A stretch of DNA of 64,000 bases from Alphaproteobacteria bacterium. GTDB lineage: Bacteria > Pseudomonadota > Alphaproteobacteria > MPNO01 > UBA830. The notes under the pieces are model-generated. The model was not told the origin of the DNA. It was given only the letters and a program-made list of their open reading frames with translations, and searched no databases. The translations under genes and the position numbers were made by a program. Shown here one piece after another: positions 1 through 64,000 of this stretch; position 1 is the stretch's first letter; each line of letters begins with the position of its first letter. The DNA is taken from contig OZ244055.1 of the NCBI GenBank assembly GCA_965214975.1, positions 1,430,994 to 1,494,993 of the forward strand. Reading direction: 5' to 3'.

Positions 1-1
1 G

Positions 2-454
2 ATCTTCCTGACCGTGGTGATGGATTGGACAGGGCCGCGGCGGCGGCGCATCGAGATCGATCTCGACACCTCGGAATTGCCGCGGCTCCTGGGGTTCCTG
101 CGCGACTTCGCGTCGCGGCGGGACTGGAGCCAAGAGGCGGCGGAGCGGCTGTGCTCGGCCGGCGAGGAGGCGCTCCTGAGCCTCGTCCGGGAGGACGGCC
201 CGACCCGGCGCCTGGTGCTGGTCGCGCGCGCAGACGGACGGGAGGCGGAGCTGGAGTTCGTCGCCTCGTGGGACGGGGAGAATCTGGAGGACCAGATGCT
301 CCTCCTCGTGGACCGGGACGACGGTCCGGTCGAGCACGAGCTCTCGCTGCGCCTGCTGCGGCACCACTCCTCGTCCGTGCGCCACCAGCAGTACCACGAC
401 ACGGACGTCCTGACGGTCCGCGTGGAGGCGAGCGCCGCAAGCGGCGACAGCTGA
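2..454 (+). CDS. Partial CDS (5' end outside window); C-terminal region resembling a HATPase_c / anti-sigma-regulatory-factor-like ATP-binding domain
   Basis: Open frame runs from the window edge. The segment LPRLLGFLRDFASRRDWSQEAAERLCSAGEEALLSLV resembles the N-terminal helix region of RsbW-type kinase domains. Weak similarity only. Confidence 0.3.
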   Translation: MFLTVVMDWTGPRRRRIEIDLDTSELPRLLGFLRDFASRRDWSQEAAERLCSAGEEALLSLVREDGPTRRLVLVARADGREAELEFVASWDGENLEDQMLLLVDRDDGPVEHELSLRLLRHHSSSVRHQQYHDTDVLTVRVEASAASGDS

Positions 455-906
455 ACGAGGGCGCTTTCGCTTCCGGACGCCGCGGTGCTTCGGATCGCGG
501 AGGGCGCGGGCGGCGGGGAAGGCGAACAGGCCCCGGACCGGTGCCGGATCCCCGCTCGCGGCCCACGCCATCCCGATCGCGAGACGCCCGGAGCTCGCCG
601 TTTCGACGACCTCGCGAGGGATCCCGACCCCGCAGGGACCGGAAAGAAGCGGTCCGGGGGAGCAACCGTCCGAACGGCAACCGAAGCCGGATGGCATGGC
701 GGAAGTCCACGCCCGGAGCCTCCGCTTCGCTTCCGGGGGCGTCGAGGCCGACCGCAGGCCCCCTCCCCGGGAATCCCTCGAACGGCGGGCGGACGCCGTC
801 CGGCGGCAAGTCCCGGGACTCCGACGCGCACCCGCGATTCCGCCGGAATTTTGTCCGCCTGCGCAGGGATGCTATATTGCCGGCGCGTCGGCTTGGCCGT
901 TCGGAA

Positions 907-1293
907 ATGACGGGAGGGGCGAAATTGGCTGAACTCTACGTGGGCCGGGCCGAGGAGTTCGGCGACCGCGACCGGAAGATCATCGCGCAGGGGGAACTCG
1001 AGATCGGCGTGTTCCATGTCGACGGGGAGTTCTACGCCTACGAGAACAACTGCGCCCACCAGGGCGGACCCGCATGCCAGGGCAAGATCATCAACCGCGT
1101 CGAGGAAATCATCGACGAGACGGAAAAGACCGCGCACGGCCTCAGGTTCTCGGAAACCGACGTGCACATCGTCTGCCCGTGGCACGGCTTCGAGTACAAC
1201 GTCAGGACCGGCCGCCATCCCGGCAGCGGGAACGTGCGGCTCCGGCCGTTCGAGGTCTCCGTCAAGGACGGAGAGGTGTATGTCGCCATCTGA
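907..1293 (+). CDS. Rieske [2Fe-2S] domain protein, NirD-like small Rieske ferredoxin (128 aa)
   Basis: CAHQGGP ... CPWHGFEYNVRTG: both Rieske CXH and CXXH boxes in a ~125 aa protein. ATG at 907 is in frame with the ORF ending at 1293. Confidence 0.75.
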   Translation: MTGGAKLAELYVGRAEEFGDRDRKIIAQGELEIGVFHVDGEFYAYENNCAHQGGPACQGKIINRVEEIIDETEKTAHGLRFSETDVHIVCPWHGFEYNVRTGRHPGSGNVRLRPFEVSVKDGEVYVAI

Positions 1294-1615
1294 GGCGGAT
1301 CTTGCGGCGCTCGACACCGCGGCGTCGACGGCGCTGGAAATCGCCGAACGGGCCCTTGACGCCGGCGAGACGGAGACGATCCCCGACGAGACCGTCCAGC
1401 GCCTGCTGACCGCCGGCACCAGACTGTTCGCCAACAAGGTCGAGATGGAGGAGCGGTTCTTCTCGCCCTACACGGGGGCGGAGGACGTCACGGCGACGGA
1501 CGTGGTGATGACCTGTTCGGACATGCTGCGCGCCGTCAACCTGTCGACCTTCGATCTGGCCATGTGGTTCGGGCGGCCCCGCCCCGAAGACGACGGACAG
1601 CGCGGGCCGGGCTGA
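1280..1615 (+). CDS. Hypothetical protein (111 aa), translationally coupled to the Rieske gene
   Basis: ATG at 1280 overlaps the Rieske stop (1291-1293). Acidic small protein with no recognisable motif. Confidence 0.4.
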   Translation: MSPSEADLAALDTAASTALEIAERALDAGETETIPDETVQRLLTAGTRLFANKVEMEERFFSPYTGAEDVTATDVVMTCSDMLRAVNLSTFDLAMWFGRPRPEDDGQRGPG

Positions 1616-1665
1616 CGGGCAGACCTGCGCGCCGGCGGACGCCGCGCGCGAACGGGAGAAGGAAA

Positions 1666-2892
1666 ATGGACACGAGCGCCGAAGCGGTTCCCGTCCGGGA
1701 AAACCCCGTGAAGGAAATCACCACCTACACCGATTCCCGGGAGATCCTCGCGAAAGCGCGCCGGCAGGCGGAGGAGCGGAATTTCGACGACGTGTTCATC
1801 GTCGACATCGATTCGCATCACACCGAGACCGAATCCTGGCGCGACATCATCACCTACATCGACGACCCGGTGGTGCGCCAGAACGCCAAGGAGATGGTGT
1901 TCCACCGCTCGGGCACGCCGCCCTACGGTCTCAACGGCGATCTCGCCATGCGCTACCAGGACGTCGGCGGGCGGATCCCGCACCAGGCGGCGCGCAGCGA
2001 GGAGGTCGGCGAACGCGAGCTCGAGCAGGCCGGGCACCGGGATCTGGTTCTCGCCCGGCGCGCCTACGAGGCGATGGGGATCGACTACCAGATCGTGTTC
2101 CCGACGCCGATGCTCTTTCTCGGCATGCATCCGCAGTTCGACATGGAGGCGACGCTCGGCAATGCCTACAACCGGTGGCAGGTCGACAACATCCTGAGCA
2201 AGGACAAGCGCCTCAAGACGATGATGTTCCTGCCGTTCAACGATCCCGAATCGGCGCTCGAGACCATCGAGGAGTTCGGGGACGCGCCCGGATGCGTCGG
2301 CTTCATGGTCACCTCGGTGCGCTACAAGCCGGTCCACCACAACCACTACATGAAGGTCTACCGCGCCCTCGAGGAGCGGGGCCTGCCGATCGGCTTCCAT
2401 GCCGGGTACTACTGGCAGGATCCCTTCATGATGCAGATCAACCGGTTCGGCTCGATGCACGCCCTTTCCTTCGTCTGGTGCAACGTCGTCCACATGACGA
2501 ACTGGGTGATGAACGGGTTGCCGGAGCGCTTTCCCGGCCTCGACGCCGTCTGGATCGAATCGGGCCTGGCCTGGGTGCCGTGGCTGATGCAGCGCCTCGA
2601 CCACACCTACCTGATGCGGTCCTCGGAAGCGCCGCTGCTCAGGAAACTGCCGAGCGAGTACATGAAGGAGATGTACTACACGTGCCAGCCCATGGAGACC
2701 GACCACATGAAGGCCCTCGAGGTCACCTTCGAGATGATCAGCGCCGAGACCCAGCTGCTCTACGCCTCCGACTGGCCCCACTACGACTTCGACACGCCGA
2801 GCGTCATCTGGGATCTGCCGTTCCTCGACGAGCGGGCCAAGCGCAACATCCTCGGCCTCAACGCCAAACGCATCTTCGATTTCGACCGCTGA
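1666..2892 (+). CDS. Amidohydrolase_2 family metal-dependent hydrolase (ACMSD / LigW-like TIM barrel), 408 aa
   Basis: Shine-Dalgarno GGAGAAGG lies 6 nt before ATG 1666. Conserved DSHHT ... HAGY ... YASDWPH segments are typical of amidohydrolase-2 decarboxylases/hydrolases. Confidence 0.8.
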   Translation: MDTSAEAVPVRENPVKEITTYTDSREILAKARRQAEERNFDDVFIVDIDSHHTETESWRDIITYIDDPVVRQNAKEMVFHRSGTPPYGLNGDLAMRYQDVGGRIPHQAARSEEVGERELEQAGHRDLVLARRAYEAMGIDYQIVFPTPMLFLGMHPQFDMEATLGNAYNRWQVDNILSKDKRLKTMMFLPFNDPESALETIEEFGDAPGCVGFMVTSVRYKPVHHNHYMKVYRALEERGLPIGFHAGYYWQDPFMMQINRFGSMHALSFVWCNVVHMTNWVMNGLPERFPGLDAVWIESGLAWVPWLMQRLDHTYLMRSSEAPLLRKLPSEYMKEMYYTCQPMETDHMKALEVTFEMISAETQLLYASDWPHYDFDTPSVIWDLPFLDERAKRNILGLNAKRIFDFDR

Positions 2893-2961
2893 CACGGAGC
2901 GGCCACGCGGCCGGACGGCTCCGTTCCGCGACGAGCCCGCCCGCCTATCCGGAAGGACCTC

Positions 2962-4359
2962 ATGAACACCAACGCCACCCCCGAACCCCGGCACGGACGC
3001 GGTCGCCGCGGCGCCCGCGTCCTGCTCGCCGCCGCGGGCGCGACGCTCGTGGCGTCGTCCGCGCAGGCGGCCGTCGAAGCCGAGACGCAGTACGTCCTCA
3101 ACACCTTCGCCTTCCTCATCTGGGGCGCTCTCGTGATGTGGATGTGCGCGGGTTTCACGATGCTCGAAGCGGGCACGGTCAGGACCAAGAACGCCTCGGT
3201 GATCTGCCTCAAGAACATCGGGCTCTACTCCATCGCCGGCGTCACCTTCTACCTCGTCGGCTACAACCTCATGTACACCGACGTGACCGGCTATTTCGGG
3301 TCGCTGACCTTCCTCTACGACACCACGCCGGAAGAGATCGCGCTGGTGGGAGGCAACGACACGGTTGCCGCATCGGTGATCTCCAACAAGCACGCCATCA
3401 TGTCGGACTGGTTCTTCCAGATGGTGTTCGTCGCCACGACCGCCTCCATCGTCTCCGGCGCCCTCGCCGAGCGCGTCAGGCTGTGGTCGTTTTTCCTGTT
3501 CATCGCGGTTCTGACGACCTTCATCTACCCGATCGTGGGTTCCTGGACCTGGGGCGGCGGATGGCTCTCCGAGATGGGTTTCCAGGATTTCGCCGGCTCG
3601 ACGGTGGTCCATTCCACCGGCGGCTGGGCAGCGCTCGCCGGCATTCTCGTCGTCGGTGCCAGAACCGGAAAGTTCCGCATCGACGGAAGCGTCAAGTCGA
3701 CGCCCCCCTCCAACGTTCCCGCCGTCACGCTCGGCGTGTTCATTCTGTGGATGGGCTGGCTCGGGTTTAACGGCGGCTCCCAGCTCGCGCTGGGAGGGGC
3801 GACGGACGCCATCGCGCTCAGCAACATCCTCGCCAACACCAACCTTGCCGCCGCCGCCGGCGTCCTCGCCGCGGTCACCATCTCGCGGCCGGTGATGGGC
3901 CGGGTCGACCTGCTGGCCACGCTCAACGGGGCGCTCGGCGGGCTTGTCGCCATCACCGCGGGCCCGGACATCAGCGACCACTACTGGGCGCTGGTCATCG
4001 GCGGGGTCGGCGGCGCCATCGTGGTCGTCGGCATAAAGCTCCTCGAGGTCGTCAGGCTCGACGACGTCGTCGGCGCCGTCCCGGCGCATCTGTTCGCCGG
4101 CGTCTGGGGAACGCTTGCGGTGTGCATCGCGGCGGGGGGAGACCTCATGGCGCAGCTGACCGGCGTCGTTGCCGTCGGCGCATTCGCTTTCGTCGTTTCC
4201 TACGCCGTTTGGTGGGCCATCGACAAGACGCTCGGAGCCCGGGTGACGCTCAAGGTGGAGGAACTCGGCCAGGACGTGGCCGAGCTCGGGATCGAGGCCT
4301 ATCCCGAATTCGTGGTCATGCCCGACGCCGACGAGATCAAGGACTTCCGCGCCGGCTGA
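2962..4359 (+). CDS. amtB: Ammonium transporter, Amt family (465 aa), with N-terminal signal peptide
   Basis: Signal peptide MNTNATPE...AQAAVEAE and multiple transmembrane segments. Amt signature GFNGGS plus conserved FAG...GAL motifs. SD GGAAGGA precedes the ATG. Confidence 0.9.
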   Translation: MNTNATPEPRHGRGRRGARVLLAAAGATLVASSAQAAVEAETQYVLNTFAFLIWGALVMWMCAGFTMLEAGTVRTKNASVICLKNIGLYSIAGVTFYLVGYNLMYTDVTGYFGSLTFLYDTTPEEIALVGGNDTVAASVISNKHAIMSDWFFQMVFVATTASIVSGALAERVRLWSFFLFIAVLTTFIYPIVGSWTWGGGWLSEMGFQDFAGSTVVHSTGGWAALAGILVVGARTGKFRIDGSVKSTPPSNVPAVTLGVFILWMGWLGFNGGSQLALGGATDAIALSNILANTNLAAAAGVLAAVTISRPVMGRVDLLATLNGALGGLVAITAGPDISDHYWALVIGGVGGAIVVVGIKLLEVVRLDDVVGAVPAHLFAGVWGTLAVCIAAGGDLMAQLTGVVAVGAFAFVVSYAVWWAIDKTLGARVTLKVEELGQDVAELGIEAYPEFVVMPDADEIKDFRAG

Positions 4360-4383
4360 ACCGGCTCCGCTCCGCCAGCCCGG

Positions 4384-5268
4384 TCACCGCGGCCGATCCG
4401 GCGGAGCGGCGTCTCCGTCGAGCACGGAAACCTCCATCGCGCCGACGATCTCCAGCTCGCAGCGGAGCCGGTCGCCCGGCCGAAGGGGCCCGACGCCGCC
4501 CGGCACCCCCGTCGTGACGACATCGCCGGGGTAGAGCGTGCAGAACCTCGATGCACCGGCGATCAGTTCGCGGCAGCCGGAAGCCGGCATGGCGGCACCC
4601 GCCTCCCGGCGCGGCTCGCCGTTGACCAGGATCCTGAAACCCAGGCCGTCGGGATCCGCGATCTCGTCGGCCGTCGTCATCCACGGCCCGATGACCGCGT
4701 AGCCGTCCAGGGACTTGCGCAGGCTGCGGTCCTCGACGCCGCGCAGCGCGACGTCGAGACCGATGGCGTAGCCGGCCACGTGACCGAGGGCGTCTTCCGG
4801 AGCGACGTTCTTTCCGGCGCGACCGACGACGATCGCGAGCCCGACCCCGTGATCGTTGGGGCGGTCCGCGTGCCCGGGGGCAATCCCCTCCGCCGCCCCC
4901 GCCAGGGCCGAGGCCGCTCTCAGGAACAGGCCGCAGGCGGCGGCCGTCCGCCCCGGCTCGCCGGAGGCGGTTTCCGGACTCTCACGCGCTTCCCCGGCGC
5001 GGTCCGCGGGGTTCGCCCGCGTGCCGAGGATCTTGGTCGGATTCGCGACCGGGCTTCGCAAGGCCACGTTGGCGACGCCCTGCACGTATCCGGCTTTCTC
5101 GTGCACCGGGATCTCCCGGAGCACGGCGTCAAGACCGGCGATCAGCGGATCGCCCGGCGGAAAGGGCCAGCGCCGCTCGGGCAACACGTCGAGCGCGGCC
5201 GTGACATCGATCAGCTGGTCGCCCTTGACCAGGCCGAGCTTGTTCCTGTTGTACCTGCAAAGCCTCAA
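4384..5268 (-). CDS. Fumarylacetoacetate hydrolase (FAH) family protein; likely TTG start at 5268 (alternative ATG at 5301)
   Basis: C-terminal 290 aa align with the paralog at 6745..7599 (MKLCRF.. vs LRLCRY..), including GYAIGLD, RSLRK, LYPGD, TGTP/VPGGVGP motifs. ATG at 5301 confirmed by codon counting. Confidence 0.75.
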   Translation of the reverse strand: MRLCRYNRNKLGLVKGDQLIDVTAALDVLPERRWPFPPGDPLIAGLDAVLREIPVHEKAGYVQGVANVALRSPVANPTKILGTRANPADRAGEARESPETASGEPGRTAAACGLFLRAASALAGAAEGIAPGHADRPNDHGVGLAIVVGRAGKNVAPEDALGHVAGYAIGLDVALRGVEDRSLRKSLDGYAVIGPWMTTADEIADPDGLGFRILVNGEPRREAGAAMPASGCRELIAGASRFCTLYPGDVVTTGVPGGVGPLRPGDRLRCELEIVGAMEVSVLDGDAAPPDRPR

Positions 5269-6341
5269 GGGCCGAATTCCTCGCGGGCGCCGTCGGCCCA
5301 TTCGAGCCCGTGGCCCGGCCTGTCGGAAGGCCGGATGCGGGCCCCGGCGTCCATTTCCGCGGGCGCCGCGAACAGCGGCTCGAGAAGAGGAAAGTCCTCG
5401 AGCCACCGGACCGCCGGAGCCGCGGCCGCGAGGTGGACGAACAGCGCCGGCAGGAAATGCGGCGAGACGACAAGGCCGTGGTGCTCGGCGAGCTGGGCGA
5501 CCCGCAGGCATTCGGTGATGCCCCCCATCATCGCGAGGTCCGGCTGGACCACCGACAGGGTCCGCGCCCGCATCAGCGGACCGATCTCCTCGACCCCCTG
5601 ATGGTGCTCGCCGGCGGCCAGCGCCACCGGGCTCCGGCGCGCGAGCATCTCGAGGCCGTTCGCGTCGCGGGCGGGAAGAGGCTCCTCGAACCACAGTGCG
5701 CCGACCTCCCCGAGCGCGGCGGCCAGCCGCTCCGCGCTCACGAGATCGCACTTCTCGTTGGCGTCGGCCATGATTGCGACATGCTCGGGCAACGTGTCCG
5801 CGACGGCGCGGATGCGCGGGAGGTCGCCGGCGTCGCCCGCGACGCGCAGCTTGACGGCACGGCACCCGCGTCTCGCGTAGTGAAGCGCCCGTTCGGCCGC
5901 GGCCTCGGGATCCTGGGCGGGGCCGAAACCGCCGGAACCGTAGACCGGAAGGCTGCGGTGCTCCCCGCCGAGCGCGACCGCCAGCGGCACGCCGAGGCGC
6001 TTCGCGTGAAGATCCCACATTGCCAGGTCGATGGCGGCGATCGCGAGATAGCCGACGCCCCGGCCGAGCCGGTTGAGCGAACCGGCAAGACGCCGCCACA
6101 GTGCCTGCGGCGGCAGGATCCCCTCGTTCGCGACGAACCGTTCGAGGAGATCCCGCGCCATCGCCGCGACGGCGTCTCCGCCGCCGCCCAGCACGTAGGA
6201 AAACCCCGTTCCCTCGACGCCTTCGGAATCCTCCAGGGTCGCGACGATCACGTCGACCGAGGAGATCCCCGAACCTCCCGTCGGCCCCGAAAGCGGAAAG
6301 ACCCACAGTTCGGCTCCGGCGCGCGCGATCCTGCCGTTCAC
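5265..6341 (-). CDS. Mandelate racemase / muconate lactonizing enzyme family (enolase superfamily) protein, 358 aa
   Basis: KLRVAGD, ADANE and FEEP metal-ligand segments are present. GTG start at 6341 overlaps the upstream gene's stop (GTGA); the gene's own stop overlaps the downstream FAH start. Confidence 0.75.
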   Translation of the reverse strand: MNGRIARAGAELWVFPLSGPTGGSGISSVDVIVATLEDSEGVEGTGFSYVLGGGGDAVAAMARDLLERFVANEGILPPQALWRRLAGSLNRLGRGVGYLAIAAIDLAMWDLHAKRLGVPLAVALGGEHRSLPVYGSGGFGPAQDPEAAAERALHYARRGCRAVKLRVAGDAGDLPRIRAVADTLPEHVAIMADANEKCDLVSAERLAAALGEVGALWFEEPLPARDANGLEMLARRSPVALAAGEHHQGVEEIGPLMRARTLSVVQPDLAMMGGITECLRVAQLAEHHGLVVSPHFLPALFVHLAAAAPAVRWLEDFPLLEPLFAAPAEMDAGARIRPSDRPGHGLEWADGAREEFGP

Positions 6342-6745
6342 GGCCGGTCTTCGACGACCAGCGTCACCGTGTCGCCGTCCTCGATGCCGAGCGCGTCGCG
6401 CAAGCCGACTCCGGCGATCACCTCCACCTGCGCGGGCGGGTAGTTCTCGACGAGAGGCAGCACGATCGCGCCCTCGATCCGGCCGTCGACGATCACGGGC
6501 CAGCACTTGGCGTCGCAATCGTTCGGCCCGGTTCCGGGATTGTCGATCGCGACGGCGCCTTCGCGCTTGAGGCGAACCCATGCGGGCGCCGAATCCGGAT
6601 CGTCGACGATCACGTTGGCGGTGCCCGGATAGGGATCGATCCCGAGCTTGTCGACGAACTGGACCCGCGCCCAGTCGAGTCCGGTGAAGGTCTTGCCCCT
6701 GCCGATCCCGCTCGCGAGGCGGCCGACGAGTCGCGTCGAGGCCAT
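6338..6745 (-). CDS. DUF120 / archaeal CTP-dependent riboflavin kinase (RibK)-like cradle-loop-barrel domain protein, 135 aa
   Basis: SGIGRGKTF...PYPGTANV and EGAIVLP...IEDGDTVTL correspond to the GEG-YF, PY-GTLN and DGAIVVP...DGD motifs recalled from M. jannaschii RibK (recalled from memory, not checked). ATG 6745 overlaps the upstream stop (TGATG). Placed inside an FAH/MR operon. Confidence 0.55.
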   Translation of the reverse strand: MASTRLVGRLASGIGRGKTFTGLDWARVQFVDKLGIDPYPGTANVIVDDPDSAPAWVRLKREGAVAIDNPGTGPNDCDAKCWPVIVDGRIEGAIVLPLVENYPPAQVEVIAGVGLRDALGIEDGDTVTLVVEDRP

Positions 6746-7599
6746 CAGGCGGCCAGAACGGAAACGTCCATGCGGCCGATGCCCTCGCAGTGGCAACGCA
6801 TCACGTCCCCGGGAACGACCGGCCCGACGCCTTCGGGCGTGCCGGTCATGATGACGTCGCCCGGATGGAGCGTGTAGAAGCTCGACCCGTAGGCAACGAG
6901 TTTCCTGCAATCGAAGATCAGCTTGTCCGTGTTCGAGTGCTGCCGTTCCTCCCCGCCCACGTGAAGCGAGAAATCCAGGTGGTCGGGATCGGCGATCTCG
7001 TCGGCCGTGACCAGCCACGGCCCCAGAACGGAATAGCTGTCGATGGCCTTGCGCAGGCTCCGCTCCTCGGTTCCGCGCACCGTCATGTCGAGACCGATCG
7101 CGTAGCCCGCCACGTGGTCCAGGGCGTCCTCGTACGCCACGTTCTTGGCGGTTTTCCCGATCACCATGGCAAGCTCGACCTCGTGATCGTTGCGGCGGTC
7201 CGTGAAGTGCAGGCGCACGCCCTCCCCAGGCCCGACGAGCACCGGATTCTTGAGAAACAGCCCGTATTCGTCGATCGTCTTGATCTCCCGCCCGAAGCTC
7301 ACCCCCTCGTCCGCGATCGATTCCTCCTTGTGCGCGTGGTAGTTGACAGGCGCTCCGATCACCTTCGTGGGATTGGCGACCGGACTCTTGAGGGCGACAT
7401 CCCCGACGCCGCGACGATCGCCGGAGGAGGCGAGTTCCTGCGCTCTGGCGCGCACGGCATCGAGGTTCGAGACGAGCGCGTCGCCCCTGGGCCAGGGCCA
7501 GCGGGCGGGAGGAATCTCCTCCAGCGCCCCGGTCACGTCCACGATCTCGTCGCCCTCCACGAGGCCGAGCCGGTCGGCATCGAAACGGCAGAGTTTCAT
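6745..7599 (-). CDS. Fumarylacetoacetate hydrolase (FAH) family protein, 284 aa
   Basis: SD GGAGGAG sits before ATG 7599. Carries the same FAH-family motif set as the 4384..5268 paralog (GYAIGLD, RSLRK, LHPGD, TGTPEGVGPV). Confidence 0.8.
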   Translation of the reverse strand: MKLCRFDADRLGLVEGDEIVDVTGALEEIPPARWPWPRGDALVSNLDAVRARAQELASSGDRRGVGDVALKSPVANPTKVIGAPVNYHAHKEESIADEGVSFGREIKTIDEYGLFLKNPVLVGPGEGVRLHFTDRRNDHEVELAMVIGKTAKNVAYEDALDHVAGYAIGLDMTVRGTEERSLRKAIDSYSVLGPWLVTADEIADPDHLDFSLHVGGEERQHSNTDKLIFDCRKLVAYGSSFYTLHPGDVIMTGTPEGVGPVVPGDVMRCHCEGIGRMDVSVLAA

Positions 7600-7926
7600 C
7601 CTCTTCTCCTCCCGGAAACGGCGTCCGATCTCTCGTGGACGCGGAAAAAACGAACTGTTGCACCGACAAGGCGCCGCCGGAACCCTTCGCGGACGGTCCC
7701 CGGCACGGCACCGCGCCATTGTAGCGGGGACGTGTGCGGACTCAAGAAGTCCCGACCCCGGGAAGCGTCTGTGCGGGGTCTTCCGGCCCCGTCAGGCGCC
7801 GCCGATCCTTCGCCGCCGGTGTCGACCGCACGGCGGCGGGGCGCCCTCCACGGTGGAACCTTGCCCCACGCCGGGGGTTCGGCGGCTTGACCGTCGTCCG
7901 GCGGAACGTAGAATGGTTTTCGGGTC

Positions 7927-8000
7927 GCGGGTGTAGCTCAATGGCAGAGCAGGAGCTTCCCAAGCTCAAGATGAGGGTTCGATTCCCTTCACCCGCTCCA
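7927..8000 (+). tRNA. tRNA-Gly (anticodon CCC), 74 nt with encoded CCA
   Basis: Cloverleaf read by hand. Acceptor GCGGGTG/CACCCGC with discriminator T and CCA. D-arm GCTC-AATGGCA-GAGC. Anticodon loop TTCCCAA. T-arm GAGGG-TTCGATT-CCCTT. One G-A mismatch at the top of the anticodon stem. Confidence 0.85.
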
Positions 8001-8275
8001 GCATGCTCACCTCCGCGCCGGACGCCGTTCGCGATCCCGGGACCGTCGCGCGGACGGCGGTGTTTCCTCCCCGCGCCAACCGCAAGACCGGCTTTGGCCA
8101 CGCCATGCGTTGACGCGCGGCAGGGCAGACCGGCTGCATGGACTCCTGAGCCAGCCGGCGGTCCGGCGAGCGCACCCGGCAACGGCGGGTCGCTGAGAAG
8201 CCCGGCGAGCCCACCGCGGACAAGGGCCGCCAGCCGCTTCTCGCTCCTGTCGGCGGCCTTCGGTGGGGTTCGCGG

Positions 8276-8593
8276 TCAAACCGGGACTTCGATGCACACC
8301 CCCGCCTCCGCCTGATCGAAGGTAGCGCGAATACGCTCCACATGTTGTCGAATACGCGGCCAAGATGCGGCGAGCAGTACAATGACCGCGAATTGTCTGC
8401 CGTCCAGATTCTGCTGGTAGCGAAGGTTCCGGTCTGTGGTGACCAAGAGTTCATAACCTTCCGCGTCGGCGCGATCGAGCAGCTCGCCGTTGCGTAGTTC
8501 CGACCATCCCCGTTCGAAGGCGGTGTCCACCACATGACCAGGCAAATGCCGGCGCAGAGGGGCGGGCACGCCTTGATCGAACAGAATCTTCAA
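8276..8593 (-). CDS. DUF5615-type (PIN-like / Mut7-C-like) putative toxin, ~105 aa, TTG start overlapping the upstream stop
   Basis: Small protein directly downstream of, and overlapping (TTGA), a DUF433 gene. This pairing is typical of DUF433/DUF5615 toxin-antitoxin-like modules. GC is lower than the core. Confidence 0.5.
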   Translation of the reverse strand: MKILFDQGVPAPLRRHLPGHVVDTAFERGWSELRNGELLDRADAEGYELLVTTDRNLRYQQNLDGRQFAVIVLLAASWPRIRQHVERIRATFDQAEAGVCIEVPV

Positions 8594-8814
8594 GAAGCAT
8601 GCTCCATCAGCCCTCGAGTCTCGTGGTCGAAAACGCTTTCGATATGCCAGCGTTCGACGCCAGGAAACCATTCCAGAAACTGTTCGATCGTGGCCCCGTC
8701 CCTAAGGTTCTCGAACAGCGCGGCGACGGGCACGCGAGTACCGCGAAAGACCCAGACGCCGCTGACCTTGCCGGGATCGCTTTCCACGGCAGGGCAGGTG
8801 GTCCATGAAATCAT
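8590..8814 (-). CDS. DUF433 domain protein (74 aa), putative antitoxin-like partner
   Basis: 74-aa ORF with an ATG start. Sits immediately upstream of the small DUF5615-like ORF in a TA-like arrangement. Confidence 0.5.
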   Translation of the reverse strand: MISWTTCPAVESDPGKVSGVWVFRGTRVPVAALFENLRDGATIEQFLEWFPGVERWHIESVFDHETRGLMEHAS

Positions 8815-8835
8815 GAGTTCATCTCCCTCCGGAAA

Positions 8836-9330
8836 TCAGACCTTCATTGACCAGCCCGGTCGGCGCTCGACTGGTCGGGCTCCGTTGGCAATGCGGAGGC
8901 CGCCTCCCGCAAGTCGGATTCGCCGGTTACCGCCTCGGCGATCAGGTGCATGATCCCGAGGGCGGAGGCTGTGTAGCGCCTTCCGAAACCTGCGTACAAT
9001 TAGTCCCTTCGCCCACAACGCACATCGGCCAACCTCTTCAACTTCGCGTACAAGCAAATCTCCTCGCCGAACCGTATAGCGTTTACGTTCGGTCGGAAGA
9101 ACATCCATCTTGGGAAAGTCGTCGACGTTGATCCGATCCCACTGGATCTCAATATCCCTAAGGCAAGGAAGCAAGTGCGCGCCTGCGATCCGATCGATGC
9201 CGAGCATCTTGCCAAGACCCTGAGAGCACCCGCAATGAAGGAGGGTGACCTTCCAATGCGACGGTACCGGTCCTAGCCACATGACTCCAGAATCCTTCAT
9301 CGACGGGTGGGGCTTGAGAGCATCGATCAA
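8836..9330 (-). pseudogene. Possible type I restriction HsdS target-recognition-domain fragment (164-aa ORF, TTG start overlapping the DUF1524 stop)
   Basis: GVMWLGPVPSHWKVTLL and RKRYTVRRGDLLVREVEEVG resemble the LPEGWEW..LG opening and GDIL..G block of HsdS TRDs, but the ORF is too short for a full HsdS. Lowest-GC stretch of the window (~50%). Confidence 0.3.
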
Positions 9331-9911
9331 GACTCAGCTTCCTGCGCCAATCGCTCAGGGCTCCAAATCTGCCCGGCGAGCTGCTGGTACAGGTTCTGGC
9401 GTGCGTTCAGGTCATCCTTATGGAACTGGGAATGTGCCTTGAAGGGCAGCGCACTCCTACGCACGAACTGATCGAAGCCGGGATCACGCTTATAGGCGTC
9501 CTCATGGAGGCTCTGAGCCAGCAGGTTCTGTTTGAGATAATGCTTGCGTTTGTCAACGTAGGGGATGGCGCCATAACTGGCATTGAAGCTCTTGGGCACA
9601 AGCAGCAGACCCCCGATTCGGTTGCGGTATTCGGAAAAGTCCGCGGAATGCGAAAAATCTTCGGTGTGACGCTCAGGGTGATCGGCCCAAATGTGTTCGA
9701 TCTCGAATCTCTTCTTTCCGTGCCGCTGTACGTACTCGTGATAACGCGAGGCACGTCCTGAACGCGTCTCAACATAGTCCGTCATCCGAGCAAGCAGGCG
9801 GTGGACTTGCCGTCTATTGGTGCCGTGTAGCTGGAATCGATCGTTTGTGATGAAGGTTTCGCTTTCTGCCGCAAGGCGCTCTCCGAGCATCTCAACAAGG
9901 GGCCGGCGCAT
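9327..9911 (-). CDS. DUF1524 (GmrD-like His-Me finger nuclease) protein; ATG 9911 (alternative GTG 9977)
   Basis: KKRFEIEHIWADHPERH ... NRIGGLLLVPKSFNASYG is the DUF1524 signature. The N-terminus overlaps the 3' end of the DUF262 gene in another frame. Confidence 0.6.
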   Translation of the reverse strand: MRRPLVEMLGERLAAESETFITNDRFQLHGTNRRQVHRLLARMTDYVETRSGRASRYHEYVQRHGKKRFEIEHIWADHPERHTEDFSHSADFSEYRNRIGGLLLVPKSFNASYGAIPYVDKRKHYLKQNLLAQSLHEDAYKRDPGFDQFVRRSALPFKAHSQFHKDDLNARQNLYQQLAGQIWSPERLAQEAES

Positions 9912-11178
9912 CTTTGCCCCGAATATCGCGCATGACCAGAAACATGGCGTACTGCATGGTCGAGTAGCCGATAGCACGGAAATTCCAAATTCGTCGCGTA
10001 ATCAAGATGTCGAGATACGCTGCTACAATACGCAGCTTTCGCAGAAGATCCCGCTCACCGTCGTCGCGTCGCAAGGGTGCCAGGAGAACAGGGTATTGCA
10101 ATGTAAAGTTATTCTGGGCGCAATAATGGATCGCCTCTAAACCATCCGTTAGAGTCTCTGCTGCTTGACGTAGACGTGAATACCAATGGCCATAGAAGCA
10201 AAAGTCCTCTTCAATGAAGCGGGCGAAGTCGTTCCCCGATGACAGTCCAAGTGGTTCTTGGTTGTCGCGGACCCAGCGATGAAATTCGGTGCCTATGAGG
10301 TCGAAATCTCGCGGTTTGCCACCTCGCTTTCGCTCGCGGATGCTTTTCGCGTGCTGGCTGCGTAGCCACCCCTTGATGGCGTCAGCGATGGCGTCAGTTT
10401 CCTCCTCCTTCCCAAGATCTTGCAGACTGCTCACGTGCTTGCGCCAAAGTCGATTTGCCTTATTGCGACGCTCGCCATCGTCAATATGCGCCAAGAGATA
10501 TCCCTTGAGCATGTCGGCGGGCGTAAGCGAGAGTCCTCGGTCGTTCATAGTCTCAAAGATGGTGTAGGCGTCCGCGTCCGAATAGGCGGTGATTTCGACC
10601 AGGTAGACATTCTCGATTAGCCAATCCGAGAAATAGGGAAGAGCATCATTGACAAGATCTTCGGGAAAGTGCTCCTCAACATCCTCGAACCGCCGGAAAA
10701 TGTTGGTGACCGACTCGGACTGTCCTGCTGCTTCTATATCTGTCATATCCGCTTTGAACAGCGCGTCCATGCACACTGACCGCTCGTCGACATCAATGTT
10801 GAAAGAGCGCTGACCGAATCTTTGCGAGTAAATCAGGTCAGAAAGTTGGTGCCTCTCTTGATCATCATCGATTTGTCGATATATATAAATAAGAAGGAGT
10901 GTGAGGGTTGTTAGTCTCTGCTGGCCATCAATTATGAATTTTTGCCCCTCTTTATCGCTGATGATGATGGACCCCAAGAAGTAATGGCCGTAATCCTGAA
11001 CGCCCTTGCGGGAATCGCCAGGTTTGTAGCTATCCCGAAATTTTTCCGTGAGATCACCTATCAGCTCTGCAACTTGCTTGGTCTGCCAGCGGTATTCGCG
11101 TTGATAGTAGTCGATGGCGTATTTGGCACCGCCGAGCAGTGAACGCAGGTTCTTTGTATCGCCACGAATCTCTTTCAC
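9892..11178 (-). CDS. DUF262 (GmrS-like, ParB-nuclease-fold) protein, ~428 aa, GTG start with AGGGGAAG SD
   Basis: Hallmark IIDGQQRLTTL motif. N-terminal YAIDYYQREYRWQ (DUF262 opening). GTG 11178 is preceded at 8 nt by AGGGGAAG. Low-GC codon usage. Confidence 0.7.
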   Translation of the reverse strand: MKEIRGDTKNLRSLLGGAKYAIDYYQREYRWQTKQVAELIGDLTEKFRDSYKPGDSRKGVQDYGHYFLGSIIISDKEGQKFIIDGQQRLTTLTLLLIYIYRQIDDDQERHQLSDLIYSQRFGQRSFNIDVDERSVCMDALFKADMTDIEAAGQSESVTNIFRRFEDVEEHFPEDLVNDALPYFSDWLIENVYLVEITAYSDADAYTIFETMNDRGLSLTPADMLKGYLLAHIDDGERRNKANRLWRKHVSSLQDLGKEEETDAIADAIKGWLRSQHAKSIRERKRGGKPRDFDLIGTEFHRWVRDNQEPLGLSSGNDFARFIEEDFCFYGHWYSRLRQAAETLTDGLEAIHYCAQNNFTLQYPVLLAPLRRDDGERDLLRKLRIVAAYLDILITRRIWNFRAIGYSTMQYAMFLVMRDIRGKDAPAPC

Positions 11179-11428
11179 GGTCTGCTTCCCCTGTGATGTC
11201 GCCGAGCAACCCCTCGGTCTTCTTCTCAAGCGCCAGGATGTCGGCGCGAATCTCCTCCAGCGTCCGTATGGGCTGGAGCTCGTTGAAGTAGCGGTTGAGG
11301 AAGCCTCTCCCGTCGGTAAGCCGCGCGCAGAGCGTGGCCGGAACAGTCGATCAGCCCGTCCGTGGTCAAGACGCGCGTGCAGACCGTGTTCTCGATCCGC
11401 AACCTGCCTTCCGTCGCGCCGTCTCCGG

Positions 11429-11962
11429 TCACGGCTTCCTCGCGACCACGTGAAAGATGTGCCAGTGCTTCGGCTCGGCCCGCAGCGTCAGGCTGTCCTC
11501 CTCCTCTTCGTCGAAGAGCTCGACGTCCAGCCCCTCGAGCAGACGCTCGGCTTCGGACCGCGAGAGACTGGTGATGCCGCGCCTCTCGGCCCAGCTGTCC
11601 CGCTCCCCGTAGAGCTGCCCCGAGAAACGGCCGCCCGGGCGCAGCGCCGCGACGACCTTCCGCCAGACCCCGCCGAAGGCCGACGGCGGACAGAGCGGCA
11701 GCGAAAAGCTCGCGTTCACCAGATCGCAGGGCGGCAACGTGATGTCCTCGTGGCGGCTGACCTGCGTCGTGAGCGCCACTCCGTCGGGCAGATCGTCCCG
11801 GATCCGCAGCGCTTCTATGGCCTCCTCGAACGCGTCGGCCGCAAGGGTCGGCCAGCCCCTGCGCAGGATCTCGATCGTGTCGCGCCCCGCCCCGCAACCG
11901 AGATCGACCGCGAGGGCGGGGTCGGGACGCCCTTCCGTGTCGAAGGCGTCGAGAGCGCGCAT
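11429..11962 (-). CDS. Class I SAM-dependent methyltransferase (177 aa)
   Basis: Motif I VDLGCGAGRDT near the N-terminus, acidic motif II (DAFEEA) and a motif-IV-like LRPGG. Confidence 0.6.
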   Translation of the reverse strand: MRALDAFDTEGRPDPALAVDLGCGAGRDTIEILRRGWPTLAADAFEEAIEALRIRDDLPDGVALTTQVSRHEDITLPPCDLVNASFSLPLCPPSAFGGVWRKVVAALRPGGRFSGQLYGERDSWAERRGITSLSRSEAERLLEGLDVELFDEEEEDSLTLRAEPKHWHIFHVVARKP

Positions 11963-12026
11963 CAGCGTCGCACGAGGCGGGAGGCCCCGGGTTTTCGCGA
12001 AATACGCGACCCAGGCCTTTCCGCGC

Positions 12027-12839
12027 TCAGAGGAAATTCTGCCCCCCGTCCACGATCATGCCCTGTCCGGTGATGTAGGCGGCCTCGTCGGAGCACAGGA
12101 ACAGCATCGCCTTGGCGAGATCGTGAATCGTCCCCTGCCGAGGCATGCACTGCGTCTCGGTCATCTTCGCGAACATCTCGCGCGGGACCGACGGCCGCTC
12201 GATCTCGGTCTGCATGACGCCCGGCCAGAACGTGTTCACCGTGATGCCGTGGGGTCCGAGCTCGCGCGCCATGGAGCGCGTCATGCCGATCATCGCCGAC
12301 TTGGTGGTGATGTAGTGCAGATAGTTCACGCGGCCCAGCATCGTCGTCCCCGAGGAGATGTTGACGATCCGGCCCCACTTCGCCTCGATCATGTGGCGGA
12401 CCACGGCCCGCGAGCACCAGAAGGCGCCGTTGACGTTGACGTCGACGGCCCGCAGCCACTCGTCTCCGGGGAGCTCCCAGAACGGGGCCATCGTGATCCT
12501 GGAAAAGACCGCCGCGTTGTTGATCAGGACGTCGATCCGGCCGAACTCGGACATGGTCGCCGCCGCCATCCCCTTCGCCGATGACTCGACGGCGACGTCA
12601 ACCTCCAGGGGAAGAGCCCGTCCGCCCTTGGCCTCGATCTCCTTCGCGACCCGGCCCGCGTTCCCGCCGTCGATGTCCGCGACGACCGGTATCGCCCCCT
12701 GCGCCGCGAAATAATGCGCGTAGCCTCTGCCGATGCCCTGTCCGCCGCCCGTGACGATCACGACGCGATCCCGCAGGCTCTCGTAGACCACGTTCTTGTC
12801 GACCTCGATTTCCGAGTAGTCTATGTTGCCGATGTCCAT
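12027..12839 (-). CDS. Short-chain dehydrogenase/reductase (SDR) family oxidoreductase
   Basis: TGGGQGIG cofactor motif, NNAA, and catalytic S...YxxxK (YITTKSAMIGMT). Start taken at MDIG (ATG 12839); ATG 12866 is an alternative. Confidence 0.75.
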   Translation of the reverse strand: MDIGNIDYSEIEVDKNVVYESLRDRVVIVTGGGQGIGRGYAHYFAAQGAIPVVADIDGGNAGRVAKEIEAKGGRALPLEVDVAVESSAKGMAAATMSEFGRIDVLINNAAVFSRITMAPFWELPGDEWLRAVDVNVNGAFWCSRAVVRHMIEAKWGRIVNISSGTTMLGRVNYLHYITTKSAMIGMTRSMARELGPHGITVNTFWPGVMQTEIERPSVPREMFAKMTETQCMPRQGTIHDLAKAMLFLCSDEAAYITGQGMIVDGGQNFL

Positions 12840-13580
12840 CAACGGATCTCTCCCCGGTTGCACCACGATTCGTCTTCCAGTCTAGACGTCCGCAGGGCGA
12901 TCCGAAAGCGGGAACCGGGCGCGCCGGCGGTCGACGGCGCCGGGAAGGCTCTCGAGGCCGTCGTCGGCGAGCCCCTCGCGCGACGCGACGCCACCGTCTC
13001 CGCGAGGCGGTCCCCGCGAGTCCCGAAGGTGCCGGAAGCCGTCGCGACGGGGTGCGCGACCCCGGGCGGCGGAAGAGCGCCCGCGTGCTGCCGATGCCGG
13101 GGATCGGGAAGAAACGCCAACCCCGCCGTTTCCTCTCCGGCGACATGACGGCGCGACGCGCCGGACGGCACGTGCCGGCCCGCATCCCGCGTTCCCGGAG
13201 CGGCTCGGGCGCATCCCTGCCGGCGCCTCTCGGCAGCGTCGACAGCAACCCCTCGCAACGCGCCCCGTCCGCAGGCTCGGCGCCAGCCCGAGCCCCGGAT
13301 TCTCCGGGGTTCCGCGTCCGCGAAGCGGCCGGACCGGGAACCCTCGGCGGCGGTCACCGGGAACGGCGGGCCGGCAGGCTTCCGCATCGAAACGCCGACT
13401 CCCGTCGGGGAGCCGCAGGCAGCACGCGAATCGCGGAAGGCGCTTCCGCGAAAGCGTCCTGCAGGGAACGCGGGCGTTCCGCCAGCCGATGGCGGACGGG
13501 CCCGGACGGGGGAGCGCGGCCGCCCGTCCGCGGAGCGCCGGAACTCCCTCGGCGGCTCCGGAAGCCGTCCCGGCGCCGCG

Positions 13581-14798
13581 TCAGACGGTTTCCTCGGAAC
13601 GAAGCCGGGCGAGTTCGCGTTCATCGAGGCCGAGCCATTCGCGCAGCACGCCGTCGGTGTCTTCCCCGAGCCTCGGCGGCGCCAGCCTGTAGTCCACCGG
13701 GGTCTCCGAGAACCGCATCGGGCTTCCGATCAGCGCGACCTCTCCCGCGAGTTCGTGGGGCATGCGGACGACCATTTCCCGCGCCTTGACGTGGGGGTTG
13801 TCGAACACCGCCCGGAGGTCGTTGATGGGGCCGCAGCCGATCTTGCGTTCCTCGAGTCCCTCGAGCCACTCCGCCGAGGGTCTGGACGCCAGGATCTCCC
13901 GCAGCACCGGCAGCAGCCTGTCGCGGTTGCGCACCCTCGCGTCGTTGGCGGCGTAGTCCGGATCGTCGGCAAGGTCCGGCCGCCCCGCAAGCTCGCAGAA
14001 CTTGCGGAACTGCCCGTCGTTTCCGATCGCCACGATGATGTGTCCGTCGGCCGTCGGGAAAGGCTGGTAGGGGACGATGTTGGGGTGCGCGTTGCCGAGC
14101 CGGCCGAGCGACCCGCCGTGCAGGTAGTTCATGCCCGCGTTGGCCAGCATGGCGACCGTGGTGTCCATCATGCCGATGTCGATGTGCTGCCCGTTGCCGT
14201 CGGTCGCAGCGTGGCGCAAGGCCGCGCAGACGGCGACGGCGGCGTACATGCCGGCCATCAGGTCGGCGATCGGCACCCCCACCTTCTGGGGTTCGCCGTC
14301 GGCCTCGCCGGTGATCGACATCAGGCCGCCCATCCCCTGCAGCAGAAAGTCGTAGCCCGGGCGCTTCGCGTAGGGCCCGGTCTGGCCGAAACCGGTCACG
14401 GAACAGTAGACGAGCCGCGGATTCAGGTCTTTCAGGTCGTCGTAGCCCAGGCCGTAGCGGGCGAGATCGCCGGTCTTGAAGTTCTCGACGAGACAGTCCG
14501 CCTCGGCGGCGAGCCGGCGCGCGAGTCCGGAGCCGCCGGGCCTGGAGATGTCCAGGGCGACGGACCTCTTGTTGCGGTTGGCCCCCATGAAATACGCGCT
14601 CTCGCCCGTCTCCCCGCCCTCGCCGTCACGGACGAACGGCGGCGCGAACTTCCGCGTGTCGTCGCCCGAGCCCGGACGCTCGATCTTGACGACATCCGCG
14701 CCCAGATCGCCGAGAATCTGCGTGCAGGCCGGCCCCGCAAGGACGCGGGTCAGGTCGAGAACCCTGACGCCCCGCAGCGGACCGGACGCCCCGGTCAC
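13581..14798 (-). CDS. CoA-transferase family III (CaiB/BaiF) protein, 405 aa, GTG start
   Basis: GPLRGVRVLDLTRVLAGP N-terminus and conserved GADVVKIE, NRNKRS, CSVTGFGQTGP blocks. GTG 14798 with GGAGGAG SD overlaps the upstream gene's stop. Confidence 0.8.
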   Translation of the reverse strand: MTGASGPLRGVRVLDLTRVLAGPACTQILGDLGADVVKIERPGSGDDTRKFAPPFVRDGEGGETGESAYFMGANRNKRSVALDISRPGGSGLARRLAAEADCLVENFKTGDLARYGLGYDDLKDLNPRLVYCSVTGFGQTGPYAKRPGYDFLLQGMGGLMSITGEADGEPQKVGVPIADLMAGMYAAVAVCAALRHAATDGNGQHIDIGMMDTTVAMLANAGMNYLHGGSLGRLGNAHPNIVPYQPFPTADGHIIVAIGNDGQFRKFCELAGRPDLADDPDYAANDARVRNRDRLLPVLREILASRPSAEWLEGLEERKIGCGPINDLRAVFDNPHVKAREMVVRMPHELAGEVALIGSPMRFSETPVDYRLAPPRLGEDTDGVLREWLGLDERELARLRSEETV

Positions 14799-16366
14799 GA
14801 CGCCTCTCCTCCTTCGGCGAGCGTCGCGTCGACGCCGAGTCCGGGAAAGTGCTCCGCCCTGAACGAGGACCAGGCGACCGGATCCTCGCTCGAACCGTCG
14901 TCGAGCTCGAGGTCGAACACCACCTCCCCCGGCCGCCCCGGCGTGACCTCCACCCACCGCGCCCGGCAATGGGATTCGAAGGGGGTCGTCGACGGCTCTC
15001 CGTCCGCGCTGCAGAGACCGCCGTAGGTGACGAAGGTGTTGCCCGTTCCGGGCAGCCTGAACGCTCCGCCCTGGAAGCACGCGAACTCCGCGTCGTCCGC
15101 GGAACGGGTTTCCCAGACCTGTCGAACCGTTCCCGCGTCCTCGTCCACGGCGAATTCCACGGCCCGGCTGTAGCTTTCGGGCCCGGACATCCTCTCGTCG
15201 AACGGACTGGCGCGATGGTTGCCGTTGTCGAAGCACAGGAAGGTGCCGCCGCCGGTGACGGAGCAGTCGTGCTGGTGGTACTGCCACTCCGTTCCGGACG
15301 CGGGCGCGAGCAGACGCCCCTTCCACGGATCCCGCCAGTTCGCATGCGTCCCCAGGATCCATTTCAGGCGGCCCGAGGAGCGGTCGACCTTGACCAGGCA
15401 GTCCTGGTGGCGAACCGACACCACCAGACTGTCGTCCCTGCCGTCATGCGCAAGGCCGTTGACGTGGGTCCAGTCGCAGGTGTCCGCGTACCCCCGCCGC
15501 ACCCAGTAGTCGCTCAGGCTGTCGTAGCCGACACGCAGCGGATCCAGGATGTCGAGAAGCGGATGGCGGTTCACCACGGCGCCGTCGCGGGCGAACTCGA
15601 CGATCACGTCGCCGACGACCCGGGAGGTGGCCGTTCCGGCTTCCGGGTCGACGTCCGATGCCGGAAAGCCGTCGATGTCGCGGATCTCCATGCCGCAGAC
15701 GACGAGATTGCCGGAAGGGAGTTCCACGACCCCGTGATGGAACATCTCGGTGTCCACCTCGACCGAGTCTTCCGGAAGCCCCCTGCCCTTCCAGCGTCCG
15801 GCCGCATGCCAGTCGCCGACGACGGTTCCCAGAAGATCGATCTCCCGCAGCCGCCCGTCGGTCATGAACAGAACGTTGCCGTTGGCGAGCCGGCGGATGT
15901 CGCCGACCGCTTCGTCCACCCTGCAGGACCAGACGATCTCGCCGAAACGGTCGACGGCAACCATCAGCCCGAAACCCTCCCGATCCTCCGACCCCGGGGC
16001 ATGCCGGACGTTGAACATCATCGCGCCCGGCTCCCGTCTTTCCGGAACGCACGACCGGAGTCTGAACGGCGGAAAGTCGTCCGGCATCGGCGGGGTGGCG
16101 AAGGTCAGGGGGCGGCCGGCGATTCGCGTGCCGCCATCGGCGGTCTCCGCCCGCACCGCGATCTCGTGGACCGCCCCGAAGCGAAGACCGAGCAGCGGAA
16201 TCCGGTGAGCGGCGGCCGGCCCGGCCTCGAAACGCCTCGCGTGCCGGCCGTCCGCGACCTCGACGATCGCCCGCGACGGCATGTCGGTGGAGAATTCCAC
16301 GACGGCCGCCAGCGGCACGTTCTCGTTGGGGCCGGGAACCACTGCCGGAGTCGTCTCGAACCTCAT
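14795..16366 (-). CDS. Arylsulfate sulfotransferase (ASST) family beta-propeller protein, ~523 aa
   Basis: Length plus repeated HHG/HD..W..G propeller segments (WQYHQHDCSV, THVNGLAHD, FHHGVVELPSGN) typical of ASST. ATG 16366 with GGGAGGGGAG SD; the stop overlaps the CoA-transferase start. Confidence 0.55.
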   Translation of the reverse strand: MRFETTPAVVPGPNENVPLAAVVEFSTDMPSRAIVEVADGRHARRFEAGPAAAHRIPLLGLRFGAVHEIAVRAETADGGTRIAGRPLTFATPPMPDDFPPFRLRSCVPERREPGAMMFNVRHAPGSEDREGFGLMVAVDRFGEIVWSCRVDEAVGDIRRLANGNVLFMTDGRLREIDLLGTVVGDWHAAGRWKGRGLPEDSVEVDTEMFHHGVVELPSGNLVVCGMEIRDIDGFPASDVDPEAGTATSRVVGDVIVEFARDGAVVNRHPLLDILDPLRVGYDSLSDYWVRRGYADTCDWTHVNGLAHDGRDDSLVVSVRHQDCLVKVDRSSGRLKWILGTHANWRDPWKGRLLAPASGTEWQYHQHDCSVTGGGTFLCFDNGNHRASPFDERMSGPESYSRAVEFAVDEDAGTVRQVWETRSADDAEFACFQGGAFRLPGTGNTFVTYGGLCSADGEPSTTPFESHCRARWVEVTPGRPGEVVFDLELDDGSSEDPVAWSSFRAEHFPGLGVDATLAEGGEAS

Positions 16367-16569
16367 CGCTCCCCTCCCGGCCCGCCATGGACAACCGGAC
16401 CGGTGTATAGCACTTTCGCGGCCCGTCGGCTTTTTCCCGCGGACTCTTCCGGCTACGGTGCGGGCCGGTTCGGGCTGCGGACTCCCTGGCCCGCAGGCAC
16501 TTCCGTTCCCCGCCCGCGCGGAACCTTCCGCTTCGCGACCGTCGCGCGCCACTACCGCCGGGATCCCGG

Positions 16570-17367
16570 ATGATCGAGATTCTGTCCATAACGCCCGAGG
16601 TCGACGGCTGGACCTTCATCGGGTTCACGGTCCTGAGCGCGTTCACCTCCGCGTTCGGCGTGGTCGCCGGGCTTGGCGGCGGAGTTCTCATGATCGGCGT
16701 GATGGCGACCGTGCTCCCGGCCGCCGCCCTCATCCCGATCCACGGCGCCGTCCAGGCCGGCACCAATCTCACGCGCATCGCCATCATGCGCAGGCTCGTG
16801 CGGACCCATGCCATCCTGCCCTTCGTCGCCGGTGCCGTCATCGGCGGTTCGGCGGGCGGAAGCATCGTGGTCTCCCTGCCCCCGGCCGTGCTCCAGCTCG
16901 TGCTCGGCGCGTTTCTCGTCTACGTGGCCTGGTTCCCGGCGATGACGGCGGGGGCCCCGACCTCCCGGCGGTTCTTCGTTCTCGGCGCGGCCGGGGGCCT
17001 GATCTCCATGTTCGTCGGCGCCACCGGCACCCTGCTCGCGCCCTGGGTACGGGGCGTGAGTCCGGACCGGCGCATCTTCGTCGCTACCCACGCCGCCATC
17101 ATGCTGTTCATCCACGTTCTCAAGATCGTTGTTTTCAGCATTCTCGGATTTGCGTTTTTCGAGTACATCCCCTTGCTCGCCGCGATGATCGCCATGAGTT
17201 TCGCCGGCAACTGGGTCGGCGTGAATCTCCTCGACCGCATGCCCGAGCACGTGTTCCGCCGCGTGTTCCAGGTCGTGCTCACCCTGCTCGCGCTGCGGTT
17301 GCTGTGGAGCGCCGGCGAGGGGTTCGGCCTGGAAATCTGGCAGCTCCCCGCACTGTCCGGCGATTGA
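16570..17367 (+). CDS. TauE/SafE (DUF81) family sulfite/anion exporter membrane protein
   Basis: Eight predicted hydrophobic helices arranged as two 4-TM repeats with glycine-rich segments (GLGGGVLMIGV, LGAAGGLISMFVGATG) characteristic of TauE/SafE. Confidence 0.7.
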   Translation: MIEILSITPEVDGWTFIGFTVLSAFTSAFGVVAGLGGGVLMIGVMATVLPAAALIPIHGAVQAGTNLTRIAIMRRLVRTHAILPFVAGAVIGGSAGGSIVVSLPPAVLQLVLGAFLVYVAWFPAMTAGAPTSRRFFVLGAAGGLISMFVGATGTLLAPWVRGVSPDRRIFVATHAAIMLFIHVLKIVVFSILGFAFFEYIPLLAAMIAMSFAGNWVGVNLLDRMPEHVFRRVFQVVLTLLALRLLWSAGEGFGLEIWQLPALSGD

Positions 17368-17442
17368 CGCGCCGATGGCCCCCTCGCTATTGTGCGGCAC
17401 GTCCCGCATGCGGACGAAACAGGCAGGATGGCGCGTTCCCGC

Positions 17443-19014
17443 ATGACCGTTGACATGTCCAGGCAGCCCGAACTCGCGCTGCCTTTCGAATCCGTGCGGA
17501 CCCTGCTCGCGCGCTGGCGGACACGGGACGCCGAGAAGACCGCGATCGTGGATCTGGATCAGGACTGCCGGCGGATCTCCTGGGGGCGGCTGGCCGACGA
17601 GGCGGACAGGATCGCCCGGTTCCTGTCCGACCGCGGCATCCGCCCGGGCGACAGGGTCGTGCTGCTCGCCGACGAGGTCATCGAGAAGCTCGTCGTCTGG
17701 ACGGGAATCTGGAGGCTCGGGGCCGCGGTCTGTCCTCTCAACGTCGAACTGAACGAGACCCACATCGCCGAGCTTGTCGAACAGATCGAGCCCGCGCTGA
17801 TTCTCTGCCATCGCGACCTCGACAGTTCCGGGCTCGTCCGCAACGACGGCGCGCCCGTGCTCCGTTTCGGGGACTGGCCCGACGGCGGGGACGAGTTCTT
17901 CTCGGACGTCGCGGCGCTGCCCGAGGGTGCCGGAAGCGATCTCGAAAGCGAGAACGGCCCGGAGGATCTGGCGGCGATCTTCTGCACTTCGGGAACCGCC
18001 GCCAAGCCGAAGAGCGTTCTCTACAACTTCATGTCCTACTGGCTGAGCGGGCTGTCCACGATCGACATGCTCGGCCTCACGGAGGACGACCGCACCCTCG
18101 AATACCGCTCGTTCGGGTGGAACTCGGCGCAGATCCTCAGCCTGATGCCCTGGATCGAGCTCGGCCTGACGATGCACATCGCCAAGAGGTTCTCCCGCTC
18201 GAGATTCTTCGACTGGATCCGGACGCACGGGATCACCTTCTCTGCGGGGGTTCCCACGGTCGTCAACATGCTTCTCAACGAACCTCCCCCCGAAAGGGAC
18301 CGCCACGTCCCGACGCTGCGCCTGATGACCTGCTCGACCGCGCCCCTCTCGCCGGACCAGTGGAAGAGTTTCGAGGAACTCTACGACATCACGCTCCTGC
18401 AGCTCTACGGGATGTCCGAGGCGGGCTGGATCTGCGGCAACCGCCATTACCGCAAGCGCATGGGAACCGTGGGGCCTCCCGCCAGGCACCAGGAACTCGC
18501 CATTGTCGACGCCGACGGCAAGACCTGCCCGCCCGGCGTCTCGGGAGAGATCACCGTCGGCGGCCCGCAGGCCTGCATGGCCACGATCTCGCCCGAGGGC
18601 GAGCATGTCGGTCACGAGGGACAGCGCATTCCCACCGGGGACATCGGGGTCATGGACGACGACGGCTTCGTCACCGTCGTCGGCCGCATCAAGGATCTGA
18701 TCATCCGCGGGGGCGTGAACATCGCCCCCGTCGAGATCGACAACGTGCTGCTGCGCCACCCCGGAATCCTGGAAGCCGCCGCCGTCGGCGTCCCCCACGA
18801 CATCTACGGCGAGGAGGTCGTCGCCTACGTCGCCCTCAGGCAGGGGAAAAGCCTGTCCGAGGCCGATGTCGTCGCGTGGTGCCGGGACAGCCTGCCCCAG
18901 GTCAAGTCCCCGAAGCGGATCTACTTCGTCGACGAAATGCCGAAATCCGACCGCGGCAAGGTGATGCGCGAACGGCTTCGGGAAATCTGGGCGGCCGAGG
19001 AGGGTGCGCTCTGA
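17443..19014 (+). CDS. AMP-dependent synthetase/ligase (acyl-CoA synthetase family)
   Basis: AMP-binding motif CTSGTAAKPKSV, plus YGMSEAG, GEITVGG, TGDIG..DDDGF and the C-terminal hinge K (PKSDRGKV). The start (17428/17443/17455) is ambiguous. Confidence 0.75.
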   Translation: MTVDMSRQPELALPFESVRTLLARWRTRDAEKTAIVDLDQDCRRISWGRLADEADRIARFLSDRGIRPGDRVVLLADEVIEKLVVWTGIWRLGAAVCPLNVELNETHIAELVEQIEPALILCHRDLDSSGLVRNDGAPVLRFGDWPDGGDEFFSDVAALPEGAGSDLESENGPEDLAAIFCTSGTAAKPKSVLYNFMSYWLSGLSTIDMLGLTEDDRTLEYRSFGWNSAQILSLMPWIELGLTMHIAKRFSRSRFFDWIRTHGITFSAGVPTVVNMLLNEPPPERDRHVPTLRLMTCSTAPLSPDQWKSFEELYDITLLQLYGMSEAGWICGNRHYRKRMGTVGPPARHQELAIVDADGKTCPPGVSGEITVGGPQACMATISPEGEHVGHEGQRIPTGDIGVMDDDGFVTVVGRIKDLIIRGGVNIAPVEIDNVLLRHPGILEAAAVGVPHDIYGEEVVAYVALRQGKSLSEADVVAWCRDSLPQVKSPKRIYFVDEMPKSDRGKVMRERLREIWAAEEGAL

Positions 19015-19027
19015 CCTCCGCCCGCCT

Positions 19028-20395
19028 TCAGGAACCCCAGGGCGCCACCGCCTCCTTGAGAGCCCGGTAGCCCTCGAGAAAGCCCGGGCGGACGCCTCCA
19101 TAGATCGAATCGAAGGCGGAGAGCGCGCCGTCAAGCCAGTCGCGCAGTTCCGCGTTGTCCGGATTGGCGTCGAGATAGGCGTCGCGGATCAGCACGAAAT
19201 GGATCCGCGGATCGTAGGGCTGCTTGGTGCCGCCCATGGATTCGTCGCCGTCGAGAAGCCGCAGCAGCATCGCGTCGGCCGAACCGAGCGTCTGCTCGTG
19301 GATGGGCGGCCCCGACATCCGGTGCATGACGGAGGTCATGTCGCGGCCGTTGCCCGTGACGTATCCCATCTCGCGCCAAGTTTCGCGCATGTCGACCTCG
19401 TGGCCGAGATGCTTCGCGACCCGGCCGCCGTAGGCGCGCAGCGGATCGGACACGTCGGCCAGCAGATCCGTCAGGCGGTCGCCGTCGAGATCGGTGGCGA
19501 GAACGATGCAGTCCCGCTGCTCGACGAGATCCCACAGCAGCAGGCCGTAGTTCGTGTCGGAGATGTGCTGCTCGATGCGGCCGCCCCAGTTCTCCATGCC
19601 GTCCTTGAAGTCCGGAGGCAGCAGGGCGACGATGCGGTCGACCCGTTCCTTGTGCTCCCGGTAGGGGTCGACCGCGTATCTGCGCCCGACCTCGAAGCCG
19701 GTCCCCTGCAGCAGCCACGAATGGAGGCCCGCGTTGATGCCGTCCTCCATGGCCTGCGTCGGCTTCGTCGCCACCCTTCCGATCGCCCCGGTCTCGTGCA
19801 CCATCTTCAGGAACAGGCGGTTGGCGTAGGCGAGCTGGACGCCCGGCGTGTTCATCTCCGAATGGATCACGCCCTTTTCGTCGACGTCGAAGACCGCGCG
19901 GTCCTGCGAGTACGGAAGGCAGGGCATGCAGCGCACGACGGTGATCGGACCGTAGGGCCGGACGTTGCAGTAGACCCCGGCCTGGGTGCGCAGCGGCGCG
20001 TTGCCGGACTTGCCCATGACGACGACCCTGCCGCCCTTTCCGTCGTCGACGTAGGCGTCGCCGGCCGTCGACCACTTGATCGACGTGCAGGGCATGTTCC
20101 CGAACCAGGCCAGGGGCCTGAGCTCCATGTCGTGGCGGTACTGGGACCACATCGGGACCGCGTAGAACGGCAGGCCCAGAACGTCGACGGCGGCGATCGT
20201 GCCGAGGAGCGCGTAGGCGTCGGTCAGGCAGTGCGCGACCGGATTCACCTTCCCGTCGTGGTTTCCGCCCTTCCAGACGACGGCGTCGTCATGGCCTTCG
20301 GGCCGGACGTCCGCGGGCTCGAACATCCCGTCGAAGACCGAGAACAGGTCTCCTCCGTCGGCCTCGGTGCGCGCGATGGACAGCAGATCGATCAT
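19028..20395 (-). CDS. Conserved hypothetical protein, ~455 aa, function unknown
   Basis: Long non-repetitive ORF with SD GGGAGAAAGAGGG before ATG 20395 and codon usage matching neighbours. No motif recognised by eye. Confidence 0.45.
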   Translation of the reverse strand: MIDLLSIARTEADGGDLFSVFDGMFEPADVRPEGHDDAVVWKGGNHDGKVNPVAHCLTDAYALLGTIAAVDVLGLPFYAVPMWSQYRHDMELRPLAWFGNMPCTSIKWSTAGDAYVDDGKGGRVVVMGKSGNAPLRTQAGVYCNVRPYGPITVVRCMPCLPYSQDRAVFDVDEKGVIHSEMNTPGVQLAYANRLFLKMVHETGAIGRVATKPTQAMEDGINAGLHSWLLQGTGFEVGRRYAVDPYREHKERVDRIVALLPPDFKDGMENWGGRIEQHISDTNYGLLLWDLVEQRDCIVLATDLDGDRLTDLLADVSDPLRAYGGRVAKHLGHEVDMRETWREMGYVTGNGRDMTSVMHRMSGPPIHEQTLGSADAMLLRLLDGDESMGGTKQPYDPRIHFVLIRDAYLDANPDNAELRDWLDGALSAFDSIYGGVRPGFLEGYRALKEAVAPWGS

Positions 20396-20450
20396 GAAAC
20401 CCTCTTTCTCCCGTGGCGGGAAACGGTTGCGGCGGGCGCCGCGAACGGGC

Positions 20451-23096
<2,646 letters not shown>

Positions 23097-23134
23097 GATC
23101 CGGTTCCGTGCAGATTCGCCCCGCGCCGCCCGCC

Positions 23135-23146
23135 GGGGGGGGGGGG
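23135..23146. repeat. Homopolymeric G12 (C12 on the minus strand) tract in the recA-alaS intergenic region, ~40 nt upstream of the alaS start
   Basis: Counted directly from the sequence: 12 consecutive G at 23135-23146. Confidence 0.9.
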
Positions 23147-23177
23147 CGGCGCGGGGCGTCGACGCGGTCAAGATATA

Positions 23178-23220
23178 CCGGTTCCGGGCGGCCCGGGCCA
23201 CCGCGCCCCGACCGGAACGG
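23178..23220 (-). terminator. Candidate intrinsic terminator downstream of recA
   Basis: On the minus strand, CCGUUCCGG pairs with CCGGAACCGG (one-nucleotide bulge) around a GC-rich loop, followed by UAUAUCUU, starting 19 nt after the recA stop. Read by eye; no energy was calculated. Confidence 0.3.
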
Positions 23221-23238
23221 CCTCGCGGAGCGCGCGGC

Positions 23239-24327
23239 TCAGAGAGCCTGCCGCTCCTCCTCTGCCCCGGCCTCGGGGCCGGGCGGGCCGCCGCCCGCCG
23301 CCGCCTCGGGCGGCGCGCCCGCATGCTCGAGAATCTCCCGGCGAAGCCGGTCCGCGACCTCGGGGTTCCCCAAGAGATAGGACTTGGCGTTCTCGCGCCC
23401 CTGGCCGATCCGCTCGTCGCCGTAGGAATACCAGGCCCCGGACTTCTCGACGATGCCGGCCTTCTCGCCGAGATCGACCAGCTCGCCGGCTTGCGAGATC
23501 CCCTGGCCGTACATGATGTCGAACTGCACGTTCTTGAAGGGCGGCGCCATCTTGTTCTTGACCACCCTGACGCGGGCCTGGTTGCCGACGACCTCGTCCT
23601 TGATCTTGATGGAGGGGCCGCGGCGGATGTCGATGCGCACCGAGGAATAGAACTTCAGGGCGTTGCCGCCGGTGGTCGTTTCGGGGCTGCCGAACAGCAC
23701 CCCGATCTTCATGCGGATCTGGTTGATGAACACGACCAGGCACCGCGACCTGTTGACGGAGCCGGTCAGCTTGCGCAGCGCCTGGCTCATGAGCCGCGCC
23801 TGCAGCCCGACATGCGCGTCGCCCATCTCGCCCTCGAGCTCGGCCCTCGGAACCAGCGCCGCCACCGAATCGATGACGATCACGTCGGCGGCTCTCTCGT
23901 TCTCGGGCCCGCTCACCAGCGAATCCGCGATCGCGAGCGCCTGCTCGCCGGCATCGGGCTGGGCGACCAGCAGCTCGGGGACATTGACGCCGAGTTTCCC
24001 CGCGTAGACGGGATCGAGGGCGTGTTCGGCGTCGATGAACACGCAGGCGCCTCCGGCCTTCTGCGCCTCCGCGATGACGTGAAGCGCGAGCGTGGTCTTG
24101 CCCGAGCTTTCCGGCCCGTAGATCTCGACGATGCGGCCGCGCGGAAGGCCGCCGATCCCGAGCGCGAGGTCGAGGCCGAGGGAGCCGGTCGACACCGCCT
24201 CGACGCCCGCCTGCGCCGAAGCGTCCCCGAGCCTCATGATGGCGCCCTTGCCGTGGGCCCGCTCGATCCGGGCTATGGCGGCGTCGAGGGCCTTGGACTT
24301 CTCCGACTTCTCCGTCGGCTCTTTCAT
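23239..24327 (-). CDS. recA: Recombinase A, 362 aa
   Basis: [23 protein letters not shown], Walker [10 protein letters not shown], and the [11 protein letters not shown] and [15 protein letters not shown] blocks. SD AGGGAGAA before ATG 24327. Confidence 0.95.
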
Positions 24328-24643
24328 CGCGTTCTCCCTGACCACGCTGAGGCTGGCACCGGTCATCCTTCGTCTCCTTGTTCCACGGTCGCTGGCGAAT
24401 CTCAACCTTCGTCGCCACATGCGTACAAGGTCTGTTCAGGGAACGCAAGCCCTTTTTTCGGAATCCGCGCCATCGCCATCGAAACCTCGGCACCGCCCCC
24501 TGTTCCCTTCTGGATCGTTTTTTCAACAGGTTGCGTGACGGCTTCAGGGAGGAAGCGGAATCCGGCCCTCGCGCCCCGAAGTTGTCCACAACTTTTTTCG
24601 TCTTTTGTTCCCGCGGCCGATTCGCCGGGGGCGAACCTTCGCG

Positions 24644-27352
24644 TCACCGCCCCGAACCCGCGGCCGCGGAAACCCGCCCTGCGGCGTCCTCCAGGAAAGC
24701 CCGCATCGCGTTCACCGCTTCCCCGCTCACCTCCCTGCCCGAAAGAATGCGCAGGACCTCGAGAGCCCCGCCTCGCGGCTCCCCCTCGGTCAGGAACGCG
24801 GCGGCGGCCTCCTCGTCGGCGGGCTCCGGCCGACCCTCCAGAACCGCCAGACCGGCCGCGCCGAGCCTGACCGCCTCCGCCGCCGGAACGCGGGCCTCTT
24901 CCCCGAACCCTCCGCCGGCCAGCAGCTGCGCCGCCATCAGTTTCCGCTCGGCCTGGTCGACGAGGGCGCGGGCGCGCCGGTCGCGGCCCGCGTCGCCGTC
25001 CGCGGGATGAACCTCCCGCATCGTCTCCGCGGGCAGGGAGATCAGCCCCGCCTCGGCCATGCGGAGCATCGAATCGTGCGCGCCCCGGTCGATCACGCTG
25101 ACCTTGAAGCCGGAGTCCGCGGCCAGGCGGCGCTGTTCCGCCTCGACGCTCTCGGCCGGCAGGTCGAGCACCACCAGAACGGCCCTCTCCCCGTCCTCCC
25201 GCACCAGCATGCGCCGGAACGCCGCGCCGTGCCGGGCGACGAGATCGTCGCGCAGGATTTCCGACGGGTCGGAGGCCGGTTCGGCGTCGCTCCTCTTCTC
25301 GATCACCTCGTTGAGCCGTTCCATGAACGCGCCGCGGCCCGTCGGAAGGCGGACTTCCGAAAGCTCGCCCTTGCCGTCGAGCACCCCCTCGGCGAGCGTC
25401 CGCTTCTGGGCGAGCAGCCCGATCATGCGGTGCTCGATGGTGTCCTCGCTCACCAGGTTGATGATGCTGACGGAGCGGGTCTGGTGCTTGCGCCAGGCGC
25501 GCGAGACGCGCTGTTCGAGGCGGGCCGGGTTCCAGGGCTGGTCGAGATTGATGACCGTGTCCGCAACCTGGAGGTTGAGGCCCACGCCGCCCGATTCGGA
25601 GGACAGGAACAGCCTGCACGACCGGTCCTCCCGGAACCGGCGGATCTCCGCGCGGCGGCGGTGCTGCGGGACGCTGCCTGTGTGCCAGGCGAACTCCAGC
25701 CCGTTTTCGGCGGCGAACCCGCGCACCAGTTCCAGCATCCGGACCCATTCCGAGAACACGATGATCTTGCGGTCCGGATCCTCGAGCAGTTCCGGCACCA
25801 GCTTCTCGAACTCCTCGAGCTTGGGGCAGTCCCGGTGCTCGTCGCCGAGGATGTAGGGCGTGTCGCAGACCATGCGCATGCAGGCGAGGTACCGTTGCAG
25901 CTTGTCGAACTCCTCGGCGGTGAGGGGCCTCCGGCGCGCGATCGCCGCCAGGCGCGCGACGAGATACTCGTAGTCCTCGTACACGCTGCGCTGCTGGTCC
26001 GTCATCGGAACGAAGAACGTCTTGGTCGTGCGGGCCGGGAGCTGGGTCTCCACGTTTTCCCTGCGCCGGCGGAGCATGACCGAGGAGATCCTCCGCGCCA
26101 GCTTGTCGAGGTTGCGCAGGCCCACGGGACGGCCCCGTTCGTCGAGCTCGTAGTATTCCCGGTTGAAGCGGAACAGCGGGCCGAGAATCTCGGGATCGAG
26201 GAACTGGACGATGGAGTAGAGCTCGTCGATGCGGTTCTCGATCGGCGTGCCGGTGAGCACGAACGCGTAGCGGCTCCGGAGCCTTTTCACCGCGCTCGCC
26301 GTTCTGGTCTGCCAGTTCTTGATGCGCTGGGCCTCGTCGAGGACGATCACGTCGGGCTCCAGGGCGTCGAGCATGTCCTGGCCGTCCGCGAGAACCTGTT
26401 CGTAGTTGCACAGCGTGAAGAACGACCGCTCGGCGTAGGCGCCGCGCCGCGCCGCGCGGTTGCCGAAGACCACGGTGACGGTCTCGTCGCAGAACTTCCC
26501 GATCTGCTCCTCCCATTCGCTCTTCAGCGACGCCGGCGAGACCACCAGCGCGCGGCGGATCCGCCGGCGGTCGCGCAGGAGGACGCAGGCCGCGATCGCC
26601 TGCACCGTCTTGCCGAGGCCCATGTCGTCGGCCAGCAGCGCCCTCTCCCCGAACGCGAGATGGGCCGCGCCCTCGACCTGGTAGGGCAGCAGCGGAAGCT
26701 TGAGGGAATCGAAGGACCGGCGGCCGGATTCGATGTCCTTCATGAAGCGGTCGTACTCGCTCCGGCGGCGCCTCCCGTCGGCGATCGACGCGACCCAGCC
26801 GTCAAGGAGGCGGGAAACCCTGAGAGAGGCGGGCCTGTCCGCGGCCAGGCGCCGCAGCGCGGCCAGGGCCTTGGCCGAGCCGCGCCGAAGGTGGCGGACC
26901 AGACCGTCGACCTCGAGCTCGAGCTCGGGATCGTCGCGCACGATCGACGCGGGAACCCTGAGCTGCAGCTTGCGCTCGCCGCGCTCGTCGAGAAAGACCT
27001 CGATGCGGGAACTGACCGGCCCGCTCTCGCCGCGGGCGCGGAACCGGCGCAGGACGCCTTCCACGTGCTTGCAGGTGCCGAGCCGGTTGGTCCGGAAGTC
27101 GTGGCACTCGCACGAGTTGATGCGTTCGCGCCGGCTGCGGATCTCCACCACGTAGTCGTTGCCGCTCGACGACGTCACCAGGTAGTCGGAAAACCCGCCG
27201 AGTCCCTCGTCCAGGTTCCGGACCCCGTCGATCTCGGTCCGTCCGCGCCATTCCCGCCGCCTGACCTCGTCCTCGTCCGTGGACAGCCACCCCACGAAAG
27301 TCGGTGCGCGTTCGGCCGCGCGGGCAGCGCCTTTCACGCCGTTTCCGTCCAT
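24644..27352 (-). CDS. SNF2-family helicase with N-terminal SWIM zinc finger, 902 aa
   Basis: SWIM CxC..C.H (INSCECHDFRTNRLGTCKH). SNF2_N motifs LADDMGLGKT, DEAQRIKN and LTGTPIENR, plus Helicase_C blocks (LNLQVADTVINLDQPWNPARLEQRVSRAWR). ATG 27352 is in frame. Confidence 0.8.
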   Translation of the reverse strand: MDGNGVKGAARAAERAPTFVGWLSTDEDEVRRREWRGRTEIDGVRNLDEGLGGFSDYLVTSSSGNDYVVEIRSRRERINSCECHDFRTNRLGTCKHVEGVLRRFRARGESGPVSSRIEVFLDERGERKLQLRVPASIVRDDPELELEVDGLVRHLRRGSAKALAALRRLAADRPASLRVSRLLDGWVASIADGRRRRSEYDRFMKDIESGRRSFDSLKLPLLPYQVEGAAHLAFGERALLADDMGLGKTVQAIAACVLLRDRRRIRRALVVSPASLKSEWEEQIGKFCDETVTVVFGNRAARRGAYAERSFFTLCNYEQVLADGQDMLDALEPDVIVLDEAQRIKNWQTRTASAVKRLRSRYAFVLTGTPIENRIDELYSIVQFLDPEILGPLFRFNREYYELDERGRPVGLRNLDKLARRISSVMLRRRRENVETQLPARTTKTFFVPMTDQQRSVYEDYEYLVARLAAIARRRPLTAEEFDKLQRYLACMRMVCDTPYILGDEHRDCPKLEEFEKLVPELLEDPDRKIIVFSEWVRMLELVRGFAAENGLEFAWHTGSVPQHRRRAEIRRFREDRSCRLFLSSESGGVGLNLQVADTVINLDQPWNPARLEQRVSRAWRKHQTRSVSIINLVSEDTIEHRMIGLLAQKRTLAEGVLDGKGELSEVRLPTGRGAFMERLNEVIEKRSDAEPASDPSEILRDDLVARHGAAFRRMLVREDGERAVLVVLDLPAESVEAEQRRLAADSGFKVSVIDRGAHDSMLRMAEAGLISLPAETMREVHPADGDAGRDRRARALVDQAERKLMAAQLLAGGGFGEEARVPAAEAVRLGAAGLAVLEGRPEPADEEAAAAFLTEGEPRGGALEVLRILSGREVSGEAVNAMRAFLEDAAGRVSAAAGSGR

Positions 27353-27453
27353 TCCCTCCCCGCCTTCCCGTGCGATCCCGCGACGGCCGCGGGCCTCCCC
27401 GCCGTTGTGCGGAACCGGCGGCACGATTGCAACGCCCGGCGATTCGCCGCGCC

Positions 27454-29415
<1,962 letters not shown>

Positions 29416-29432
29416 CGCGACGCGACGGCAGG

Positions 29433-31037
29433 CTACATCCGGAACACGCCGAAGGCCGTGTCCTCGTCCGGCCCGCCGCGGGCGGCGGCGAGACAGAGCG
29501 CGAGCACCATGCGCGTCTCCGCGGGCTCGATGATTCCGTCGTCCCACAGCCGCGCCGTCGCGTGGAGCGGGTGCCCCTCGGTTTCGTACTTCTCGCGGAT
29601 CGGCCTCTTGAAGGCCTCCTCGTCCTCTTCCGGCCACGCGCCGCCGCCGGCCTCGACGCGCCCGCGCCGGACGGCCGCGAGAACGCTCGCGGCCTGCTCG
29701 CCGCCCATCACGGAGATCCGCGCCGTCGGCCACATGAACAGGAAGCGCGGGTCGTAGGCGCGGCCGCACATGCCGTAGTTGCCGGCGCCGAAGGAGCCGC
29801 CGACGATGACGGTGAATTTCGGAACCCGCGCGCAGGCAACGGCGGTCACGAGCTTGGCGCCGTCCTTGGCGATGCCGCCCGCCTCGTAGGACCGCCCGAC
29901 CATGAAGCCGGTGACGTTCTGCAGGAACACCAGCGGAACGTGTCGCTTGCAGCACAGCTCGATGAAATGCGCCCCCTTGAGCGCGGATTCCGAGAACAGG
30001 ACGCCGTTGCTGGCGACGACTCCGACGGCCATGCCGTGGATGCGCGCGAAGCCGCAGACCAGGGTCGTCCCGTAGAGCGCCTTGAACTCCTCGAACTCCG
30101 AACCGTCGACGATCCGCCCGATCACCTCCCGGACCTCGAACGGGGTGCGCAGGTCGGCGGGGACAAGGCCGTTCAGCTCCTCGGGGTCGTGGACCGGCTC
30201 CGCGAAATCCCGGACCGGCGCCCCGCCCGCGGGGGCGCCGAGATCGGCGACGATGCGCCGGACGATGGCGAGCGCGTGGCCGTCGTCGTCGGCCGCGTAG
30301 TCCGCGACGCCGGAGACCCGGGCGTGGACGTCGGCGCCGCCGAGCTCCTCCGCGGTCACCACCTCGCCCGTGGCCGCCCTGACCAGCGGCGGCCCGCCGA
30401 GAAAGATCGTGCCCTGCCCGCGGACGATCACGCTCTGGTCCGACATCGCCGGGACGTAGGCGCCGCCGGCGGTGCAGGATCCCATGACCGCCGCGATCTG
30501 GGGGATGCCCGCCGCCGACATGACGGCCTGGTTGAAGAAGATCCGCCCGAAATGCTCGCGGTCCGGGAACACCTCGTCCTGCCGGGGCAGGTTCGCCCCG
30601 CCGGAATCGACGAGATAGACGCAGGGCAGCCGGTTGCGGTGTGCGATCTCCTGGGCCCGCAGGTGCTTCTTCACCGTGAGCGGGTAGTAGGTGCCGCCCT
30701 TGACCGTCGCGTCGTTGGCCACGATCGCGCATTCCCTTCCCGACACGCGGCCCACTCCGGTGACGATGCCCGCCGCGGGCACCTCCTCGTCGTAGACCCC
30801 CCGCGCGGCGAGCGGCGAGAGCTCGAGAAACGGCGCCCCCGGATCGACCAGGGCGTCGATGCGGTCCCGGACCGGCATCTTGCCCCGCGCGCGGTGGCGT
30901 TCCCGCGCCGCCTCCCCGCCGCCGAGGCGCGCCGCCGCCAGCGCCGACCGCAAGTCGCCGATCGCCGCGCGCATCGCGGCCTCGTTCGCCCGGAACCCGG
31001 CCGAGGCCGGATCCGCGGAGGTCGGGATGACGGCCAT
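29433..31037 (-). CDS. Acyl-CoA carboxylase carboxyltransferase (beta) subunit, MccB-like, 534 aa
   Basis: Two crotonase-like CT halves ([27 protein letters not shown]). Length and N-terminus are typical of methylcrotonyl/geranyl-CoA carboxylase beta subunits. Confidence 0.85.
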
Positions 31038-31101
31038 CAACCCGGACTCCGCAAGCGTCCGCGGGGGCCCCGGGGAGCGACCGGCGCCGCGTTCCCGTTC
31101 A

Positions 31102-31719
31102 TCAGCGCGTGAAGATCCATGGCTCCCGTTTCCGGCGCTCGGCCTCGAACGCCGCCAGCGCGCTCCCGTGTTCCATGACGAGGTCGTGGTCGTCGAGGCC
31201 GTTGAGCAGCCGGTGGCGGTCGAACGCGTCGATCTCGAAGCGGCGCTCCCGCCCGTCGGGAGCGGTCACGATCCGGCGCTCGAGGTCGATCGCGACGCGC
31301 GCTCCGGGCTCAGCGTGCAGCGCCGCGCGGAGATCCGCGCACGTCTCCGCGGGCAGCCGCGCCGGAAGCACGCCGCACTGGACGCAGTTGCCGCGATGGA
31401 TCTCGCCGAAACTCGGCGCAACGACCGCCCGGATGCCGTTGGCGAGAAGCGCGTAGACCGCGGCCTCGCGCGAGGATCCGCACCCCCAGTTCGCGTCGGC
31501 CACGATGATCCCGGCGCCGCGGTAGGGCTCCCGGTTGAAAACGAAGTCCGGCCGCTCCCCGCCGTCCGCATCGTGGCGGAGATCGTGGAACAGGAACCGG
31601 TCGTAGCCCTTGCTGCCGCGGGGGTGGCGCAGAAAGCGCGCGGGGATGATCCGGTCGGTGTCGCAGTCGGCGATGTCGATCGGCACCGCGACCGCGCGAA
31701 ACCGGACGAAGGCTTCCAT
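31102..31719 (-). CDS. leuD: 3-isopropylmalate dehydratase small subunit homolog (LeuD-like), 205 aa
   Basis: Aligns across its full length with E. coli LeuD as recalled ([32 protein letters not shown]; [16 protein letters not shown]). The ATG overlaps the LeuC stop (ATGA). Confidence 0.8.
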
Positions 31720-33116
31720 CACGGGCCGCCCAGCCGGCGCGCGTCGGCGAGCCTTCCGGTGACGGCCGCGGCCGCCGCCGTCGCCGGGCTGACCAGGTGG
31801 GTCCGGCTTCCCGGCCCCTGGCGTCCGCGGAAGTTGCGGTTGCTCGTCGACGCCGCCCGTTCCCCGGGAGCCAGCCTGTCGCCGTTCATGCCGACGCACA
31901 TGGAGCAGCCCGGCGCTCGCCAGTCCATGCCGGCGTCGGCGAAGATCCTGTCGAGACCTTCGGCCTCGGCCCGGGCCTTGACGGTGCCCGAGCCCGGCGA
32001 CACCAGCACGGGCACCACGGCCCGGCGGCCGCGGACGACCCCGGCTGCCTCGCGCAGATCCTCGATCCGGGAATTGGTGCACGAGCCGATGAAGACGCGG
32101 TCGATCCCGATGTCCGCGATTCTCGTGCCCGGGCGCAGGTCCATGTAGTCGAGCGCCTCGCGCATCTCCCGGCGCCGGCCGGGGTCGGCCTCGCCGTCCG
32201 GATCGGGGACGCGTCCGGTCACCGGCTCCGCGAGCGCCGGGCTGTCGCCCCACGTCGCCATGGGGGCGACGTCCCCGGCGTCGAGCGCGACCTCCCGGTC
32301 GAACGCCGCGTCGGCATCCGTGGGAAGCGTCCGCCATTCGGCGACGGCACGGTCCCACATCCTGCCGCTGGGGGCGAAGGGCCGCCCCGAGAGGTACTCG
32401 AACGTCCGGTCGTCGGGAGCCACCATCCCGATCCGCCCGCCCCCCTCGATCGTCATGTTGCAGAGCGTCAGACGGCCTTCCACGCTCAATGCCGCGACCG
32501 CGGAGCCGGCGTACTCGACCGCGTGGCCGGCCGCACCGGAGACCCCGATCCCGCGGACGATCGCGATCGCCAGATCCTTGGCGGAGACCCCCGGCCCGAG
32601 CGTCCCCCCGACCGTGATTCGCATCGTTCCGGGACGCCGCTGCCAGAGGCATTGCGTGGCCAGCGCCAGGGCCGCTTCGGACGCGCCGATCCCGAAGGCG
32701 ACGCAGCCGAGCCCTCCATGGGTGGAGGTGTGGGAATCTCCGCACACCAGCGTGACGCCCGGAAGCGTGAGACCCTGTTCCGGCCCGACCACGTGCGCGA
32801 TCCCCTGGCGCCGGTCCCCCCGGGCGAAGAGCCCGATGCCGAACTCCGCGCAGTTGCCGTCGAGGGCGTCGAGAATCTCGCGGACCCGGGGCTCCTCCGG
32901 CCCGCCCTCCGGGTCCGTCGGCACGTAGTGGTCCGGGGTGGCGAAGGTCTGGCCGGGCCGGCGCACCGTCCGGCCCGCCGCACGGAGCCGGTCGAAGGCG
33001 TGGAACGACCCGTCGTGGCACAGATGGCGGTCGACGTAGAGAAGGCTCTGCCCGTCCGCGCGTTCGGCGACGACGTGCCGGTCCCAGACCTTGTCGAACA
33101 GGGTCCGCCCAGCCAC
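31719..33116 (-). CDS. leuC: 3-isopropylmalate dehydratase large subunit homolog (LeuC-like, aconitase family), 465 aa, GTG start 8 nt after the ACAD stop
   Basis: Strong similarity to E. coli LeuC as recalled ([39 protein letters not shown]). The usual HEVTSPQAF segment reads [11 protein letters not shown], one residue shorter. Confidence 0.85.
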
Positions 33117-33123
33117 GGAAACG

Positions 33124-34296
33124 CTACCGGCCTTCCGCGAACAGCTCGCGGCCGATCAGCATGCGGCGGATCTCGGACGTGCCGGCGCCGATCTCGTAGA
33201 GCTTGGCGTCGCGCAGCAGGCGCCCCGCCGGATAGTCGTTGACGTAGCCGTTGCCGCCGAGAAGCTGGACCGCGTCGAGCGCGGTCTCGGTCGCGCGCTC
33301 GGCGGCGAAAAGGATGGCGCCGGCGGCGTCCCTGCGGGCCGCCCCCTCCCGGTCGCAGGCCTGCGCGACGGCGTAGACGTAGGCTCTCGAGGAACTCGCC
33401 TTGACGTACATGTCGGCGAGCTTGGCCTGGACGAGCTGGAACTCCCCGATCGGGCGTCCGAACTGCTCGCGTTCGCGGACGTAGGGCAGGACGACGTCGA
33501 GGCAGGCCTGCATGATCCCCAGCGGGCCGCCCGCGAGCACCGCCCTTTCGTAGTCGAGGCCGCTCATCAGCACGGCCGCACCGCGGTCGAGCTCCCCGAG
33601 CACGTTCTCCCGGGGCACCCTGCAGTTCTCGAACGCCAGCTCCCCGGTGCTCGATCCGCGCATCCCGAGCTTGTCGAATCCGGCTCCCGGGGAGAAGCCC
33701 TCGAAACCCCGCTCGACGATGAACGCGGTGATGCCGCGCGACCCCGCGCCGGGCGTCGTCTTGGCGTAGACCACGAGCACGTCCGCGTCGGGGCCGTTGG
33801 TGATCCACGTCTTGGTGCCGTCGAGCCGGAAGCCGTCGCCGTCTGGCGTCGCCGCCAGCTTCATCGACACCACGTCCGAGCCCGCTCCGGGCTCCGACAT
33901 GGCAAGCGCGCCGACCCGCGTGCCCGCGATCAGTCCCGGAAGGTACTTCCGTTTCTGCTCCTCGCTGCCGTTGCGGCGGATCTGGTTGACGCAGAGATTG
34001 GAATGGGCGCCGTAGGACAGGCCGACCGACGCGGAGGCACGGCTGATCTCCTCCATCGCCACCACGTGCTCGAGATACCCCATTCCGGCGCCGCCGTGCT
34101 CCTCCTCGACGGTGACCCCGAGCAGTCCGAGCTCCCCCATTCGCGGCCAGAGCGCCGGAGGAAACGCGTTGTCGGCGTCGATGCCCGCGGCCAGCGGCGC
34201 GATCTCGGCCTCCGCGAAGGCGCGCACGGACTCGCGGAGCAGGTCCGCGGTCTCGCCGAGCCCGAAATCCGGAAGCCGCGGCCTGTTGGCGATCAT
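33124..34296 (-). CDS. Acyl-CoA dehydrogenase, isovaleryl-CoA dehydrogenase-like, 390 aa
   Basis: N-terminus, length, FAD/CoA binding blocks ([31 protein letters not shown]) and a C-terminal [12 protein letters not shown] match the IVD subgroup. ATG 34296 confirmed by codon count. Confidence 0.8.
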
Positions 34297-34385
34297 GCCG
34301 GAAGCCCGGCCCGGCCCGAGGCGCGGGAGCCGGGGAAGCCCGGCGTCATGCGGGCGCCGCGGCGGCGTCCGGCGGCCGGCGCATC

Positions 34386-34934
34386 TCAGTCCCCTCCGGC
34401 GAGCTTTTCCGCGAACTGCGCGCGCCAGTCCTCGATCGGCCTGAACGAGGGGTCGGCCCTGGCATGGGCCTCCGACCGGGAGAGGATCTCCTCGTCGGCG
34501 AGCGTGAGGTCGAGATCGTGGCGGTGCGGCTGGTCGATGTACCAGGGCGTGTCCACGAACGCCTCGAGCCTGTTGCCTTCCGGATCGAAGAAATAGACCG
34601 ACCAGGCGTTGCCGTGGTCCGTCACGTAGACCTCCTGCACGTCCTCGTCGCTGCTGACGGCCTCGTGGACCCGGCGGAGATCGGCGAGGCTCCCGCAGCG
34701 GAAGGAGATCTGGTTGACCGTGGTCTGCTCGGTCTCGGGCCTGCGGCCCTCGGCGACGATCACCTGATGGTGATCCCGCGGATCCCTGCTCATGAAGGCG
34801 TATCTCCTGCCGTGAAGGAGCCCCTCGTCCGACACGGCGAAACCGAACATGCGCACGTAGAAGGCCTTCATGCGCTCGTAGTCCCTGACCCAGATCCCGA
34901 CATGGGAAAGGGTCATCTCGGGCAGCATGGCCAT
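34386..34934 (-). CDS. VOC (glyoxalase / bleomycin-resistance / dioxygenase) family protein, 182 aa
   Basis: SD GGAGGA before ATG 34934. [18 protein letters not shown] and HH..V..........[10 protein letters not shown] are typical VOC beta-alpha-beta-beta-beta motifs. Confidence 0.6.
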
Positions 34935-35123
34935 CGCGGATCCTCCTCTGCGGGCTCTGCGGGGTTCCCGTGCCGGCTTCCCGCGCCATCCCGGCGGAAA
35001 GCGCCGCGGATCCCCTCTATAGCGGCGCGAGGACCGGTTATCAACTTGCGGCCGTCTCCGGGGCGGCTTGCCGGGAACGGCCGGAACGGCTATTGACCGG
35101 GGGGCTTCAAACCGGAGGATCGA

Positions 35124-35972
35124 ATGAGACTTGCAAGCTTCATCGCGGACGGGGAACCGTCCTTCGGCATCGTGGACGGCGACGGCATCGTCGACGCCGG
35201 CGGGCTGGCCGAGAACGTCTCGACGCTGCGCGAGGCGATCGCCTTCGGCGCGCTCGAGGACATCGGCCGGGCGGCCTCGGGCCGCAGTCCGGACCACAGC
35301 CTCGGCGACGTCGAGTTCCTGCCCCCGATCCCGGATCCGGACAAGATCATCTGCATCGGCCTGAACTACCGGAGCCACGTGCTCGAGGGCGGGCGCGACG
35401 TGCCCGAGCACCCCATGATCTTCACGCGCTATCCGAACTCGCAGGTCGGCCATCTCCAGCCGATGGTCAAGCCGAGGGTCTCGGACAAGTTCGACTACGA
35501 GGGCGAGCTCGCGGTGGTCATCGGCAAGCACTGCCGCCACGTGGCGGAGGAGGACGCGCTTTCCGTGGTTGCCGGCTACTCCTGCTACAACGACGGTTCG
35601 GTGCGCGACTACCAGCGCCACACCAGCCAGTTCTACCCCGGCAAGAACTTCTTCCACTCCGGCGCGTTCGGCCCCTGGATGGTGACCGCCGACGAGATTC
35701 CCGACCCGACCGGGATGACCCTGCTCACGCGCCTCAACGGCGAGGAGATGCAGCGGGCGACGACGGACGACCTGCTGTTCGACATCAACCAGCTCGTCGC
35801 CTACCTGACGACGGTCACCGAGCTCTACCCGGGCGACGTGATCTCCACCGGCACCACCGGCGGCGTCGGCATCTACCGCGATCCTCCCGCGCTGATGAAG
35901 GAAGGCGACACGATCGAGGTGGAGCTCGACCGGATCGGCATACTGGAAAACCCGGTCGTGAACGAAAGATAG
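35124..35972 (+). CDS. Fumarylacetoacetate hydrolase (FAH) family protein, 282 aa
   Basis: SD GGAGGA before ATG 35124. FAH-family motifs KIICIGLNY, YEGELAVVIGK, LYPGDVISTGTTGGVG. Confidence 0.8.
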   Translation: MRLASFIADGEPSFGIVDGDGIVDAGGLAENVSTLREAIAFGALEDIGRAASGRSPDHSLGDVEFLPPIPDPDKIICIGLNYRSHVLEGGRDVPEHPMIFTRYPNSQVGHLQPMVKPRVSDKFDYEGELAVVIGKHCRHVAEEDALSVVAGYSCYNDGSVRDYQRHTSQFYPGKNFFHSGAFGPWMVTADEIPDPTGMTLLTRLNGEEMQRATTDDLLFDINQLVAYLTTVTELYPGDVISTGTTGGVGIYRDPPALMKEGDTIEVELDRIGILENPVVNER

Positions 35973-36319
35973 GCACGGCGCGACCCATGGCCCCCCGGCG
36001 CGGATCCCGCGAGCGAGGAAAGCCTGCCGCGAAGCAGCCGGGACGCCCGAGCCGCTTCCGGCACTCCGCCCGAAGGCGGTGTTCCGGAAGCGGCTCCGCC
36101 GACGTCGTTTCGCCGGGCGGCGCCTCCGGGAACAGGGACGGGCGCACGCTTTCCAGCGCCTCCGTCCGGCGCGCCCGCAACGGCGAGCGTTGAGGCCCCG
36201 GCGCGGCGCGGCAACGCCTTCCGGCCGGGATGGCGACGCGGGCGGAACGCCCGGAGACCTCCGGGCGCCGGGCGGCGAACCGGCTCGAGACGCCCTCCGG
36301 CGGCTTCGCCGGATCCGCT

Positions 36320-37846
36320 CTACGTCAGCCGCACCCGCCTTTCGACCGCCGACTCCGAGGCGAGGTGTTCGAGGATCATGTCCCGGAACGCCGGATACTG
36401 TTCGGAAATTCTGCGACGGGCATCCTCCGGCATGTCGCGTTTCCGGCGCTCGGCGGTCTCCACGGCCTCCGAGACCAGGGCGTCCTCGTCGATCGTGACC
36501 AGGCGGCCGTCCGCGATGACGGGCTCGCCGCCGACCCAGACGCTCTCGACGGATTCGCCGCCCTCGTAGTAGAGGAGGTGGCGGTGCAGATCGCCCATGG
36601 GCTGGTGCCAGTGCCCCGACGGATCGAGCGCAACGACGTCGGCGCAGGCGCCGACGGAGATCCTCCCGAGCTCGCCGGGTCGTCCCATCGCCGCGGCCCC
36701 CGCCGCGCCGGCCTCGCGGAACAGGGTCTTCGCGTCCGGCCATTTCTCGAAGTCGGGCTCGGTCAGGCGCGTGAAATACGCCCCGATGCGCAGGTTCTCG
36801 ATGTAGCTCGCCGGCCCGCAATTGCTGCCGTCGGTGCCGAACGCCACCGGGATGCCCTCGGCCCTCAGCCTGACGACCGGGCATATGCCGGCGCCCAGCA
36901 TCCCGTTCGACTGGGGGCAGTGGACGACCGTCGCGCCGGCCTCGCGGGCCGCCGCGATGTCGTCGTCGTCGGCCCAGACGAAATGCACGAGCGAGGCCCG
37001 CTCGCCGATGATCCCGTGCTCGAGCAGCAGGCGGACGAAGCCCGGGCCGCCCGGCCTGCGCATCGCCGCCTGGGTTCTGGTCTCCAGCATGTGGGTCTGG
37101 ATTCCGGCGCCGTGCCGGCGCTGGAACTCCCCGGTCATGCGGATCAGCCCGTCCGAGCAGCGCTGCACGCCGTCGACGCCGAGAATCGCGTGCACCCGGA
37201 GCTCCGGCGACCCGCGGGCCCCGAGGGCCTCGGCCATGATCGAGAAGTAGCGCTCCGGATCCGGACGCGGCTGTTCCGCGTACCATCGGCGGAGGTCTTC
37301 GGAAAGCGCGCCCTCGCCGAGCGGAACCGTCTCCGCGTAGGGCCGGTCGGAGAACATCGGCGCGACGGTCGCCCGGATCCCGATCCCGTCGAAGCCCCCG
37401 CACACGCCGTCGAGCCCCTCGGGAGTGAGCATCGGCCGTTCCGAGTAGTGGTCGATGACCGACGTCACGCCCCGGCGCAGCATGCTGAGCGCGTCGAGCT
37501 GGGCGCTGACGCGGCTCTCCCGCGGCGTCATGCCGCCGCCGGCGGCGATGACGTGAAGCATGTAGATGTCGAGCGGCTCGCTCTCGACGGTCCCCTTGAG
37601 AAGCGCCGAATAGGAATGGCTGTGGGCGTTGACGAAGCCGGGGACGACGATGCGCCCGGCGAGGTCGACGGTCTCGACGGGCGCGCCCTCCGGAGCCCGG
37701 AAGCATCCGGGAGGGCCGACGGCGGCGATCCTGCCGTCCCGGAACCAGACGTCGCCGGGATCGAAGACCGTGGACTTCCCGTCGAAGGTCGCGACCCGGC
37801 CGCCCGCGAGAAGGCGCCAGGAGCCGGAGGGCGGCGTCACCGTCAC
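36320..37846 (-). CDS. Amidohydrolase, TRZ/ATZ-SsnA / cytosine-guanine deaminase-like family, ~508 aa, GTG start overlapping the upstream stop
   Basis: PGFVNAHSHS metal-binding motif, then HxxE ... H ... D (AFGTDGSN) ligands. GTG 37846 overlaps the stop of the 37843..38253 gene (GTGA). Confidence 0.75.
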   Translation of the reverse strand: MTVTPPSGSWRLLAGGRVATFDGKSTVFDPGDVWFRDGRIAAVGPPGCFRAPEGAPVETVDLAGRIVVPGFVNAHSHSYSALLKGTVESEPLDIYMLHVIAAGGGMTPRESRVSAQLDALSMLRRGVTSVIDHYSERPMLTPEGLDGVCGGFDGIGIRATVAPMFSDRPYAETVPLGEGALSEDLRRWYAEQPRPDPERYFSIMAEALGARGSPELRVHAILGVDGVQRCSDGLIRMTGEFQRRHGAGIQTHMLETRTQAAMRRPGGPGFVRLLLEHGIIGERASLVHFVWADDDDIAAAREAGATVVHCPQSNGMLGAGICPVVRLRAEGIPVAFGTDGSNCGPASYIENLRIGAYFTRLTEPDFEKWPDAKTLFREAGAAGAAAMGRPGELGRISVGACADVVALDPSGHWHQPMGDLHRHLLYYEGGESVESVWVGGEPVIADGRLVTIDEDALVSEAVETAERRKRDMPEDARRRISEQYPAFRDMILEHLASESAVERRVRLT

Positions 37847-38253
37847 CGCTCCTCGAAGACGATGTCCCGGGCGCCGTCCCAGAGCGTCATCCGGCCGAGT
37901 TCCCCGAGGTGATCGAGGCCCGAGGTCAGCGTCATGAAATGGTTGCCCGCGAGCTGTCCCATCTTGCAGGCGAAACGCACCCCGCCGTAGGCCAGCAGGA
38001 TCTCGGTCTCGCTGATGCCGCCGGGATAGAGGACGACCTGCCCCGGCGCCGGGTAGCTCGTGTGGTTCTCGTAGCCGACGCCGAAGTCGAGGTCGCCGAG
38101 CGGAATCCACACGCCCTCGCCGCTCCAGCGCACGTGGATGACCTTGCTCTCGAAGGGCATGGCGGCGCGAAAGGCGGCCGCCGTCTTCGGCGCCGCCTCC
38201 TCGAACCGGGCCTCGAACGCGAACGGTCCCGCCCGCACGACCAGATCCGCCAT
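37843..38253 (-). CDS. Hypothetical protein (136 aa), possibly a DUF3830-type cyclophilin-like fold
   Basis: Compact 136-aa ORF, translationally coupled to the downstream amidohydrolase. The family assignment is from memory and is weak. Confidence 0.35.
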   Translation of the reverse strand: MADLVVRAGPFAFEARFEEAAPKTAAAFRAAMPFESKVIHVRWSGEGVWIPLGDLDFGVGYENHTSYPAPGQVVLYPGGISETEILLAYGGVRFACKMGQLAGNHFMTLTSGLDHLGELGRMTLWDGARDIVFEER

Positions 38254-38285
38254 CGCTCCGCTCCCCGAGGCCCGCCGCAGGCCGC

Positions 38286-39713
38286 TCAGCCCGCCGCGCC
38301 GCCGCCCGGCGGCTTCCTGACGATGGCCTCCATCGTCTTGTCCAGGTTGCGGGGACGCGGTTCCGGCATGGACTGCGGAACCGGCCTGCCCCAGCCCTCC
38401 GGACCGACCAGCACGCCGTCCTCCATGACCGTGCGGCCCCGAACCATGGTCCGCACCAATCTAGCAGTGGTCTCGAAGCCGTGCCACGGCGTCATCTTGC
38501 TCTTCGAGTGGATCCTTTCGCGGTCGATCGTGCCGCCCCGCCCGAGATCCGCGAGCACGATGTCGGCGTCCGACCCCGGCTGGACCGCGCCTTTCCTCGG
38601 ATAGCATCCCCAGGCCCGCGCCGGCGCCGCGGCCGACCACCGGACGTACTGGTTGATCGTCAGCCGGCCGGCGTTGACCTGGGTCAGCATGACCGGCATC
38701 TGGGTCTCCACCCCGGGAAACCCGCAGTCGCACCGCCAGATGTCGGGATCGGCCTTCTCCTCGGGGAGATGCGGCGCGTGGTCGGTGGCGATCATGTCGA
38801 TCACCCCGTCGTGCAGCGCCTGCCACAGCGCCTCGCCGTGCCCGGGCTCGCGGATCGGCGGATTGACCCTGAGCACGCCGCCGAGACGCTCGACGTCGCG
38901 GGTGTCGAGAAGGAGGTAGTGCGGGCAGGTCTCCACCGTGACGTCGACGCCCCTCTCCCTGGCGTCCCTGAGAACCGGAAGCGCGTCGGCCGAGCTCTTG
39001 TGGGCGATGTGCAGCCGCGCGCCGGTCCACTCGGCGAAGGCGACCGCCCGGCCGACGGCCTCCACGGCGCAGATCTCGGGACGGGCGGCGAGATGGGCCA
39101 GCGGGTCGCTGCGCCCCGCGGCCTCCATGCGCGCCTGCCGGCGCGCCATGATGGAGGCGTTCTCGGCGTGGACCGTGCAGCGGTGGCCCCGCCGGGCGAG
39201 GATCTCGAAGCCCTCCAGCATGGCGCCGTCCGAGGGCGCCGGAAGATCCCCGAAGGTGTTGCCCATGAAGCACTTGAAGCCCGAGACGCCGGCGTCGATC
39301 AGGGCCTCGAGGTCGTCGATGCTGTTCTCGTCGAGCAGACCGTAGATCCCGTAGTCCACGTGCGCCTGGGCCGCGGCGCGTTCCTGCTTGAGCCCGAGCG
39401 CGGCCAGCGAGCCGGTCGGCGGATCGGTGTTCGGCATCTCGAACACGGTGGTGGTGCCCCCGCAGGCCGCGGCGGCGGTGCCGGTGCTCCAGTCCTCCTT
39501 GCGCTCGTAGCCCGGTTCGCGGAAATGGACGTGGCTGTCGACGGCGCCGGGCAGGAGGTGAAGGCCCGCGGCGTCGATTTCCACGGCCGCCCGGGGCAGC
39601 ACGCCGGGCGCTGTCACCGCGGCGACCGTCTCGCCGTCTATCGCGACGTCGGCCTCGATCGTGCTCTCGGGCGAGACCACCCTGGCGTTCCTGATTACGG
39701 TCCCGATCGCCAT
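38286..39713 (-). CDS. Cyclic amidohydrolase (dihydropyrimidinase / D-hydantoinase / allantoinase-like), 475 aa
   Basis: SD GAGGAGGGA before ATG 39713. DSHVHFREPG metal motif, carbamylated-Lys region (FKCFMG), HAEN, HIAHKSS and ATDHAPH. Confidence 0.8.
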   Translation of the reverse strand: MAIGTVIRNARVVSPESTIEADVAIDGETVAAVTAPGVLPRAAVEIDAAGLHLLPGAVDSHVHFREPGYERKEDWSTGTAAAACGGTTTVFEMPNTDPPTGSLAALGLKQERAAAQAHVDYGIYGLLDENSIDDLEALIDAGVSGFKCFMGNTFGDLPAPSDGAMLEGFEILARRGHRCTVHAENASIMARRQARMEAAGRSDPLAHLAARPEICAVEAVGRAVAFAEWTGARLHIAHKSSADALPVLRDARERGVDVTVETCPHYLLLDTRDVERLGGVLRVNPPIREPGHGEALWQALHDGVIDMIATDHAPHLPEEKADPDIWRCDCGFPGVETQMPVMLTQVNAGRLTINQYVRWSAAAPARAWGCYPRKGAVQPGSDADIVLADLGRGGTIDRERIHSKSKMTPWHGFETTARLVRTMVRGRTVMEDGVLVGPEGWGRPVPQSMPEPRPRNLDKTMEAIVRKPPGGGAAG

Positions 39714-39744
39714 GCCCGTCCCTCCTCTTCGCCGCGCGCCCGCT

Positions 39745-40539
39745 TCAGACGACCCAGCCGCCGTCGACCGCCAGATCCTGCCCCGTGACGTTGCGGGACG
39801 CATCGCTCGCGAAAAAGAGGATCGCGTTCGCGACGTCCCGGGCGGTCGAGACGCGCTTGAGCGCGTACTCGTCGGCGTGCCGCCTGCGGGCCTCCTCGGG
39901 GGTGATTCCGAGCCGGCGGGCGTTTTCCGCGCAGACCCGCTCGAAGCGCGGCCCCTCGACCATGCCGGGGCAGACGCAGTTGACGGTGATTCCGTGCTCC
40001 CCGACCTCGAGCGCCGCGCTCTTGGTGATGCCGCGCAGGCCCCACTTGGAGGCGCTGTAGGCCATGCGGAAGGCCCGTCCGCGAAGACCGAACGTGCCGC
40101 CGACGTTGACGATCCTGCCGTAGCGCCGGGCGATCATCGCCGGAAGCACCGCCCGCATCGTCAGAAAGCACCCCTTCATGTTGAGTTCGAGGATCCGGTC
40201 GAACTCCTCCGGAGAGGTCTCCCAGGACGCGGTCTCGAGCGGACCCGTGCCGCCGGCGACGTTGACCAGGATGTCGATCCGGCCGTCGAAGGCCGCGAGC
40301 GCGGCCTCGCGGAGGGCCTTCACGGACTCGGCGCGGGTCACGTCGCACCGGACGACCTCCGCCCGTCGCCCGAAGGCGGCGACCTCGTCGGCGACCTCGC
40401 GGACCGGCCCGAGATCGCGCCCGGCCAGGACGACGTCGGCGCCGGCGCGCGCGAGCGTGCGCGTGACCTCGGCGCCCATGCCCTTCGCCGGCCCGGTGAT
40501 CACGGCCACGCGCCCCCGAAGCCCGAAGTCCTCCAGCAT
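39745..40539 (-). CDS. SDR family oxidoreductase, 264 aa
   Basis: ITGPAKGMG cofactor motif, NVAG, and YSASKWGLRG (YxxxK) catalytic dyad. Confidence 0.8.
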   Translation of the reverse strand: MLEDFGLRGRVAVITGPAKGMGAEVTRTLARAGADVVLAGRDLGPVREVADEVAAFGRRAEVVRCDVTRAESVKALREAALAAFDGRIDILVNVAGGTGPLETASWETSPEEFDRILELNMKGCFLTMRAVLPAMIARRYGRIVNVGGTFGLRGRAFRMAYSASKWGLRGITKSAALEVGEHGITVNCVCPGMVEGPRFERVCAENARRLGITPEEARRRHADEYALKRVSTARDVANAILFFASDASRNVTGQDLAVDGGWVV

Positions 40540-40576
40540 CACCCGCCTTCCCCGGCCGTTCCCCGCGCGCCCGCGC

Positions 40577-41584
40577 TCAAGGGTACTCGCCGCCGATCTC
40601 GATCACGGTGCCGATGCCGGCCGCGATCGCGCGTTCCTCGACGGCCTGGGCGGTGGCGAGATCCTGGACCGGAACCCCGACCGACTTGAAGCAGGTGATC
40701 TCGTCGTCGCCCCGGCGCCCCGGCGCGCGGCCGGAAACGACCTCGCCGAGCTCGGCGATCGCGCCGCGGTCGATCGCGCCCTCGGCGAGGGGGATGACGA
40801 AGTCCCCCGCGTTGTCGAGGCAGTCCGCGCGGCTGTCGATGACCAGCCTCGAGGCCCGGGCGACGGTTTCGCTCTCGAGCTCGCGGGTGTCCGCGGAATG
40901 GGCGCCGACGGCCGCGACGAAGGTTCCCGGCCGGAGCGCGCCGGCCGGGAAGGTCGGCCGCGGCGAGGTGGTCGCGGTCACCACGATGTCCGCCCGGGAC
41001 ACCGCCTCTTCGGCGCCGCCGACGATCTCGACGCGCTCGCGCGGCCAACCGTGATCGCCGAGCAGAAGTTCCGCGAGCCTCTCGGCGCGCGCTCTGGTGC
41101 GGGTCGCGACCAGGATCTTCTCGAGGGGGAACACGCTCGCGATCGCCATCGCCTGGTAGCGCGCGACGCGGCCGGCGCCGACGAGCGCGAGAACCCGGCT
41201 GTCGGAGCGCGCGAGATGGCGCGCCGCGAGGCCGGTGCCGCCGCCGGTCCGCATGTCGGTGAGATAGCCCCCTTCCATGACGGTCCGGGGATGCCCGGTC
41301 CGCCCGTCGAACAGCGCCACGAGCGCCGTCAGCCGCGTCACGCGGCGGGCGTCGTTGCCCTCGAAATCGGAGACGATCTTGATCCCGTAGCCGCTGCCGT
41401 CCCGCAGCACGGACGGATTGAAGATGGCGACGCCCGACGGATCCTCGAGCCTCGCGAAACTCCGGAGTCCGGAGACCACCTCGCCGGCGGCCAGCAACGA
41501 GAAGGCGCGCTCCTGGATCTCGATCGCCGCCGCCATGTCGATGACGCTGCGGACATCCGCCTCGCCGAGGACGCGAAGTTTCAC
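40577..41584 (-). CDS. Ornithine cyclodeaminase / mu-crystallin family protein, 335 aa, GTG start
   Basis: GGAGG SD before GTG 41584. Rossmann motif LALVGAGRVARYQAMA and overall OCD/mu-crystallin length and layout. Confidence 0.75.
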   Translation of the reverse strand: MKLRVLGEADVRSVIDMAAAIEIQERAFSLLAAGEVVSGLRSFARLEDPSGVAIFNPSVLRDGSGYGIKIVSDFEGNDARRVTRLTALVALFDGRTGHPRTVMEGGYLTDMRTGGGTGLAARHLARSDSRVLALVGAGRVARYQAMAIASVFPLEKILVATRTRARAERLAELLLGDHGWPRERVEIVGGAEEAVSRADIVVTATTSPRPTFPAGALRPGTFVAAVGAHSADTRELESETVARASRLVIDSRADCLDNAGDFVIPLAEGAIDRGAIAELGEVVSGRAPGRRGDDEITCFKSVGVPVQDLATAQAVEERAIAAGIGTVIEIGGEYP

Positions 41585-41826
41585 CGTGGCGCCTCCGTCG
41601 CAAACCGCGTCCCGCCATGATAGAATCGACCGGCGCCCTTGGCGAGGGAACGGAGCGCCCGCGCCGTCGGCGGCGCTTCCTGGATCCCGCCGCGTCCTGC
41701 CGGTCCGTCCCCGCGCCTGCCCGTTCGGCGGTCCATCGCGAGGATGGCGCTCCGGCGGATGTCCGCCGCCGCCTCGGGGTTTCGCCCGGCCGGCGCCGCC
41801 GGATCCGGAGAAAGAAGGCCCGCGAG

Positions 41827-42504
41827 ATGAACGAGATCCTCGATCACGCGACGCTGAAAGACAAGCAACGCCGCCTCCGGAACGGCTTTCCCGAGACCAT
41901 GGGGCTGCGCGTCCACCGCGCGATCAGCTGGATCGGGCGCGCCGAGCGCTGCGGTGGCGACGACGACGCGCGCTTCGTCTTCCTGTGGATCGGGTTCAAC
42001 GCCGCCTACGCCGACGAGAACGAGTTCCGGGGCATCCCGCCGGAGGAGCGGCCCCAGGAACGGGACGCCTTCCGGAGATTCTTCGGCAAGCTCGTCGCGC
42101 TCGACCGCGAGGCCCGCATCCACGCCGCGATCTGGGACCAGTTCAGCGGACCGATCAGGGTGCTGATGGACAACAAGTACGTGTTCGGCCCGTTCTGGCG
42201 CCACCACAACGGCATCCCGGGACACGAGGACTGGGAAACGCGCCTCGAGAGTTCCAGGCGCGGCGTCCGCTCGGTGCTCCAGGCCGAGGACAGCGCCGGC
42301 GTGCTGTGCCGGGTCTTCGACCGGCTCTACGTGCTGCGCAACCAGATCGTCCATGGCGGCTCGACATGGAACAGCAGGGTGAACCGCTCGCAGGTCGGCG
42401 ACGGGGCCAGGATCCTGGCCTTCCTGATGCCCGTGTTCGTCGACGTCATGATGGACAATCCCGGCGAGGAATGGGGCAGGCCGTTCTATCCCGTAGTCGA
42501 TTGA
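41827..42504 (+). CDS. Hypothetical protein with a candidate HEPN-type R-x4-HG motif, 225 aa
   Basis: SD GGAGAAAGAAGG before ATG 41827. C-terminal RNQIVHGG fits the HEPN R-X4-6-H signature and the rest is predicted alpha-helical. Transcribed divergently from the catabolic cluster. Confidence 0.4.
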   Translation: MNEILDHATLKDKQRRLRNGFPETMGLRVHRAISWIGRAERCGGDDDARFVFLWIGFNAAYADENEFRGIPPEERPQERDAFRRFFGKLVALDREARIHAAIWDQFSGPIRVLMDNKYVFGPFWRHHNGIPGHEDWETRLESSRRGVRSVLQAEDSAGVLCRVFDRLYVLRNQIVHGGSTWNSRVNRSQVGDGARILAFLMPVFVDVMMDNPGEEWGRPFYPVVD

Positions 42505-42593
42505 GGACCGGGGGCCGGTGAAGCGGCCGCAGCCCGGCGCCCGTCGGCGGACGCGCCTCCCCCGTCCGGCCTGACCCTGTGCGTGAGACGACG

Positions 42594-43970
42594 ATGGCCC
42601 CGGAAGACCGCCTCTGCATCGTCCACGCCCGGCTGGCGTGCGGCCGCGGCCTCCGGCGGGGCGGAGTCGCCGTCGGGGCCGACGGCCGGATCCGCGCCGT
42701 TCTCGAGGACGGCGCCCCGGCGGTTCCCGCCGAAACCGTCCTCGACGCCGGGGACCGCCTGCTGTTTCCCGGCTTCATCGACGCCCATGTCCACATGCGC
42801 GACCCGGGCTTCCGGCACAAGGAGGATTTCGGGTCGGGAACGCGCGCCGCGGCCTGCGGCGGCGTCACCACAGTCATGTGCATGCCGAACACCGATCCGC
42901 CGGCGACGTCGCCCGCGGGGTTCGCGGCCGCCCGCGAGGCCGGGGAGGCCGCCAGTCACGTGGACTTCATGCTCCAGGGCGGCGTCACCCGCTCCAACAT
43001 CCGGTCTCTCGGAGAACTGTGGAGGGCGGGCGCGGTCACGCTCGAGGCGTTCCTGTCCGACGCCGGGGAGGAGGACCGCCTCGACGGCGGGCTGGCAGCG
43101 GAGGCGGCCGGAACCATCCGCGCGTTCGGCGGCACCATGGGCGTCTACGCCGGCGACCACGCCCGCCTCGCGGCCGCCGTCGCGGAGCTGCGCGCGGTCC
43201 GCGACGACTTCCGGGCCTTCGCCGAGGCGAGAAGCGCGACGGCCGAGGAAAGCGGCATCCGGTCCGCCATCGCGCTGTGCCGGAAGTTCCGGGTGCGGAC
43301 CGTGCTGCGCCAGGTCTCGACGGCGGGAGGGTTCGATCTGGTCCGCGCGGCGCGGCGGGAGGACCGGGAGCTGCCGCTCGCGGTGGAGGCGACGCCGCAC
43401 CATCTGCAGCTCGACGACGGCCTCCTCGAGGTCTTCGGCGGTTTCGGCCAGGTGATCCCGCCGCTGCGCCCGCCTCGCGACCGCGATGCCGCCGTTGCGG
43501 CGCTCGCCGACGGCACGGCGGATTTCGTGGGCTCGGATCACGCCCCTCACGCGGAGCGGGAGAAGACGGGAAACGTCTGCTGGACGGTGCCCGCCGGAAT
43601 CCCCGGGCTCGACACGCTTGTCCCGGCGGTGCTCGACCTGGCGGCAAGAGGCGCGATCTCGTGGCCGGACGTCGCCCGCCTGCTTGCGGAACGCCCCGCC
43701 CGTCTCTTCGGCCTCTCCGGCAGGAAGGGGCGGATCGCGCCGGGCGCCGACGGCGATCTCGTGCTCGTCGACCCCGGGGTCAGGCGCGCGGTGTCCCGTT
43801 CCGACATCCGGTCCCGCGCCGGACGCTCGCCGTTCGAGGGACGGATCCTTGCAGGATGGCCCGTCGCCACCATACTGCGCGGCAAGGTGATCGCCCGTGA
43901 CGGCGAGCTCGTGTCGGAACGGCCGGGCGGACGCTTCACCCGCCGCGGCACGAGCCGATGGGAGAGGTGA
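42594..43970 (+). CDS. Cyclic amidohydrolase (dihydroorotase / dihydropyrimidinase-like) paralog, 458 aa
   Basis: DAHVHMRDPG, CMPNTDP and SDHAPH metal-ligand pattern of the DHOase/hydantoinase family. Confidence 0.75.
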   Translation: MAPEDRLCIVHARLACGRGLRRGGVAVGADGRIRAVLEDGAPAVPAETVLDAGDRLLFPGFIDAHVHMRDPGFRHKEDFGSGTRAAACGGVTTVMCMPNTDPPATSPAGFAAAREAGEAASHVDFMLQGGVTRSNIRSLGELWRAGAVTLEAFLSDAGEEDRLDGGLAAEAAGTIRAFGGTMGVYAGDHARLAAAVAELRAVRDDFRAFAEARSATAEESGIRSAIALCRKFRVRTVLRQVSTAGGFDLVRAARREDRELPLAVEATPHHLQLDDGLLEVFGGFGQVIPPLRPPRDRDAAVAALADGTADFVGSDHAPHAEREKTGNVCWTVPAGIPGLDTLVPAVLDLAARGAISWPDVARLLAERPARLFGLSGRKGRIAPGADGDLVLVDPGVRRAVSRSDIRSRAGRSPFEGRILAGWPVATILRGKVIARDGELVSERPGGRFTRRGTSRWER

Positions 43971-44685
43971 CATCTACGGATCGCGCAGCAGGATCGGCCT
44001 CATCGTCCCCGCCAACAACTCGGTGATCGAGCCCGAGCTCTGGTCCCGCGCGCCGACAGGCGTCTCGATCCACGCAACCCGCGTCCTCGCCCGCGGCGAG
44101 CTGACTCCCGACGCGATCAGGAAGATGGAGAGTTCGGTCGACCGGGCGGTCGAGGAACTCGCCGCGACCGGCGTGAACGTGATCGTCTACGCCGACATGG
44201 TCACCAGCTTCGTCATGGACCCCGGCTGGAACGAGAGACGGACAGGCGCCATAGCGGAGGCGGCCGGCGTGCCCTGCCTGTCCGCCTGGACGGCCATGCG
44301 ATCCTCGCTCGACGCCCTCGGGGTCTCGCGCCTGGTTCTCGGGACGCCGTACCCTTCCGGACTTCATGCGCTCGCGCCGCCGTTCTTCGCCGCCAACGGA
44401 TACGAGATCATTGATCACAAAACTCTTGACATCAGGATGATGCATGACGTTCCCAAAATTGAAAGAGAGCGTCTGGAGGATCTCGTTGGCAGCCTCGATG
44501 CCGATGGCGCCGAGGCCGCGGTCCTCCTCGCGACGGACTTGCCGACGTTCGAGGCGTTCGAGGCCCTCGAGGATCTGCTAGACCTGCCGGTGCTCTCGTC
44601 GAACCAGGCCATCCTGCGGACGGCGTTGCGCCGGACAGGGGTCGGGGATCCTCTCTTCGGGCTCGGAAAGCTCGGCAGCCTGTGA
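43897..44685 (+). CDS. Asp/Glu/hydantoin racemase superfamily protein (maleate-isomerase / hydantoin-racemase-like). Only a GTG at 43897 is in frame, which would overlap the upstream gene by 74 nt.
   Basis: IGLIVPANNSVIEPE N-terminal motif and a second-half Cys region are typical of this superfamily. No ATG/GTG/TTG occurs in frame after the upstream stop at 43970. Confidence 0.6.
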   Translation: MTASSCRNGRADASPAAARADGRGDIYGSRSRIGLIVPANNSVIEPELWSRAPTGVSIHATRVLARGELTPDAIRKMESSVDRAVEELAATGVNVIVYADMVTSFVMDPGWNERRTGAIAEAAGVPCLSAWTAMRSSLDALGVSRLVLGTPYPSGLHALAPPFFAANGYEIIDHKTLDIRMMHDVPKIERERLEDLVGSLDADGAEAAVLLATDLPTFEAFEALEDLLDLPVLSSNQAILRTALRRTGVGDPLFGLGKLGSL

Positions 44686-44714
44686 CGCCGCCGTCCGGGC
44701 GGTTCCGCCGGCGT

Positions 44715-45938
44715 TCAGGACGCCGCGGCGATCCGCTCGACGGCGGCCGCGAGAACGCGGCAGCCGGTGACGATGTCCTCTTCGGAGGTGTCTTCCGCCT
44801 CGCTGTGGCTCTTTCCGCGGATGCTCGGAATGAACAGCATCGCGGCAGGCAGGCGGCGGGCGACGATCATGGCGTCGTGCCCCGCCCCGCTCGGCATCTC
44901 CATGACGCCGACGCCGCAGTCCCCGGCGGCCGCCCGGATCCGCGCCGTCAGCGTCCGGTCCATCTCGGTCGGCGCCACGTCCAGGGCCTTCGTGGCCTCG
45001 CAGAGAAGGCCCGTCCGCTTCCCGATCGCTTCAAGGCAGTTGCGCGCCGCCGCTTCCATGGCGTCGAGCACCGACGCCGAGAGATCGCGGAACTCGAGCG
45101 AGAACAGCGCTTTCGCGGGCACCACGTTCTCGGCGCCCGGCTCGAAGCGGATCGTCCCGATGTTCCACACGCTGCCGCCGCCTCCGGCCTCCTTCATCGC
45201 GTCGTAGAGCGCCCCCGCGCAGCGGACCGCCGCCTGCCCGGCGTCCTTGCGCATGTCCATCGGCACCGTGCCGGCGTGATCCGCCTCGCCCACGATCTCG
45301 ACGCGGAGCCTCCTGATGCCCACGAGTCCCGTCACCACGCCGATCCCGACCCTCGCCGCCTCGAGCCGCGGTCCCTGCTCGATGTGGGCTTCCAGATACG
45401 CGAGGTGACGGCCGGGATCGGCAACGACCGCCGGATTGCCGCGATATCCGCATCGTCCGATCGCCTCGGCCAGAGGTTCGCCGTCGAGTCCGCTGGCCGA
45501 GGCGATCCGGTCCTCTCCGAGCTGCTCGACGAAACTCAGGCTTCCGAGGCAGGGCAGGTAGGTTCCCTCCTCGTCCATGAACGAGACCGCCTCGACCGCG
45601 ATCCCGGATCCCGCCTCCACGGCGCAACGCGCAATCTCCAGCCCGTAGATGACGCCTAGGGAGCCGTCGAGCCAGCCGCCCACGGGCACCGAATCCGAAT
45701 GCGAGCCGATGACCAGCGCGCGGCCTTCGCCGGGAGTGCGGCCGAAGACGTTACCCACGTTGTCGACCACGGTCTCGAGGCCGGCTTCCGCCATACGCTC
45801 TCTCAGCCAGGCCCGGGCGCGGGTATCGGCCTCCGAATAGGAAACACGGCCGACACCGGTGGTCAGCTTGCCGAACTCCGCCAGGGCGTGGAGGTCGTCG
45901 AGCAGCCGCCGGCCGTCGACGCGCAGGGAATCCGTCAT
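44715..45938 (-). CDS. N-carbamoyl-L-amino-acid amidohydrolase / allantoate amidohydrolase (M20 Zn-peptidase family), 407 aa
   Basis: M20 metal ligands (GSHSDSV, ..D.., EEG, H at the C-terminus) and the AmaB/HyuC-type dimerisation-domain layout. ATG 45938 confirmed. Confidence 0.8.
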   Translation of the reverse strand: MTDSLRVDGRRLLDDLHALAEFGKLTTGVGRVSYSEADTRARAWLRERMAEAGLETVVDNVGNVFGRTPGEGRALVIGSHSDSVPVGGWLDGSLGVIYGLEIARCAVEAGSGIAVEAVSFMDEEGTYLPCLGSLSFVEQLGEDRIASASGLDGEPLAEAIGRCGYRGNPAVVADPGRHLAYLEAHIEQGPRLEAARVGIGVVTGLVGIRRLRVEIVGEADHAGTVPMDMRKDAGQAAVRCAGALYDAMKEAGGGGSVWNIGTIRFEPGAENVVPAKALFSLEFRDLSASVLDAMEAAARNCLEAIGKRTGLLCEATKALDVAPTEMDRTLTARIRAAAGDCGVGVMEMPSGAGHDAMIVARRLPAAMLFIPSIRGKSHSEAEDTSEEDIVTGCRVLAAAVERIAAAS

Positions 45939-46153
45939 GGTCGCACCCGGAACCGCAGTGATCGCCCGAGAAGGTTCCCGCCATCCTAACGCCTGTCCGG
46001 CAAGACGGATAGGGTCGTTTCCCGAGCGCTTCGACCCACGCTCCGACCCGGGCTTCCCGCGCTCGGCCGCGTGACCGGCGGCGGAGACCGCTTCGGGGTT
46101 CGTCAGGACGTCCGGGACGCCTGTGTCCGCCGGCAGGATCTCTTTCGAGACGC

Positions 46154-47940
46154 CCCGAGCGTCCGGAGCGCCTTGAATCCGTTGCGGTCGCCACTAGAAT
46201 GGCCCCGCGCCACGCTCGGCGTGCGCGCCCGGGAGTGCCGGTGGCGGCCGACCTTGGGGACGAGGCGTTTCCGGCATGCCCGCATGGGACGGGCAGGCGT
46301 CCGGCAGGGAAAGCCCGAGCCATGGACCGACGCAAGCTGCCGATCGGCATCCAGACCTTTCGCGAGATCCGCGAGGAAGGCCACTACTACGTCGACAAGA
46401 CCGGCTACGCGAAAAGGCTGGTCGACGAAGGCAAGCACCATTTCCTGTCGCGGCCGCGGCGGTTCGGCAAGAGCCTGTTCCTCGACACGCTGAAGGAGCT
46501 GTTCGAGGGCAGCGAGGCGCTGTTCGAGGGACTCGCCGTCCACGGCCAGTGGGACTGGTCGGTGCGCCATCCGGTCGTGCGTCTGAGCTTCGGCCGGGGC
46601 GATTTCGAGCAACCGGGCTTTCTCGAGCGGAACGTCGCCGCGCAGCTGGACGAAATCGAGGAAGGCGCGGGTCTGGCGGCCCGATACCCCGATGCGCCGG
46701 ACCGCCTCGCGCACCTGATCAGGACGCTTCACAGACAAGCGGGCCAAAGGGCGGTCTTCCTGGTGGACGAGTACGACAAGCCGGTTCTCGACGCCCTGGG
46801 GGATCCGGAACGGGCGCGCGCGAACCGCAACTATCTGCGCGGGCTCTACTCGACCCTCAAGGACAGCGACGCCCACATCGAGTTCAGCTTCATCACCGGG
46901 GTGAGCAAGTTCACCCGGACGAGCCTGTTCTCGGGCATGAACAACCTCAGGGACATCACCCTGGATCCGCGTCATTCGGCGATCTGCGGCTACACCGAGG
47001 CCGATCTGGACACGACGTTCGCGCCGGAACTCGAGGGGCTCGACCGCGCGGCGGTCCGCGAGTGGTACAACGGCTACTCGTGGCTCGGCGAGGACAGGGT
47101 CTACAATCCGTTCGGGATTCTGCAGCTGTTCGACAGACGGGAGTTCAGGGCGTGGTGGTTCGAGACCGGCACGCCGACCTTCCTGGTCGACTTGCTGAGG
47201 TCGCGCGACGTGTTTCCCGTGGATCTCGAGAACATGCCGGCAAGCGAGGAGCTCCTGTCGGCGTTCGACGTCGGCGACATCGCGCCCGAGGCGCTGCTGT
47301 TCCAGACCGGCTATCTCACGATCACGGGCACCGAGAAACGCGGCACGCGGATCCGCCACCGGCTCGGCTACCCGAACCGGGAGGTGCGGGAGAGCCTGAA
47401 CCGATGGCTGCTGCGCAGTCTGGCGCCGGTGTCCGCGGCCGAGGAGGAGGAGCGGAACGACCGGCTTTTCGATCTTCTGGAGAGCGCGGATCTTTCCGGC
47501 ATGGAGGCGCTGTTCCATTCGGTGCTCGCAAGCGTTCCCCACCAGTGGCACGCCGGGGCCGCCGTCACCAGGCACGAGGCCTGGTTCGCCAGCGTGTTCT
47601 ATTCGTACTTTCTGGGTTCCGGCCTCGACGCGCGGGCGGAGGACACGACGAACCGGGGACGGATCGACATGTCCGTGCTGACGGACAGGCATGTCTACCT
47701 GTTCGAGTTCAAGGTGCTGGGGTCCGCCGCCAGGGGCGGCGCGATGCGCCAGCTGCGCGAGAGGGGCTACGCGGAAAAGTACAGGAGCCGCGGTCTCCCG
47801 ATCCATCTCGTCGGAGTGGAGTTCGACCCCGGGAAACGCAACATCGCGACCTTCGAGACCGCGCGGGCGTGAGTCCCGGGAACGGCTCCCGGCGACGCCC
47901 GGCGTCCCGTCCCTTTCGCGCTCCTGACCCGCATCTTCCG
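46154..47940. repeat. Direct repeat copy 1 (~1.79 kb), ~98% identical to 49361..51147 except for a ~140-nt divergent patch (46626..46765)
   Basis: Aligned by eye; a constant offset of 3207 nt holds from the leader (cccgagcgtccggagcgcc...) through the 3' flank (...gacccgcatcttccg). Confidence 0.85.
46322..47872 (+). CDS. AAA-ATPase-like (PF09820-type) + C-terminal PD-(D/E)xK nuclease-like (PDDEXK_9 / DUF1703-type) protein, 516 aa, copy 1
   Basis: N-terminal FLSRPRRFGKSLFLDT (P-loop-like GKS), VDEYDKP (Walker-B-like) and a C-terminal D...E.K block (RIDMSVLTDRHVYLFEFKV). ATG 46322 confirmed by codon count. Confidence 0.7.
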   Translation: MDRRKLPIGIQTFREIREEGHYYVDKTGYAKRLVDEGKHHFLSRPRRFGKSLFLDTLKELFEGSEALFEGLAVHGQWDWSVRHPVVRLSFGRGDFEQPGFLERNVAAQLDEIEEGAGLAARYPDAPDRLAHLIRTLHRQAGQRAVFLVDEYDKPVLDALGDPERARANRNYLRGLYSTLKDSDAHIEFSFITGVSKFTRTSLFSGMNNLRDITLDPRHSAICGYTEADLDTTFAPELEGLDRAAVREWYNGYSWLGEDRVYNPFGILQLFDRREFRAWWFETGTPTFLVDLLRSRDVFPVDLENMPASEELLSAFDVGDIAPEALLFQTGYLTITGTEKRGTRIRHRLGYPNREVRESLNRWLLRSLAPVSAAEEEERNDRLFDLLESADLSGMEALFHSVLASVPHQWHAGAAVTRHEAWFASVFYSYFLGSGLDARAEDTTNRGRIDMSVLTDRHVYLFEFKVLGSAARGGAMRQLRERGYAEKYRSRGLPIHLVGVEFDPGKRNIATFETARA

Positions 47941-48131
47941 CAGGAACTTTCGGCGGTCCAGCCGATCCAGGCATCCTGGCACACGGTCCTGAAGGCGCCG
48001 GACTGCCGCCCCGCAAGCGCGACCCACTCCCCGCGCCATGCGACGATGTAGCGCGGCCCGCGTCCGGCGAGGAACTCGACGGAATCGAGGACTTCCGGCG
48101 CAGCCGGGGGCGCAAGCACCGGATCGCGACC

Positions 48132-49172
48132 GTGCTCGCGATCCATCTTCTCGCGCGGCTCTCGAATATGCGCGGGCCGGTCGCCGCCGCCGAGTACGCG
48201 GGCACGCTGTCGCAGCGGGAGCTGGAAGCGCTCGGCGCCTGGAAAGACCCGAAGACCGGCCGCTTCGTGCCGGTCCCGGAGTCGACCCTGCACCGGGTCG
48301 TCACCTCCGTCGACCCCGAGCGGTTCGAGGCGGCGCTACAGCGCTTCGCGATGGCGCGGCTGAACCTCGGCCGCGCGATCGCGGTCGACGGCAAGCGCAT
48401 CCGCGGCGCGAACCGCAACGGCGCGGACCACCACGAGACCGCGACCCTGGTCGACCACGCGACCCGCGCGCCGCTCGCAAGCCTCGCCTTCAACGAGGAG
48501 GGCGGCGAGGTCGCCGCCGTGCACGCGCCGCTCGAGCGGGTTCCCGTCGACGGCCGCGTGATCACCCTCGACGCGCTCCACACAACCCGCAAAACCGCCC
48601 GCCTCGTCAAGGACACCCACGGCGCCGACTATCTCATGACGGTCAAGGGAAACGCTCCCGAGACCCGGGAGATCCTCTCCTCCATCGACTGGGAAGACGA
48701 CGGGCACGGCCACTTCACCGAAGACATCGACAAGGTCCACGGACGCAGCGGGCAACGCCGCATCACGACCCTGACCCCGCACCCGCGCCTGATCAACTAT
48801 CCCCACGTCGACCGGATCTTCCGGGTCACCCGCGAGCGCACCGACGCGCGCCGCAACGGCACCGGAGAGACCGCCGGCGGGCACGCCTACGGCATCACCT
48901 CCGCGCCGGCGGAGCGCGCCTCCCCGCAGGATCTTCTCGCCTGGAACCGTGGACACTGGGCGGTCGAGGCCCACCACCACGTCCGGGACACGGTCTTCGG
49001 CGAGGACACGTGCCTCGCGCGAACCGGCTTCGCGCCCGAGAACAACGCGACCGCCACCAGCCTCGCGCTCGCGGTCATCATCCACAGGACCGGCTCCGCC
49101 GGCATCGCCTCGGCAACCCGGCGCTTCGCGCTCCGGCGCAGGGACGCCTTCGCCGCGATCCTGTCCCCCTGA
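48132..49172 (+). mobile_element. ISAs1-family transposase, apparently 5'-truncated (346-aa ORF from GTG 48132; the frame stays open upstream to the repeat junction with no start codon)
   Basis: AIAVDGKRIRG...ETATLVDHA...ITLDALHTTRKTARLVKDTHGADYLMTVKGN matches the ISAs1 (H-repeat) DDE core. The upstream in-frame peptide IEDFRRSRGRKHRIATVLAIHLLARL matches the DDE_Tnp_1_assoc N-terminal region but has no ATG/GTG/TTG. Confidence 0.65.
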
Positions 49173-49360
49173 ACGCCGCGGCGCGCCGCCGCAACGCCGC
49201 CGGTCCGCCGGCATCGACCTCCGGCACCTCCGGACCCGAATCCCGCCCCGGAAGAAGGCCGCGAACCCGCGAAACGGGCCGTCGCGCGCCGGCCGCAACG
49301 CCCGGACGCGGCCCGGACCGACCGCAATCGGCCGCAATCGGGGAGCGTGGGATAGTCCTG

Positions 49361-51147
49361 CCCGAGCGTCCGGAGCGCCTTGAATCCGTTGCCGTCGCCA
49401 CTAGAATGGCCCCGCGCCACGCTCGGCGTGCGCGCCCGGGAGTGCCGGTGGCGGCCGACCTTGGGGACGAGGCGTTTCCGGCATGCCCGCATGGGACGGG
49501 CAGGCGTCCGGCAGGGAAAGCCCGAGCCATGGACCGACGCAAGCTGCCGATCGGCATCCAGACCTTTCGCGAGATCCGCGAGGAAGGCCACTACTACGTC
49601 GACAAGACCGGCTACGCGAAAAGGCTGGTCGACGAAGGCAAGCACCATTTCCTGTCGCGGCCGCGGCGGTTTGGCAAGAGCCTGTTCCTCGACACGCTGA
49701 AGGAGCTGTTCGAGGGCAGCGAGGCTCTGTTCGAGGGACTCGCCGTCCACGGCCAGTGGGACTGGTCGGTGCGTCATCCGGTCGTGCGTCTGAGCTTCGG
49801 CCGCGGCGATTTCGAGCAACCGGGCTTTCTCGACCGCAACATCGCGACCCAGCTCGATGCCGTTGAAAGGCGATCGGACCTGAAGTCCGGATATTCCGAT
49901 GCATCCGAGCGTTTCGCCTACCTGCTCGAGGCGCTTCACGAGCGGACGGGACAGAGGGTCGTCGTGCTGGTGGACGAGTACGACAAGCCGGTTCTCGACG
50001 CCCTGGGGGATCCGGAACGGGCGCGCGCGAACCGCAACTATCTGCGCGGGCTCTACTCGACCCTCAAGGACAGCGACGCCCACATCGCGTTCAGCTTCAT
50101 CACCGGGGTGAGCAAGTTCACCCGGACGAGCCTGTTCTCGGGCATGAACAACCTCAGGGACATCACGCTCGATTCGCGCTACTCCGCGATCTGCGGCTAC
50201 ACCGAGGCCGATCTGGACACGACGTTCGCGCCGGAACTCGAGGGGCTCGACCGCGCGACGGTCCGCGAGTGGTACAACGGCTACTCGTGGCTCGGCGAGG
50301 ACAGGGTCTACAACCCGTTCGGGATTCTGCAGCTGTTCGACAGACGGGAGTTCAGGGCGTGGTGGTTCGAGACCGGCACGCCGACCTTCCTGGTCGACTT
50401 GCTGAGATCGCGCGACGTGTTTCCCGTGGATCTCGAGAACATGCCGGCAAGCGAGGAACTCCTGTCGGCGTTCGACGTCGGCGACATCGCGCCCGAGGCG
50501 CTGCTGTTCCAGACCGGCTATCTCACGATCACGGGCACGGACAGACGCGGCACGCGGATCCGCCACCGGCTCGGCTACCCGAACCGGGAGGTGCGGGAGA
50601 GCCTGAACCGATGGCTGCTGCGCAGTCTGGCGCCGGTGTCCGCGACCGAGGAGGAGGAACGGAACGACCGGCTTTTCGATCTTCTGGAGAGCGCGGATCT
50701 TTCCGGCATGGAGGCGCTGTTCCATTCGGTGCTCGCAAGCGTTCCCCACCAGTGGCACGCCGGGGCCGCCGTCACCAGGCACGAGGCCTGGTTCGCCAGC
50801 GTGTTCTATTCGTACTTTCTGGGTTCCGGCCTCGACGCGCGGGCGGAGGACACGACGAACCGGGGACGGATCGACATGTCCGTGCTGACGGACAGGCACG
50901 TCTACCTGTTCGAGTTCAAGGTGCTGGGGTCCGCCGCCAGGGGCGGCGCGATGCGCCAGCTGCGCGAGAGGGGCTACGCGGAAAAGTACAGGAGCCGCGG
51001 TCTCCCGATCCATCTCGTCGGAGTGGAGTTCGACCCCGGGAAACGCAACATCGCGACCTTCGAGACCGCGCGGGCGTGAGTCCCGGGAACGGCTCCCGGC
51101 GACGCCCGGCGTCCCGTCCCTTTCGCGCTCCTGACCCGCATCTTCCG
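49361..51147. repeat. Direct repeat copy 2 (~1.79 kb); divergent patch at ~49833..49972, which is lower in GC than the rest
   Basis: See copy 1. This copy's patch encodes DRNIATQLDAVERRSDLKSGYSDASERFAYLLEALHERTGQRVVV, against ERNVAAQLDEIEEGAGLAARYPDAPDRLAHLIRTLHRQAGQRAVF in copy 1. Confidence 0.85.
49529..51079 (+). CDS. AAA-ATPase-like + PD-(D/E)xK (DUF1703-type) protein, 516 aa, copy 2
   Basis: Same length and motifs as copy 1. Differs at ~35 residues clustered in aa ~103-148, plus a few scattered substitutions. Confidence 0.7.
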   Translation: MDRRKLPIGIQTFREIREEGHYYVDKTGYAKRLVDEGKHHFLSRPRRFGKSLFLDTLKELFEGSEALFEGLAVHGQWDWSVRHPVVRLSFGRGDFEQPGFLDRNIATQLDAVERRSDLKSGYSDASERFAYLLEALHERTGQRVVVLVDEYDKPVLDALGDPERARANRNYLRGLYSTLKDSDAHIAFSFITGVSKFTRTSLFSGMNNLRDITLDSRYSAICGYTEADLDTTFAPELEGLDRATVREWYNGYSWLGEDRVYNPFGILQLFDRREFRAWWFETGTPTFLVDLLRSRDVFPVDLENMPASEELLSAFDVGDIAPEALLFQTGYLTITGTDRRGTRIRHRLGYPNREVRESLNRWLLRSLAPVSATEEEERNDRLFDLLESADLSGMEALFHSVLASVPHQWHAGAAVTRHEAWFASVFYSYFLGSGLDARAEDTTNRGRIDMSVLTDRHVYLFEFKVLGSAARGGAMRQLRERGYAEKYRSRGLPIHLVGVEFDPGKRNIATFETARA

Positions 51148-51392
51148 TTCGTCACGCCACCCGGAAGGCGTTGCGGGCGGCCGTTGCATCGGATCTTGCG
51201 GGGGCCTGTCGGGCGGAGCGGCCGGGCCGGCGCCCGGTTTCGGCTCCCGACAGTCCCGTCCCGAGCGCCCCGAACGGACGGCGGCATTCGTCACCCGTCG
51301 CGCGAGAGTGTATCCTGTACGGTGGATTCGCCGCCTCTGCGGGAGCCGTCGCGCGGTTCGTGAATCCTGCCTCCTCCCGGAACCTGGCGAAG

Positions 51393-52223
51393 ATGTCACC
51401 CCAACCGCCCTGGACGGATGACGAGAACGACCTGCTCGTCGCGGACCACTTCGCGATGCTGGCCGACGAGCTCGCCGGACGGAAATTCAGCAAGGCCGGA
51501 CATCGGCGAGAGCTGCAAGAGCGCCTCAGAAGACGTACAGAACCTTCCATCGAGTTCAAGCACCGCAACGTCAGCGCCGTGCTCCAGGGGCTCGGCGAGG
51601 ACTGGATCCGCGGCTACAGGCCCGCCGCCAACTTCCAGGCGACGCTGATCGACGCCGTGGAGAGATGGCTGGCACGCAATCCCGGGTGGCTCGGTCGCCC
51701 GCCGCGGCCTCTTCCCGTCGGCGGCACCGCCCCGCTCCTGTTCGGACACGCCCCGACACTCGGCAACCGGCCGCCGCCGAAGGGGCTCGACCGGACGCTG
51801 GAGGTCGCGCTGAGATTCGACGTGCCGGCCCGGGACGAACGCAACCGCGAGCTGGGTCGCGCCGGCGAGGAACGGGTGCTGCTACACGAACGGGCCGAAC
51901 TGGACCGGGCGGGACGACGCGACCTCGCCGAGCGGGTGCGGTGGGTGTCCGTCGAGGACGGCGACGGCGCCGGCTTCGACATCGAGAGTTTCACGGAGGA
52001 CGGACGGGCGCGCCTGATCGAGGTGAAGACGACCAACGGCTGGGAGCGCACGCCCTTCCACATCACGAGCAACGAGCTGGCCGTCGCCGACAGGCGGCCG
52101 GGAGAGTGGCTCCTGACCAGAGTGTGGAACTTTTCCCGGGAACCGCGCGCGTTCGACCTGAGGCCGCCTCTCGAGACGCACGTGTCCCTGACGCCGACGA
52201 CCTTCCGGGCGGAGTTCGGATGA
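51393..52223 (+). CDS. DUF3883 domain protein (restriction-endonuclease-like PD-(D/E)xK fold), 276 aa
   Basis: C-terminal GRAGEERV...GFDIESF...RLIEVKTT...FHITSNE...YLLTRVW matches the DUF3883 (NO VEIN C-terminal) pattern with a D...E.K catalytic-like triad. The N-terminal ~150 aa are unassigned. Confidence 0.55.
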   Translation: MSPQPPWTDDENDLLVADHFAMLADELAGRKFSKAGHRRELQERLRRRTEPSIEFKHRNVSAVLQGLGEDWIRGYRPAANFQATLIDAVERWLARNPGWLGRPPRPLPVGGTAPLLFGHAPTLGNRPPPKGLDRTLEVALRFDVPARDERNRELGRAGEERVLLHERAELDRAGRRDLAERVRWVSVEDGDGAGFDIESFTEDGRARLIEVKTTNGWERTPFHITSNELAVADRRPGEWLLTRVWNFSREPRAFDLRPPLETHVSLTPTTFRAEFG

Positions 52224-52292
52224 GCCGGCTCCGCCGCGTTTCCGCCCGACGAAGCCCCCTCTCCGCCGCCCGCGGTTCCGGCGGCGTCCCGG

Positions 52293-53309
52293 TCAGGCGC
52301 CGAACGTGAAACGGCTTCCGAGATTGGAGCCGACCAGACGGTCGGGCATGCGACGCCTCATGGACTCGATGAAACCCTGCCCCGTGCAGTGCATCGGGAT
52401 GACGACGTCGGGGCCGAGCGCCTCGAGCTCGTCGACCGTGTGCTCGATGTAGCCGGGCCTGGAGGTCGTCAGGTGGAACCCTCCCACGACCGCGTGAAGC
52501 CGGTCGGTGCCGGCCACCTGCATCGCGCTCTTCACCGAATTGACGATTCCCGCATGCCCGCAGGACGAGATCACGACCAGCCCCTTGCCGCGCACGAGAT
52601 AGCAGGTCGCGTGCTCCTCCGGATGGCTGTCGTGCACCAGCTCGCCGCGCCGCTCGGCTTCGGAGAAATGGTCCGGAACCTCGAGCATCGATCCGCCCGT
52701 GACCTCCTCGAACGAATCGCGCGCGATGTAGCCCGTGGTGAACGCCCCGTCGAGCGCCTGCGGCTCGTGGCAGCACGTCGGCGTCACCGCCTGCGCCGTG
52801 AGCGCGGTGCGGTCGGGAGCGCCCCAGCACACCATCTCCGGCTCGGCGCCGGGGCGGGGCACGGCCCGGACCCAGCGGACGTGGAACGCTTCCTCGGCGC
52901 CGACGAACAGCTGGAGATCCTCGCGCATCCCGACGCGGTGCCGCTCGACGAAACCGTGCAGGCCGCCGTAGTGGTCGCGGTGGCCGTGGCTCAGGATGAG
53001 CCCGTTGAGCCGTCCGGGATCGACGTCGAGCAGGTCGAAATTGCGGTTCAGGATCTCCGGCGTGTAGCCGAAGTCCAGCAGATACCCAGCCCTGTCGCCG
53101 CGGGACGACGATTCGAGGTGCAGGGACAGCCCCCATTCCCCAGCGAGCGTGCTCATCTGCCGGCCGGGAATGGCGCCCACGTGCTCGATGGCGACATGCG
53201 GATGGGCGGCTTTCGGCAGAAACCGCTCGTAATGGGAATCGACCACCACCCGGATCGACAGGCGGTCGACCACGGGCGCGGCGAACGGCGACTGGCGGCG
53301 CGCGCTCAT
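52293..53309 (-). CDS. MBL-fold metallo-hydrolase, 338 aa
   Basis: HxHxDH motif ILSHGHRDHYGG, plus downstream His/Asp ligands (SCGHAG, MHCTG). Confidence 0.75.
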   Translation of the reverse strand: MSARRQSPFAAPVVDRLSIRVVVDSHYERFLPKAAHPHVAIEHVGAIPGRQMSTLAGEWGLSLHLESSSRGDRAGYLLDFGYTPEILNRNFDLLDVDPGRLNGLILSHGHRDHYGGLHGFVERHRVGMREDLQLFVGAEEAFHVRWVRAVPRPGAEPEMVCWGAPDRTALTAQAVTPTCCHEPQALDGAFTTGYIARDSFEEVTGGSMLEVPDHFSEAERRGELVHDSHPEEHATCYLVRGKGLVVISSCGHAGIVNSVKSAMQVAGTDRLHAVVGGFHLTTSRPGYIEHTVDELEALGPDVVIPMHCTGQGFIESMRRRMPDRLVGSNLGSRFTFGA

Positions 53310-53370
53310 CGCGTCCCCGCCTCCCTTCGCGCCGGGCGGATCCCGCGGCGGCTCGACGGCCCGACGCCCG

Positions 53371-54549
53371 TCAAACCACGCCGTCCCTGCGCAGGGCCGC
53401 GATCTCGTCGGCGCCGCGGCCGAGTTCGGAGAGGAGGTCGTCCGTGTGCTCGCCGAGAAGCGGCGCCGGCTCCAGACGCTGGTCGTCCCGCGCCCCGTCG
53501 TACCAGACCGCCCGGCGGGCGAAGCGCTGGCGGCCCTTTTCCGGCCGCTCGACCTCGGCGAACGTGCCGAGATGGCCGACCTGGGGATCCTCCAGGACGT
53601 CTTCGAGGGAATTGATGGGCGCGTAGGGCACGTCGTTGGCCTCCAGCCGTTCTGCCCAATGCGCGCGCGGGCGCGTCGCCGCCGCCGCCTTGAACTCCGC
53701 GTCGAGTTCGAGATAGTGCTCGGTTCTCAGCATGCGTTCGCGGAAACGGGCGTCCTCGCGCAGGCGCTCGAGGCCGAAAGCGGCGGTGACGCCGAGCCAG
53801 AACTTCTCGGGCGACGAAAGGTGCACCGCGAGGAGCCTGCCGTCCTGGCAGGCCATCCCGTAGGACTGCGAGGCGCTGACGCGGGCCAGCGGCCCCGGCC
53901 TGGTTCCCTGCAGGATCATGTTGGCGAACGGGTCCGGAACGAACCCGATCGCGCTTTCGAGCATGTTCACGTCGACGCGCCTCGGCGGCCCCCCGCGCTC
54001 GCGCTCGAACAGGGCGCCGAGAATCCCGTAGCAGGCGTTGATCCCCGTCACGTTGTCCGCGATCGTCGGGCCCGTGATCCGCGGCTCCTCGGGATCGACG
54101 AACAGGCCGGTGATGCCGGACAGCGACTGCGCCACCGCGTCGTAGGCCGGACGGCGGTCGTAGGGGCCGTCCTTGCCGAAACCCGTGATCGAGCAGTAGA
54201 TCAGCCGCGGGTTCCGCGCCCTCAGGGCGTCGAGGGAAAGCCCGAGACGGTCCATCACCCCGGGACGGAAGTTCTCGACCAGCACGTCGGCGCGTTCCGC
54301 CAGCTCGAGGACGATCTCCCGCCCCTCCCCGCGCTGGAGGTCGAGAGTAATCGAGCGCTTGTTGCGGTTGTAGGCGGTGAACTGGGCCGAATAGGTGCCG
54401 CCGCGCCACGAGCGGAACATGTCGCCGCCGTCGCGCCTCTCGACCTTGACGACGCCGGCGCCGAGATCGCCCAGCATCTGGCCGCACAGCGACCCGGTGA
54501 TCATGGTCGTCAGCTCGAGGACGTGCACCCCTTCGAGAGGCCCCGGCAC
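53371..54549 (-). CDS. CoA-transferase family III (CaiB/BaiF) protein, 392 aa, GTG start
   Basis: GPLEGVHVLELT N-terminus and the NRNKRS and CSITGFGKDGP blocks. SD AAGGGG at 7 nt before GTG 54549, 11 nt after the upstream oxygenase stop. Confidence 0.8.
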   Translation of the reverse strand: MPGPLEGVHVLELTTMITGSLCGQMLGDLGAGVVKVERRDGGDMFRSWRGGTYSAQFTAYNRNKRSITLDLQRGEGREIVLELAERADVLVENFRPGVMDRLGLSLDALRARNPRLIYCSITGFGKDGPYDRRPAYDAVAQSLSGITGLFVDPEEPRITGPTIADNVTGINACYGILGALFERERGGPPRRVDVNMLESAIGFVPDPFANMILQGTRPGPLARVSASQSYGMACQDGRLLAVHLSSPEKFWLGVTAAFGLERLREDARFRERMLRTEHYLELDAEFKAAAATRPRAHWAERLEANDVPYAPINSLEDVLEDPQVGHLGTFAEVERPEKGRQRFARRAVWYDGARDDQRLEPAPLLGEHTDDLLSELGRGADEIAALRRDGVV

Positions 54550-54560
54550 CGCGCGCCCCT

Positions 54561-55601
54561 TCAGCCTGCCGCCCGCTCGGCGGCGATCAGCTCGTCGAGC
54601 ATCTTCCGCGCAAGGATGTTGGGGGCGTCGGCGTTGACGTCGATCTCTCGCGCGCCGGGCATGCGGCTCATGCGCTCCTGCTGGGCCTCGAGCACGACCC
54701 TGTCCTCGTCGAAGACCTCGGTGAACTGGGTGCGGTAGATCTCGTCCCACTCCTCCGAATCGACCTTGAAGTGGCGGGCGTGCGCGTAGAAGTAGTGCGT
54801 CGTCGTCTCGGTTTCCGGGGTCGGCACGTTCATGACCTTCATCTCGACGCCGTTGGCCTCGTCGGCCTCGCCGGGCGCGATTCCGGACCCGACCTCGACC
54901 GACCCCGCGTCGTTGACGATGTAGCACGGAAGATCCGAGGTCGTGATGATCCAGCGGTCCACGTTGCCCGCGAACCCGCCGGCCTTGCTGTAGAACGGCG
55001 CCGGCGGGCGGTCGAGCACCAGGCGCGTCATCACGGCGCGGCGCTCGAAGCGTTCCGTCTTCACGGGAAAGTCGACGATGTCGGAATTGCCGATCGACGA
55101 CGTGTGGACGTAGGAAAGGTGGGTGATGTCGAACAGGTTGTCCGAGATCAGCATGTAGTTCGCCTTGACGTGCATGGGCGTGCCGCCGCGCCCCGGAACC
55201 GTCTTCCACGCGGGGCTGTCGCACCACCACCAGTCCGGCAGCAGGGCCTTGTCGGCCTTCGAGGGATCCCCGGTCCAGATCCACACCCATCCGTAGCGCC
55301 GGGCCACCGGATAGGACCGGACTTCCGCTCCCGGGGGAATCCTCGACTGGCCGGGCACCTTCGCGCAGGCCCCGGTTCCGTCGAACTCGAGCCCGTGGTA
55401 GCCGCATCGGATCCGGTCGCCGACCACGGTCCCGAGCGACAGCGGCAGCGCGCGGTGGCAGCAGCGGTCCTCGAGCGCGACGATGTCGCCCGACGCCGTG
55501 CGGAAAAGCGCGACGGGATCGTTCAGGATCGTGCGCGGGAGCGGCTCCTCCCCGATCTCGCTCTCCCAGGCGGCGACGTACCAGGCGTTCCGGAGAAACA
55601 T
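54561..55601 (-). CDS. Rieske non-heme iron oxygenase alpha subunit, VanA / phthalate-family-like, ~346 aa
   Basis: Rieske CCHRALPLSLG...CGYHGLEFD. Mononuclear Fe site DNLFDITHLSYVH. N-terminus MFLRNAWYVAAWESE is typical of VanA-like oxygenases. Start taken at ATG 55601 (alternative 55682). Confidence 0.75.
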   Translation of the reverse strand: MFLRNAWYVAAWESEIGEEPLPRTILNDPVALFRTASGDIVALEDRCCHRALPLSLGTVVGDRIRCGYHGLEFDGTGACAKVPGQSRIPPGAEVRSYPVARRYGWVWIWTGDPSKADKALLPDWWWCDSPAWKTVPGRGGTPMHVKANYMLISDNLFDITHLSYVHTSSIGNSDIVDFPVKTERFERRAVMTRLVLDRPPAPFYSKAGGFAGNVDRWIITTSDLPCYIVNDAGSVEVGSGIAPGEADEANGVEMKVMNVPTPETETTTHYFYAHARHFKVDSEEWDEIYRTQFTEVFDEDRVVLEAQQERMSRMPGAREIDVNADAPNILARKMLDELIAAERAAG

Positions 55602-55733
55602 CTCGCTCACCCGTCCCGTCGAGACGAAAGCGGTGCCGTCGGGCACCCCGGAACCCGCATCATAGTGCGGCCGGTCCGCCATGCAATCGCGCGGGCGCCG
55701 GCCGGCGCGGGAGACGGGCCTCTCCGCCCCGTT

Positions 55734-56489
55734 CTATCCGAAGGCCGCGCCGCCGTTGACGTTGACGTTCTCGCCCGTGACGAAGCCGGCGTCGTCCGAC
55801 AGCAGCCAGACCGCGGCCGCGGCCGGCTCCTCGGGCCGCGAGATGCGCCCGAGCGCGGCCCGCGCCGCGGCGTCGGCCTTGGCGGCGGCGCTGTAGCCGG
55901 CGGTCATCGCGGTCTCGACCACGCCGGGGCTGAGCGCGTTGACCCGGATGCCGTGACTCCCCCAGACCCTGGCGAGACAGCGCACGAGCACCAGGACGCC
56001 GCCCTTGGAGGTCGTGTAGGCCGGACCGCCCCGCCCCTGTTCGCCGGCGCCGCCCATGAGAACCCCGCCCGAGGCGGTCAGCACCATGGCGCCGCGGTTC
56101 CGGCCCCCGATCATGGCCTTCGCGGCGGCCTTCGCCATCAGGAACGACCCGGTCACGTTGACCGAGAGAATGCGGTTGAACTCCTCGGCGTCCGACTCCT
56201 CCCAGTTCAGCTGCGAATGCTCGGCCGCGAAATGCGCCAGCCCGTCGAGGCCGCCGAACGCCGAGGTCGCCGCCGCGCTCGCGCGTTCGGCGGTTTCCGG
56301 CAACGCGACGTCGCCGGCGACGAAGGCGAGCGCCGAGGTTCCGCCGCCGTGACGGGATTCGAGCGCGCCCCGGTCGAGGTCGACGGCCACGACGCGGTTT
56401 CCCTCCGCGAGCAGCCGCTCGACGCAGGCACCCCCGATGCCGCCCGCGGCTCCGGTGACGATGAAGGTTCGGTCGGTCAGTGAAGCCAT
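55734..56489 (-). CDS. SDR family oxidoreductase, 251 aa
   Basis: TGAAGGIG cofactor motif and YTTSKGGV catalytic YxxxK. Confidence 0.8.
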   Translation of the reverse strand: MASLTDRTFIVTGAAGGIGGACVERLLAEGNRVVAVDLDRGALESRHGGGTSALAFVAGDVALPETAERASAAATSAFGGLDGLAHFAAEHSQLNWEESDAEEFNRILSVNVTGSFLMAKAAAKAMIGGRNRGAMVLTASGGVLMGGAGEQGRGGPAYTTSKGGVLVLVRCLARVWGSHGIRVNALSPGVVETAMTAGYSAAAKADAAARAALGRISRPEEPAAAAVWLLSDDAGFVTGENVNVNGGAAFG

Positions 56490-56492
56490 TCC

Positions 56493-57377
56493 CTATTCGT
56501 CCCTGGACAGGGTGACGATCGCGATGCCGGTCACGATCAGGACGATACCGGCCGCGAGCGACCAGGTCAGCGTCTCGCCGAGAAAAAGGACGCTGATGAC
56601 GAGCGCCACCACCGGCACGCCGAGAAAGCCGACCGTCGAGACCGCGGAGGGCAGGTTCCTGATGGCCGTGGTCACGCCCCAGTTCCCGAGGCCGCTCGCG
56701 ACGATCCCGGAATAGAGATAGAGCCACAATGCGGTTTCGGTCAACTCGAACCCGGGAAGCCCCTCGAACGCCAGCGCGGCGCAGGTCGCCACCGCGCAGG
56801 CCACGAGAAGGAAGAACGGCACCAGCTGCAGCGTGTCCGAAACCTGCCTGTGAACCCGCATGTGGAGGATCACCCCGGACCACAGGATGACGCAGAACAC
56901 GATCATGCCGTTGCCGAGGAGAACCCCGCGATCCGTCCAGTCCAGTTCCAGCGGGTTGAACAGGGCCAGGAAACCGGCCACGGCCGCGAGCAGGCCCGCA
57001 AGGCGAAGCGGCGTCAGCCGCTCTCCCAGGAACAGCGCCGCCGCGGGAGTGACGAAGATCGCCGTCGTGTAGCCGAGGATCGTGGCGCGGCCGGCGTGGA
57101 CGTGTTGCAGCGCGCTCTGGAACACCGACGAGTAGACACCGAACATCAGGCCGCCGACGCTCAGCACGATGGGAATGTCGGCCCGCGCAGGCAGCCGCAG
57201 ACGGCCGCAGACGGCGAGCAGCAGGGCGACGAAAAGGCCGCCGATGGCGAACCTGCCGGCCGTGAACCACAGCGGCGGCACGTGAGCGATCGCGAACTTG
57301 CCGGCGGTCCACAGCGTCCCGAAACAGAACACCGTCAGCGCCAGCGCCAGAAGCCCGAGTCTGCGGTTCTCGGTCAT
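56493..57377 (-). CDS. DMT superfamily (EamA-like) transporter, 294 aa
   Basis: Ten predicted TM helices arranged as two EamA repeats. Confidence 0.7.
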   Translation of the reverse strand: MTENRRLGLLALALTVFCFGTLWTAGKFAIAHVPPLWFTAGRFAIGGLFVALLLAVCGRLRLPARADIPIVLSVGGLMFGVYSSVFQSALQHVHAGRATILGYTTAIFVTPAAALFLGERLTPLRLAGLLAAVAGFLALFNPLELDWTDRGVLLGNGMIVFCVILWSGVILHMRVHRQVSDTLQLVPFFLLVACAVATCAALAFEGLPGFELTETALWLYLYSGIVASGLGNWGVTTAIRNLPSAVSTVGFLGVPVVALVISVLFLGETLTWSLAAGIVLIVTGIAIVTLSRDE

Positions 57378-58037
57378 CGACGGCCATGGAACGCGGTGGC
57401 GGCGCCCGTCACGCGCCGCCGCCCCGGCGCGAGCGCCGGCCCGACGGCCGGTCCGGCACGTGACGGAATCCCGGACGGGGACGACGCGACGACGCGTCCG
57501 CGCCGCCTTCGGTCAGGACGGCGAAGCTGTTCCCGGCGAGCGCCCCCGGAAATCACGCCGACGCGGTCTCGAACGCCGCGGCGTTGCGCTTCCCGGAATC
57601 GAACCCGGCTCCGGCGCAACGGATCCGCGGGCCGCGTTCCCGGCAATTTGCCGCATGGCTCCTCTGGCGCGGCTTCCTCATCGCGTCGCCCTCTCCGGCA
57701 GGCCCCGGCACCTTGAACCCGGACGGCGACGCGCGCCGCCCCCGGTCCGTCGCGTCCTCCACCCGCGCGTCGAGACCCGACCCGATGCGGGCATGCCGGA
57801 AGCGCGCCGCCCGGCGGCGGCCACCGCAAGCGCCAGCGTGTCAGGCGCGACGCCCGCCATCGTAGCAGAACGCCGGATCGCGGCGCGGCGCGGTTGCGCG
57901 GCAACCCTCCGCCGGAGACCGGGAACCCGGCGCGCGGACAAGCCGGAACGCGAGCGACCGCGACGGGCCGGTCCGGGGCGTCGCGGATGCGCCGGTTCCG
58001 GCGACGGCCCGGCGAACGCGGCGCCGTTGCCGACCGC

Positions 58038-59312
58038 CTAGTTGATGTGGCGGGTCAGGAACAGGGACAGTTCCGGAACGTAGGTCACGATCAGCAGGGC
58101 GACGATGTTGATGAAGATGAACGGGACCAGCCCCGGATAGATGCTCGTCAGCGGAACCTTGAAGAGCGCCTGCGTCACGAAGATGTTGAGGCCGAACGGC
58201 GGCGTGAACATCCCGATCGCGAGATTGACCGTCATGATGATCCCGAAATGAATCAGGTCCACGCCCATCGCCGCCGCGATCGGCGCCAGCAGCGGCGTGA
58301 GCACGAGAATCGCCGAACCCGGATCGAGAAGGCAGCCCACGAAGAGCAGGAAGACGTTGATCACGAGCAGCACCATCCACGGCTCGAGGTGCATCTCCTG
58401 GATCGTCGCCACCGCGCTCTGCGGAATCCCGCTTATGGTGAGAAGCTGGGAGAACACGCCGGCCGCGGCGACGATGATCAGGACCTGGGCGGTCAGGTAC
58501 ATCGAGTTGACGGAAACGTCCCAGATGCCCTTCCAGTCGATGTCCCCGTAGACGAAGCGGGTGACGACGACGGCGTAGACGCAGGCGATGCCCGCGGATT
58601 CGGTGGGCGAGAACACGCCGGCGTAGATGCCGCCGAGGATGATGATCGGCGTGCCAAGCGCCCAGATCCCGTCCCTGCTGGCGCGCAGGAACTCGCGCGC
58701 GGAGAAGCCCCGGGACTCGCGGATGCCGCGGCGGACGGCGAAGGCGTAGATGTAGGCCGCCATGAGCGCCGCCATGATCAGCCCGGGCACGATGCCCGCG
58801 ACGAACAGCAGCGCGACCGACTGCTCCGCCGACGCCCCGTAGAGGATCATGCCGATCGACGGCGGGATGACGATGGCGATGGCTCCCGAGGAGGCGAGGA
58901 GGCCGGAGGAGAAGCGCTCGTCGTAGCCGGCGTCGCGGAGCGGGCCGTAGAGCAGCCGGCCCACGGCCGCCACGGTCGCGGGGCTCGAGCCGGATATGGC
59001 GCCGAACACCGTGCAGGTGCCCACGGTGGTGAGCGCGAGGCTGCCGCGCACGCCGCCGATGACCGAAAGCACCCAGGCGACGATCCGCTTGGAGATGCCG
59101 CCGTGCCCCATCAGTTCGCCGGCGAAGATGAAGAACGGCACGGCCATGAGCGCGAACTTGTCGACGCTGCCGAACATGTTGATGTGGACGGCCGTCGCCG
59201 GCACCGGGGAGAAGAGCAGCAGGACGATCGCGGCCGTGGCCAGCAGAATCACGAAGATGGGGAAGCCCAGCAACAGCAGGATCACCGGGACGATCGCCAT
59301 GACCCATTCCAT
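58038..59312 (-). CDS. dctM: TRAP transporter large permease, DctM family, 424 aa
   Basis: SD GGAGGAAG before ATG 59312. 12-TM DctM layout with conserved PFFIFAGELM and GGIYAGVFSPTE blocks. Confidence 0.85.
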   Translation of the reverse strand: MEWVMAIVPVILLLLGFPIFVILLATAAIVLLLFSPVPATAVHINMFGSVDKFALMAVPFFIFAGELMGHGGISKRIVAWVLSVIGGVRGSLALTTVGTCTVFGAISGSSPATVAAVGRLLYGPLRDAGYDERFSSGLLASSGAIAIVIPPSIGMILYGASAEQSVALLFVAGIVPGLIMAALMAAYIYAFAVRRGIRESRGFSAREFLRASRDGIWALGTPIIILGGIYAGVFSPTESAGIACVYAVVVTRFVYGDIDWKGIWDVSVNSMYLTAQVLIIVAAAGVFSQLLTISGIPQSAVATIQEMHLEPWMVLLVINVFLLFVGCLLDPGSAILVLTPLLAPIAAAMGVDLIHFGIIMTVNLAIGMFTPPFGLNIFVTQALFKVPLTSIYPGLVPFIFINIVALLIVTYVPELSLFLTRHIN

Positions 59313-59347
59313 GAGAACTTCCTCCGCGCTCGCCGGGGCCGGGGCGC

Positions 59348-59908
59348 CTAGCGGCCCGGGGAGCCGTCGTCGGCGCCGTACTCCTCGACCAGATCGGCGA
59401 CCTCGCTGGAGAGCTCGCCCCTGACGTGGGCCCGGAACCGGACCGCGACGGCGACGAAGACGAGGACGAAGCCGAGCAGCAGGGCGAAATGCGGAATGAC
59501 CATGGGGATCTCGGCCACCACGCTGCGCTGGTCGTTGTCCCACATCAGCTCGACCACCTCCCAGCTCTGGGGGATGACGAAGACGCAGATCGCGAGAACC
59601 GAGACCGTGGCCACGAAGTTGATGATCTCCTTCCACGGGGACGGGAGCATGATCGAGAAGAAGTCCATCTTGAGATGCTGGCCCTCGAACGAGACCAGGA
59701 CCGAGCCGATGAACACGGTCCAGACCATGATGTAGATCATGATCTCCTCGGCCCAGATGATCGGTTCCAGGAACACGTAGCGCCCGATCACGTTCGCGAA
59801 ATTGATCGCGATCCCGGCCAGGATGACGACCCCGATGATGATTCTCGGAACCGTGACGATCGCGTGCCAGACCGGCACCGGCACGTCGCCCTTTCGGCCT
59901 GCCGACAT
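59348..59908 (-). CDS. dctQ: TRAP transporter small permease, DctQ family, 186 aa
   Basis: Four TM helices and size typical of DctQ. Lies immediately upstream of dctM; SD GGAGGAGA before ATG 59908. Confidence 0.7.
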   Translation of the reverse strand: MSAGRKGDVPVPVWHAIVTVPRIIIGVVILAGIAINFANVIGRYVFLEPIIWAEEIMIYIMVWTVFIGSVLVSFEGQHLKMDFFSIMLPSPWKEIINFVATVSVLAICVFVIPQSWEVVELMWDNDQRSVVAEIPMVIPHFALLLGFVLVFVAVAVRFRAHVRGELSSEVADLVEEYGADDGSPGR

Positions 59909-60086
59909 CCGTCTCCTCCGCCCCTCGACGACGCTCCGCCTCCCGCCGGTCTGTCTAGTGGAAAACCCCGCGGCTGTCCAACCGGCCGGACCGGGCGCGG
60001 AATCCGGGACGGGGCGGAGCGTGTTGGCCGCCGCGAGGCCCCGGCGTATCATGGCCGGAGAAACGTCCGCGCACGGAGACGGAGAC

Positions 60087-60800
60087 ATGCCGCACCCATT
60101 CGAGATGCCCCGGGAGCACGTCGAGCGCGTCGTCGCCCGCCAGGGGCGAGAGCACACCTGCGAGATCTTCGACACCCGCAGGACGGCGCTGGTGGTCGTC
60201 GACATGCAGAACTACTTCATGGACGAGAGCCAGCAGGCCGGCTGCCCCGTGGGCCAGACCGTCGTCGACAACGTGAACCGCATCGCCGACACCGTCCGGC
60301 GCACCGGCGGGATCGTCGTCTGGATCCAGAACATGGCCCCGGCCGACACGCCGGCGTCCTGGAAGACCGCCCACGAGCGCAACCTCCCGGACAAGGGCGA
60401 CCTCCGCATCAGGTCGATGACTCCCGGCGCCTGGCCGTTCGAGCTGTGGCCGGCCCTCGACGTGCGCGAGGAGGACCGCCGCGTCGTCAAGCGCCGCTAC
60501 AGCGCCTTCATCCAGGGATCCTCGGACATCGAGCTCGTGCTCAGGGACCACGGCATCGAGAACGTCCTGATCTGCGGCGTGGCGACCAACGTCTGCTGCG
60601 AATCCACGGCCCGCGACGCGATGATGCTCAACTACCGGACCCTGATGGTTTCCGACGGCTGCGCGACGGCCACAGACGAGGAGCACGCCGGCGCCCTCAA
60701 GGCCTTCTACCTGCATTTCGGGGACGTCCAGGCGACCGACGAGCTGTGCGCCCGTCTCGAGGCGTCCGCCCGTCGCAACGCGCCGGCGGCCGCCGGATGA
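60087..60800 (+). CDS. Isochorismatase-family cysteine hydrolase, 237 aa
   Basis: Catalytic triad context: ALVVVDMQNYF (Asp), K in the RRYSAFIQG region, and LICGVATNVCCESTARDA (Cys nucleophile). Confidence 0.75.
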   Translation: MPHPFEMPREHVERVVARQGREHTCEIFDTRRTALVVVDMQNYFMDESQQAGCPVGQTVVDNVNRIADTVRRTGGIVVWIQNMAPADTPASWKTAHERNLPDKGDLRIRSMTPGAWPFELWPALDVREEDRRVVKRRYSAFIQGSSDIELVLRDHGIENVLICGVATNVCCESTARDAMMLNYRTLMVSDGCATATDEEHAGALKAFYLHFGDVQATDELCARLEASARRNAPAAAG

Positions 60801-60820
60801 CCGCCTGAGGGAGACCCGCC

Positions 60821-62011
60821 ATGGCAGCGCCCGCCGTTCCCGCCCCGCCGAAGGGCAAGACCGTCATCCGCAACGTCGGGACGATGCTGTCCGGGGCGCT
60901 CGAGAACCCGGTTCTCGACGCCGACACGCTGGTCGCCGTCGACGGCCGGATCGCGGCCTTCGGCAAGGCCGGCGACGTCGATCAGGAGGGTGCCGACCTG
61001 ACCGTCGACGCGCACGGCGTCACGCTCTGCCCGGGACTGGTCGACAGCCACGTCCATCCGGTCTTCGGCGACTGGACGCCGCGCCAGAACCAGCTCGGCT
61101 GGATCGATTCCTCGATGCACGGCGGCGTCACCACGATGATCTCGGCCGGAGAGGTGCATCTTCCGGGACGGCCCAGGGATCCCAGGGGCGTGGTCGCCCT
61201 CGGGATCACGGCGCAGCGCGCGTTCTCGGCGTTCCCGCCGGGCGGCGTCAAGATCCATGCGGGGGCCCCGATCCTCGAGACCGGCATGGTCGAGGAGGAT
61301 TTCAGGGAACTGGCCGAGGCCGGCGTGAGGCTTCTCGGCGAGATCGGCCTCGGCGGGGTCAAGGCCGGCGCCGAGGCCCGCCAGATGGTGGACTGGGCCC
61401 GCAAGTACGGCATCCAGTCGACGATTCACACCGGCGGCCCCTCGATCCCCGGTTCCGGCCTGATCGACAAGGACGTGGTCCTGGAGGCGGGCGCGGACAT
61501 CATCGGCCACATCAACGGCGGGCACACGGCGCTTCCCCTCGACCAGATCCGCTGCCTGTGCGAGGAATGCCGGGCCGGCATCGAGATCGTGCACAACGGC
61601 AACGCGACGGCGGCGCTGTTCGCGCTGCGGGCCGCCTCCGGGCTCGGCCAGCTCGAGCGCGTCATTCTCGGCACCGACGGGCCCGCGGGCTCCGGCGCGC
61701 AGCCGCTGGGCATTCTCCGCACCGTCGCTCTGCTGTCGTCCCTCGGGGAAGTGCCGGCGGAAACCGCGTTCTGCTTCGCCACCGGAAACACCGCCCGGGT
61801 GCGCGATCTCGACTGCGGGCTCGTCGAGGAAGGCCGGGCCGCGGACTTCGTGTTCCTCGACCGCGCCCAGCACAGCGCGGGCTCGGACATGCTCGACAGC
61901 GTGCGAAAGGGCGACCTTCCCGGGGTCGGGATGGTCATGATCGACGGCAGGATCGCGAGCGGCCGCAGCCGCAACACGCCGCCCGCCGAACGGATTCCCG
62001 AAGCGCTCTGA
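60821..62011 (+). CDS. Amidohydrolase-superfamily protein, enamidase / HutI-like small subfamily, 396 aa
   Basis: SD GAGGGAGA before ATG 60821. DSHVHP metal motif, later H..H and DG ligands, ~390 aa size. Confidence 0.7.
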   Translation: MAAPAVPAPPKGKTVIRNVGTMLSGALENPVLDADTLVAVDGRIAAFGKAGDVDQEGADLTVDAHGVTLCPGLVDSHVHPVFGDWTPRQNQLGWIDSSMHGGVTTMISAGEVHLPGRPRDPRGVVALGITAQRAFSAFPPGGVKIHAGAPILETGMVEEDFRELAEAGVRLLGEIGLGGVKAGAEARQMVDWARKYGIQSTIHTGGPSIPGSGLIDKDVVLEAGADIIGHINGGHTALPLDQIRCLCEECRAGIEIVHNGNATAALFALRAASGLGQLERVILGTDGPAGSGAQPLGILRTVALLSSLGEVPAETAFCFATGNTARVRDLDCGLVEEGRAADFVFLDRAQHSAGSDMLDSVRKGDLPGVGMVMIDGRIASGRSRNTPPAERIPEAL

Positions 62012-62028
62012 GCGGCCGGAGCCGCGGC

Positions 62029-62613
62029 TCAGCGCAGCCCGTCCTCGCCCCTGGCCTCGGCGGACGTCAGGCCCCCGACCCGGGGGAACGGCCGTCCGGA
62101 ATCGGTCACCGAGACCGCGACGAGGATCTCTCCGGCGCGCGGCGCGTCGGGCAGGCGGACCTCCATCCCGTCGAAGTGGCTGCGCACGTAGGCGGCGTCC
62201 TTGTGCCCGAGCGGAACGTCGATCGCGGTGCCGGGTCCGCCGAGCTTCTTGACCGAAGGCACCAGGGCGGCCCCCTTCTCCACCTCGGCCCGGAGCGGCG
62301 CTCCCAGCCGGGGGTGGAGGATGGCGGCGGCGTGCTCCCACTCGCCGCCCTCGCCCACGATCGCCGCCTTGCCGTAGCTCTCGGCCTTGGCGGGCTCGAT
62401 GCCGAGAGCCTCGACGCACATGCGCCCGAGCAGGCCCCCGAGCTCGGCGCCGATGTCCATGAGCTCGCCGAGATCGTCCTCGTAGCGGCCCGCGAAGGGG
62501 TTGGCGACGACCGCGAGGGCGGCGGCCTTGCGGGTGGGCGGATCGACGGCCCGCCCCTGGTCCCGCCGGGTTTCCTCGACGATGACCGACGTCTTGCGGA
62601 TCTGCGCCTTCAT
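62029..62613 (-). CDS. Amino-acid-synthesis (PF06684-like) family protein, ~194 aa
   Basis: SD GGAGAGGG before ATG 62613. N-terminus MKAQIRKTSVIVEETRRDQG resembles the M.IRK...VEE opening of AA_synth proteins. Low-confidence family call from memory. Confidence 0.45.
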   Translation of the reverse strand: MKAQIRKTSVIVEETRRDQGRAVDPPTRKAAALAVVANPFAGRYEDDLGELMDIGAELGGLLGRMCVEALGIEPAKAESYGKAAIVGEGGEWEHAAAILHPRLGAPLRAEVEKGAALVPSVKKLGGPGTAIDVPLGHKDAAYVRSHFDGMEVRLPDAPRAGEILVAVSVTDSGRPFPRVGGLTSAEARGEDGLR

Positions 62614-62816
62614 GATGCCCTCTCCGGTTCCGGGGGAGCGTTCCGCCGCAATGGTCGGCCCCGCCGCCTCCGTTGTCAATCGCGACGCCGGCGCGCCCGC
62701 CGCGGATCCTTGGCACCCCCGGGACTCCGCGGTAGAATGGAGGGGATCGACGGGCCCCCGGCGGCCGTCCCCGAAATCCGGCTCTCCGTCCGCGCGTCCG
62801 GCGAAGGACTCCGTGA

Positions 62817-64000
62817 ATGCCCGACCACATCCCGCACGACATCCCGAAATTCGCCATCGGCCAGCCGGTGCCCCGCAGCGAGGATCCCAGGCTCCTGACC
62901 GGCCGCGGCGCCTTCGCCGGCGACCACGACGCCGAGGGCCAGGCCCACGCCTTCATCCTGCGCTCGCCGGTCGCGCACGGGAACATCGTTTCCATCGACC
63001 TCTCCGCGGCGCTCGCCGCGCCCGGCGTCCTCGGCGCCTATGTCGGCGAGGATCTGCGCCGCGACGGCATCAAGGACATCCCCTGCCCGGTCGCGGTGAA
63101 AAGCCGCGACGGCTCGGCCGCCGTCGTCCCTCCCCATCCCGCGCTCGCCTGCGGGCAGGTCAAGCATGTCGGCGACCCGGTCGCGATCGTCGTCGCGGAG
63201 ACCGCCGCCGAGGCCAGAGGCGCCGCCGAGCTGGCGGCGCTCGACATCGCGCCCCTGCCCGCCGTCGGCGCTCCCGTCGACGCGGTCCGCAAGGACGCCC
63301 CCAGGGTCTGGAAGGACGCGCCCGGCAACGTCTGCCTCGACTTCCATCTCGGCGACGACGACGCCGTCGACAGGGCGTTCGCGGCCGCGGCCCGCGTCAC
63401 GCGTCTCGAGCTCACCAACACCCGGCTCGTGGTCAACGCCATGGAACCCCGCGCCGTCGTCGCCGAACACGAGGACGGGCGCTTCGTCCTGCGGGTCGGA
63501 ACCCAGGGCGTGACCGGCTACCGCAACGCCATCGCCGGCATCCTCGGCGTCGAGCCCGCCAAGGTGCGGGTCGTTTCGCGGGAGGTCGGCGGCTCGTTCG
63601 GGATGAAGGGCAGCGCCTTCGCCGAGGCGATCGCGTGTCTCCACGCCGCGCGCAGGCTGGGCCGTCCGGTGAAATGGACCGCCGACCGCGCCGAGAGCTT
63701 CCTGTCCGACCACCACGGGCGCGCGAGCACCCTAGCGCTCGCGCTCGCGCTCGACGGCGACGGGCGTTTCCTCGCGCTCCGGGTCGACGGCGTCGGCGAC
63801 ATGGGTGCCTATCTGAGCGCCATGGGCCCCTGGCCGCCGACCATGGTCACGAGCCGGAACATGATCAGCGTCTACCGCACGCCCGCGATCTCCTACAGCG
63901 CGAGATGCGTGTTCACCAACACCGTTCCGACGGGGCCGTACCGCGGCGCGGGCCGGCCCGAAAGCAAGTTCTTCCTCGAGCGCCTGATCGACAAGGCCGC
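62817..64000 (+). CDS. Xanthine-dehydrogenase / CO-dehydrogenase-family molybdopterin-binding large subunit (3' end beyond window)
   Basis: N-terminal IGQPVPRSEDPRLLTGRGAFAGD ... GNIVSID ... VSREVGGSFGMKG (Mo-cofactor glycine motif). The frame stays open to the window end. Confidence 0.75.
   Translation, partial: MPDHIPHDIPKFAIGQPVPRSEDPRLLTGRGAFAGDHDAEGQAHAFILRSPVAHGNIVSIDLSAALAAPGVLGAYVGEDLRRDGIKDIPCPVAVKSRDGSAAVVPPHPALACGQVKHVGDPVAIVVAETAAEARGAAELAALDIAPLPAVGAPVDAVRKDAPRVWKDAPGNVCLDFHLGDDDAVDRAFAAAARVTRLELTNTRLVVNAMEPRAVVAEHEDGRFVLRVGTQGVTGYRNAIAGILGVEPAKVRVVSREVGGSFGMKGSAFAEAIACLHAARRLGRPVKWTADRAESFLSDHHGRASTLALALALDGDGRFLALRVDGVGDMGAYLSAMGPWPPTMVTSRNMISVYRTPAISYSARCVFTNTVPTGPYRGAGRPESKFFLERLIDKA

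Follow-up and report, generated by a model that had tools for sequence, protein, structure and literature searches.

Four consecutive genes lie on the minus strand between positions 7599 and 4384 of the window, i.e., the whole 64-kb stretch of DNA that was analysed. Their order is FAH1 (7599..6745, 284 aa), DUF120 (6745..6338, 135 aa), MR (6341..5265, 358 aa) and FAH2 (5268..4384, 294 aa), with the Pfam assignments PF01557, PF01982, PF02746 plus PF13378, and again PF01557, respectively. The ORF listing and the mapping of start codons confirmed an earlier note on this DNA in that all junctions overlap: FAH1 and DUF120, which both start with ATG, meet in TGATG with one base common to the stop and the start codon, whilst the GTG start of MR and the TTG start of FAH2 lie in 4-base overlaps (GTGA and TTGA, respectively). 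The TTG start is supported by the alignment of the N-terminal LRLCRY of FAH2 with MKLCRF of FAH1. The FAH1 start is preceded by GGGAGGAGAAGAGG, and ~120 nt upstream of FAH1 there is a candidate sigma-70-like promoter, TTGAGT-16-TACAAT (7745..7718, minus strand), recognized as a consensus match only; consensus matching yielded two sigma-70-like sites against 0.2 expected in shuffles. The operon is bounded by a divergent gene for tRNA-Gly(CCC) (7927..8000, plus strand), which is the attachment point of an adjacent island and a synteny landmark of the DUF120-MR region; a divergent tRNA is found just upstream of DUF120 in three other loci (L079, L084, and L089) too. The 3' neighbour is a convergent ammonium-transporter gene (2962..4359, plus strand). 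DUF120 is the second gene of this translationally coupled operon of FAH1, a RibK-like gene, an MR gene of the KxR type and a degenerate FAH2, and, since dozens of independent contigs have the genes in this order, the arrangement is not a product of chance.

Convergent to the operon lies an oxygenase trio on the plus strand. It starts with a gene for a small Rieske [2Fe-2S] ferredoxin of 128 aa (907..1293), followed by a gene for a conserved 111-aa protein (1280..1615) without any Pfam or NCBIfam match and by a gene for a 408-aa PF04909 protein of the amidohydrolase-related dinuclear oxygenase (ARO) type (1666..2892). The best solved relatives of the latter are 8SM7 (133.9 bits), SfbO (8SM6, 101.7 bits), AibH2 (6M1W), and PtmU3 (6OMP). 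The ARO family has been described (PMC10811679; PMC13154177), and a PF04909 protein with a small Rieske protein in one transcription unit was the signature used to discover it (PMC10811679). With the Rieske gene two genes upstream of the PF04909 gene on the same strand, the trio would, by its sequence, qualify as such a system. It has the same pairing as the AROs with Rieske ferredoxin partners (AibH1H2/AibG, SfbO, PtmU3) but differs in the extra 111-aa protein between the two genes; no reductase gene adjoins the Rieske and PF04909 genes of the window. When the window is counted with the 44 genome loci, 28 of these 45 have a Rieske homologue, which is also present in L060-L109, and the 111-aa protein is present in module loci at 65-91% identity. 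In the clade of the window, the Rieske/ARO trio is part of the module.

The MR protein is a member of the MR subgroup of the enolase superfamily, with an N-terminal capping domain (PF02746, 37 bits) and a C-terminal barrel (PF13378, 156.5 bits). Its best solved relatives are the L-talarate/galactarate dehydratases of Polaromonas (2OG9/3CB3) and Salmonella (2PP0), at 168-176 bits. The Mg ligands D193/E219/E245 and the D268-H295 dyad are intact, match their counterparts in 2PP0 and 2OG9 exactly in the alignment, and are kept in the orthologues. However, MR differs from these dehydratases in the catalytic KxK motif, which reads K164-L-R166; Arg replaces the second Lys in all 32 genome-locus orthologues with a full-length motif match and in 80 of 80 metagenome relatives. 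This second Lys was reportedly identified by Yew and colleagues in 2007 as the general base, i.e., Lys197 of the Salmonella enzyme. MR also scores below the NCBIfam equivalog cut-off for TalGalacDh (223.9 vs. 500).

FAH1 (PF01557, 167.6 bits) has the motifs N86-Y87, H139-E-V-E142, and D171 intact. Among solved structures it is closest to maleylpyruvate hydrolase (6JVV, 208.8 bits, aligned end to end), whereas the match to L-2,4-diketo-3-deoxyrhamnonate hydrolase (8GSR) is weaker (110 bits). In FAH2 (126.2 bits), D172 is kept, but ExE is replaced (H140-G-V-G143) and NY has become N86-P87. Hence, relative to maleylpyruvate hydrolase (6JVV/6JVW), the metal-binding motif is kept in FAH1 and catalytic residues are lost in FAH2, which is probably catalytically dead. 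The FAH2 ORF is intact with a normal GC3 (0.87), and the downstream FAH copy is equally decayed in L017, L023, L033, and L034.

The combination of MR and FAH genes had been read as a non-phosphorylative sugar-acid route of the fuconate or xylonate type. Such a route is not established at this locus: FAH1 is nearest to maleylpyruvate hydrolase, FAH2 is without the ExE metal ligands, MR has KxR for the catalytic KxK, no NCBIfam equivalog cut-off is reached, and the conserved partner in the window's clade is the Rieske/ARO trio. A sugar-acid cluster should combine a dehydratase, a 2-keto-3-deoxy-acid dehydrogenase, and a diketo hydrolase (or a KdaD-type dehydratase), usually with a sugar dehydrogenase, a lactonase, and a transporter. 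Among these parts, MR and FAH are present, and an SDR gene lies 4.4 kb upstream, beyond the island (12027..12866); no conserved sugar dehydrogenase, lactonase, or transporter was found in the module loci, and the PF04909 neighbour is oxygenase-type, not lactonase-type. The window contains no gentisate dioxygenase gene, and a gene for a 335-aa cupin follows the operon in L045 and L046 only.

The 135-aa protein encoded between FAH1 and MR matches PF01982 with 92.6 bits against a cut-off of 25, over profile positions 2-121 of 121, and MJ0056 in a phmmer search (E = 2e-9). The motifs quoted earlier are present (G13-x-G15-x-G17-xx-F20, P38-Y-P-G-T-x-N44, and GAIVLP...DGD), and the proposed cradle-loop-barrel RibK/DUF120 fold was borne out by structure prediction. 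In Foldseek, the AF2 model (pLDDT 89.4) matched RbkR (5TRD) with a TM-score of 0.85 and an rmsd of 2.2 Å, and MjRibK (2VBU/2VBV) with TM-scores of 0.77-0.79; nothing significant was found beyond RibK/RbkR structures, the next unrelated match having E > 0.04, and no unrelated fold was assigned. The protein remains below the NCBIfam riboflavin-kinase equivalog cut-offs, both for ribK_Meth (NF040694; 57.4 vs. 168) and for PRK14165 (81.6 vs. 279).

Inspection of the residues expected to contact nucleotide and riboflavin, mapped onto the sites defined in PMC5397151, gave a divided picture: the nucleotide site and the catalytic Glu are kept, whereas two flavin-contacting aromatics are replaced. The nucleotide site comprises the G13/G15/G17 loop, Y39-P-G-T42-A-N44, and the LR loop L115-R116. 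The proposed catalytic base Glu195 of taRbkR corresponds to E108; neither this residue nor T42/N44 or the Gly-rich loop varies in any of the bacterial members examined. The Glu of the archaeal GEG is Arg16 here, a position that varies among bacterial members. On the flavin side, F20, P97, and Y102 match the FMN-contacting Tyr109/Phe, Pro185, and Tyr190 of the archaeal enzyme. Tyr115 of taRbkR, which contacts FMN and is absolutely conserved in all archaeal RibK/RbkR proteins (PMC5397151), aligns with Ala26 and is Ala or Val in all bacterial members. FMN-contacting Phe165 (Phe/Tyr in archaea) has become Cys77, which is invariant in the bacterial members, as is the newly gained Trp25 directly before Ala26. 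The invariants T21, W25, P40, and C77 are common to the window protein and all fused and UbiX-linked members discussed below.

Archaeal RibK (MJ0056, 2VBV) and the kinase domain of RbkR of Thermoplasma acidophilum (5TRD) have the same fold and length as the 135-aa protein, at 24-27% identity by structural alignment, and the Gly-rich phosphate loop, (Y/F)xGTxN, the LR nucleobase loop, the catalytic Glu, and the Pro/Tyr lid residues in common. The window protein differs from them by Ala26/Cys77 for Tyr115/Phe165, by the new invariants T21, W25, and P40, and by lying in an MR/FAH operon and not among rib genes. Orthologues were reported not to occur in Bacteria (PMC5397151), whereas the host here is bacterial. 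Judged by its sequence and predicted structure, the 135-aa gene product belongs to a bacterial side branch of the family of archaeal CTP-dependent riboflavin kinases, here named the W25/C77 type.

The genes are co-conserved, as the same arrangement is found in many other genomes. Of 44 genome loci, 33 have the DUF120-to-MR pair, and so do 36 of the 42 metagenome loci that could be tested, which had been seeded on the MR subtype of the window, with KxR instead of KxK. The MR genes of these pairs are of the K(L/I)R type and come next after DUF120, with gaps of -6 to +44 nt, and the pair persists at 31-39% DUF120 identity and 39-46% GC, whilst it is absent from KPR/KVR-type MR loci (0/27). In the same loci, DUF120 evolves much faster than MR (31 vs. 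59% identity). Neighbours in divergent loci include genes for a D-2-hydroxyacid dehydrogenase, a CoA-transferase III, and an acyl-CoA ligase. The linkage of the RibK-like gene to MR is ancient and occurs widely among Alphaproteobacteria.

The earlier remark that the gene has no flavin context holds locally: neither the 64-kb window nor any of the MR-linked loci has a flavoenzyme, rib gene, UbiX/UbiD, or FMN riboswitch. Elsewhere, at least 17 loci carry DUF120 with identical pocket invariants but without an MR or FAH gene. The bacterial subtype is found near UbiX/UbiD in 7 of ~17 other loci: UbiX is the next gene after DUF120 in L039 (NCBIfam 256.7 bits vs. a cut-off of 188), UbiD, UbiX, DUF120, and NUDIX lie in a row in Azoarcus sp. 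KH32C, the order in L056 is UbiX, UbiD, carbonic anhydrase, and DUF120, and UbiX/UbiD lie within ~8 kb of DUF120 in L038, L041, L044, and L050. One copy, in L036, adjoins nrdR-ribD-ribH-nusB. DUF120 is also fused to type-2 IPP isomerase (TIGR02151, 348 bits), a YhbP/PNPOx-like domain, HAD phosphatase in both orders, and an MFS transporter. The HAD fusions repeat the phosphatase-flavokinase logic of plant AtFMN/FHy, which Sandoval and Roje are said to have described in 2005 as a bifunctional FMN hydrolase/riboflavin kinase. The kinase domain of the plant enzyme has an ATP-dependent PTAN-type fold unrelated to RibK, and the DUF120 of the window, unlike AtFMN/FHy, is unfused. A neighbour-joining tree places the UbiX-linked members between two groups linked to MR, an argument for a single activity common to all.

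The best explanation, to which we give about an even chance, is a RibK-like flavin kinase co-expressed with an organic-acid catabolic module. The 135-aa protein is predicted to be an active nucleotide-dependent kinase, and its acceptor would most likely be riboflavin or a close flavin, giving FMN, because the same subtype repeatedly adjoins, or is fused to, FMN-consuming or FMN-binding proteins (UbiX, type-2 IPP isomerase, PNPOx/YhbP-like domains, and HAD phosphatases as in the plant enzyme) and in one case lies next to a rib operon. The operon would then provide a local FMN supply together with a catabolic module of an MR dehydratase-type enzyme, an FAH C-C hydrolase, and the neighbouring Rieske/ARO monooxygenase. 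Several observations count against flavin as the acceptor, i.e., the two replaced aromatics, both missed riboflavin-kinase cut-offs, and the lack of flavin genes and riboswitches in the window and in MR-linked loci. Furthermore, DUF120 is most often partnered by, and translationally coupled to, a gene for an MR-family enzyme, which is not known to require a flavin, and FMN in bacteria is normally made by RibF. UbiX and type-2 IPP isomerase, moreover, both handle dimethylallyl (di)phosphate, so neither link is specific to flavins. The protein may act on a different small molecule or in regulation, as suggested earlier, but the family-wide fusions and neighbourhoods point to flavins.

A rather unlikely alternative is that the RibK fold was re-targeted to phosphorylate a hydroxyl of a hydroxy-acid of the MR/FAH pathway, such as a 2-keto-3-deoxy acid made by MR or a small cleavage product like glycerate. 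DgoK and KdgK phosphorylate 2-keto-3-deoxy acids after their dehydratases, and the ribityl 5'-OH would be chemically similar to the terminal CH2OH of a sugar acid. The recurrent position of DUF120 upstream of K(L/I)R-type MR genes in both genome and metagenome loci, the survival of the pair when DUF120 diverges, its absence from all 27 KPR/KVR-type loci, the remodelled acceptor pocket (Tyr to Ala, Phe to Cys), and the acid-metabolism neighbours in divergent loci all fit this possibility. However, the pocket invariants are identical in the loci without MR/FAH and in the fusions to FMN proteins, MR-free and MR-linked members intermingle in the tree, the module contains no conserved aldolase or other user of a phosphorylated intermediate, and both replacements should enlarge the pocket rather than shrink it.

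It is quite improbable that the bacterial subtype supplies UbiX-type chemistry with a short prenyl phosphate such as dimethylallyl phosphate. The strongest non-MR partners, UbiX as neighbour and type-2 IPP isomerase as fusion, bind both dimethylallyl (di)phosphate and FMN, DUF120 often comes together with a NUDIX or HAD phosphatase, and DMAP, an unusual monophosphate, is required by some UbiX enzymes (PMC6541611). Yet, no prenol kinase would be needed if a NUDIX or HAD enzyme acted on DMAPP, the MR/FAH module has no isoprenoid link, and the PNPOx/YhbP-like fusion, the rib-operon adjacency, and the ribityl-covering P97 and Y102 fit flavin, not prenol. Least probable is a regulatory or chaperone subunit of MR that binds a nucleotide or small ligand without phosphate transfer: the tight translational coupling, the faster evolution of DUF120, and the role of the archaeal RbkR kinase domain as a ligand sensor as well (PMC5397151) would suit it, but the invariance of Glu108, T42/N44, and the Gly-rich loop is more than mere binding would require, no DUF120-MR fusion was present among 10 multi-domain proteins checked of the 150 best representatives, and many members occur without any MR gene.

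Among the relatives of the 135-aa protein, archaeal riboflavin kinases alone have been studied, and none from the bacterial branch of the family. Should the RibK fold have been recruited in Alphaproteobacteria as a metabolite kinase that acts with a KxR-type enolase-superfamily enzyme and phosphorylates a hydroxy-acid intermediate, its flavin-linked relatives being a secondary use of the scaffold, which we consider distinctly unlikely, it would be the first case of such a kinase family in acid catabolism.

The four genes of the operon are chained on the minus strand of the window (GC content ~70%) by overlapping junctions, as the earlier note had described, and ORF listing, start mapping and Pfam bore out this arrangement as written. 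FAH1 (7599..6745, 284 aa) has an ATG start with GGGAGGAG just upstream and has one base in common with the DUF120 gene (6745..6338, 135 aa, ATG start) in a TGATG junction. The latter overlaps at GTGA with the MR gene (6341..5265, 358 aa, GTG start), which in turn overlaps at TTGA with FAH2 (5268..4384, 294 aa), whose TTG start is backed by N-terminal homology with FAH1. All four families were recovered by Pfam, with PF01982 scoring 92.6 bits against a cut-off of 25. The operon begins after a divergent tRNA-Gly(CCC) gene (7927..8000, plus strand), with a candidate promoter-like site upstream at 7745..7718 (minus strand), and its end is bounded by a convergent ammonium-transporter gene (2962..4359, plus strand). 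Adjoining the tRNA gene is an island of low GC content (0.58-0.60; 8000-11229), which lies between the operon and syntenic methyltransferase, SDR and CoA-transferase genes (11429-14800). It contains a DUF5615 protein gene (8276-8671), an ORF of 164 aa that has no family assignment, and a GmrSD-type restriction gene split, possibly by a frameshift, such that the ORFs for its N-terminal (9892-11229) and C-terminal (9327-9977) parts overlap. Elsewhere in the window, tblastn with the neighbors of divergent DUF120-MR loci as queries located a third FAH paralogue (35106-35939, plus strand), a second family III CoA-transferase (53374-54543, minus strand) and an AMP-binding ligase (17575-18984, plus strand).

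A genome scan seeded with the DUF120 protein yielded 44 loci, all from MAGs and mostly of Alphaproteobacteria. The MR gene is directly 3' of the DUF120 gene in 33 of them, 19 of which also have an FAH gene upstream and hence the full four-gene order; an FAH gene is found downstream in 34 of the 44, and one locus (L009) contains FAH-DUF120 but lacks MR. Since a GC-frame gene caller mis-called antisense ORFs in this DNA of 70% GC, it served for rough neighbor lists only, and precomputed calls were used where possible; those for three contigs show the identical arrangement. A metagenome scan seeded with the MR protein gave 80 loci (L058-L137), in all of which the MR protein has a K-x-R motif. With K-(L/I)-R, the DUF120 gene is immediately upstream in 36 loci (with a gap of -6 to +44 nt in 34) and absent in six, while eight end at a contig edge, whereas with K-P-R or K-V-R the corresponding numbers are 0, 27, and three.

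The pair is retained even in contigs of 39-46% GC (L079, L085, L088-L090), where the DUF120 and MR proteins are 31-39% and 58-68% identical, respectively, to those of the window. Their neighbors are a divergent tRNA gene and genes for a D-2-hydroxyacid dehydrogenase, a family III CoA-transferase, an FAH protein and an acyl-CoA ligase, followed farther out by a housekeeping stretch (bactofilin, M23 peptidase, PALP enzyme, HAD, SLT, dapA, smpB) that borders the module in L045 and L047 as well. The wider region is old alphaproteobacterial synteny, and adjacency is therefore weaker as functional evidence. On the other hand, the flanking genes are common to at most ~10 of 45 loci vs. 26-34 of 45 for the core genes, and the stop/start overlap is kept across the whole range of GC content and identity, which points to selection for co-expression. 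Thus, the genes that the earlier note had found chained together are indeed co-conserved elsewhere. The DUF120-MR pairing occurs widely among uncultured Alphaproteobacteria, is of ancient origin and goes with a single MR subtype. The finding is real, and its support exceeds what could be known from the window's sequence.

The assignment of the 135-aa protein to the RibK/DUF120 fold was right. In a phmmer search, it matched the riboflavin kinase MJ0056 (E = 2e-9) and Thermoplasma RbkR. Its AlphaFold2 model (mean pLDDT 89.4, with 70 homologues in the alignment) retrieved in Foldseek only RbkR (5TRD; TM 0.85, rmsd 2.2 Å) and MjRibK (2VBU/2VBV; TM 0.77-0.79), all remaining matches having E > 0.04. 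Ligand sites described for taRbkR and mjRibK (PMC5397151) were mapped onto the protein via a HMMER alignment. By this alignment, the residues of the predicted nucleotide site, G13, G15, G17, T42, N44, L115, and R116, are retained, and so is the proposed catalytic base, E108. Of the FMN-contact positions, the base not counted, three of six are retained (F20, P97, and Y102). Tyr115, stated to be absolutely conserved among archaeal RibK and RbkR proteins (PMC5397151), aligns to Ala26, and Phe165, also an FMN contact, to Cys77. Every bacterial member examined has G13, T21, W25, F30, P40, G41, T42, N44, C77, P97, Y102, E108, and L119, among which T21, W25, P40, and C77 are invariants of the bacterial branch that are not seen in the archaeal enzymes. 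A metal site of the form H-D-C-D-x-x-C was considered and rejected, since Cys77 alone is invariant and the divergent MR-linked members have neither the second Cys nor the Asp residues. The protein scores below both NCBIfam cut-offs for riboflavin-kinase equivalogs. Therefore, by profile and fold, it is a PF01982 member without being a demonstrable RibK orthologue. PF01982 orthologues were said to be absent from Bacteria in one paper on their distribution (PMC5397151).

The same type of DUF120 protein, with its invariant Trp25 and Cys77, also occurs away from MR and FAH genes, i.e., in nine genome loci (L036-L044; 47-59% identical to the window protein) and in contigs from a profile search that gave 1,453 homologue clusters. 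In L039 (8001-10441), a ubiX gene (NCBIfam 256.7 bits vs. 188) is directly 3' of the DUF120 gene and is followed by a ubiD-like gene; in L038 (1765-6086), ubiX and ubiD are located 3 kb upstream; L056 (312-4462) has the order UbiX, UbiD, carbonic anhydrase, DUF120, and in L041, L044, and L050 UbiD is encoded 4-8 kb from DUF120. On plasmid pAZKH of Azoarcus sp. KH32C (L054, 6017-8976), an anaerobic phenol cluster ends with UbiD, UbiX, DUF120, and NUDIX genes, and this DUF120 protein is only 34% identical to that of the window, yet has the same Trp and Cys. It was the only bacterial DUF120 protein in the plasmid collection, which otherwise contained haloarchaeal RibKs adjoining ribB. In total, the flavin prenyltransferase UbiX and/or the UbiD-family decarboxylase are encoded within ~8 kb of DUF120 in seven of ~17 independent loci, as compared with an estimated chance proximity of ~1% per locus, assuming 1-3 such genes in ~4,000. 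In L036, the DUF120 gene is back to back with nrdR-ribD-...-ribH-nusB. Two of these loci, L040 (13847-15713) and L044 (222-297), contain RNA domains of group II introns, which are unrelated to the DUF120-MR finding.

An exhaustive fusion search among 1.84 billion representatives yielded 1,475 relatives at E ≤ 1e-3. The fusion partners are a type-2 FMN-dependent IPP isomerase (TIGR02151, 348 bits vs. a cut-off of 281), a YhbP/PNPOx-like FMN-binding domain, an MFS transporter, a VOC/glyoxalase domain and, in both orders, a HAD phosphatase (P0269, P0208, P0257, P0204, and P0212/P0220 in the representative library), and all of these fusion proteins have the Trp25 and Cys77 signature. No DUF120-MR fusion was found among ten multi-domain proteins checked from the 150 best representatives, the two longest of which are the MFS and type-2 IPP isomerase fusions. 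In a rough NJ tree, the MR-linked sequences form a basal grade and a crown clade that includes the window protein, with UbiX-linked and other sequences in between and no sign of two separate functional subfamilies. We found no paper on bacterial DUF120 proteins or on their association with UbiX.

With its nucleotide site and catalytic Glu conserved, the protein is by default read as a predicted active kinase. Whether its acceptor is riboflavin, which would be converted to FMN, we consider an evenly balanced question. A flavin acceptor is favored over other candidates because no other hypothesis accounts for all of the non-MR associations: FMN is consumed by UbiX and bound by type-2 IPP isomerase and PNPOx-like proteins, the HAD fusions may be likened to the HAD-flavokinase of plants, and one copy adjoins a rib operon. 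Nevertheless, it leaves unexplained the association that is both oldest and commonest, namely with the MR gene, to which the DUF120 gene is translationally coupled, and it must accommodate the Tyr-to-Ala and Phe-to-Cys changes. Moreover, UbiX and UbiD were absent, by tblastn, from the 64-kb window and from every MR-linked locus, no flavoenzyme was found in the window or the MR-linked loci, and neither in the window nor in 22 related loci did a riboswitch of any kind reach the Rfam gathering score. The remark in the earlier note that the protein has no flavin context thus is true locally but false for the family, given UbiX, the rib operon and the fusions to FMN-binding proteins. A link to riboflavin or lumichrome catabolism found no support, as the reconstituted pathway, which comprises a P450, amidases, a ThDP decarboxylase, xanthine oxidase, a Rieske dioxygenase, a pyrone hydrolase, a hydratase, and an aldolase (PMC12746152), includes merely an unassigned FAH protein and neither MR nor DUF120.

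The main rival, which we hold possible but clearly less probable, is that the kinase acts on a hydroxy-acid of the MR/FAH pathway; this would account for both the coupling to MR and the remodeled pocket, but not for the numerous flavin-linked members that occur without MR and have identical invariants. Phosphorylation of prenol or a dimethylallyl compound appears improbable, even though a dimethylallyl ligand is also common to UbiX and type-2 IPP isomerase. Given the conserved nucleotide site and catalytic Glu, a role as a non-catalytic subunit is the most doubtful reading of all. Taken as a kinase, the DUF120 protein is best described, from its sequence and model, as a putative bacterial RibK-fold enzyme whose acceptor site is altered and whose partners are new.

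The MR protein is closest to the L-talarate/galactarate dehydratases 2OG9/3CB3 and 2PP0 (168-176 bits), with which its Mg ligands (D193/E219/E245) and dyad (D268-H295) align exactly. In contrast, Arg166 takes the place of the second Lys in the catalytic KxK motif (residues 164-166, encoded at ~5846-5854), leaving one general base instead of two, and all MR orthologues scored have Arg at this position. To our knowledge, no enolase-superfamily member with a KxR motif has been characterized. FAH1 can be aligned over its whole length to maleylpyruvate hydrolase 6JVV (209 bits), a closer match than L-2,4-diketo-3-deoxyrhamnonate hydrolase (110 bits), and it retains the NY and H-E-x-E...D motifs. 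At the corresponding positions, FAH2 has H-G-V-G (HGVGL), with loss of the metal-binding ExE, and N-P, with loss of NY, in an intact ORF with normal codon-position GC (GC3). Judged by these motifs, FAH2 is probably a paralogue without activity on which selection is relaxed. Similar degradation of the downstream copy in four other lineages (L017, L023, L033, and L034) suggests that a redundant paralogue has decayed more than once, or that the protein is a pseudoenzyme. Thus, of the fuconate- or xylonate-type sugar-acid route proposed earlier, the likeness at the family level stands, but the route is unproven, with FAH1 nearer to maleylpyruvate hydrolase, a KxR motif in MR and a degraded FAH2.

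Convergent with the operon, and separated from FAH2 by the ammonium-transporter gene, lies a plus-strand trio encoding a Rieske ferredoxin (907..1293), a conserved protein of 111 aa that matches no family (1280..1615) and a PF04909 protein of 408 aa (1666..2892). The trio accompanies the operon in 26-28 of 45 loci (44 genome loci and the window) and in many metagenome contigs. The two units adjoin directly in L047, L065, and L070, and a cupin and a GNAT gene intervene in L045. The nearest solved relatives of the PF04909 protein, i.e., 8SM7, SfbO (8SM6), AibH2, and PtmU3, are dinuclear oxygenases, and such amidohydrolase-related dinuclear oxygenases (AROs) act with Rieske partners (PMC10811679, PMC13154177). 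An L-fuconolactonase-type lactonase was rejected on the basis of these relatives and the pairing with a Rieske ferredoxin. By homology, the trio seems to encode an orphan ARO monooxygenase system that includes an additional small subunit not described before. Rieske and ARO genes come after a KPR-type MR gene in L127 and L128 (6001-8878), all on one strand, and DUF120 is absent; this is an independent link of the MR clade to ARO oxygenases. The module as a whole looks like one for organic-acid catabolism by hydroxylation, MR-type dehydration or isomerization, and C-C hydrolysis, with acid sugars, dicarboxylates and ring-cleavage products all being possible substrates.

The PF01982 proteins studied to date are archaeal riboflavin kinases alone. 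The PF01982 profile matched 1,475 clusters at 50% identity, the archaeal ones included, and its bacterial branch has its own invariants and two recurring genomic associations, i.e., with MR and with UbiX/UbiD, neither of which we found described in any paper. The DUF120 protein is a good target for the discovery of enzyme function. In the clade of the window, the module adds an orphan Rieske/ARO monooxygenase. Few natural substrates of this class are known, and the conserved gene set offers a concrete handle for finding one. If the DUF120 protein is not a flavokinase, a new kinase specificity and an uncharacterized KxR-type enolase-superfamily enzyme could be solved jointly. If it is, many bacteria would hold a second, RibF-unrelated route to FMN with links to both prFMN/UbiD chemistry and a catabolic operon.

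Follow-up and report, generated by a model that had tools for sequence, protein, structure and literature searches.

A low-GC patch beside a tRNA-Gly gene as the likely worn remains of a type I restriction operon, acquired horizontally, with a GmrSD-type gene and a toxin–antitoxin pair

The window, a 64-kb stretch of alphaproteobacterial DNA analysed over its whole length, contains an intact tRNA-Gly(CCC) gene on the plus strand (7927–8000; ARAGORN, Rfam tRNA 67.9 bits), beside which a promoter scan placed a promoter-like site (7887–7914). Across the tRNA, the core flank is a FAA-hydrolase family gene on the minus strand (6745–7599; Pfam PF01557, E 6e-49), whose orthologues were 74–84% identical and adjoined tRNA-Gly(CCC) in the related genomes L001–L004 and L006; the 3′ half of the tRNA was identical in L001, L002 and L004. 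The opposite core flank is a SAM-dependent methyltransferase gene, also on the minus strand (11429–11962; Pfam Methyltransf_25/12/11), with orthologues 63–69% identical that kept their syntenic position in L001–L004. Between the flanks, five minus-strand ORFs directed at the tRNA were found as originally predicted, matching GmrSD_N, GmrSD_C, a type I specificity subunit, DUF433 and DUF5615, and the cargo is defence-related. A spacer of 73% GC with no assigned strand (8001–8143) separates the tRNA from a stub of hsdR; it showed no homology to the tRNA-distal flank in any relative, and no credible blastn or tblastx match to it was found among the 109 loci compared.

Within the whole window, a GC content below 0.60 over 400 bp was found only at approximately 8300–11400, with a minimum of 0.46 at position 10601 compared to a window mean of 0.694 (sd 0.047). 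The predicted drop in GC is therefore real, but it does not begin immediately after the tRNA, as positions 8001–8275 have 73–77% GC and the dip starts at around 8300. The islet also reaches beyond the dip, since it includes high-GC stubs of hsdM (3′ end, 11179–11296) and hsdR (5′ end, 8144–8260). The GC3 of the islet genes ranged from 0.58 to 0.68, versus 0.86–0.91 in the flanking core genes. Because the GmrSD and hsdS genes also have a low GC3 within the high-GC intact operons L024 and L025, the dip marks these two genes and not the whole islet.

The largest feature is a single GmrSD-family gene on the minus strand (9327–11178, GTG start at 11178), with matches to DUF262/GmrSD_N (PF03235, E 9e-35) and DUF1524/GmrSD_C (PF07510, E 8e-10). 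A 1-nt insertion in a run of four G (9899–9902), appearing as one additional C in the DNA alignment, splits it into an ORF of 428 aa (9892–11178) and a possible ORF of 194 aa (9327–9911). In the tblastn alignment with the GmrSD protein of L024, residues 1–420 corresponded to 11178–9901 and residues 421–610 to 9899–9330, each part being 82% identical. Moreover, more than 110 of the 120 closest homologues (69–82% identity) were single chains of 608–611 aa carrying both domains, and only four lacked the C-terminal domain (P0001, P0040, P0073 and P0088). The two-gene GmrS/GmrD pair of the original prediction was accordingly replaced by one gene of about 610 codons with a 1-nt insertion, in which the two domains lie in different frames and not in one uninterrupted polypeptide, an insertion that may itself be an assembly error. 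The N-terminal motifs QR, DGQQR and FxxxN were read in P0001 as ‘YQREYRW’, ‘IIDGQQRLTTL’ and ‘IFETMNDRG’, and the nuclease-domain signature ‘FEIEHIWADHPERH ... SFNASYG’ was kept in the DUF1524 part.

Downstream of the GmrSD gene, hsdS persists as two remnants on the minus strand. The 5′ remnant (9016–9330; PADLOC Specificity_I, E 2e-16) covers the N-terminal end and a portion of the first target-recognition domain, and was aligned by tblastn to residues 1–110 of the HsdS proteins of L024 and L030. The 3′ remnant (8844–8948), in a different frame, comprises the C-terminal conserved helix and the tail; residues 438–462 of HsdS in L030 and 439–459 in L024 matched positions 8945–8874, which read ‘LIAEAVTGESDLREAASALP’. 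Approximately 330 internal codons are gone; the full-length HsdS proteins of the relatives have 460–493 aa.

The next two minus-strand genes encode a predicted antitoxin of the DUF433/COG2442 family (8590–8814, 74 aa; Pfam PF04255, E 1e-13), preceded by the ribosome-binding site GGAGGGAG, and a predicted PIN-like toxin of the DUF5615/COG4634 family, Mut7-C group (8276–8593, 105 aa; Pfam PF18480). The latter match barely exceeded the Pfam cutoff (24.0 vs. 23.8 bits, E 4e-5); 1806 homologues were found for this protein, nearly all 105 aa long and up to 73% identical, and none of the 29 conserved columns was changed. In a comparison with L028, the DUF433 protein was 77% identical and the DUF5615 protein 71% identical over residues 1–105. 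In L026–L030, DUF433 was always directly upstream of the DUF5615 gene, and the unit was conserved across unrelated contexts, namely housekeeping genes in L026 and L027 and type I operons in L028, L029 and L030. The layout is that of the COG2442(DUF433)-PIN family, a predicted type II toxin–antitoxin family (Makarova et al. 2009, PMC2701414), and of VapB45-like antitoxins, with a small DUF433 gene upstream of an overlapping PIN-like gene of around 105 aa, both matching the family models; as in L026, the pair of this family also stands alone. The published work consulted on these families yielded no experimental test of members of this DUF5615 subgroup. From its sequence, the pair is the only part of the islet that looks fully intact.

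Both ends of the islet are stubs. The hsdR 5′ stub (8144–8260, minus strand) retains about codons 1–39 of approximately 1000, the remainder being deleted, and begins 15 nt past the DUF5615 stop codon, likewise in L028. Residues 4–39 of HsdR in L024 matched positions 8251–8144 with 53% identity (tblastn); the local alignment scored 73, about 7 sd higher than the mean of 500 shuffles (34.3 ± 5.4) and more than any single one of them, and the 5′ end of the L024 hsdR gene was also matched by blastn (E 3e-5). At the other end, the hsdM 3′ stub (11179–11296, minus strand) keeps the last 37 codons or so and has lost its stop codon to a 1-nt deletion close to the end; residues 620–656 of the 660-aa HsdM of L024 were 81% identical at 11299–11189 (tblastn). 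Adjacent to it lies the 5′ stub of a host class II aldolase gene (11297–11432, minus strand), with about 45 codons and a 1-nt indel, the remaining 205 codons or so being lost. This stub was recognized by tblastn with residues 1–34 of the L001 aldolase, a gene that matches Aldolase_II (PF00596, E 5e-32), and by DNA alignment with L001, L002 and L004. Thus, of the boundary that the original prediction had left open, the high-coordinate side is now settled as an hsdM::aldolase fusion at 11296/11297 in which the host gene was destroyed.

The order of these pieces was matched in other genomes. Intact relatives of the GmrSD gene were found in hsdM-GmrSD-hsdS-(DarT-Macro)-hsdR operons with 4-nt gene overlaps (L024 and L025), the DUF433-DUF5615 pair was placed between hsdS and hsdR in L028 and L029, and L030 had an intact operon with hsdM-GmrSD-hsdS-DUF433 ordered as in the window, to which it was 73% identical over 2056 nt of DNA, beginning exactly at window position 11298. 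Judged from gene content and order, positions 8144–11296 of the minus strand are a single decayed operon, hsdM-GmrSD-hsdS-DUF433-DUF5615-hsdR. The five ORFs do not form a compact assorted cargo, being instead the middle of one type I restriction-modification operon in which truncation or internal deletion has affected hsdM, hsdS and hsdR: 37 of 660 codons are left in hsdM, about 110 N-terminal and 35 C-terminal of approximately 490 in hsdS, and about 40 of approximately 1000 in hsdR, and no further hsd genes were found within the 64-kb window. Regarding the gene junctions, true 4-nt overlaps exist between GmrSD and hsdS (9327–9330), where the TTG start of hsdS overlaps the GmrSD stop, and between DUF433 and DUF5615 (8590–8593), where the TTG start of DUF5615 overlaps the DUF433 stop (TTGA), while hsdS and DUF433 do not overlap and the 20-nt DUF262/DUF1524 overlap is a frameshift within one gene, not a junction. 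Overall, the low-GC patch is very probably what is left, in worn form, of a type I restriction operon that was acquired horizontally and carried two embedded passengers, a GmrSD-type enzyme and a toxin–antitoxin pair.

The islet genes were missing from the syntenic locus in all five related genomes, where an intact aldolase or other cargo was found. The closest ones, L001 and L002 (flanking FAA hydrolase 84% identical), had the methyltransferase gene, a 250-aa class II aldolase and tRNA-Gly, with no islet gene. At the same spot, L003 carried an AAA-ATPase/PDDEXK_9 gene and a duplicated tRNA, L004 an extra methyltransferase-domain gene of 445 aa, and L006 unrelated genes. These comparisons, with relatives that either lack the islet genes or bear different cargo at the site, support acquisition at a variable spot flanking the tRNA, in agreement with the foreign content originally proposed; the same genes with core-like GC were sought in the relatives and did not appear. 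An ancestral block at this locus, lost from the relatives and never acquired in the lineage of the window, is barely credible: the history is thinly sampled, with only five syntenic relatives and 84% protein identity in the closest flanking gene, but the block interrupts an aldolase gene found whole in L001, L002 and L004, its GC3 is 0.2–0.3 under that of the core genes, and its closest relatives lie on unrelated contigs in mobile contexts, with a TrwC relaxase and IS elements (L025) or replication genes (L024).

The absence of an integrase and of a tRNA repeat from the window stood up to a recheck. No copy of the last 18 or 25 nt of the tRNA was found anywhere in the window at up to three mismatches, the direct-repeat search gave only chance-level pairs, no integrase was found beside the tRNA, with all genes at 5265–15362 accounted for as core or islet, and a tyrosine-recombinase probe, a test of low sensitivity, had no match in the window. 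The entry route is thus inferred at a site where neither an integrase nor an attachment repeat nor a second junction sequence remains, and any integrase or attachment repeat would have been lost along with the deleted flanks.

No other stop or frameshift was found across the 610 codons of the GmrSD gene, and the QR, DGQQR, FxxxN and EIEH...N motifs are all kept, so its inactivation, if real, would be recent, or the two halves would remain under selection. On the other hand, 8 of 193 highly conserved columns were changed, compared to a mean of 2.0 among 80 homologues. With the outgroups L032 and L036, the lineage of the window had 41–53 unique changes versus 21–28 in the sister lineages (P-values of 0.003–0.011), while the L024/L025 control was balanced. 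The excess was not significant when L053, a more distant outgroup, was used. The roughly doubled amino-acid substitution rate relative to two of three independent outgroups fits a loss of constraint. Furthermore, the frameshift is probably real because no change of frame appears in the alignments of approximately 10 neighbouring core genes with their orthologues, and indels concentrate in the islet and the stubs (hsdM tail and aldolase stub). The GmrSD protein is, on this evidence, probably inactive or impaired.

These data bear differently on three readings under which activity would persist. An assembly artefact, leaving an intact single-chain GmrSD as an orphan type IV enzyme by the toxin–antitoxin pair in a decayed operon, is unlikely, though it has points in its favour: the insertion lies within a 4-base homopolymer run, where a 1-nt error could arise in a contig of 3.8 Mb that is typical of long-read MAG assemblies and probably such an assembly; it is the single lesion in a gene with all motifs intact; and GmrSD proteins of the HEC-06 type have been reported to act alone (PMC11411939). 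Against this stand the frameshift-free neighbouring genes, the clustering of the indels and the substitution rate. A compact functional defence islet, with a two-gene GmrS/GmrD as in E. coli CT596, a toxin–antitoxin pair and a stray HsdS fragment, is still more doubtful. The domain signatures are kept in both halves, translational coupling is conceivable from an in-frame ATG of the second ORF at 9911, 20 nt before the stop of the first, and the two-chain enzymes GmrS + GmrD and TgvA + TgvB are known to work (PMC4619093, PMC11411939). However, the ribosome-binding sequence ahead of that ATG is weak (GGGG), the split is an extra homopolymer base and not a conserved gene boundary, given the fused homologues, conserved sites show excess changes in this lineage, and the surrounding operon is demonstrably decayed; with hsdM, hsdS and hsdR reduced to pieces, the predicted working islet gives way to a relic. 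It is highly improbable that the relic is alive, with the insertion as a natural fission into a working two-subunit enzyme recapitulating GmrS + GmrD, read-through from the methyltransferase gene across the aldolase::hsdM fusion, and DUF433/DUF5615 serving as an anti-deletion anchor, a role that would account for the three independent deletions that end within 15–130 bp of the pair.

On the decayed-operon reading, sequence comparison shows that the DNA entered between the methyltransferase gene and tRNA-Gly(CCC), at the spot variable among related genomes. In the intact operon, as known for these families, HsdM2S would methylate a bipartite target and HsdR2M2S cut unmethylated DNA, GmrSD, a type IV, modification-dependent nuclease, would cover phages escaping via hypermodified cytosine, and the toxin–antitoxin pair would stabilise the locus or abort infection. 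As the same comparison shows, later deletions took nearly all of hsdM together with the aldolase codons, creating the fusion, as well as the internal part of hsdS and all but the start of hsdR, and GmrSD was split by the 1-nt insertion. Type I activity would hence be dead. The deletions halt just short of the toxin–antitoxin pair on both sides, which its addictive nature may explain. As the methyltransferase gene shares the strand of the islet, transcription could run from it into the islet, and the remaining expression probably depends on such read-through.

The relic is of an already known architecture, an ordinary finding at a known kind of defence locus that is here mostly broken. GmrSD-family genes embedded in type I operons have been published for TgvAB (Vibrio cholerae VPI-2) and RloF (Campylobacter jejuni), and as a general association by Machnicka et al. 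2015 (PMC11411939, PMC4619093). As in these cases, a type I hsd operon in the window houses a type IV-like nuclease gene with DUF262 and DUF1524 domains, an arrangement that would presumably protect in complementary fashion against modified and unmodified DNA. The window differs in that the gene lies between hsdM and hsdS, whereas RloF lies between hsdS and hsdR, in that GmrSD was ancestrally one chain of 610 aa, while TgvAB is two proteins, and in that the host operon is down to stubs. An operon with DUF433-PIN_10, HsdM, HsdS and single-chain GmrSD was previously published from Belliella baltica (Matelska et al. 2017, PMC5499597, section 17); compared by its description, it resembles the window in having a DUF433-type antitoxin, a Mut7-C-group PIN-like toxin, type I subunits and a single-chain GmrSD, although the toxin in the window belongs to the COG4634/DUF5615 cluster and not to PIN_10, and this copy is decayed.

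With Eco94GmrSD, BrxU, SspE and PADLOC HEC-06, the GmrSD gene shares the DUF262 NTPase/sensor (QR, DGQQR, FxxxN) and the DUF1524 His-Me nuclease, and its best PADLOC models were HEC-06 (E 1e-34) and Orf5. Unlike Eco94GmrSD, BrxU and SspE, the nuclease here is a predicted one in an interrupted reading frame, and among solved structures only remote similarity was found, to SspE (E 1e-3) and, over approximately 80 residues, to other DUF262 proteins (E 9e-8). Finally, DarTG fills the hsdS-hsdR slot in the closest intact relatives (L024, L025 and L099), and is thus a two-gene toxin–antitoxin module in the position held here by DUF433/DUF5615. The two modules differ in protein family and in chemistry, DarT being a DNA ADP-ribosyltransferase countered by a macrodomain antitoxin, whereas in the window a predicted PIN-like nuclease is paired with a DNA-binding antitoxin of the DUF433 family.

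The five open reading frames described beside tRNA-Gly(CCC), with the domains named for them, do exist, and all of them lie on the minus strand and are directed towards the tRNA. They matched GmrSD_N/DUF262 (9892-11229, E 9e-35), GmrSD_C/DUF1524 (9327-9977, E 8e-10), the PADLOC type I specificity subunit (8836-9330, E 2e-16), DUF433 (8590-8814, E 1e-13) and DUF5615 (8276-8671, 24.0 bits; cutoff 23.8). No solved structure was close enough to extend the Pfam assignment. However, they are not the compact cargo of separate genes proposed in the original prediction but the middle of one type I operon, as seen from the gene orders in homologous loci. Locus L024 presented hsdM (660 aa)-GmrSD-hsdS-DarT-Macro-hsdR with 4-nt overlaps, and L025 the order hsdM-GmrSD-hsdS-DarT-Macro followed by IS elements. 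The loci with the closest DUF5615 homologues (L028 and L029) were arranged as hsdM-AAA_13 ATPase-hsdS-DUF433-DUF5615-hsdR. Moreover, the best metagenome match (L030) had hsdM-GmrSD-hsdS (491 aa)-DUF433, which is exactly the order in the window up to DUF433, where its contig ends, and the two share 73% of their DNA sequence along 2056 nt, between window positions 11298 and 9248.

The first two frames had been taken for a GmrS/GmrD gene pair, a reading replaced here by that of one frameshifted gene. Using the DUF262 frame as the query, the best 120 matches were examined (69-82% identity), and more than 110 of them were single proteins of 608-611 aa with both PF03235 and PF07510; the product from the window itself (428 aa, on a 3.8-Mb contig) was also recovered. 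The closest intact homologue, from L024, aligned in adjacent frames, with residues 1-420 corresponding to window 11178-9901 and residues 421-610 to 9899-9330, both at 82% identity. The DNA alignment located the frame change in the G4 run at 9899-9902, where the coding strand carries an additional C. Since the first frame ends at 9892 and the second is opened by an ATG at 9911, a 20-nt "overlap" between them had been noted. Programmed frameshifting was considered and rejected, as the site (GCC CCU UGU UGA) has neither a slippery heptamer nor a prfB-like CUU-UGA context and the extra base is simply absent from the homologues, judged by inspection. Furthermore, about ten neighbouring core genes showed no frame change in alignment to their orthologues, so the assembly is not generally indel-ridden, though a homopolymer error could still have arisen at the split. 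For annotation, the "GmrS" and "GmrD" frames represent one frameshifted gene.

Constraint on this gene was assessed in an alignment of 81 homologues, where the window copy deviated at 8 of the 193 columns conserved at ≥97%, compared to 2.0 ± 1.7 (maximum 9) in the homologues. With L032 and L036 as outgroups, relative-rate tests gave the window lineage 41-53 unique changes vs. 21-28 in the sisters L024 and L025 (P-values of 0.003-0.011), and the control between these two sisters was balanced. The excess was not significant with the more distant outgroup L053, while L030 gave a larger contrast and may not be a true outgroup. These values point to a relaxed constraint in the window lineage. On the other hand, every signature motif was kept and a second lesion was absent, which counts against heavy decay. 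The window GmrSD is probably inactive.

The type I genes themselves persist as remnants. The last 37 codons of hsdM were found at 11299-11189, 81% identical to L024 (window NRYFNELQPIRTLEEIRADILALEKKTEGLLGDI vs. L024 NRYFYKPQPMRTLEEIRADILALEKETEGLLEDI). Whether this stretch is hsdM at all was initially doubted, as blastn homology to the relatives extended beyond the stop of the methyltransferase, to ~11280-11310, but the doubt was dropped because the alignments place aldolase codons to 11297 and the hsdM tail from 11296. The 5′ remnant of hsdS (9330-9016) comprised the N-terminus and part of the first recognition domain, and its C-terminal helix (8945-8874) lay in a different frame, with ~330 codons missing, so that the "HsdS-like" frame should be annotated as a pseudogene. 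As for hsdR, the first ~40 codons were retained at 8251-8144 (alignment score of 73 vs. 34 ± 5 in 500 shuffles; blastn to L024, E 3e-5). DNA that would otherwise be non-coding is accounted for by the short stubs of hsdM, hsdR and the aldolase. Type I function has presumably been lost.

In contrast, the DUF433 gene is full length (74 aa, 77% identical to the L028 copy), as is that of DUF5615 (105 aa), whose TTG start overlaps the DUF433 stop and in which none of the 29 conserved columns was altered. The predicted toxin-antitoxin pair probably still works. It lies between the end of the hsdS deletion, 30 bp upstream, and the start of the hsdR truncation, ~130 bp downstream, and may resist deletion. 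A consensus scan for a promoter or terminator belonging to the islet yielded just two features, the tRNA promoter and a hairpin on the plus strand, both at chance level. As the scan detected no promoter-like site on the minus strand, expression of the islet would depend on read-through from the upstream methyltransferase gene (11429-11962).

A wider comparison of type I operons with this GmrSD clade (L024, L025, L028, L030, L032, L036, L053, L057, L076, L094, L096 and L099) found the hsdS-hsdR gap either empty or filled by 0.7-3.2 kb of varied cargo. This cargo included DarT-Macro, DUF433-DUF5615, a nucleotidyltransferase pair, Peptidase_M78 with DUF4411 (PIN-like), Fic/DOC, Schlafen AlbA_2, an FRG domain, a UvrD-like helicase with DUF2290, and pPIWI-associated-nuclease domains. 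The hsdM-hsdS gap was occupied by GmrSD or, in L028, by the AAA_13 ATPase. The comparison shows two cargo slots in these operons, hsdM-hsdS for GmrSD or the ATPase and hsdS-hsdR for diverse toxin-like modules, and the set could supply candidate defence genes. In an intact operon, the type I enzyme would restrict unmodified DNA and the GmrSD-type enzyme hypermodified DNA, with a DUF433/PIN-like toxin-antitoxin module carried alongside (PMC4619093, PMC11411939, PMC2701414, PMC5499597). GmrSD homologues have been documented within type I loci (Machnicka et al. 2015, RloF, and TgvAB in VPI-2; PMC4619093, PMC11411939), and the pairing of DUF433 with PIN dates from a 2009 prediction (PMC2701414). 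Likewise, a Belliella baltica operon contains DUF433-PIN_10, HsdM, HsdS and a single-chain GmrSD (Matelska et al. 2017, PMC5499597). To these documented operons, the window adds a decayed member.

The tRNA-Gly(CCC) gene is intact (7927-8000, plus strand; ARAGORN and Rfam), and no other RNA family was found by Rfam in 7000-12500. Across the 64-kb window, G+C content in 400-bp windows fell below 0.60 solely at ~8300-11400, with a minimum of 0.46 at 10601 (mean 0.694, sd 0.047). The low-GC stretch is thus real, but it does not begin immediately after the tRNA, as the adjoining 275 bp have 73-77% GC. The GC3 of GmrSD, hsdS and the toxin-antitoxin pair ranged from 0.58 to 0.68, compared to 0.86-0.91 in the flanking core genes, 0.89 in the hsdM tail and 0.77 in the hsdR stub; in L024 and L025, hsdM had 0.93 and GmrSD with hsdS 0.61-0.70. 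The dip is the signature of the GmrSD and hsdS genes and not of the edges of acquired DNA, and the boundaries originally drawn from it were therefore too short. Within the intact, high-GC operons (L024:10001-13311 and L025:10001-13212), these two genes differed from hsdM, hsdR and DarTG (0.61-0.70 vs. 0.81-0.93), a contrast suggesting that GmrSD and hsdS travel between operons as a cassette of separate origin.

With the flanking FAA hydrolase as the query, a scan of species-representative genomes led to uncultured Alphaproteobacteria/Rhodospirillales MAGs, in five of which tRNA-Gly(CCC) adjoins the orthologue. Two of them (L001 and L002, 84% identity) presented SDR, methyltransferase, a 250-aa class II aldolase, 6 bp and tRNA-Gly, and the islet genes were absent from both syntenic loci. 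In the window, all that remains of the aldolase is codons 1-45 (11432-11297), which contain a 1-nt indel and run straight into the hsdM tail; no 3′ remnant of the gene was found near the tRNA, and the loss of host DNA amounts to about 620 bp. From this fusion and the stubs, the foreign block spans at least 8144-11296 (3.15 kb).

Sequence comparison shows the gene order, the stubs, the frameshift, the integrity of the toxin-antitoxin pair and the lack of the islet in relatives; the DNA would probably have entered at the tRNA flank within a larger island and been reduced afterwards by deletions. The 143 bp that separate the tRNA from the hsdR stub (8001-8143, 73% GC) gave only GC-rich noise by blastn and tblastx against relatives and operon homologues, and may be the leftover of a lost island end. 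Alternatively, a ~3-kb fragment may have entered directly by illegitimate insertion. At the aldolase::hsdM junction (11296-11297), merely ~2 nt (TC) are common to both parental sequences, which fits illegitimate rather than site-specific recombination. The earlier failure to find an integrase or a repeat of the tRNA 3′ end was borne out, the latter also by a search for degenerate copies. Overall, the original observation was partly confirmed and its interpretation partly supported. By itself the islet matters little, but it offers a textbook case of defence loci reaching tRNA-flanking hotspots and then eroding, an erosion which here also took a host gene, the class II aldolase.

The other relatives varied at this site. 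An AAA-ATPase/PDDEXK_9 gene replaced the 5′ part of the aldolase in L003, L004 had a 445-aa methyltransferase-domain gene between aldolase and tRNA, and L006 had an unrelated flank. The tRNA was duplicated in L003, where two tandem tRNA-Gly(CCC) genes ~100 bp apart (L003:9275-9525) lie alongside the 5′-truncated aldolase, further evidence of a recombination-prone tRNA flank. Finally, a second FAA-hydrolase paralogue (57-64% identical) was found ~1.5 kb downstream of the first (L001:12339-13193, syntenic in L002-L005), also matched by window 4423-5262, and is an ordinary metabolic gene duplication.

Follow-up and report, generated by a model that had tools for sequence, protein, structure and literature searches.

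The locus consists of two 1,787-bp direct repeats, each a complete transcription unit of a DUF1703-family gene (A1 and A2), separated by the relic of an ISAs1-family insertion sequence (IS). The two genes belong to a large mosaic family, and most of the differences between them lie in one short patch of a type also present in other paralogs (Table 1). The history that probably gave rise to this arrangement is a tandem gene pair, insertion of an IS between the genes, decay of the IS, and replacement of short segments by gene conversion.

The repeats align at a constant offset of 3207 nt with a total of 74 mismatches, and outside both ends identity is immediately at the random level (23–42%). 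Only 23 mismatches fall outside the main patch (in 1,654 nt), and the near-identical ~1.79 kb direct repeats at constant offset reported in a preliminary description of this DNA are thus borne out, with 98.6% identity outside the patch. Each repeat is composed of a promoter-like site, a ~120-nt leader, a 516-codon open reading frame and a 68-nt trailer; scanning with the promoter consensus gives two sites where 0.2 are expected. Rfam gives no match to the leader or to any sequence near the locus, and a metagenome scan with the conserved leader motif GCGYTTCCGGCATGCCCGCAT returned five chance matches, none with a family gene.

Table 1. Features of the repeat locus and of a related pseudogene. 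Coordinates are those of the window, the whole 64,000-nucleotide stretch of DNA that was analysed.
Feature	Coordinates	Strand	Evidence and remarks
Direct repeat copy 1, complete transcription unit of DUF1703-family gene A1	46154..47940	+	Constant-offset identity
Sigma-70-like promoter, TTGAAT-16-TAGAAT	46173..46200	+	Consensus match only; 19 nt inside left repeat boundary; twin at 49380-49407
A1 coding sequence, 516 aa (= P0001), PF09820 AAA-ATPase_like + PF08011 PDDEXK_9	46322..47872	+	Pfam matches
Mosaic patch, copy 1 (type alpha)	46627..46759	+	Codons 102-146; helix 100-115, loop, helix 125-140, right before Walker-B strand 144-149
Second short divergent tract, PRH vs SRY at residues 216-218	46960..46978	+	7 mismatches; both states present in other paralogs
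Third short divergent tract, EK vs DR at residues 338-339	47332..47337	+	3 mismatches; repeat alignment
Relic of ISAs1-family IS, DUF4338-fused type, 1,420 bp	47941..49360	+	Reference copy (L081) full length 2,118 bp
Inverted fragment of transposase DUF4338/DruA domain	47949..48068	-	tblastn/blastn: codons 52-91 of P0137, 68% aa; IS nt 255-367, 80.5% nt
Transposase codons 231-597 and stop codon	48069..49172	+	73% aa identity to P0137, no gaps
Intact right terminal inverted repeat GGAGCGTGGGATAGTCCTG	49342..49360	+	19/19 to reference IS end; abuts repeat copy 2
Direct repeat copy 2, complete transcription unit of gene A2	49361..51147	+	Constant-offset identity
A2 coding sequence, 516 aa (= P0121)	49529..51079	+	PF09820 + PF08011 in single ORF
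Mosaic patch, copy 2 (type beta)	49834..49966	+	Residues 91-146 of A2 = 100% P0122, 95% P0124 and P0128
Internally deleted pseudogene of DUF1703-type family, leader joined to last ~86 codons	57545..57826	-	74-85% nt identity

The single open reading frame of each repeat contains both PF09820 (201.2 and 207.6 bits in the gene copies, cutoff 26.1; full profile 1–201 covered) and PF08011 (71.6 bits, cutoff 25.5), confirming the DUF1703-type identity suggested earlier and replacing the separate ATPase and nuclease genes first described for each repeat. Walker A (GKS, residues 49–51) and Walker B (LVDEYD, residues 147–152) are readily recognized, and 64 homologs all retain Walker A K50, Walker B D149/E150, and the nuclease residues D449, E462, and K464. 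The product is predicted to be a STAND/ORC-like P-loop ATPase joined to a C-terminal PD-(D/E)XK nuclease, and the nuclease would be under the control of the ATPase. In its possible mode of working it may resemble STAND/ORC-type switch ATPases with effector domains (the archaeal Walker-type ATPases 2qen and 2fna; NLR and Avs), a likeness that does not imply membership; unlike these proteins it has only 516 residues, has no repeat-type sensor domain, and carries its nuclease at the C-terminus. Solved structures give no sequence-level match to the protein, and neither gene copy matches a PADLOC model at E ≤ 0.01. The downstream neighbour gene matches the PADLOC model PDC-S36.

The transposase between the repeats matches the NCBIfam ISAs1 model NF033564 (134.9 bits, cutoff 70) as well as DDE_Tnp_1_assoc (44 bits) and DDE_Tnp_1 (37.4 bits), and its closest full-length relatives are 597-aa proteins containing DUF4338, DDE_Tnp_1_assoc, and DDE_Tnp_1. 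ISAs1-family elements generate 8–10-bp target duplications and have ends of the CAGG-starting kind (ISfinder). The reference IS has these properties: its inverted repeats are short (17–19 bp) and begin with CAGG, and its target duplication is 10 bp long (GAGGTCGCGG). The parent of the relic is the same long form of ISAs1 element, 2.1 kb in length and encoding 597 aa with an N-terminal DUF4338/DruA domain. The open transposase frame of the relic extends over 47928–49172, with a GTG at 48132 as its first ATG, GTG or TTG codon; codons 1–51 and 92–230 of the full-length transposase are absent. The start codon is missing because the 120 nt adjoining copy 1 come from this same gene in inverted orientation. 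The start-less ISAs1 transposase of the preliminary description therefore stands as to its family and its lack of a start codon, but it is a scrambled relic of a 2,118-bp element, and the frame that seemed to run on into copy 1 is the reverse strand of the inverted fragment. A seemingly start-less transposase in high-GC DNA can thus be a rearranged relic in which an inverted piece of the gene, read on its reverse strand, supplies the open frame upstream.

At 83 otherwise conserved positions the relic has 4 changes; relic ORFs of this kind have 3–6, compared with 0–2 in most intact homologs. The left end of the IS is absent from the whole window, which contains no other pieces of the IS and no IS sequence before 46154 or beyond 51147. 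The relic lacks a target-site duplication, its flanking sequences CATCTTCCG and CCCGAGCGTC being different. CAGGA...TCCTG motifs at the spacer ends were considered as termini of a complete 1,420-bp IS, and this was ruled out by the 597-aa, 2,118-bp relatives together with the inverted fragment. Judged by its sequence, this copy is non-functional, with neither left end nor start codon and with an internal piece inverted.

The repeat structure, the anatomy of the relic, the mosaicism of the family, and the occurrence of the donor-type patch in further paralogs are all shown, and from them an order of events may be inferred. A long DUF4338-fused ISAs1-family element would have inserted between two genes, 19 nt upstream of the -35 box of copy 2. 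During decay of the IS, nt 255–792 would have been inverted, and a deletion would have taken away the left end of the IS, what else had been inverted, and the spacer DNA as far as 47940. The left boundary of the repeats would then correspond to the IS insertion point and the right boundary to the end point of the deletion. Tandem duplication is a plausible origin of the pair, and the near-identity of A1 and A2 would have been kept by recent duplication, by conversion, or by both.

A different role for the IS is rather unlikely, namely that aberrant transposition joined the IS ends to different sites on sister chromosomes, duplicating the gene and leaving at the junction an element that later decayed. 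Copy 2 begins exactly where the intact right end of the IS stops, nothing but IS-derived DNA lies between the copies, and the lack of a target-site duplication is also in keeping with such an event. However, insertion of an IS between the copies gives one boundary and later deletion the other; the repeat boundaries are fully accounted for in this way and the IS therefore need not mark the duplication junction. The idea that the duplication must be due to the IS, given its exact position at the unit junction, was dropped, as insertion and later deletion set the boundaries with no coincidence. The left IS end, where the diagnostic junction would be expected, is gone, and no intact copy of the IS is present among the source-genome proteins in the best 120 matches. 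Tandem arrays lacking any IS are moreover common in the family in other genomes (three copies at L072, four at L079, and two at L025), and the ISAs1-type transposase of this locus occurs in none of the 80 related loci kept from a scan of genome contigs, all from other organisms and with 59–66% identity. The IS-mediated capture that had been suggested also has no specific support, there being one relic between the genes rather than two flanking IS copies. The source genome does contain three relic ORFs of equal length (346 aa, 89–90% identical) and four type-I genes, which hints that gene and relic have been copied together, an event lying outside the account favoured here.

It is decidedly improbable that the 1,787-bp unit represents a discrete element, mobile or cassette-like and with fixed ends, that landed on both sides of, or into, an older IS relic. 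At least 19 copies are present in 3.8 Mb, the unit spans from just upstream of the promoter-like site to just beyond the stop codon, and the diverged remnant elsewhere in the window has the same leader. Homologs are 85–86% identical in nucleotide sequence across phyla and the family is represented on 67 plasmid records. Nevertheless, the unit has neither terminal inverted repeats nor a target duplication, its fixed ends are judged from two full copies only, and the cross-phylum homology is far shorter than the unit, ending at the coding sequence plus ~18 nt. Presence/absence differences among Spirochaetia loci were considered as filled and empty insertion sites, but the gene copies there are flanked by repeated spacer pieces, and the differences resemble unequal recombination between these in an array rather than insertion.

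The differences between A1 and A2 are strongly clustered. The main patch of 133 nt contains 51 of the 74 mismatches (61.7% identity; binomial P = 4e-40 for a fixed window), and its GC content is 0.69 in copy 1 and 0.62 in copy 2. It lies between Walker A and Walker B, and 25 of residues 91–146 differ. The clustering, the lower GC of copy 2, and the position between P-loop-like and Walker-B-like segments all agree with what was first noted. Between A1 and A2 dS is 1.22 in the patch and 0.045 elsewhere, with dN/dS 0.31, and the patch is therefore old imported sequence and not the product of new mutation. The A1/A2 differences would represent short conversion tracts from other family members, with the main tract swapping the helix-loop-helix between Walker A and Walker B; this segment exists in three anciently diverged types reassorted across the family by recombination.

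Programmed diversification, by a diversity-generating retroelement or an invertase-driven shufflon that rewrites the patch, is extremely unlikely. The variation is sharply confined to the most variable segment of the protein, as such a system might produce, but the 51 patch differences show no adenine bias, the region 44000–53500 contains no inverted repeats, and no third patch-like template is found in the window. The patch types are discrete old alleles (dS 1.2), and neither a reverse transcriptase nor an invertase is encoded among the neighbouring genes scanned.

Gene conversion is well supported as the origin of the patch, since the patch of copy 2 is identical in another paralog, with donor tracts here being those apparent at the protein level. 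The 3.8-Mb source genome contains at least 19 full-length distinct paralogs and one fragment, recorded on a single 3,807,671-bp contig on which they are presumably all located. Residues 1–90 are 94–100% identical across 18 paralogs, the patch occurs in three types (dS about 1.2), and residues 291–420 form two C-terminal backbones that are only 48–55% identical to each other; each of the three patch types is present on both backbones. A PHI-type permutation test on 188 informative protein sites gave an observed value of 0.297 compared with 0.593±0.011, with none of 1000 permutations as low. Paralog P0122, a dispersed copy, differs from A2 at residues 14 and 38 only and at the protein level equals it over residues 91–146; the gene conversion or cassette exchange proposed from the first inspection is thereby supported. 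No exact donor for the A1 patch is present among the paralogs retrieved, the best being P0125 (89%). A2 is closer to the dispersed P0122 than to its neighbour A1, and the duplication that gave this pair may therefore not be the latest one.

Gene families of this kind, with at least 19 similar members, are prone to polishing errors, and in principle the second copy or the patch could be an artefact, either of misassembly or of polishing with short reads that came from paralogs. This is very unlikely here: with 74 differences between them the copies are not one identical repeat that was collapsed or duplicated, the patch forms a whole in-frame cassette whose type recurs in several other paralogs, mosaicism is seen in all 18 close paralogs, and the record consists of one 3.8-Mb contig.

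Multigene families diversified by segmental gene conversion include pilE/pilS of Neisseria and vlsE of Borrelia. As in these systems, short tracts are copied between paralogs, conserved flanks surround a variable segment, and discrete cassettes are reused. In contrast to them, the partners here appear to be full-length genes rather than silent cassettes serving one expression site, those examined at the DNA level have their own promoter-like site, and nothing points to a dedicated mechanism or to rapid switching.

A closer parallel is the DUF1703 gene-family expansion of Cardinium hertigii cCpun, which comprises 25 paralogs averaging 39% identity, some with signal peptides, and in which the biological role of the family is still unclear (Siozios et al. 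2019, PMC6387759). Both expansions share the PF09820 + PF08011 architecture, a large number of paralogs (25 there, at least 19 here), and statistical evidence of intragenic recombination (PMC6387759). They differ in that the 18 paralogs here are 70–100% identical with a near-invariant N-terminus, three patch types, and two C-terminal backbones, and in that the host is a high-GC (about 70%) bacterium whereas Cardinium is an insect endosymbiont. Recombining DUF1703 expansions have thus already been described, and tandem duplication, IS decay, and gene conversion are ordinary processes.

DUF1703-type proteins have no known function although they are very widespread (more than 8,000 relatives at E ≤ 1e-20), being encoded in many phyla, on plasmids, and in tandem arrays. 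One speculative and on balance unlikely reading is that the family consists of combinatorially diversified STAND-like ATPase-nucleases, either innate-immunity-like or self-propagating, in which the helix-loop-helix would be an exchangeable specificity cassette maintained in three types and the N-terminal 90 codons would act as a recombination anchor; under that reading the conversion tracts may mark sites where cuts by the nuclease of the family itself were repaired. This genome offers an unusually clean natural experiment, with 18 close paralogs, a nearly fixed N-terminus, three versions of a patch by the ATP site, and two backbones among which they are reassorted. The reassortment points to the parts of the protein likely to carry specificity, and A1 and A2 constitute ready-made chimeras.

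Two direct repeats of 1,787 bp occupy 46154-47940 and 49361-51147, and a repeat search together with base-by-base comparison at a constant offset of 3207 bears out the coordinates given for them in the preliminary description, identity dropping to random level right beyond either repeat end. The copies differ by 74 mismatches that are clustered and not evenly distributed: in the pairwise alignment 51 of them lie inside 46627-46759, a patch of 133 nt with 61.7% identity (binomial P = 4e-40), and the other 23 occur over 1,654 nt (98.6% identity) and include two further small clusters (46960-46978 and 47332-47337). The GC content of the patch is 0.69 for copy 1 against 0.62 for copy 2, matching the lower GC originally claimed for copy 2. 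An artefactual origin of the two copies, which differ in this way, is unlikely.

Each repeat contains a single gene (A1 in copy 1 and A2 in copy 2) encoding both an ATPase and a nuclease domain in one ORF, and not the separate ATPase and nuclease genes first reported. In both repeats a sigma-70-like site (TTGAAT-16-TAGAAT) lies 19 nt in from the left boundary, and each repeat ends 68 nt past the stop codon, such that each copy forms a whole transcription unit. An in-frame ATG at 46199 would give A1 a longer ORF of 557 aa, but this codon shares bases with the -10-like hexamer and the extension is not conserved in P0127, the sole paralog with a long N-terminus; the true start is therefore more likely at 46322. 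This leaves a leader of ~120 nt that is absent from homologs in other genomes.

Coordinates of features in the window
Feature	Coordinates	Strand	Remarks
tRNA-Gly(ccc)	7927-8000		
A1 ORF, 516 codons	46322-47872	+	Full-length PF09820 AAA-ATPase_like and PF08011 PDDEXK_9
Transposase codons 52-91	48068-47949	-	tblastn with P0137 (full-length relative) against the window, 68% identical
Transposase codons 231-597	48069-49169	+	tblastn with P0137 against the window, 73% identical, no gaps
A2 ORF, 516 codons	49529-51079	+	Full-length PF09820 AAA-ATPase_like and PF08011 PDDEXK_9
Gene directly downstream of copy 2, NOV_C domain	51171-52223	+	PADLOC candidate defence protein PDC-S36, E 6e-114
DUF1703-family pseudogene, internally deleted	57545-57826	-	Leader fused to last ~86 codons

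A1 and A2 both retain the Walker A (K50), Walker B (D149/E150) and nuclease (D449/E462/K464) residues, which do not vary among 64 homologs. Structural modelling, suggested in the preliminary description, was done with AlphaFold2 (mean pLDDT 82, pTM 0.81) and places the patch at helices 100-115 and 125-140 with their connecting loop, immediately before the Walker B strand (144-149). Foldseek agreement with the model is weak, and there are no sequence-level matches of the protein to solved structures, PADLOC models or NCBIfam. As a working model drawn from the fold, the protein may be an ATP-driven switch ATPase that controls the nuclease on the same chain.

A search with the A1 protein identifies over 8,000 relatives (E <= 1e-20), and the top seven clusters are all from one 3,807,671-bp contig, for which the cluster listing gives 19 different full-length proteins, A1 (P0001) and A2 (P0121) among them, plus one fragment. 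Their alignment is markedly mosaic, with 94-100% identity over residues 1-90 in 18 of the proteins, three types at residues 91-146 (alpha in A1, beta in A2, and gamma), and two backbones at residues 291-420 with a mutual identity of only 48-55%; both backbones carry all three patch types. At the protein level, the beta patch of A2 is unchanged in the paralog P0122 and 95% identical in P0124 and P0128, and the nearest match to the alpha patch of A1 is in P0125 (89%). A PHI-type permutation test using 188 informative sites gave an observed value of 0.297 vs 0.593±0.011, and none of the 1000 permutations reached so low a value. Gene conversion, an early suggestion for the patch differences, is well supported by this test, the recurrence of the beta patch and the distribution of the three types over both backbones.

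Synonymous divergence between A1 and A2 is 1.22 in the patch vs 0.045 elsewhere, and the patch dN/dS is 0.31, values that mark the patch as old sequence, imported and maintained by selection, as opposed to a burst of new mutations. No other part of the protein varies as much as the patch segment, whether the comparison is within the genome or across the wider family. No adenine bias is present in the A1/A2 substitution spectrum, and a programmed mechanism of diversification is unlikely.

The spacer between the repeats contains ISAs1-family transposase sequence (NF033564, 134.9 bits; cutoff 70) that was initially taken for a start-less transposase. The family assignment stands, and the frame, open from 47928 to 49172, has no start codon ahead of GTG 48132; the spacer is, though, really the scrambled relic of a longer element. 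In a protein search the closest intact relatives are ~597 aa long, with an N-terminal DUF4338/DruA domain (PF14236) followed by DDE_Tnp_1_assoc and DDE_Tnp_1. A full-length DNA copy of 2,118 bp is present in L081 (2898-5015); its inverted repeats, CAGGGCCATCCCACGCT and CAGGACTATCCCACGCTCC, measure 17-19 bp, and a 10-bp target duplication flanks it. The spacer is recognized as a relic because only three pieces of this IS remain in the window: nt 793-1902 in forward orientation, nt 255-367 inverted, and the right-terminal 19 nt, which match exactly at 49342-49360. The right terminus is intact and adjoins copy 2; nothing remains of the left terminus or of codons 1-51 and 92-230. The inverted internal piece breaks off within ~8 nt of the end of copy 1, and it is the reverse strand of this piece that gives the frame described as running into copy 1.

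The long ISAs1-family transposases with N-terminal DUF4338/DruA form a large group (P0137-P0253, ~590-610 aa), and a short form lacking this domain also exists (P0138, 372 aa). The domain is otherwise known from Druantia DruA, and a literature search found no paper linking DUF4338 to ISAs1.

The source genome contains three relic ORFs of 346 aa (P0134-P0136) that are 89-90% identical, align without indels and share the same GTG start position. At 83 positions where at least 94% of intact transposase homologs agree they have 3-6 substitutions each, whereas most intact homologs have 0-2, and in one of the relics a near-invariant glutamate is replaced (E279A). No full-length transposase from the source genome is among the best 120 matches. 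These equal relics suggest either that the relic was already truncated when it was carried along in copying, perhaps with the four type-I family genes, or that conversion has kept the three alike.

The locus probably, on balance, began with a tandem duplication of the ordinary kind that spanned somewhat more than 1,787 bp. The IS would then have inserted between both genes, followed by inversion of IS nt 255-792, deletion of the left part of the IS together with DNA downstream of copy 1, and short conversion tracts. The left repeat boundary would correspond to the IS right end interrupting DNA upstream of copy 2 and the right boundary to the deletion end point downstream of copy 1, so that no coincidence is needed if the starting duplication exceeded 1,787 bp. 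The same anatomy fits a duplication caused by the IS itself, but this is rather doubtful: with the diagnostic left junction lost, nothing specific speaks for it. A cassette-like mobile unit with fixed ends seems, on the two copies compared, more improbable still. Two observations are unexplained by the preferred history of tandem duplication followed by IS insertion and decay: A2 is nearer to the dispersed P0122 than to its neighbour A1, and the source genome carries three equally long relics.

The DUF1703-family pseudogene has an EamA transporter gene on one side and a DctM gene on the other. It is inverted relative to the repeats, shares 74-85% nucleotide identity with them and keeps the motif TTCCGGCATGCCCGCAT in its leader. 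Separately, the region following tRNA-Gly(ccc), within 7927-11300, has a low GC content (0.51-0.55 vs about 0.70 elsewhere) and contains a DUF5615 ORF (8276-8671) and a GmrSD-type restriction gene divided between overlapping ORFs (N-terminal 9892-11229; C-terminal 9327-9977). The GmrSD gene is possibly frameshifted, and the region resembles a small, acquired defence islet next to a tRNA gene.

A genome scan identified 80 related loci in MAGs of many phyla at 59-66% identity, 16 of them with more than one gene match (mostly adjacent full or partial copies) and none with the transposase found in the spacer. Members of the family also occur in 67 plasmid records, where their sole annotation is 'ATP-binding protein'. 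Some homologs from Pseudomonadales and Vicinamibacterales MAGs are 85-86% identical in nucleotide sequence (L009, L012, L011, L037, L044, L050 and L062, positions 3980-5560 of each), with homology limited to the coding sequence and ~18 nt upstream, which indicates recent transfer of these genes across phyla. Several bin names among these loci resemble those of sponge-microbiome MAG sets. The upstream stretch includes CTGCTAGCATGCGGCC directly before the ATG, and a -10-like box so near the ATG points tentatively to a leaderless transcript. A candidate filled-vs-empty site in Spirochaetia loci was rejected, since the copies are flanked by repeated spacer pieces reflecting array recombination.

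A recombining DUF1703 expansion is already known from Cardinium cCpun, where 25 paralogs of the same architecture as A1 and A2 show intragenic recombination by several methods and have no known function (PMC6387759). The present locus is a further example, cleaner than that of Cardinium, and adds a decayed IS in its middle and a clearly delimited three-state cassette. Head-to-tail arrays of 2-4 genes with identical 27-67 bp spacers are present at L072 (857-5533; three copies at 27-bp spacing, with identities of 100% and 92%), L079 (2398-8754; four copies) and L025 (2414-5545; two copies). Array members are 67-100% identical, and tandem amplification and mosaicism are therefore general habits of the DUF1703-type family.

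Follow-up and report, generated by a model that had tools for sequence, protein, structure and literature searches.

DUF1703-type proteins, which combine an ATPase with a nuclease, form a large family that has no assigned function in the libraries and literature we searched. An expansion of DUF1703 paralogues with intragenic recombination has already been published for Cardinium hertigii cCpun, where secretion of these proteins was proposed (PMC6387759). The Pfam family PF09820 is in addition listed for RdrA of the RADAR defence system in a review (PMC10952713). The PDC entries of PADLOC, in turn, are "phage defence candidate" genes (PMC11514479). Members of the DUF1703 type and of one such candidate family, PDC-S36, lie side by side in the apparently alphaproteobacterial locus described here.

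Within the 64,000-nucleotide stretch of DNA that was analysed (hereafter the window), the region at 46154-52223 carries three genes on the + strand, flanked by metabolic genes. A1 (46322-47872) and A2 (49529-51079) each encode 516 aa with AAA-ATPase_like and PDDEXK_9 domains (DUF1703-type), and A2 is 93.8% identical to A1 (tblastn); gene C (51393-52223) encodes a 276-aa DUF3883/NOV_C PD-(D/E)xK nuclease, a PDC-S36 member. An identity profile at a fixed offset of 3207 nt placed A1 and A2 in a direct repeat of 1787 bp that occurs twice (46154-47940 and 49361-51147, both +), the first copy consisting of a 168-bp leader, A1, and a 68-bp tail, and the second of a leader, A2, and a tail. The spacer between the copies is exactly filled by an ISAs1-family insertion sequence (IS) of 1420 bp (47941-49360, +; NCBIfam NF033564, Pfam DDE_Tnp_1). 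The sequence-only reading had described three consecutive same-strand genes next to a mobile-element remnant; the shared strand and the neighbouring element both stand, the latter as a complete-looking ISAs1-family IS, while strict succession does not, since this IS separates A1 from A2. A promoter scan of 45900-52400 returned two sigma-70-like sites where 0.2 were expected, one per A copy: TTGAAT-16-TAGAAT in the A1 leader (46173-46200, +), a consensus match only, and a site of identical sequence in the A2 leader (49380-49407, +). Three candidate features were rejected, namely a 1013-aa ORF at 48038-51079 (an artefact of the open frame upstream of A2), a minus-strand fragment at 47940-48293 that resembled DUF4338 (unsupported by Pfam, PADLOC, and NCBIfam), and a start of C at the upstream TTG 51171, which was replaced by ATG 51393 (276 aa) to match homologues of ~277 aa. 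The gene, domain, and repeat observations in this region are beyond chance, and the region as a whole is an ordinary juxtaposition of known families.

The domain calls made earlier for the three proteins were upheld by Pfam, with all catalytic motifs intact, and no housekeeping family claims any of the three. In A1, both domains exceeded their gathering scores (PF09820: E 2e-59, 201.2 bits, cut-off 26.1; PF08011: E 6e-20, 71.7 bits, cut-off 25.5), as they did in A2 (E 2e-61, 207.6 bits and E 6e-20, 71.7 bits, respectively), in the N-to-C order of the DUF1703-type architecture. The catalytic residues (Walker A G49-K50-S51, Walker B D149-E150, and nuclease D449/E462/K464) are invariant in a 26-sequence alignment that includes both window copies, and A1 and A2 are identical to the database proteins P0121 and P0243, respectively. 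Like ATPase-plus-nuclease defence proteins of the RdrA (RADAR) and Avs/STAND nuclease-fusion types, the A proteins combine a P-loop ATPase and a PD-(D/E)xK nuclease in one polypeptide; unlike RADAR and Avs, they have neither an RdrB partner nor a repeat-type sensor domain, and their nuclease is C-terminal. Neither protein matched the RdrA profile, no deaminase lies nearby, and a PADLOC scan of A1 and A2, RdrA and Avs included, returned no family at E <= 0.01. NCBIfam and PHROG scans of both gave no meaningful match, the sole NCBIfam match of A2 being sub-threshold (E 0.0024, 17.9 bits versus a cut-off of 158). A sequence search of A1 against solved structures found nothing. The AlphaFold model of A1 was poor (pLDDT 64), and a PDB fold search with this weak model gave no match below E 1e-3, the weaker ones (all E > 1e-3) being to NLRC4, ORC, Apaf-1, and PD-(D/E)xK nucleases. 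The family layout comprises a P-loop ATPase, a middle region of ~200 aa, and a C-terminal PD-(D/E)xK nuclease. Each A protein may work by itself as a DNA nuclease under ATP control that takes part in genetic conflict, either in defence or in selfish maintenance.

Gene C could be placed more precisely. Its product aligned end to end with the PADLOC PDC-S36 profile (E 2.7e-114, 379.6 bits; residues 1-275 on profile positions 1-279 of 280), so that the earlier statement that no named system was recognised is out of date for C; in the same defence-model search, A1 and A2 matched nothing. C shares the length and domain of a ~277-aa alphaproteobacterial family, to which it is 65-69% identical, and it is the most divergent member sampled (~68% identity) of a family whose conservation across hosts is unusually high (mean column identity 79%). 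The NOV_C/DUF3883 domain is well supported (PF13020, E 1.5e-20), with nuclease residues D196/E210/K212 invariant in the C-family alignment. This C-terminal PD-(D/E)xK module of ~100 aa also aligned to TmtA of Tiamat (E 1e-12) and to PD-T4-1 (E 9e-11), but only to the last ~100 residues of those profiles (1300-1650 aa and 216-383 aa long, respectively): C residues 145-259 covered TmtA positions ~1180-1630, its C-terminal end, and the PD-T4-1 match was confined to positions 245-330 in the 383-aa profile and 78-163 in the 216-aa one. C therefore belongs to neither system; it lacks their N-terminal parts, in the large TmtA protein an ATPase region, and has a helical N-terminus of its own of ~140 aa with no family match (no Pfam match for the first 141 aa even at E 0.1). 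A "WTDEEND" stretch in C gave a Myb/SANT-like impression. Searching C by sequence against solved structures returned noise only, and its AlphaFold model was poor (pLDDT 52). The likely role of C is that of a putative Mg-dependent DNA nuclease, which its element would use against competing DNA.

The sequence-only reading had further joined the genes into one set, an ATPase plus nuclease with a standalone nuclease. As a lineage-specific defence system, A1/A2 would sense or translocate on DNA, and C, sharing a transcript with A2, would be the second effector. A2 and C do lie on the same strand with a gap of 313 bp, in which no terminator-like site was found, so that their co-transcription is possible in this organism; their junction is shared with a second assembly (L081, 99.5% identity), which makes the arrangement a stable one in the species at least. 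The catalytic motifs are intact throughout, and C belongs to a defence-candidate family. The neighbourhoods of the two families argue otherwise. We sampled ±10 kb around the best 80 matches per scan, which gave 80 genomic loci for C and 82 loci (826 kb) for A. A1, A2, and the transposase had no tblastn match in the 80 C-family loci, C had none in the 82 A-family loci, and family HMMs run in both directions against six-frame ORFs of these loci likewise found nothing. Adjacency of DUF1703-type and DUF3883 genes is therefore not recurrent (0/80 and 0/82), and the three-gene reading fails. C is, moreover, defined as a single-gene candidate that normally travels with a prophage integrase, each A copy has a promoter-like site of its own, and A genes occur alone or in arrays of their own kind (at least two copies in 12 of the 82 loci, with four in L082) among unrelated neighbours. 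The 138 neighbours of A genes fell into 179 Pfam families, each seen at most four times, with scattered PADLOC matches only; A-family neighbours are heterogeneous, and A stands alone. We consider a joint A and C system extremely improbable, and the region is very probably not one system but three independent elements that have come to adjoin one another among ordinary metabolic genes. The three-gene system as such has no importance, as the grouping is coincidental; the defence or mobile-element character proposed for it holds for the genes singly, C being a PDC-S36 member that is prophage-borne elsewhere.

Elsewhere in Alphaproteobacteria, C occupies the outermost position in a prophage-like element that has integrated at tRNA-Ser. 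Related C loci have a tRNA-Ser ~400 bp upstream, and their neighbours include a large serine recombinase, a DUF2924 protein, and a protein matching a PHROG "recombinase" family; among the 80 sampled loci, a 127-aa protein was present in 59 and the recombinase in 45. C is also borne by 56 IMG/VR provirus contigs, often with no other gene between it and the end of the contig, and with the integrase module adjacent in 48-49 of them. The window C differs from the PDC-S36 family in this setting: tblastn searches of the window with the integrase, the DUF2924 protein, and the 127-aa protein as queries reached E 0.1 at best, no tRNA lies near C (the only one in the window is a tRNA-Gly at 7927-8000), and no tRNA or att remnant was found upstream of C, where only the ribosome-binding region aligned with the prophage loci. 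The prophage-end module of tRNA-Ser, C, 127-aa protein, serine integrase, and DUF2924 is thus present in related loci and missing from the window, where C is an orphan that has lost this context. Such tight linkage also bears on whether C is a defence gene at all, since it could be an integration/excision or replication part of the tRNA-Ser prophage, with the window copy a decaying leftover. The constant spacing to the integrase operon (many of the 56 provirus loci have a 13-nt gap) and the high conservation of C across hosts would fit such a role, and PDC-S36 is a computational candidate with no experimental support, mention, or report of anti-phage activity in the literature searched. However, C is convergent to the integrase operon (127-aa protein, integrase, DUF2924) and is matched by no PHROG family, and some elements hold other defence-type cargo in the C slot (HEPN_RiboL-PSP or HNH+HIT). 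Its nuclease domain matches the C-terminal regions of the PADLOC TmtA and PD-T4-1 models, and the window orphan keeps every invariant residue, intact in two assemblies. We regard the machinery role as unlikely. In most sampled genomes, PDC-S36 lies outermost in prophage-like elements that integrate at tRNA-Ser and encode a serine integrase, a setting of modest value as a guide to the choice of element and host.

The duplication of A appears to be tied to the IS. The IS transposase reading frame (47928-49172, +; open frame, GC3, NF033564) scored well above the family cut-off (NF033564: E 5e-39, 134.3 bits, cut-off 70), matched Pfam DDE_Tnp_1, and is 33-39% identical to annotated ISAs1 transposases. 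Both the size of 1420 bp and the CAGG termini presumably agree with the ISAs1 family in ISfinder. The element may depart from the family in other respects. Its termini (CAGGAACTTTC... and ...GATAGTCCTG) are imperfectly inverted, weak repeats that share CAGG(A)ACT..TC and 13/30 positions ungapped, and no target-site duplication was found at its flanks (GCATCTTCCG / IS / CCCGAGCGTCC). The transposase frame has no ATG, GTG, or TTG before GTG 48132, and the stretch that is homologous to other ISAs1 transposases sets in near residue 25-48 of the frame; the conserved N-terminus thus precedes the first canonical start, and the gene is possibly defective. The right end of repeat copy 1 abuts the first base of the IS, and the left end of copy 2 abuts its last base. 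A simple IS insertion between two pre-existing genes would not fit this geometry and the lack of a target-site duplication, which together fit a recombination or circle route. Homologous recombination in which A copies next to an IS took part, or the integration of a circle of IS plus A into a resident A gene, might have produced the A-IS-A arrangement, and this one locus is the basis on which we infer a recombination route.

Alternatively, the 1787-bp A unit might itself be mobile, or A might be an accessory of the ISAs1 transposase like TnsC/TnsA of Tn7, the A-IS-A arrangement then being a product of transposition. The sharp repeat boundaries coincide with the IS ends, one genome holds ~20 A copies, and a DDE_Tnp_1 gene adjoins the four-gene array of L082. 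A decayed fragment also lies in an intergenic region of the window (57556-57840, - strand), a truncated third A-family remnant with only the PDDEXK_9 C-terminus (49% identity to A1 residues 431-516 by tblastn; family HMM positions 428-515, E 1e-11). Against this, aligned A flanks from the window, L082, and L083 showed no conserved element ends, up- or downstream, and neither A unit is surrounded by a target-site duplication. The 82 A-family loci contained no ISAs1 homologue, no transposase family recurred among the 138 neighbours, and the 62-73% identity of the paralogues reflects old divergence rather than active copying. Both a mobile A unit and an accessory role of A for the transposase are thus very unlikely, and we retain recombination around the IS as the suggested origin of A1 and A2, which are recent duplicates of a gene that stands alone and has a promoter-like site of its own.

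These copies are part of a DUF1703 family that has undergone a large, lineage-specific expansion. The source contig (3,807,671 bp), which bears a 100%-identical copy of C, carries ~20 distinct A paralogues (clusters P0121-P0127, 20 distinct sequences). The two repeat copies are 95.9% identical overall, with 98.6% identity outside codons 100-146 and 64% inside, and the A1 and A2 proteins differ at 32 amino acids, 25 of them within residues 102-146. This variable patch (codons 93-146, 46598-46759, + in A1) lies between the Walker A and Walker B motifs. Four near-identical paralogues show the same pattern, with 97-100% identity outside aa 93-146 and 43-54% inside; they carry three versions of the patch, one pair having the same one. 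The A2 patch is 89% identical to that of P0125, versus 70% elsewhere. These mosaic paralogues trade sequence through gene conversion, chiefly in the Walker A-Walker B patch, and we propose that the patch could tune the recognition target. The Cardinium paralogues have the same two-domain architecture, partial copies, and intragenic recombination, and number 25 per genome versus ~20 here, but their average identity is 39% (versus 62-73%) (PMC6387759); here, unlike in Cardinium, the host appears from the homologues of C to be alphaproteobacterial, recombination is concentrated in one inter-Walker patch, and an IS has a copy on either side.

Of the features of this region, we judge only the array of paralogues with a variable patch to be worth pursuing. 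The DUF1703 paralogues provide a clear case of gene conversion acting on a patch, a result of modest value, and the patch provides a concrete handle for swaps. One tentative and rather improbable idea is that the DUF1703-type genes encode stand-alone nuclease sensors that depend on ATP and whose repertoire diversifies, the genome keeping ~20 paralogues and shuffling a short helical cassette (aa 93-146, inserted between Walker A and Walker B) by gene conversion. If this were true, near-identical backbones would bear different recognition specificities, A1 and A2 would be a pair of such alleles soon after a duplication associated with the IS, and the family would represent a prokaryotic counterpart of the diversification of receptor families in innate immunity.

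Within 46154-52223 of this ~70% G+C window, Pfam searches confirmed the three proteins that the sequence-only reading had noted. A1 (46322-47872) and A2 (49529-51079), both (+) strand and 516 aa long, carry an AAA-ATPase_like domain (E 2e-59 and 2e-61, respectively) followed by PDDEXK_9 (E 6e-20 in each), and C (276 aa, starting at ATG 51393) carries NOV_C/DUF3883 (E 1.5e-20). The predicted catalytic residues are intact in all three, namely Walker A G49-K50-S51, Walker B D149-E150, and nuclease D449/E462/K464 in A1 and A2 (family alignment), and D196/E210/K212 in C (homologue alignment). An upstream TTG was rejected as the start of C, because its ~277-aa homologues begin MSNGPWTDEEND, matching ATG 51393.

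The proposal that A1, A2, and C form one gene set found no support in reciprocal adjacency searches. Among the best 80 genomic loci with a C homologue (±10 kb of flank, diverse Alphaproteobacteria), tblastn gave no match to A1, A2, or the transposase of the insertion sequence (IS) between them; similarly, C had no tblastn match across 82 loci with an A homologue (the best 80 metagenomic loci and a further two taken from assemblies; 826 kb altogether), and HMMs of the A and C families had no match among six-frame ORFs of the reciprocal locus sets in either direction. The neighbours of A genes were mixed, with 179 Pfam families among 138 flanking ORFs, each seen at most 4 times, and scattered defence-model matches. 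By these comparisons, therefore, A1, A2, and C are not a conserved unit. A lineage-specific functional link between the A genes and C would draw on the shared orientation of A2 and C and the absence of a predicted terminator between them, because of which read-through transcription from A2 into C is possible; set against the empty searches, we consider such a link highly improbable. The junction between the A2 tail and C is common to L081, a second assembly of this locus at 99.5% identity. The two differ by a short rearrangement (L081 93-133 versus ~51174-51184 in the window; roughly 40-50 bp) upstream of C, a little past the end of the A2 repeat. The flanks of the region are metabolic (M20 peptidase, amidohydrolase, MBL-fold protein, CoA-transferase III, and Rieske oxygenase).

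Elsewhere in the window, a low-GC islet (7927-11229; 51-55% versus ~70%) adjoins tRNA-Gly(ccc) (7927-8000). It encodes a DUF5615 protein (8276-8671(-)) and a type IV restriction enzyme of GmrSD type that is split in two, GmrSD_N/DUF262 (9892-11229(-), E 9e-35) and GmrSD_C (9327-9977(-), E 8e-10), and has the look of a minor defence island at a tRNA, with no relation to the A and C genes. At 41617-42504(+), 4 kb upstream of A1 with three metabolic genes between, lies an ORF of 295 aa whose codon bias is good and whose sequence LRNQIVHGG is an Rx4H motif of the type characteristic of HEPN ribonucleases; searches of Pfam, PADLOC, NCBIfam, and PHROGs returned nothing for it. At 56000-61000, a sustained positive AT skew (0.14-0.24), well above the remaining window, lies over minus-strand transporter genes and probably reflects membrane-protein codon content.

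In the profile search against PADLOC defence models, C matched PDC-S36 end to end (E 2.7e-114), and A1 and A2 had no match to any model. The PDC label marks "phage defence candidates" proposed by computation (PMC11514479), and no mention of PDC-S36 by name was found in the literature searched. To TmtA (Tiamat) and PD-T4-1, C bears a resemblance solely in their C-terminal nuclease modules. The C family is tight, with ~277-aa members in many Alphaproteobacteria that are 65-69% identical to the window protein. In related loci, a tRNA-Ser gene or its 3' fragment lies ~400 bp upstream of the C homologue, which faces an operon encoding a 127-aa protein (PHROG "recombinase"), a large serine recombinase (Resolvase, Recombinase, and Zn ribbon; PHROG integrase), and DUF2924; among the best 80 C-family loci, the 127-aa protein was present in 59 and the recombinase in 45. 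The integrase module also follows C in 48-49 of 56 C-bearing IMG/VR provirus contigs, in many after just ~13 nt, and in many of the contigs no other gene lies between C and the contig end. Thus, the upstream tRNA-Ser, the facing integrase operon, and the provirus-end position indicate that C is normally the gene that lies closest to the attachment site in a prophage-like element.

In some elements, other defence-type cargo occupies the same slot and separates the integrase operon from the C homologue, a HEPN_RiboL-PSP gene (11018-11665(-) in locus L008) or an HNH+HIT fusion gene (11666-12784(-) in locus L021), and these extra genes suggest a variable cargo slot at the C-bearing prophage end. 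A role of C in integrating or excising the prophage itself, and not in defence, would suit its place beside the integrase operon; weighed against the defence-type cargo in that slot, this seems unlikely to us. The ~400-bp stretch from tRNA-Ser to C is conserved at the DNA level across hosts (L008 9640-9990, L009 9600-9990, and loci L014, L021, and L051), with a terminator-like hairpin (GGCCCCGATTGGGGCCTTTTTTCTTTTT) and an inverted-repeat motif, GGAGACTG...GGTCTCCGAA...GTCTCT, and may act as an att/recombinase-binding region or encode a small RNA. Searches near C in the window found neither a tRNA nor any part of the integrase module; judged by its relatives, the window C is an orphan in which every invariant residue is kept.

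A1 and A2 lie in the two copies of a direct repeat of 1787 bp, the first at 46154-47940 and the second, at an offset of 3207 bp, at 49361-51147, each with a 168-bp leader bearing a promoter-like TTGAAT-16-TAGAAT site and a 68-bp tail. The copies are 98.6% identical except in codons 100-146, where identity falls to 64%, and residues 102-146 hold 25 of the 32 amino-acid differences between A1 and A2. The space between the copies is filled by a 1420-bp ISAs1-family element (47941-49360), whose transposase frame matches NF033564 (134 bits, cut-off 70) and DDE_Tnp_1, and shares 33-39% identity with annotated ISAs1 transposases. The transposase may be defective, because no ATG, GTG, or TTG precedes its conserved N-terminus. 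The termini are imperfect inverted sequences (start CAGGAACTTTC, end GATAGTCCTG). Because the repeat directly abuts both IS ends and no target-site duplication was found at them, we infer for this one locus that the A-IS-A arrangement arose through recombination, not simple IS insertion: either IS-adjacent A copies would have recombined with each other, or a circle of IS plus A would have integrated into a resident A gene.

Seven 90%-identity clusters of the A family in the database (P0121-P0127) comprise 20 distinct sequences, every one of them from a single 3,807,671-bp contig; a 100%-identical C on that contig shows it to be the genome from which the window comes. Arrays occur elsewhere, with at least 2 copies in 12 of 82 loci and four in a row in L082. 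In that locus, on an unrelated 5.6-Mb metagenome contig, the four DUF1703-type genes (1932-9571; three tandem, one inverted) adjoin a DDE_Tnp_1 transposase, and three share ~100 bp of upstream sequence, another sign of local duplication. A truncated DUF1703-type gene in the window (57556-57840(-); PDDEXK_9 C-terminus only, 49% identical to A1), in the gap between ORFs named from sequence as EamA-like transporter and TRAP DctM-like, shows that the family also leaves decayed fragments. A comparison of A-gene flanks from different genomes found no common ends, and since target-site duplications were likewise lacking, there was no sign of A as a transposon.

The four closest paralogues (A1, identical to entry P0121; A2, identical to P0243; P0241; and P0242) are 97-100% identical outside aa 93-146, where they carry three versions of a patch with mutual identity of 43-54%. 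Over the patch, A2 is 89% identical to the more distant paralogue P0125, against 70% for the rest of the protein, which marks gene conversion between A paralogues. This patch is one of the family's two most variable regions and, in a mediocre A1 model, is predicted to form two helices between the Walker motifs. Similarly multiplied, intragenically recombining paralogues have already been described in Cardinium, where DUF1703 genes expanded to 25 (PMC6387759); as surveyed in that paper, the family reached at least 10 copies in 9.8% of the species that carry it. A sequence search of solved structures with A1 found no relative, and a fold search with its model gave sub-threshold matches only, to PD-(D/E)xK nucleases and STAND/ORC-type ATPases. 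The domain content, copy-number dynamics, and variable patch are consistent with an A protein that would act as a stand-alone ATP-controlled DNA nuclease in genetic conflict, and a conflict or mobile-element character of the genes taken singly is supported. Overall, DUF1703 expansions and PDC-S36 are both on record as families, and the locus therefore adds further members and no new kind; its sole feature worth following is the patch that varies like a cassette among A paralogues that are otherwise nearly identical.
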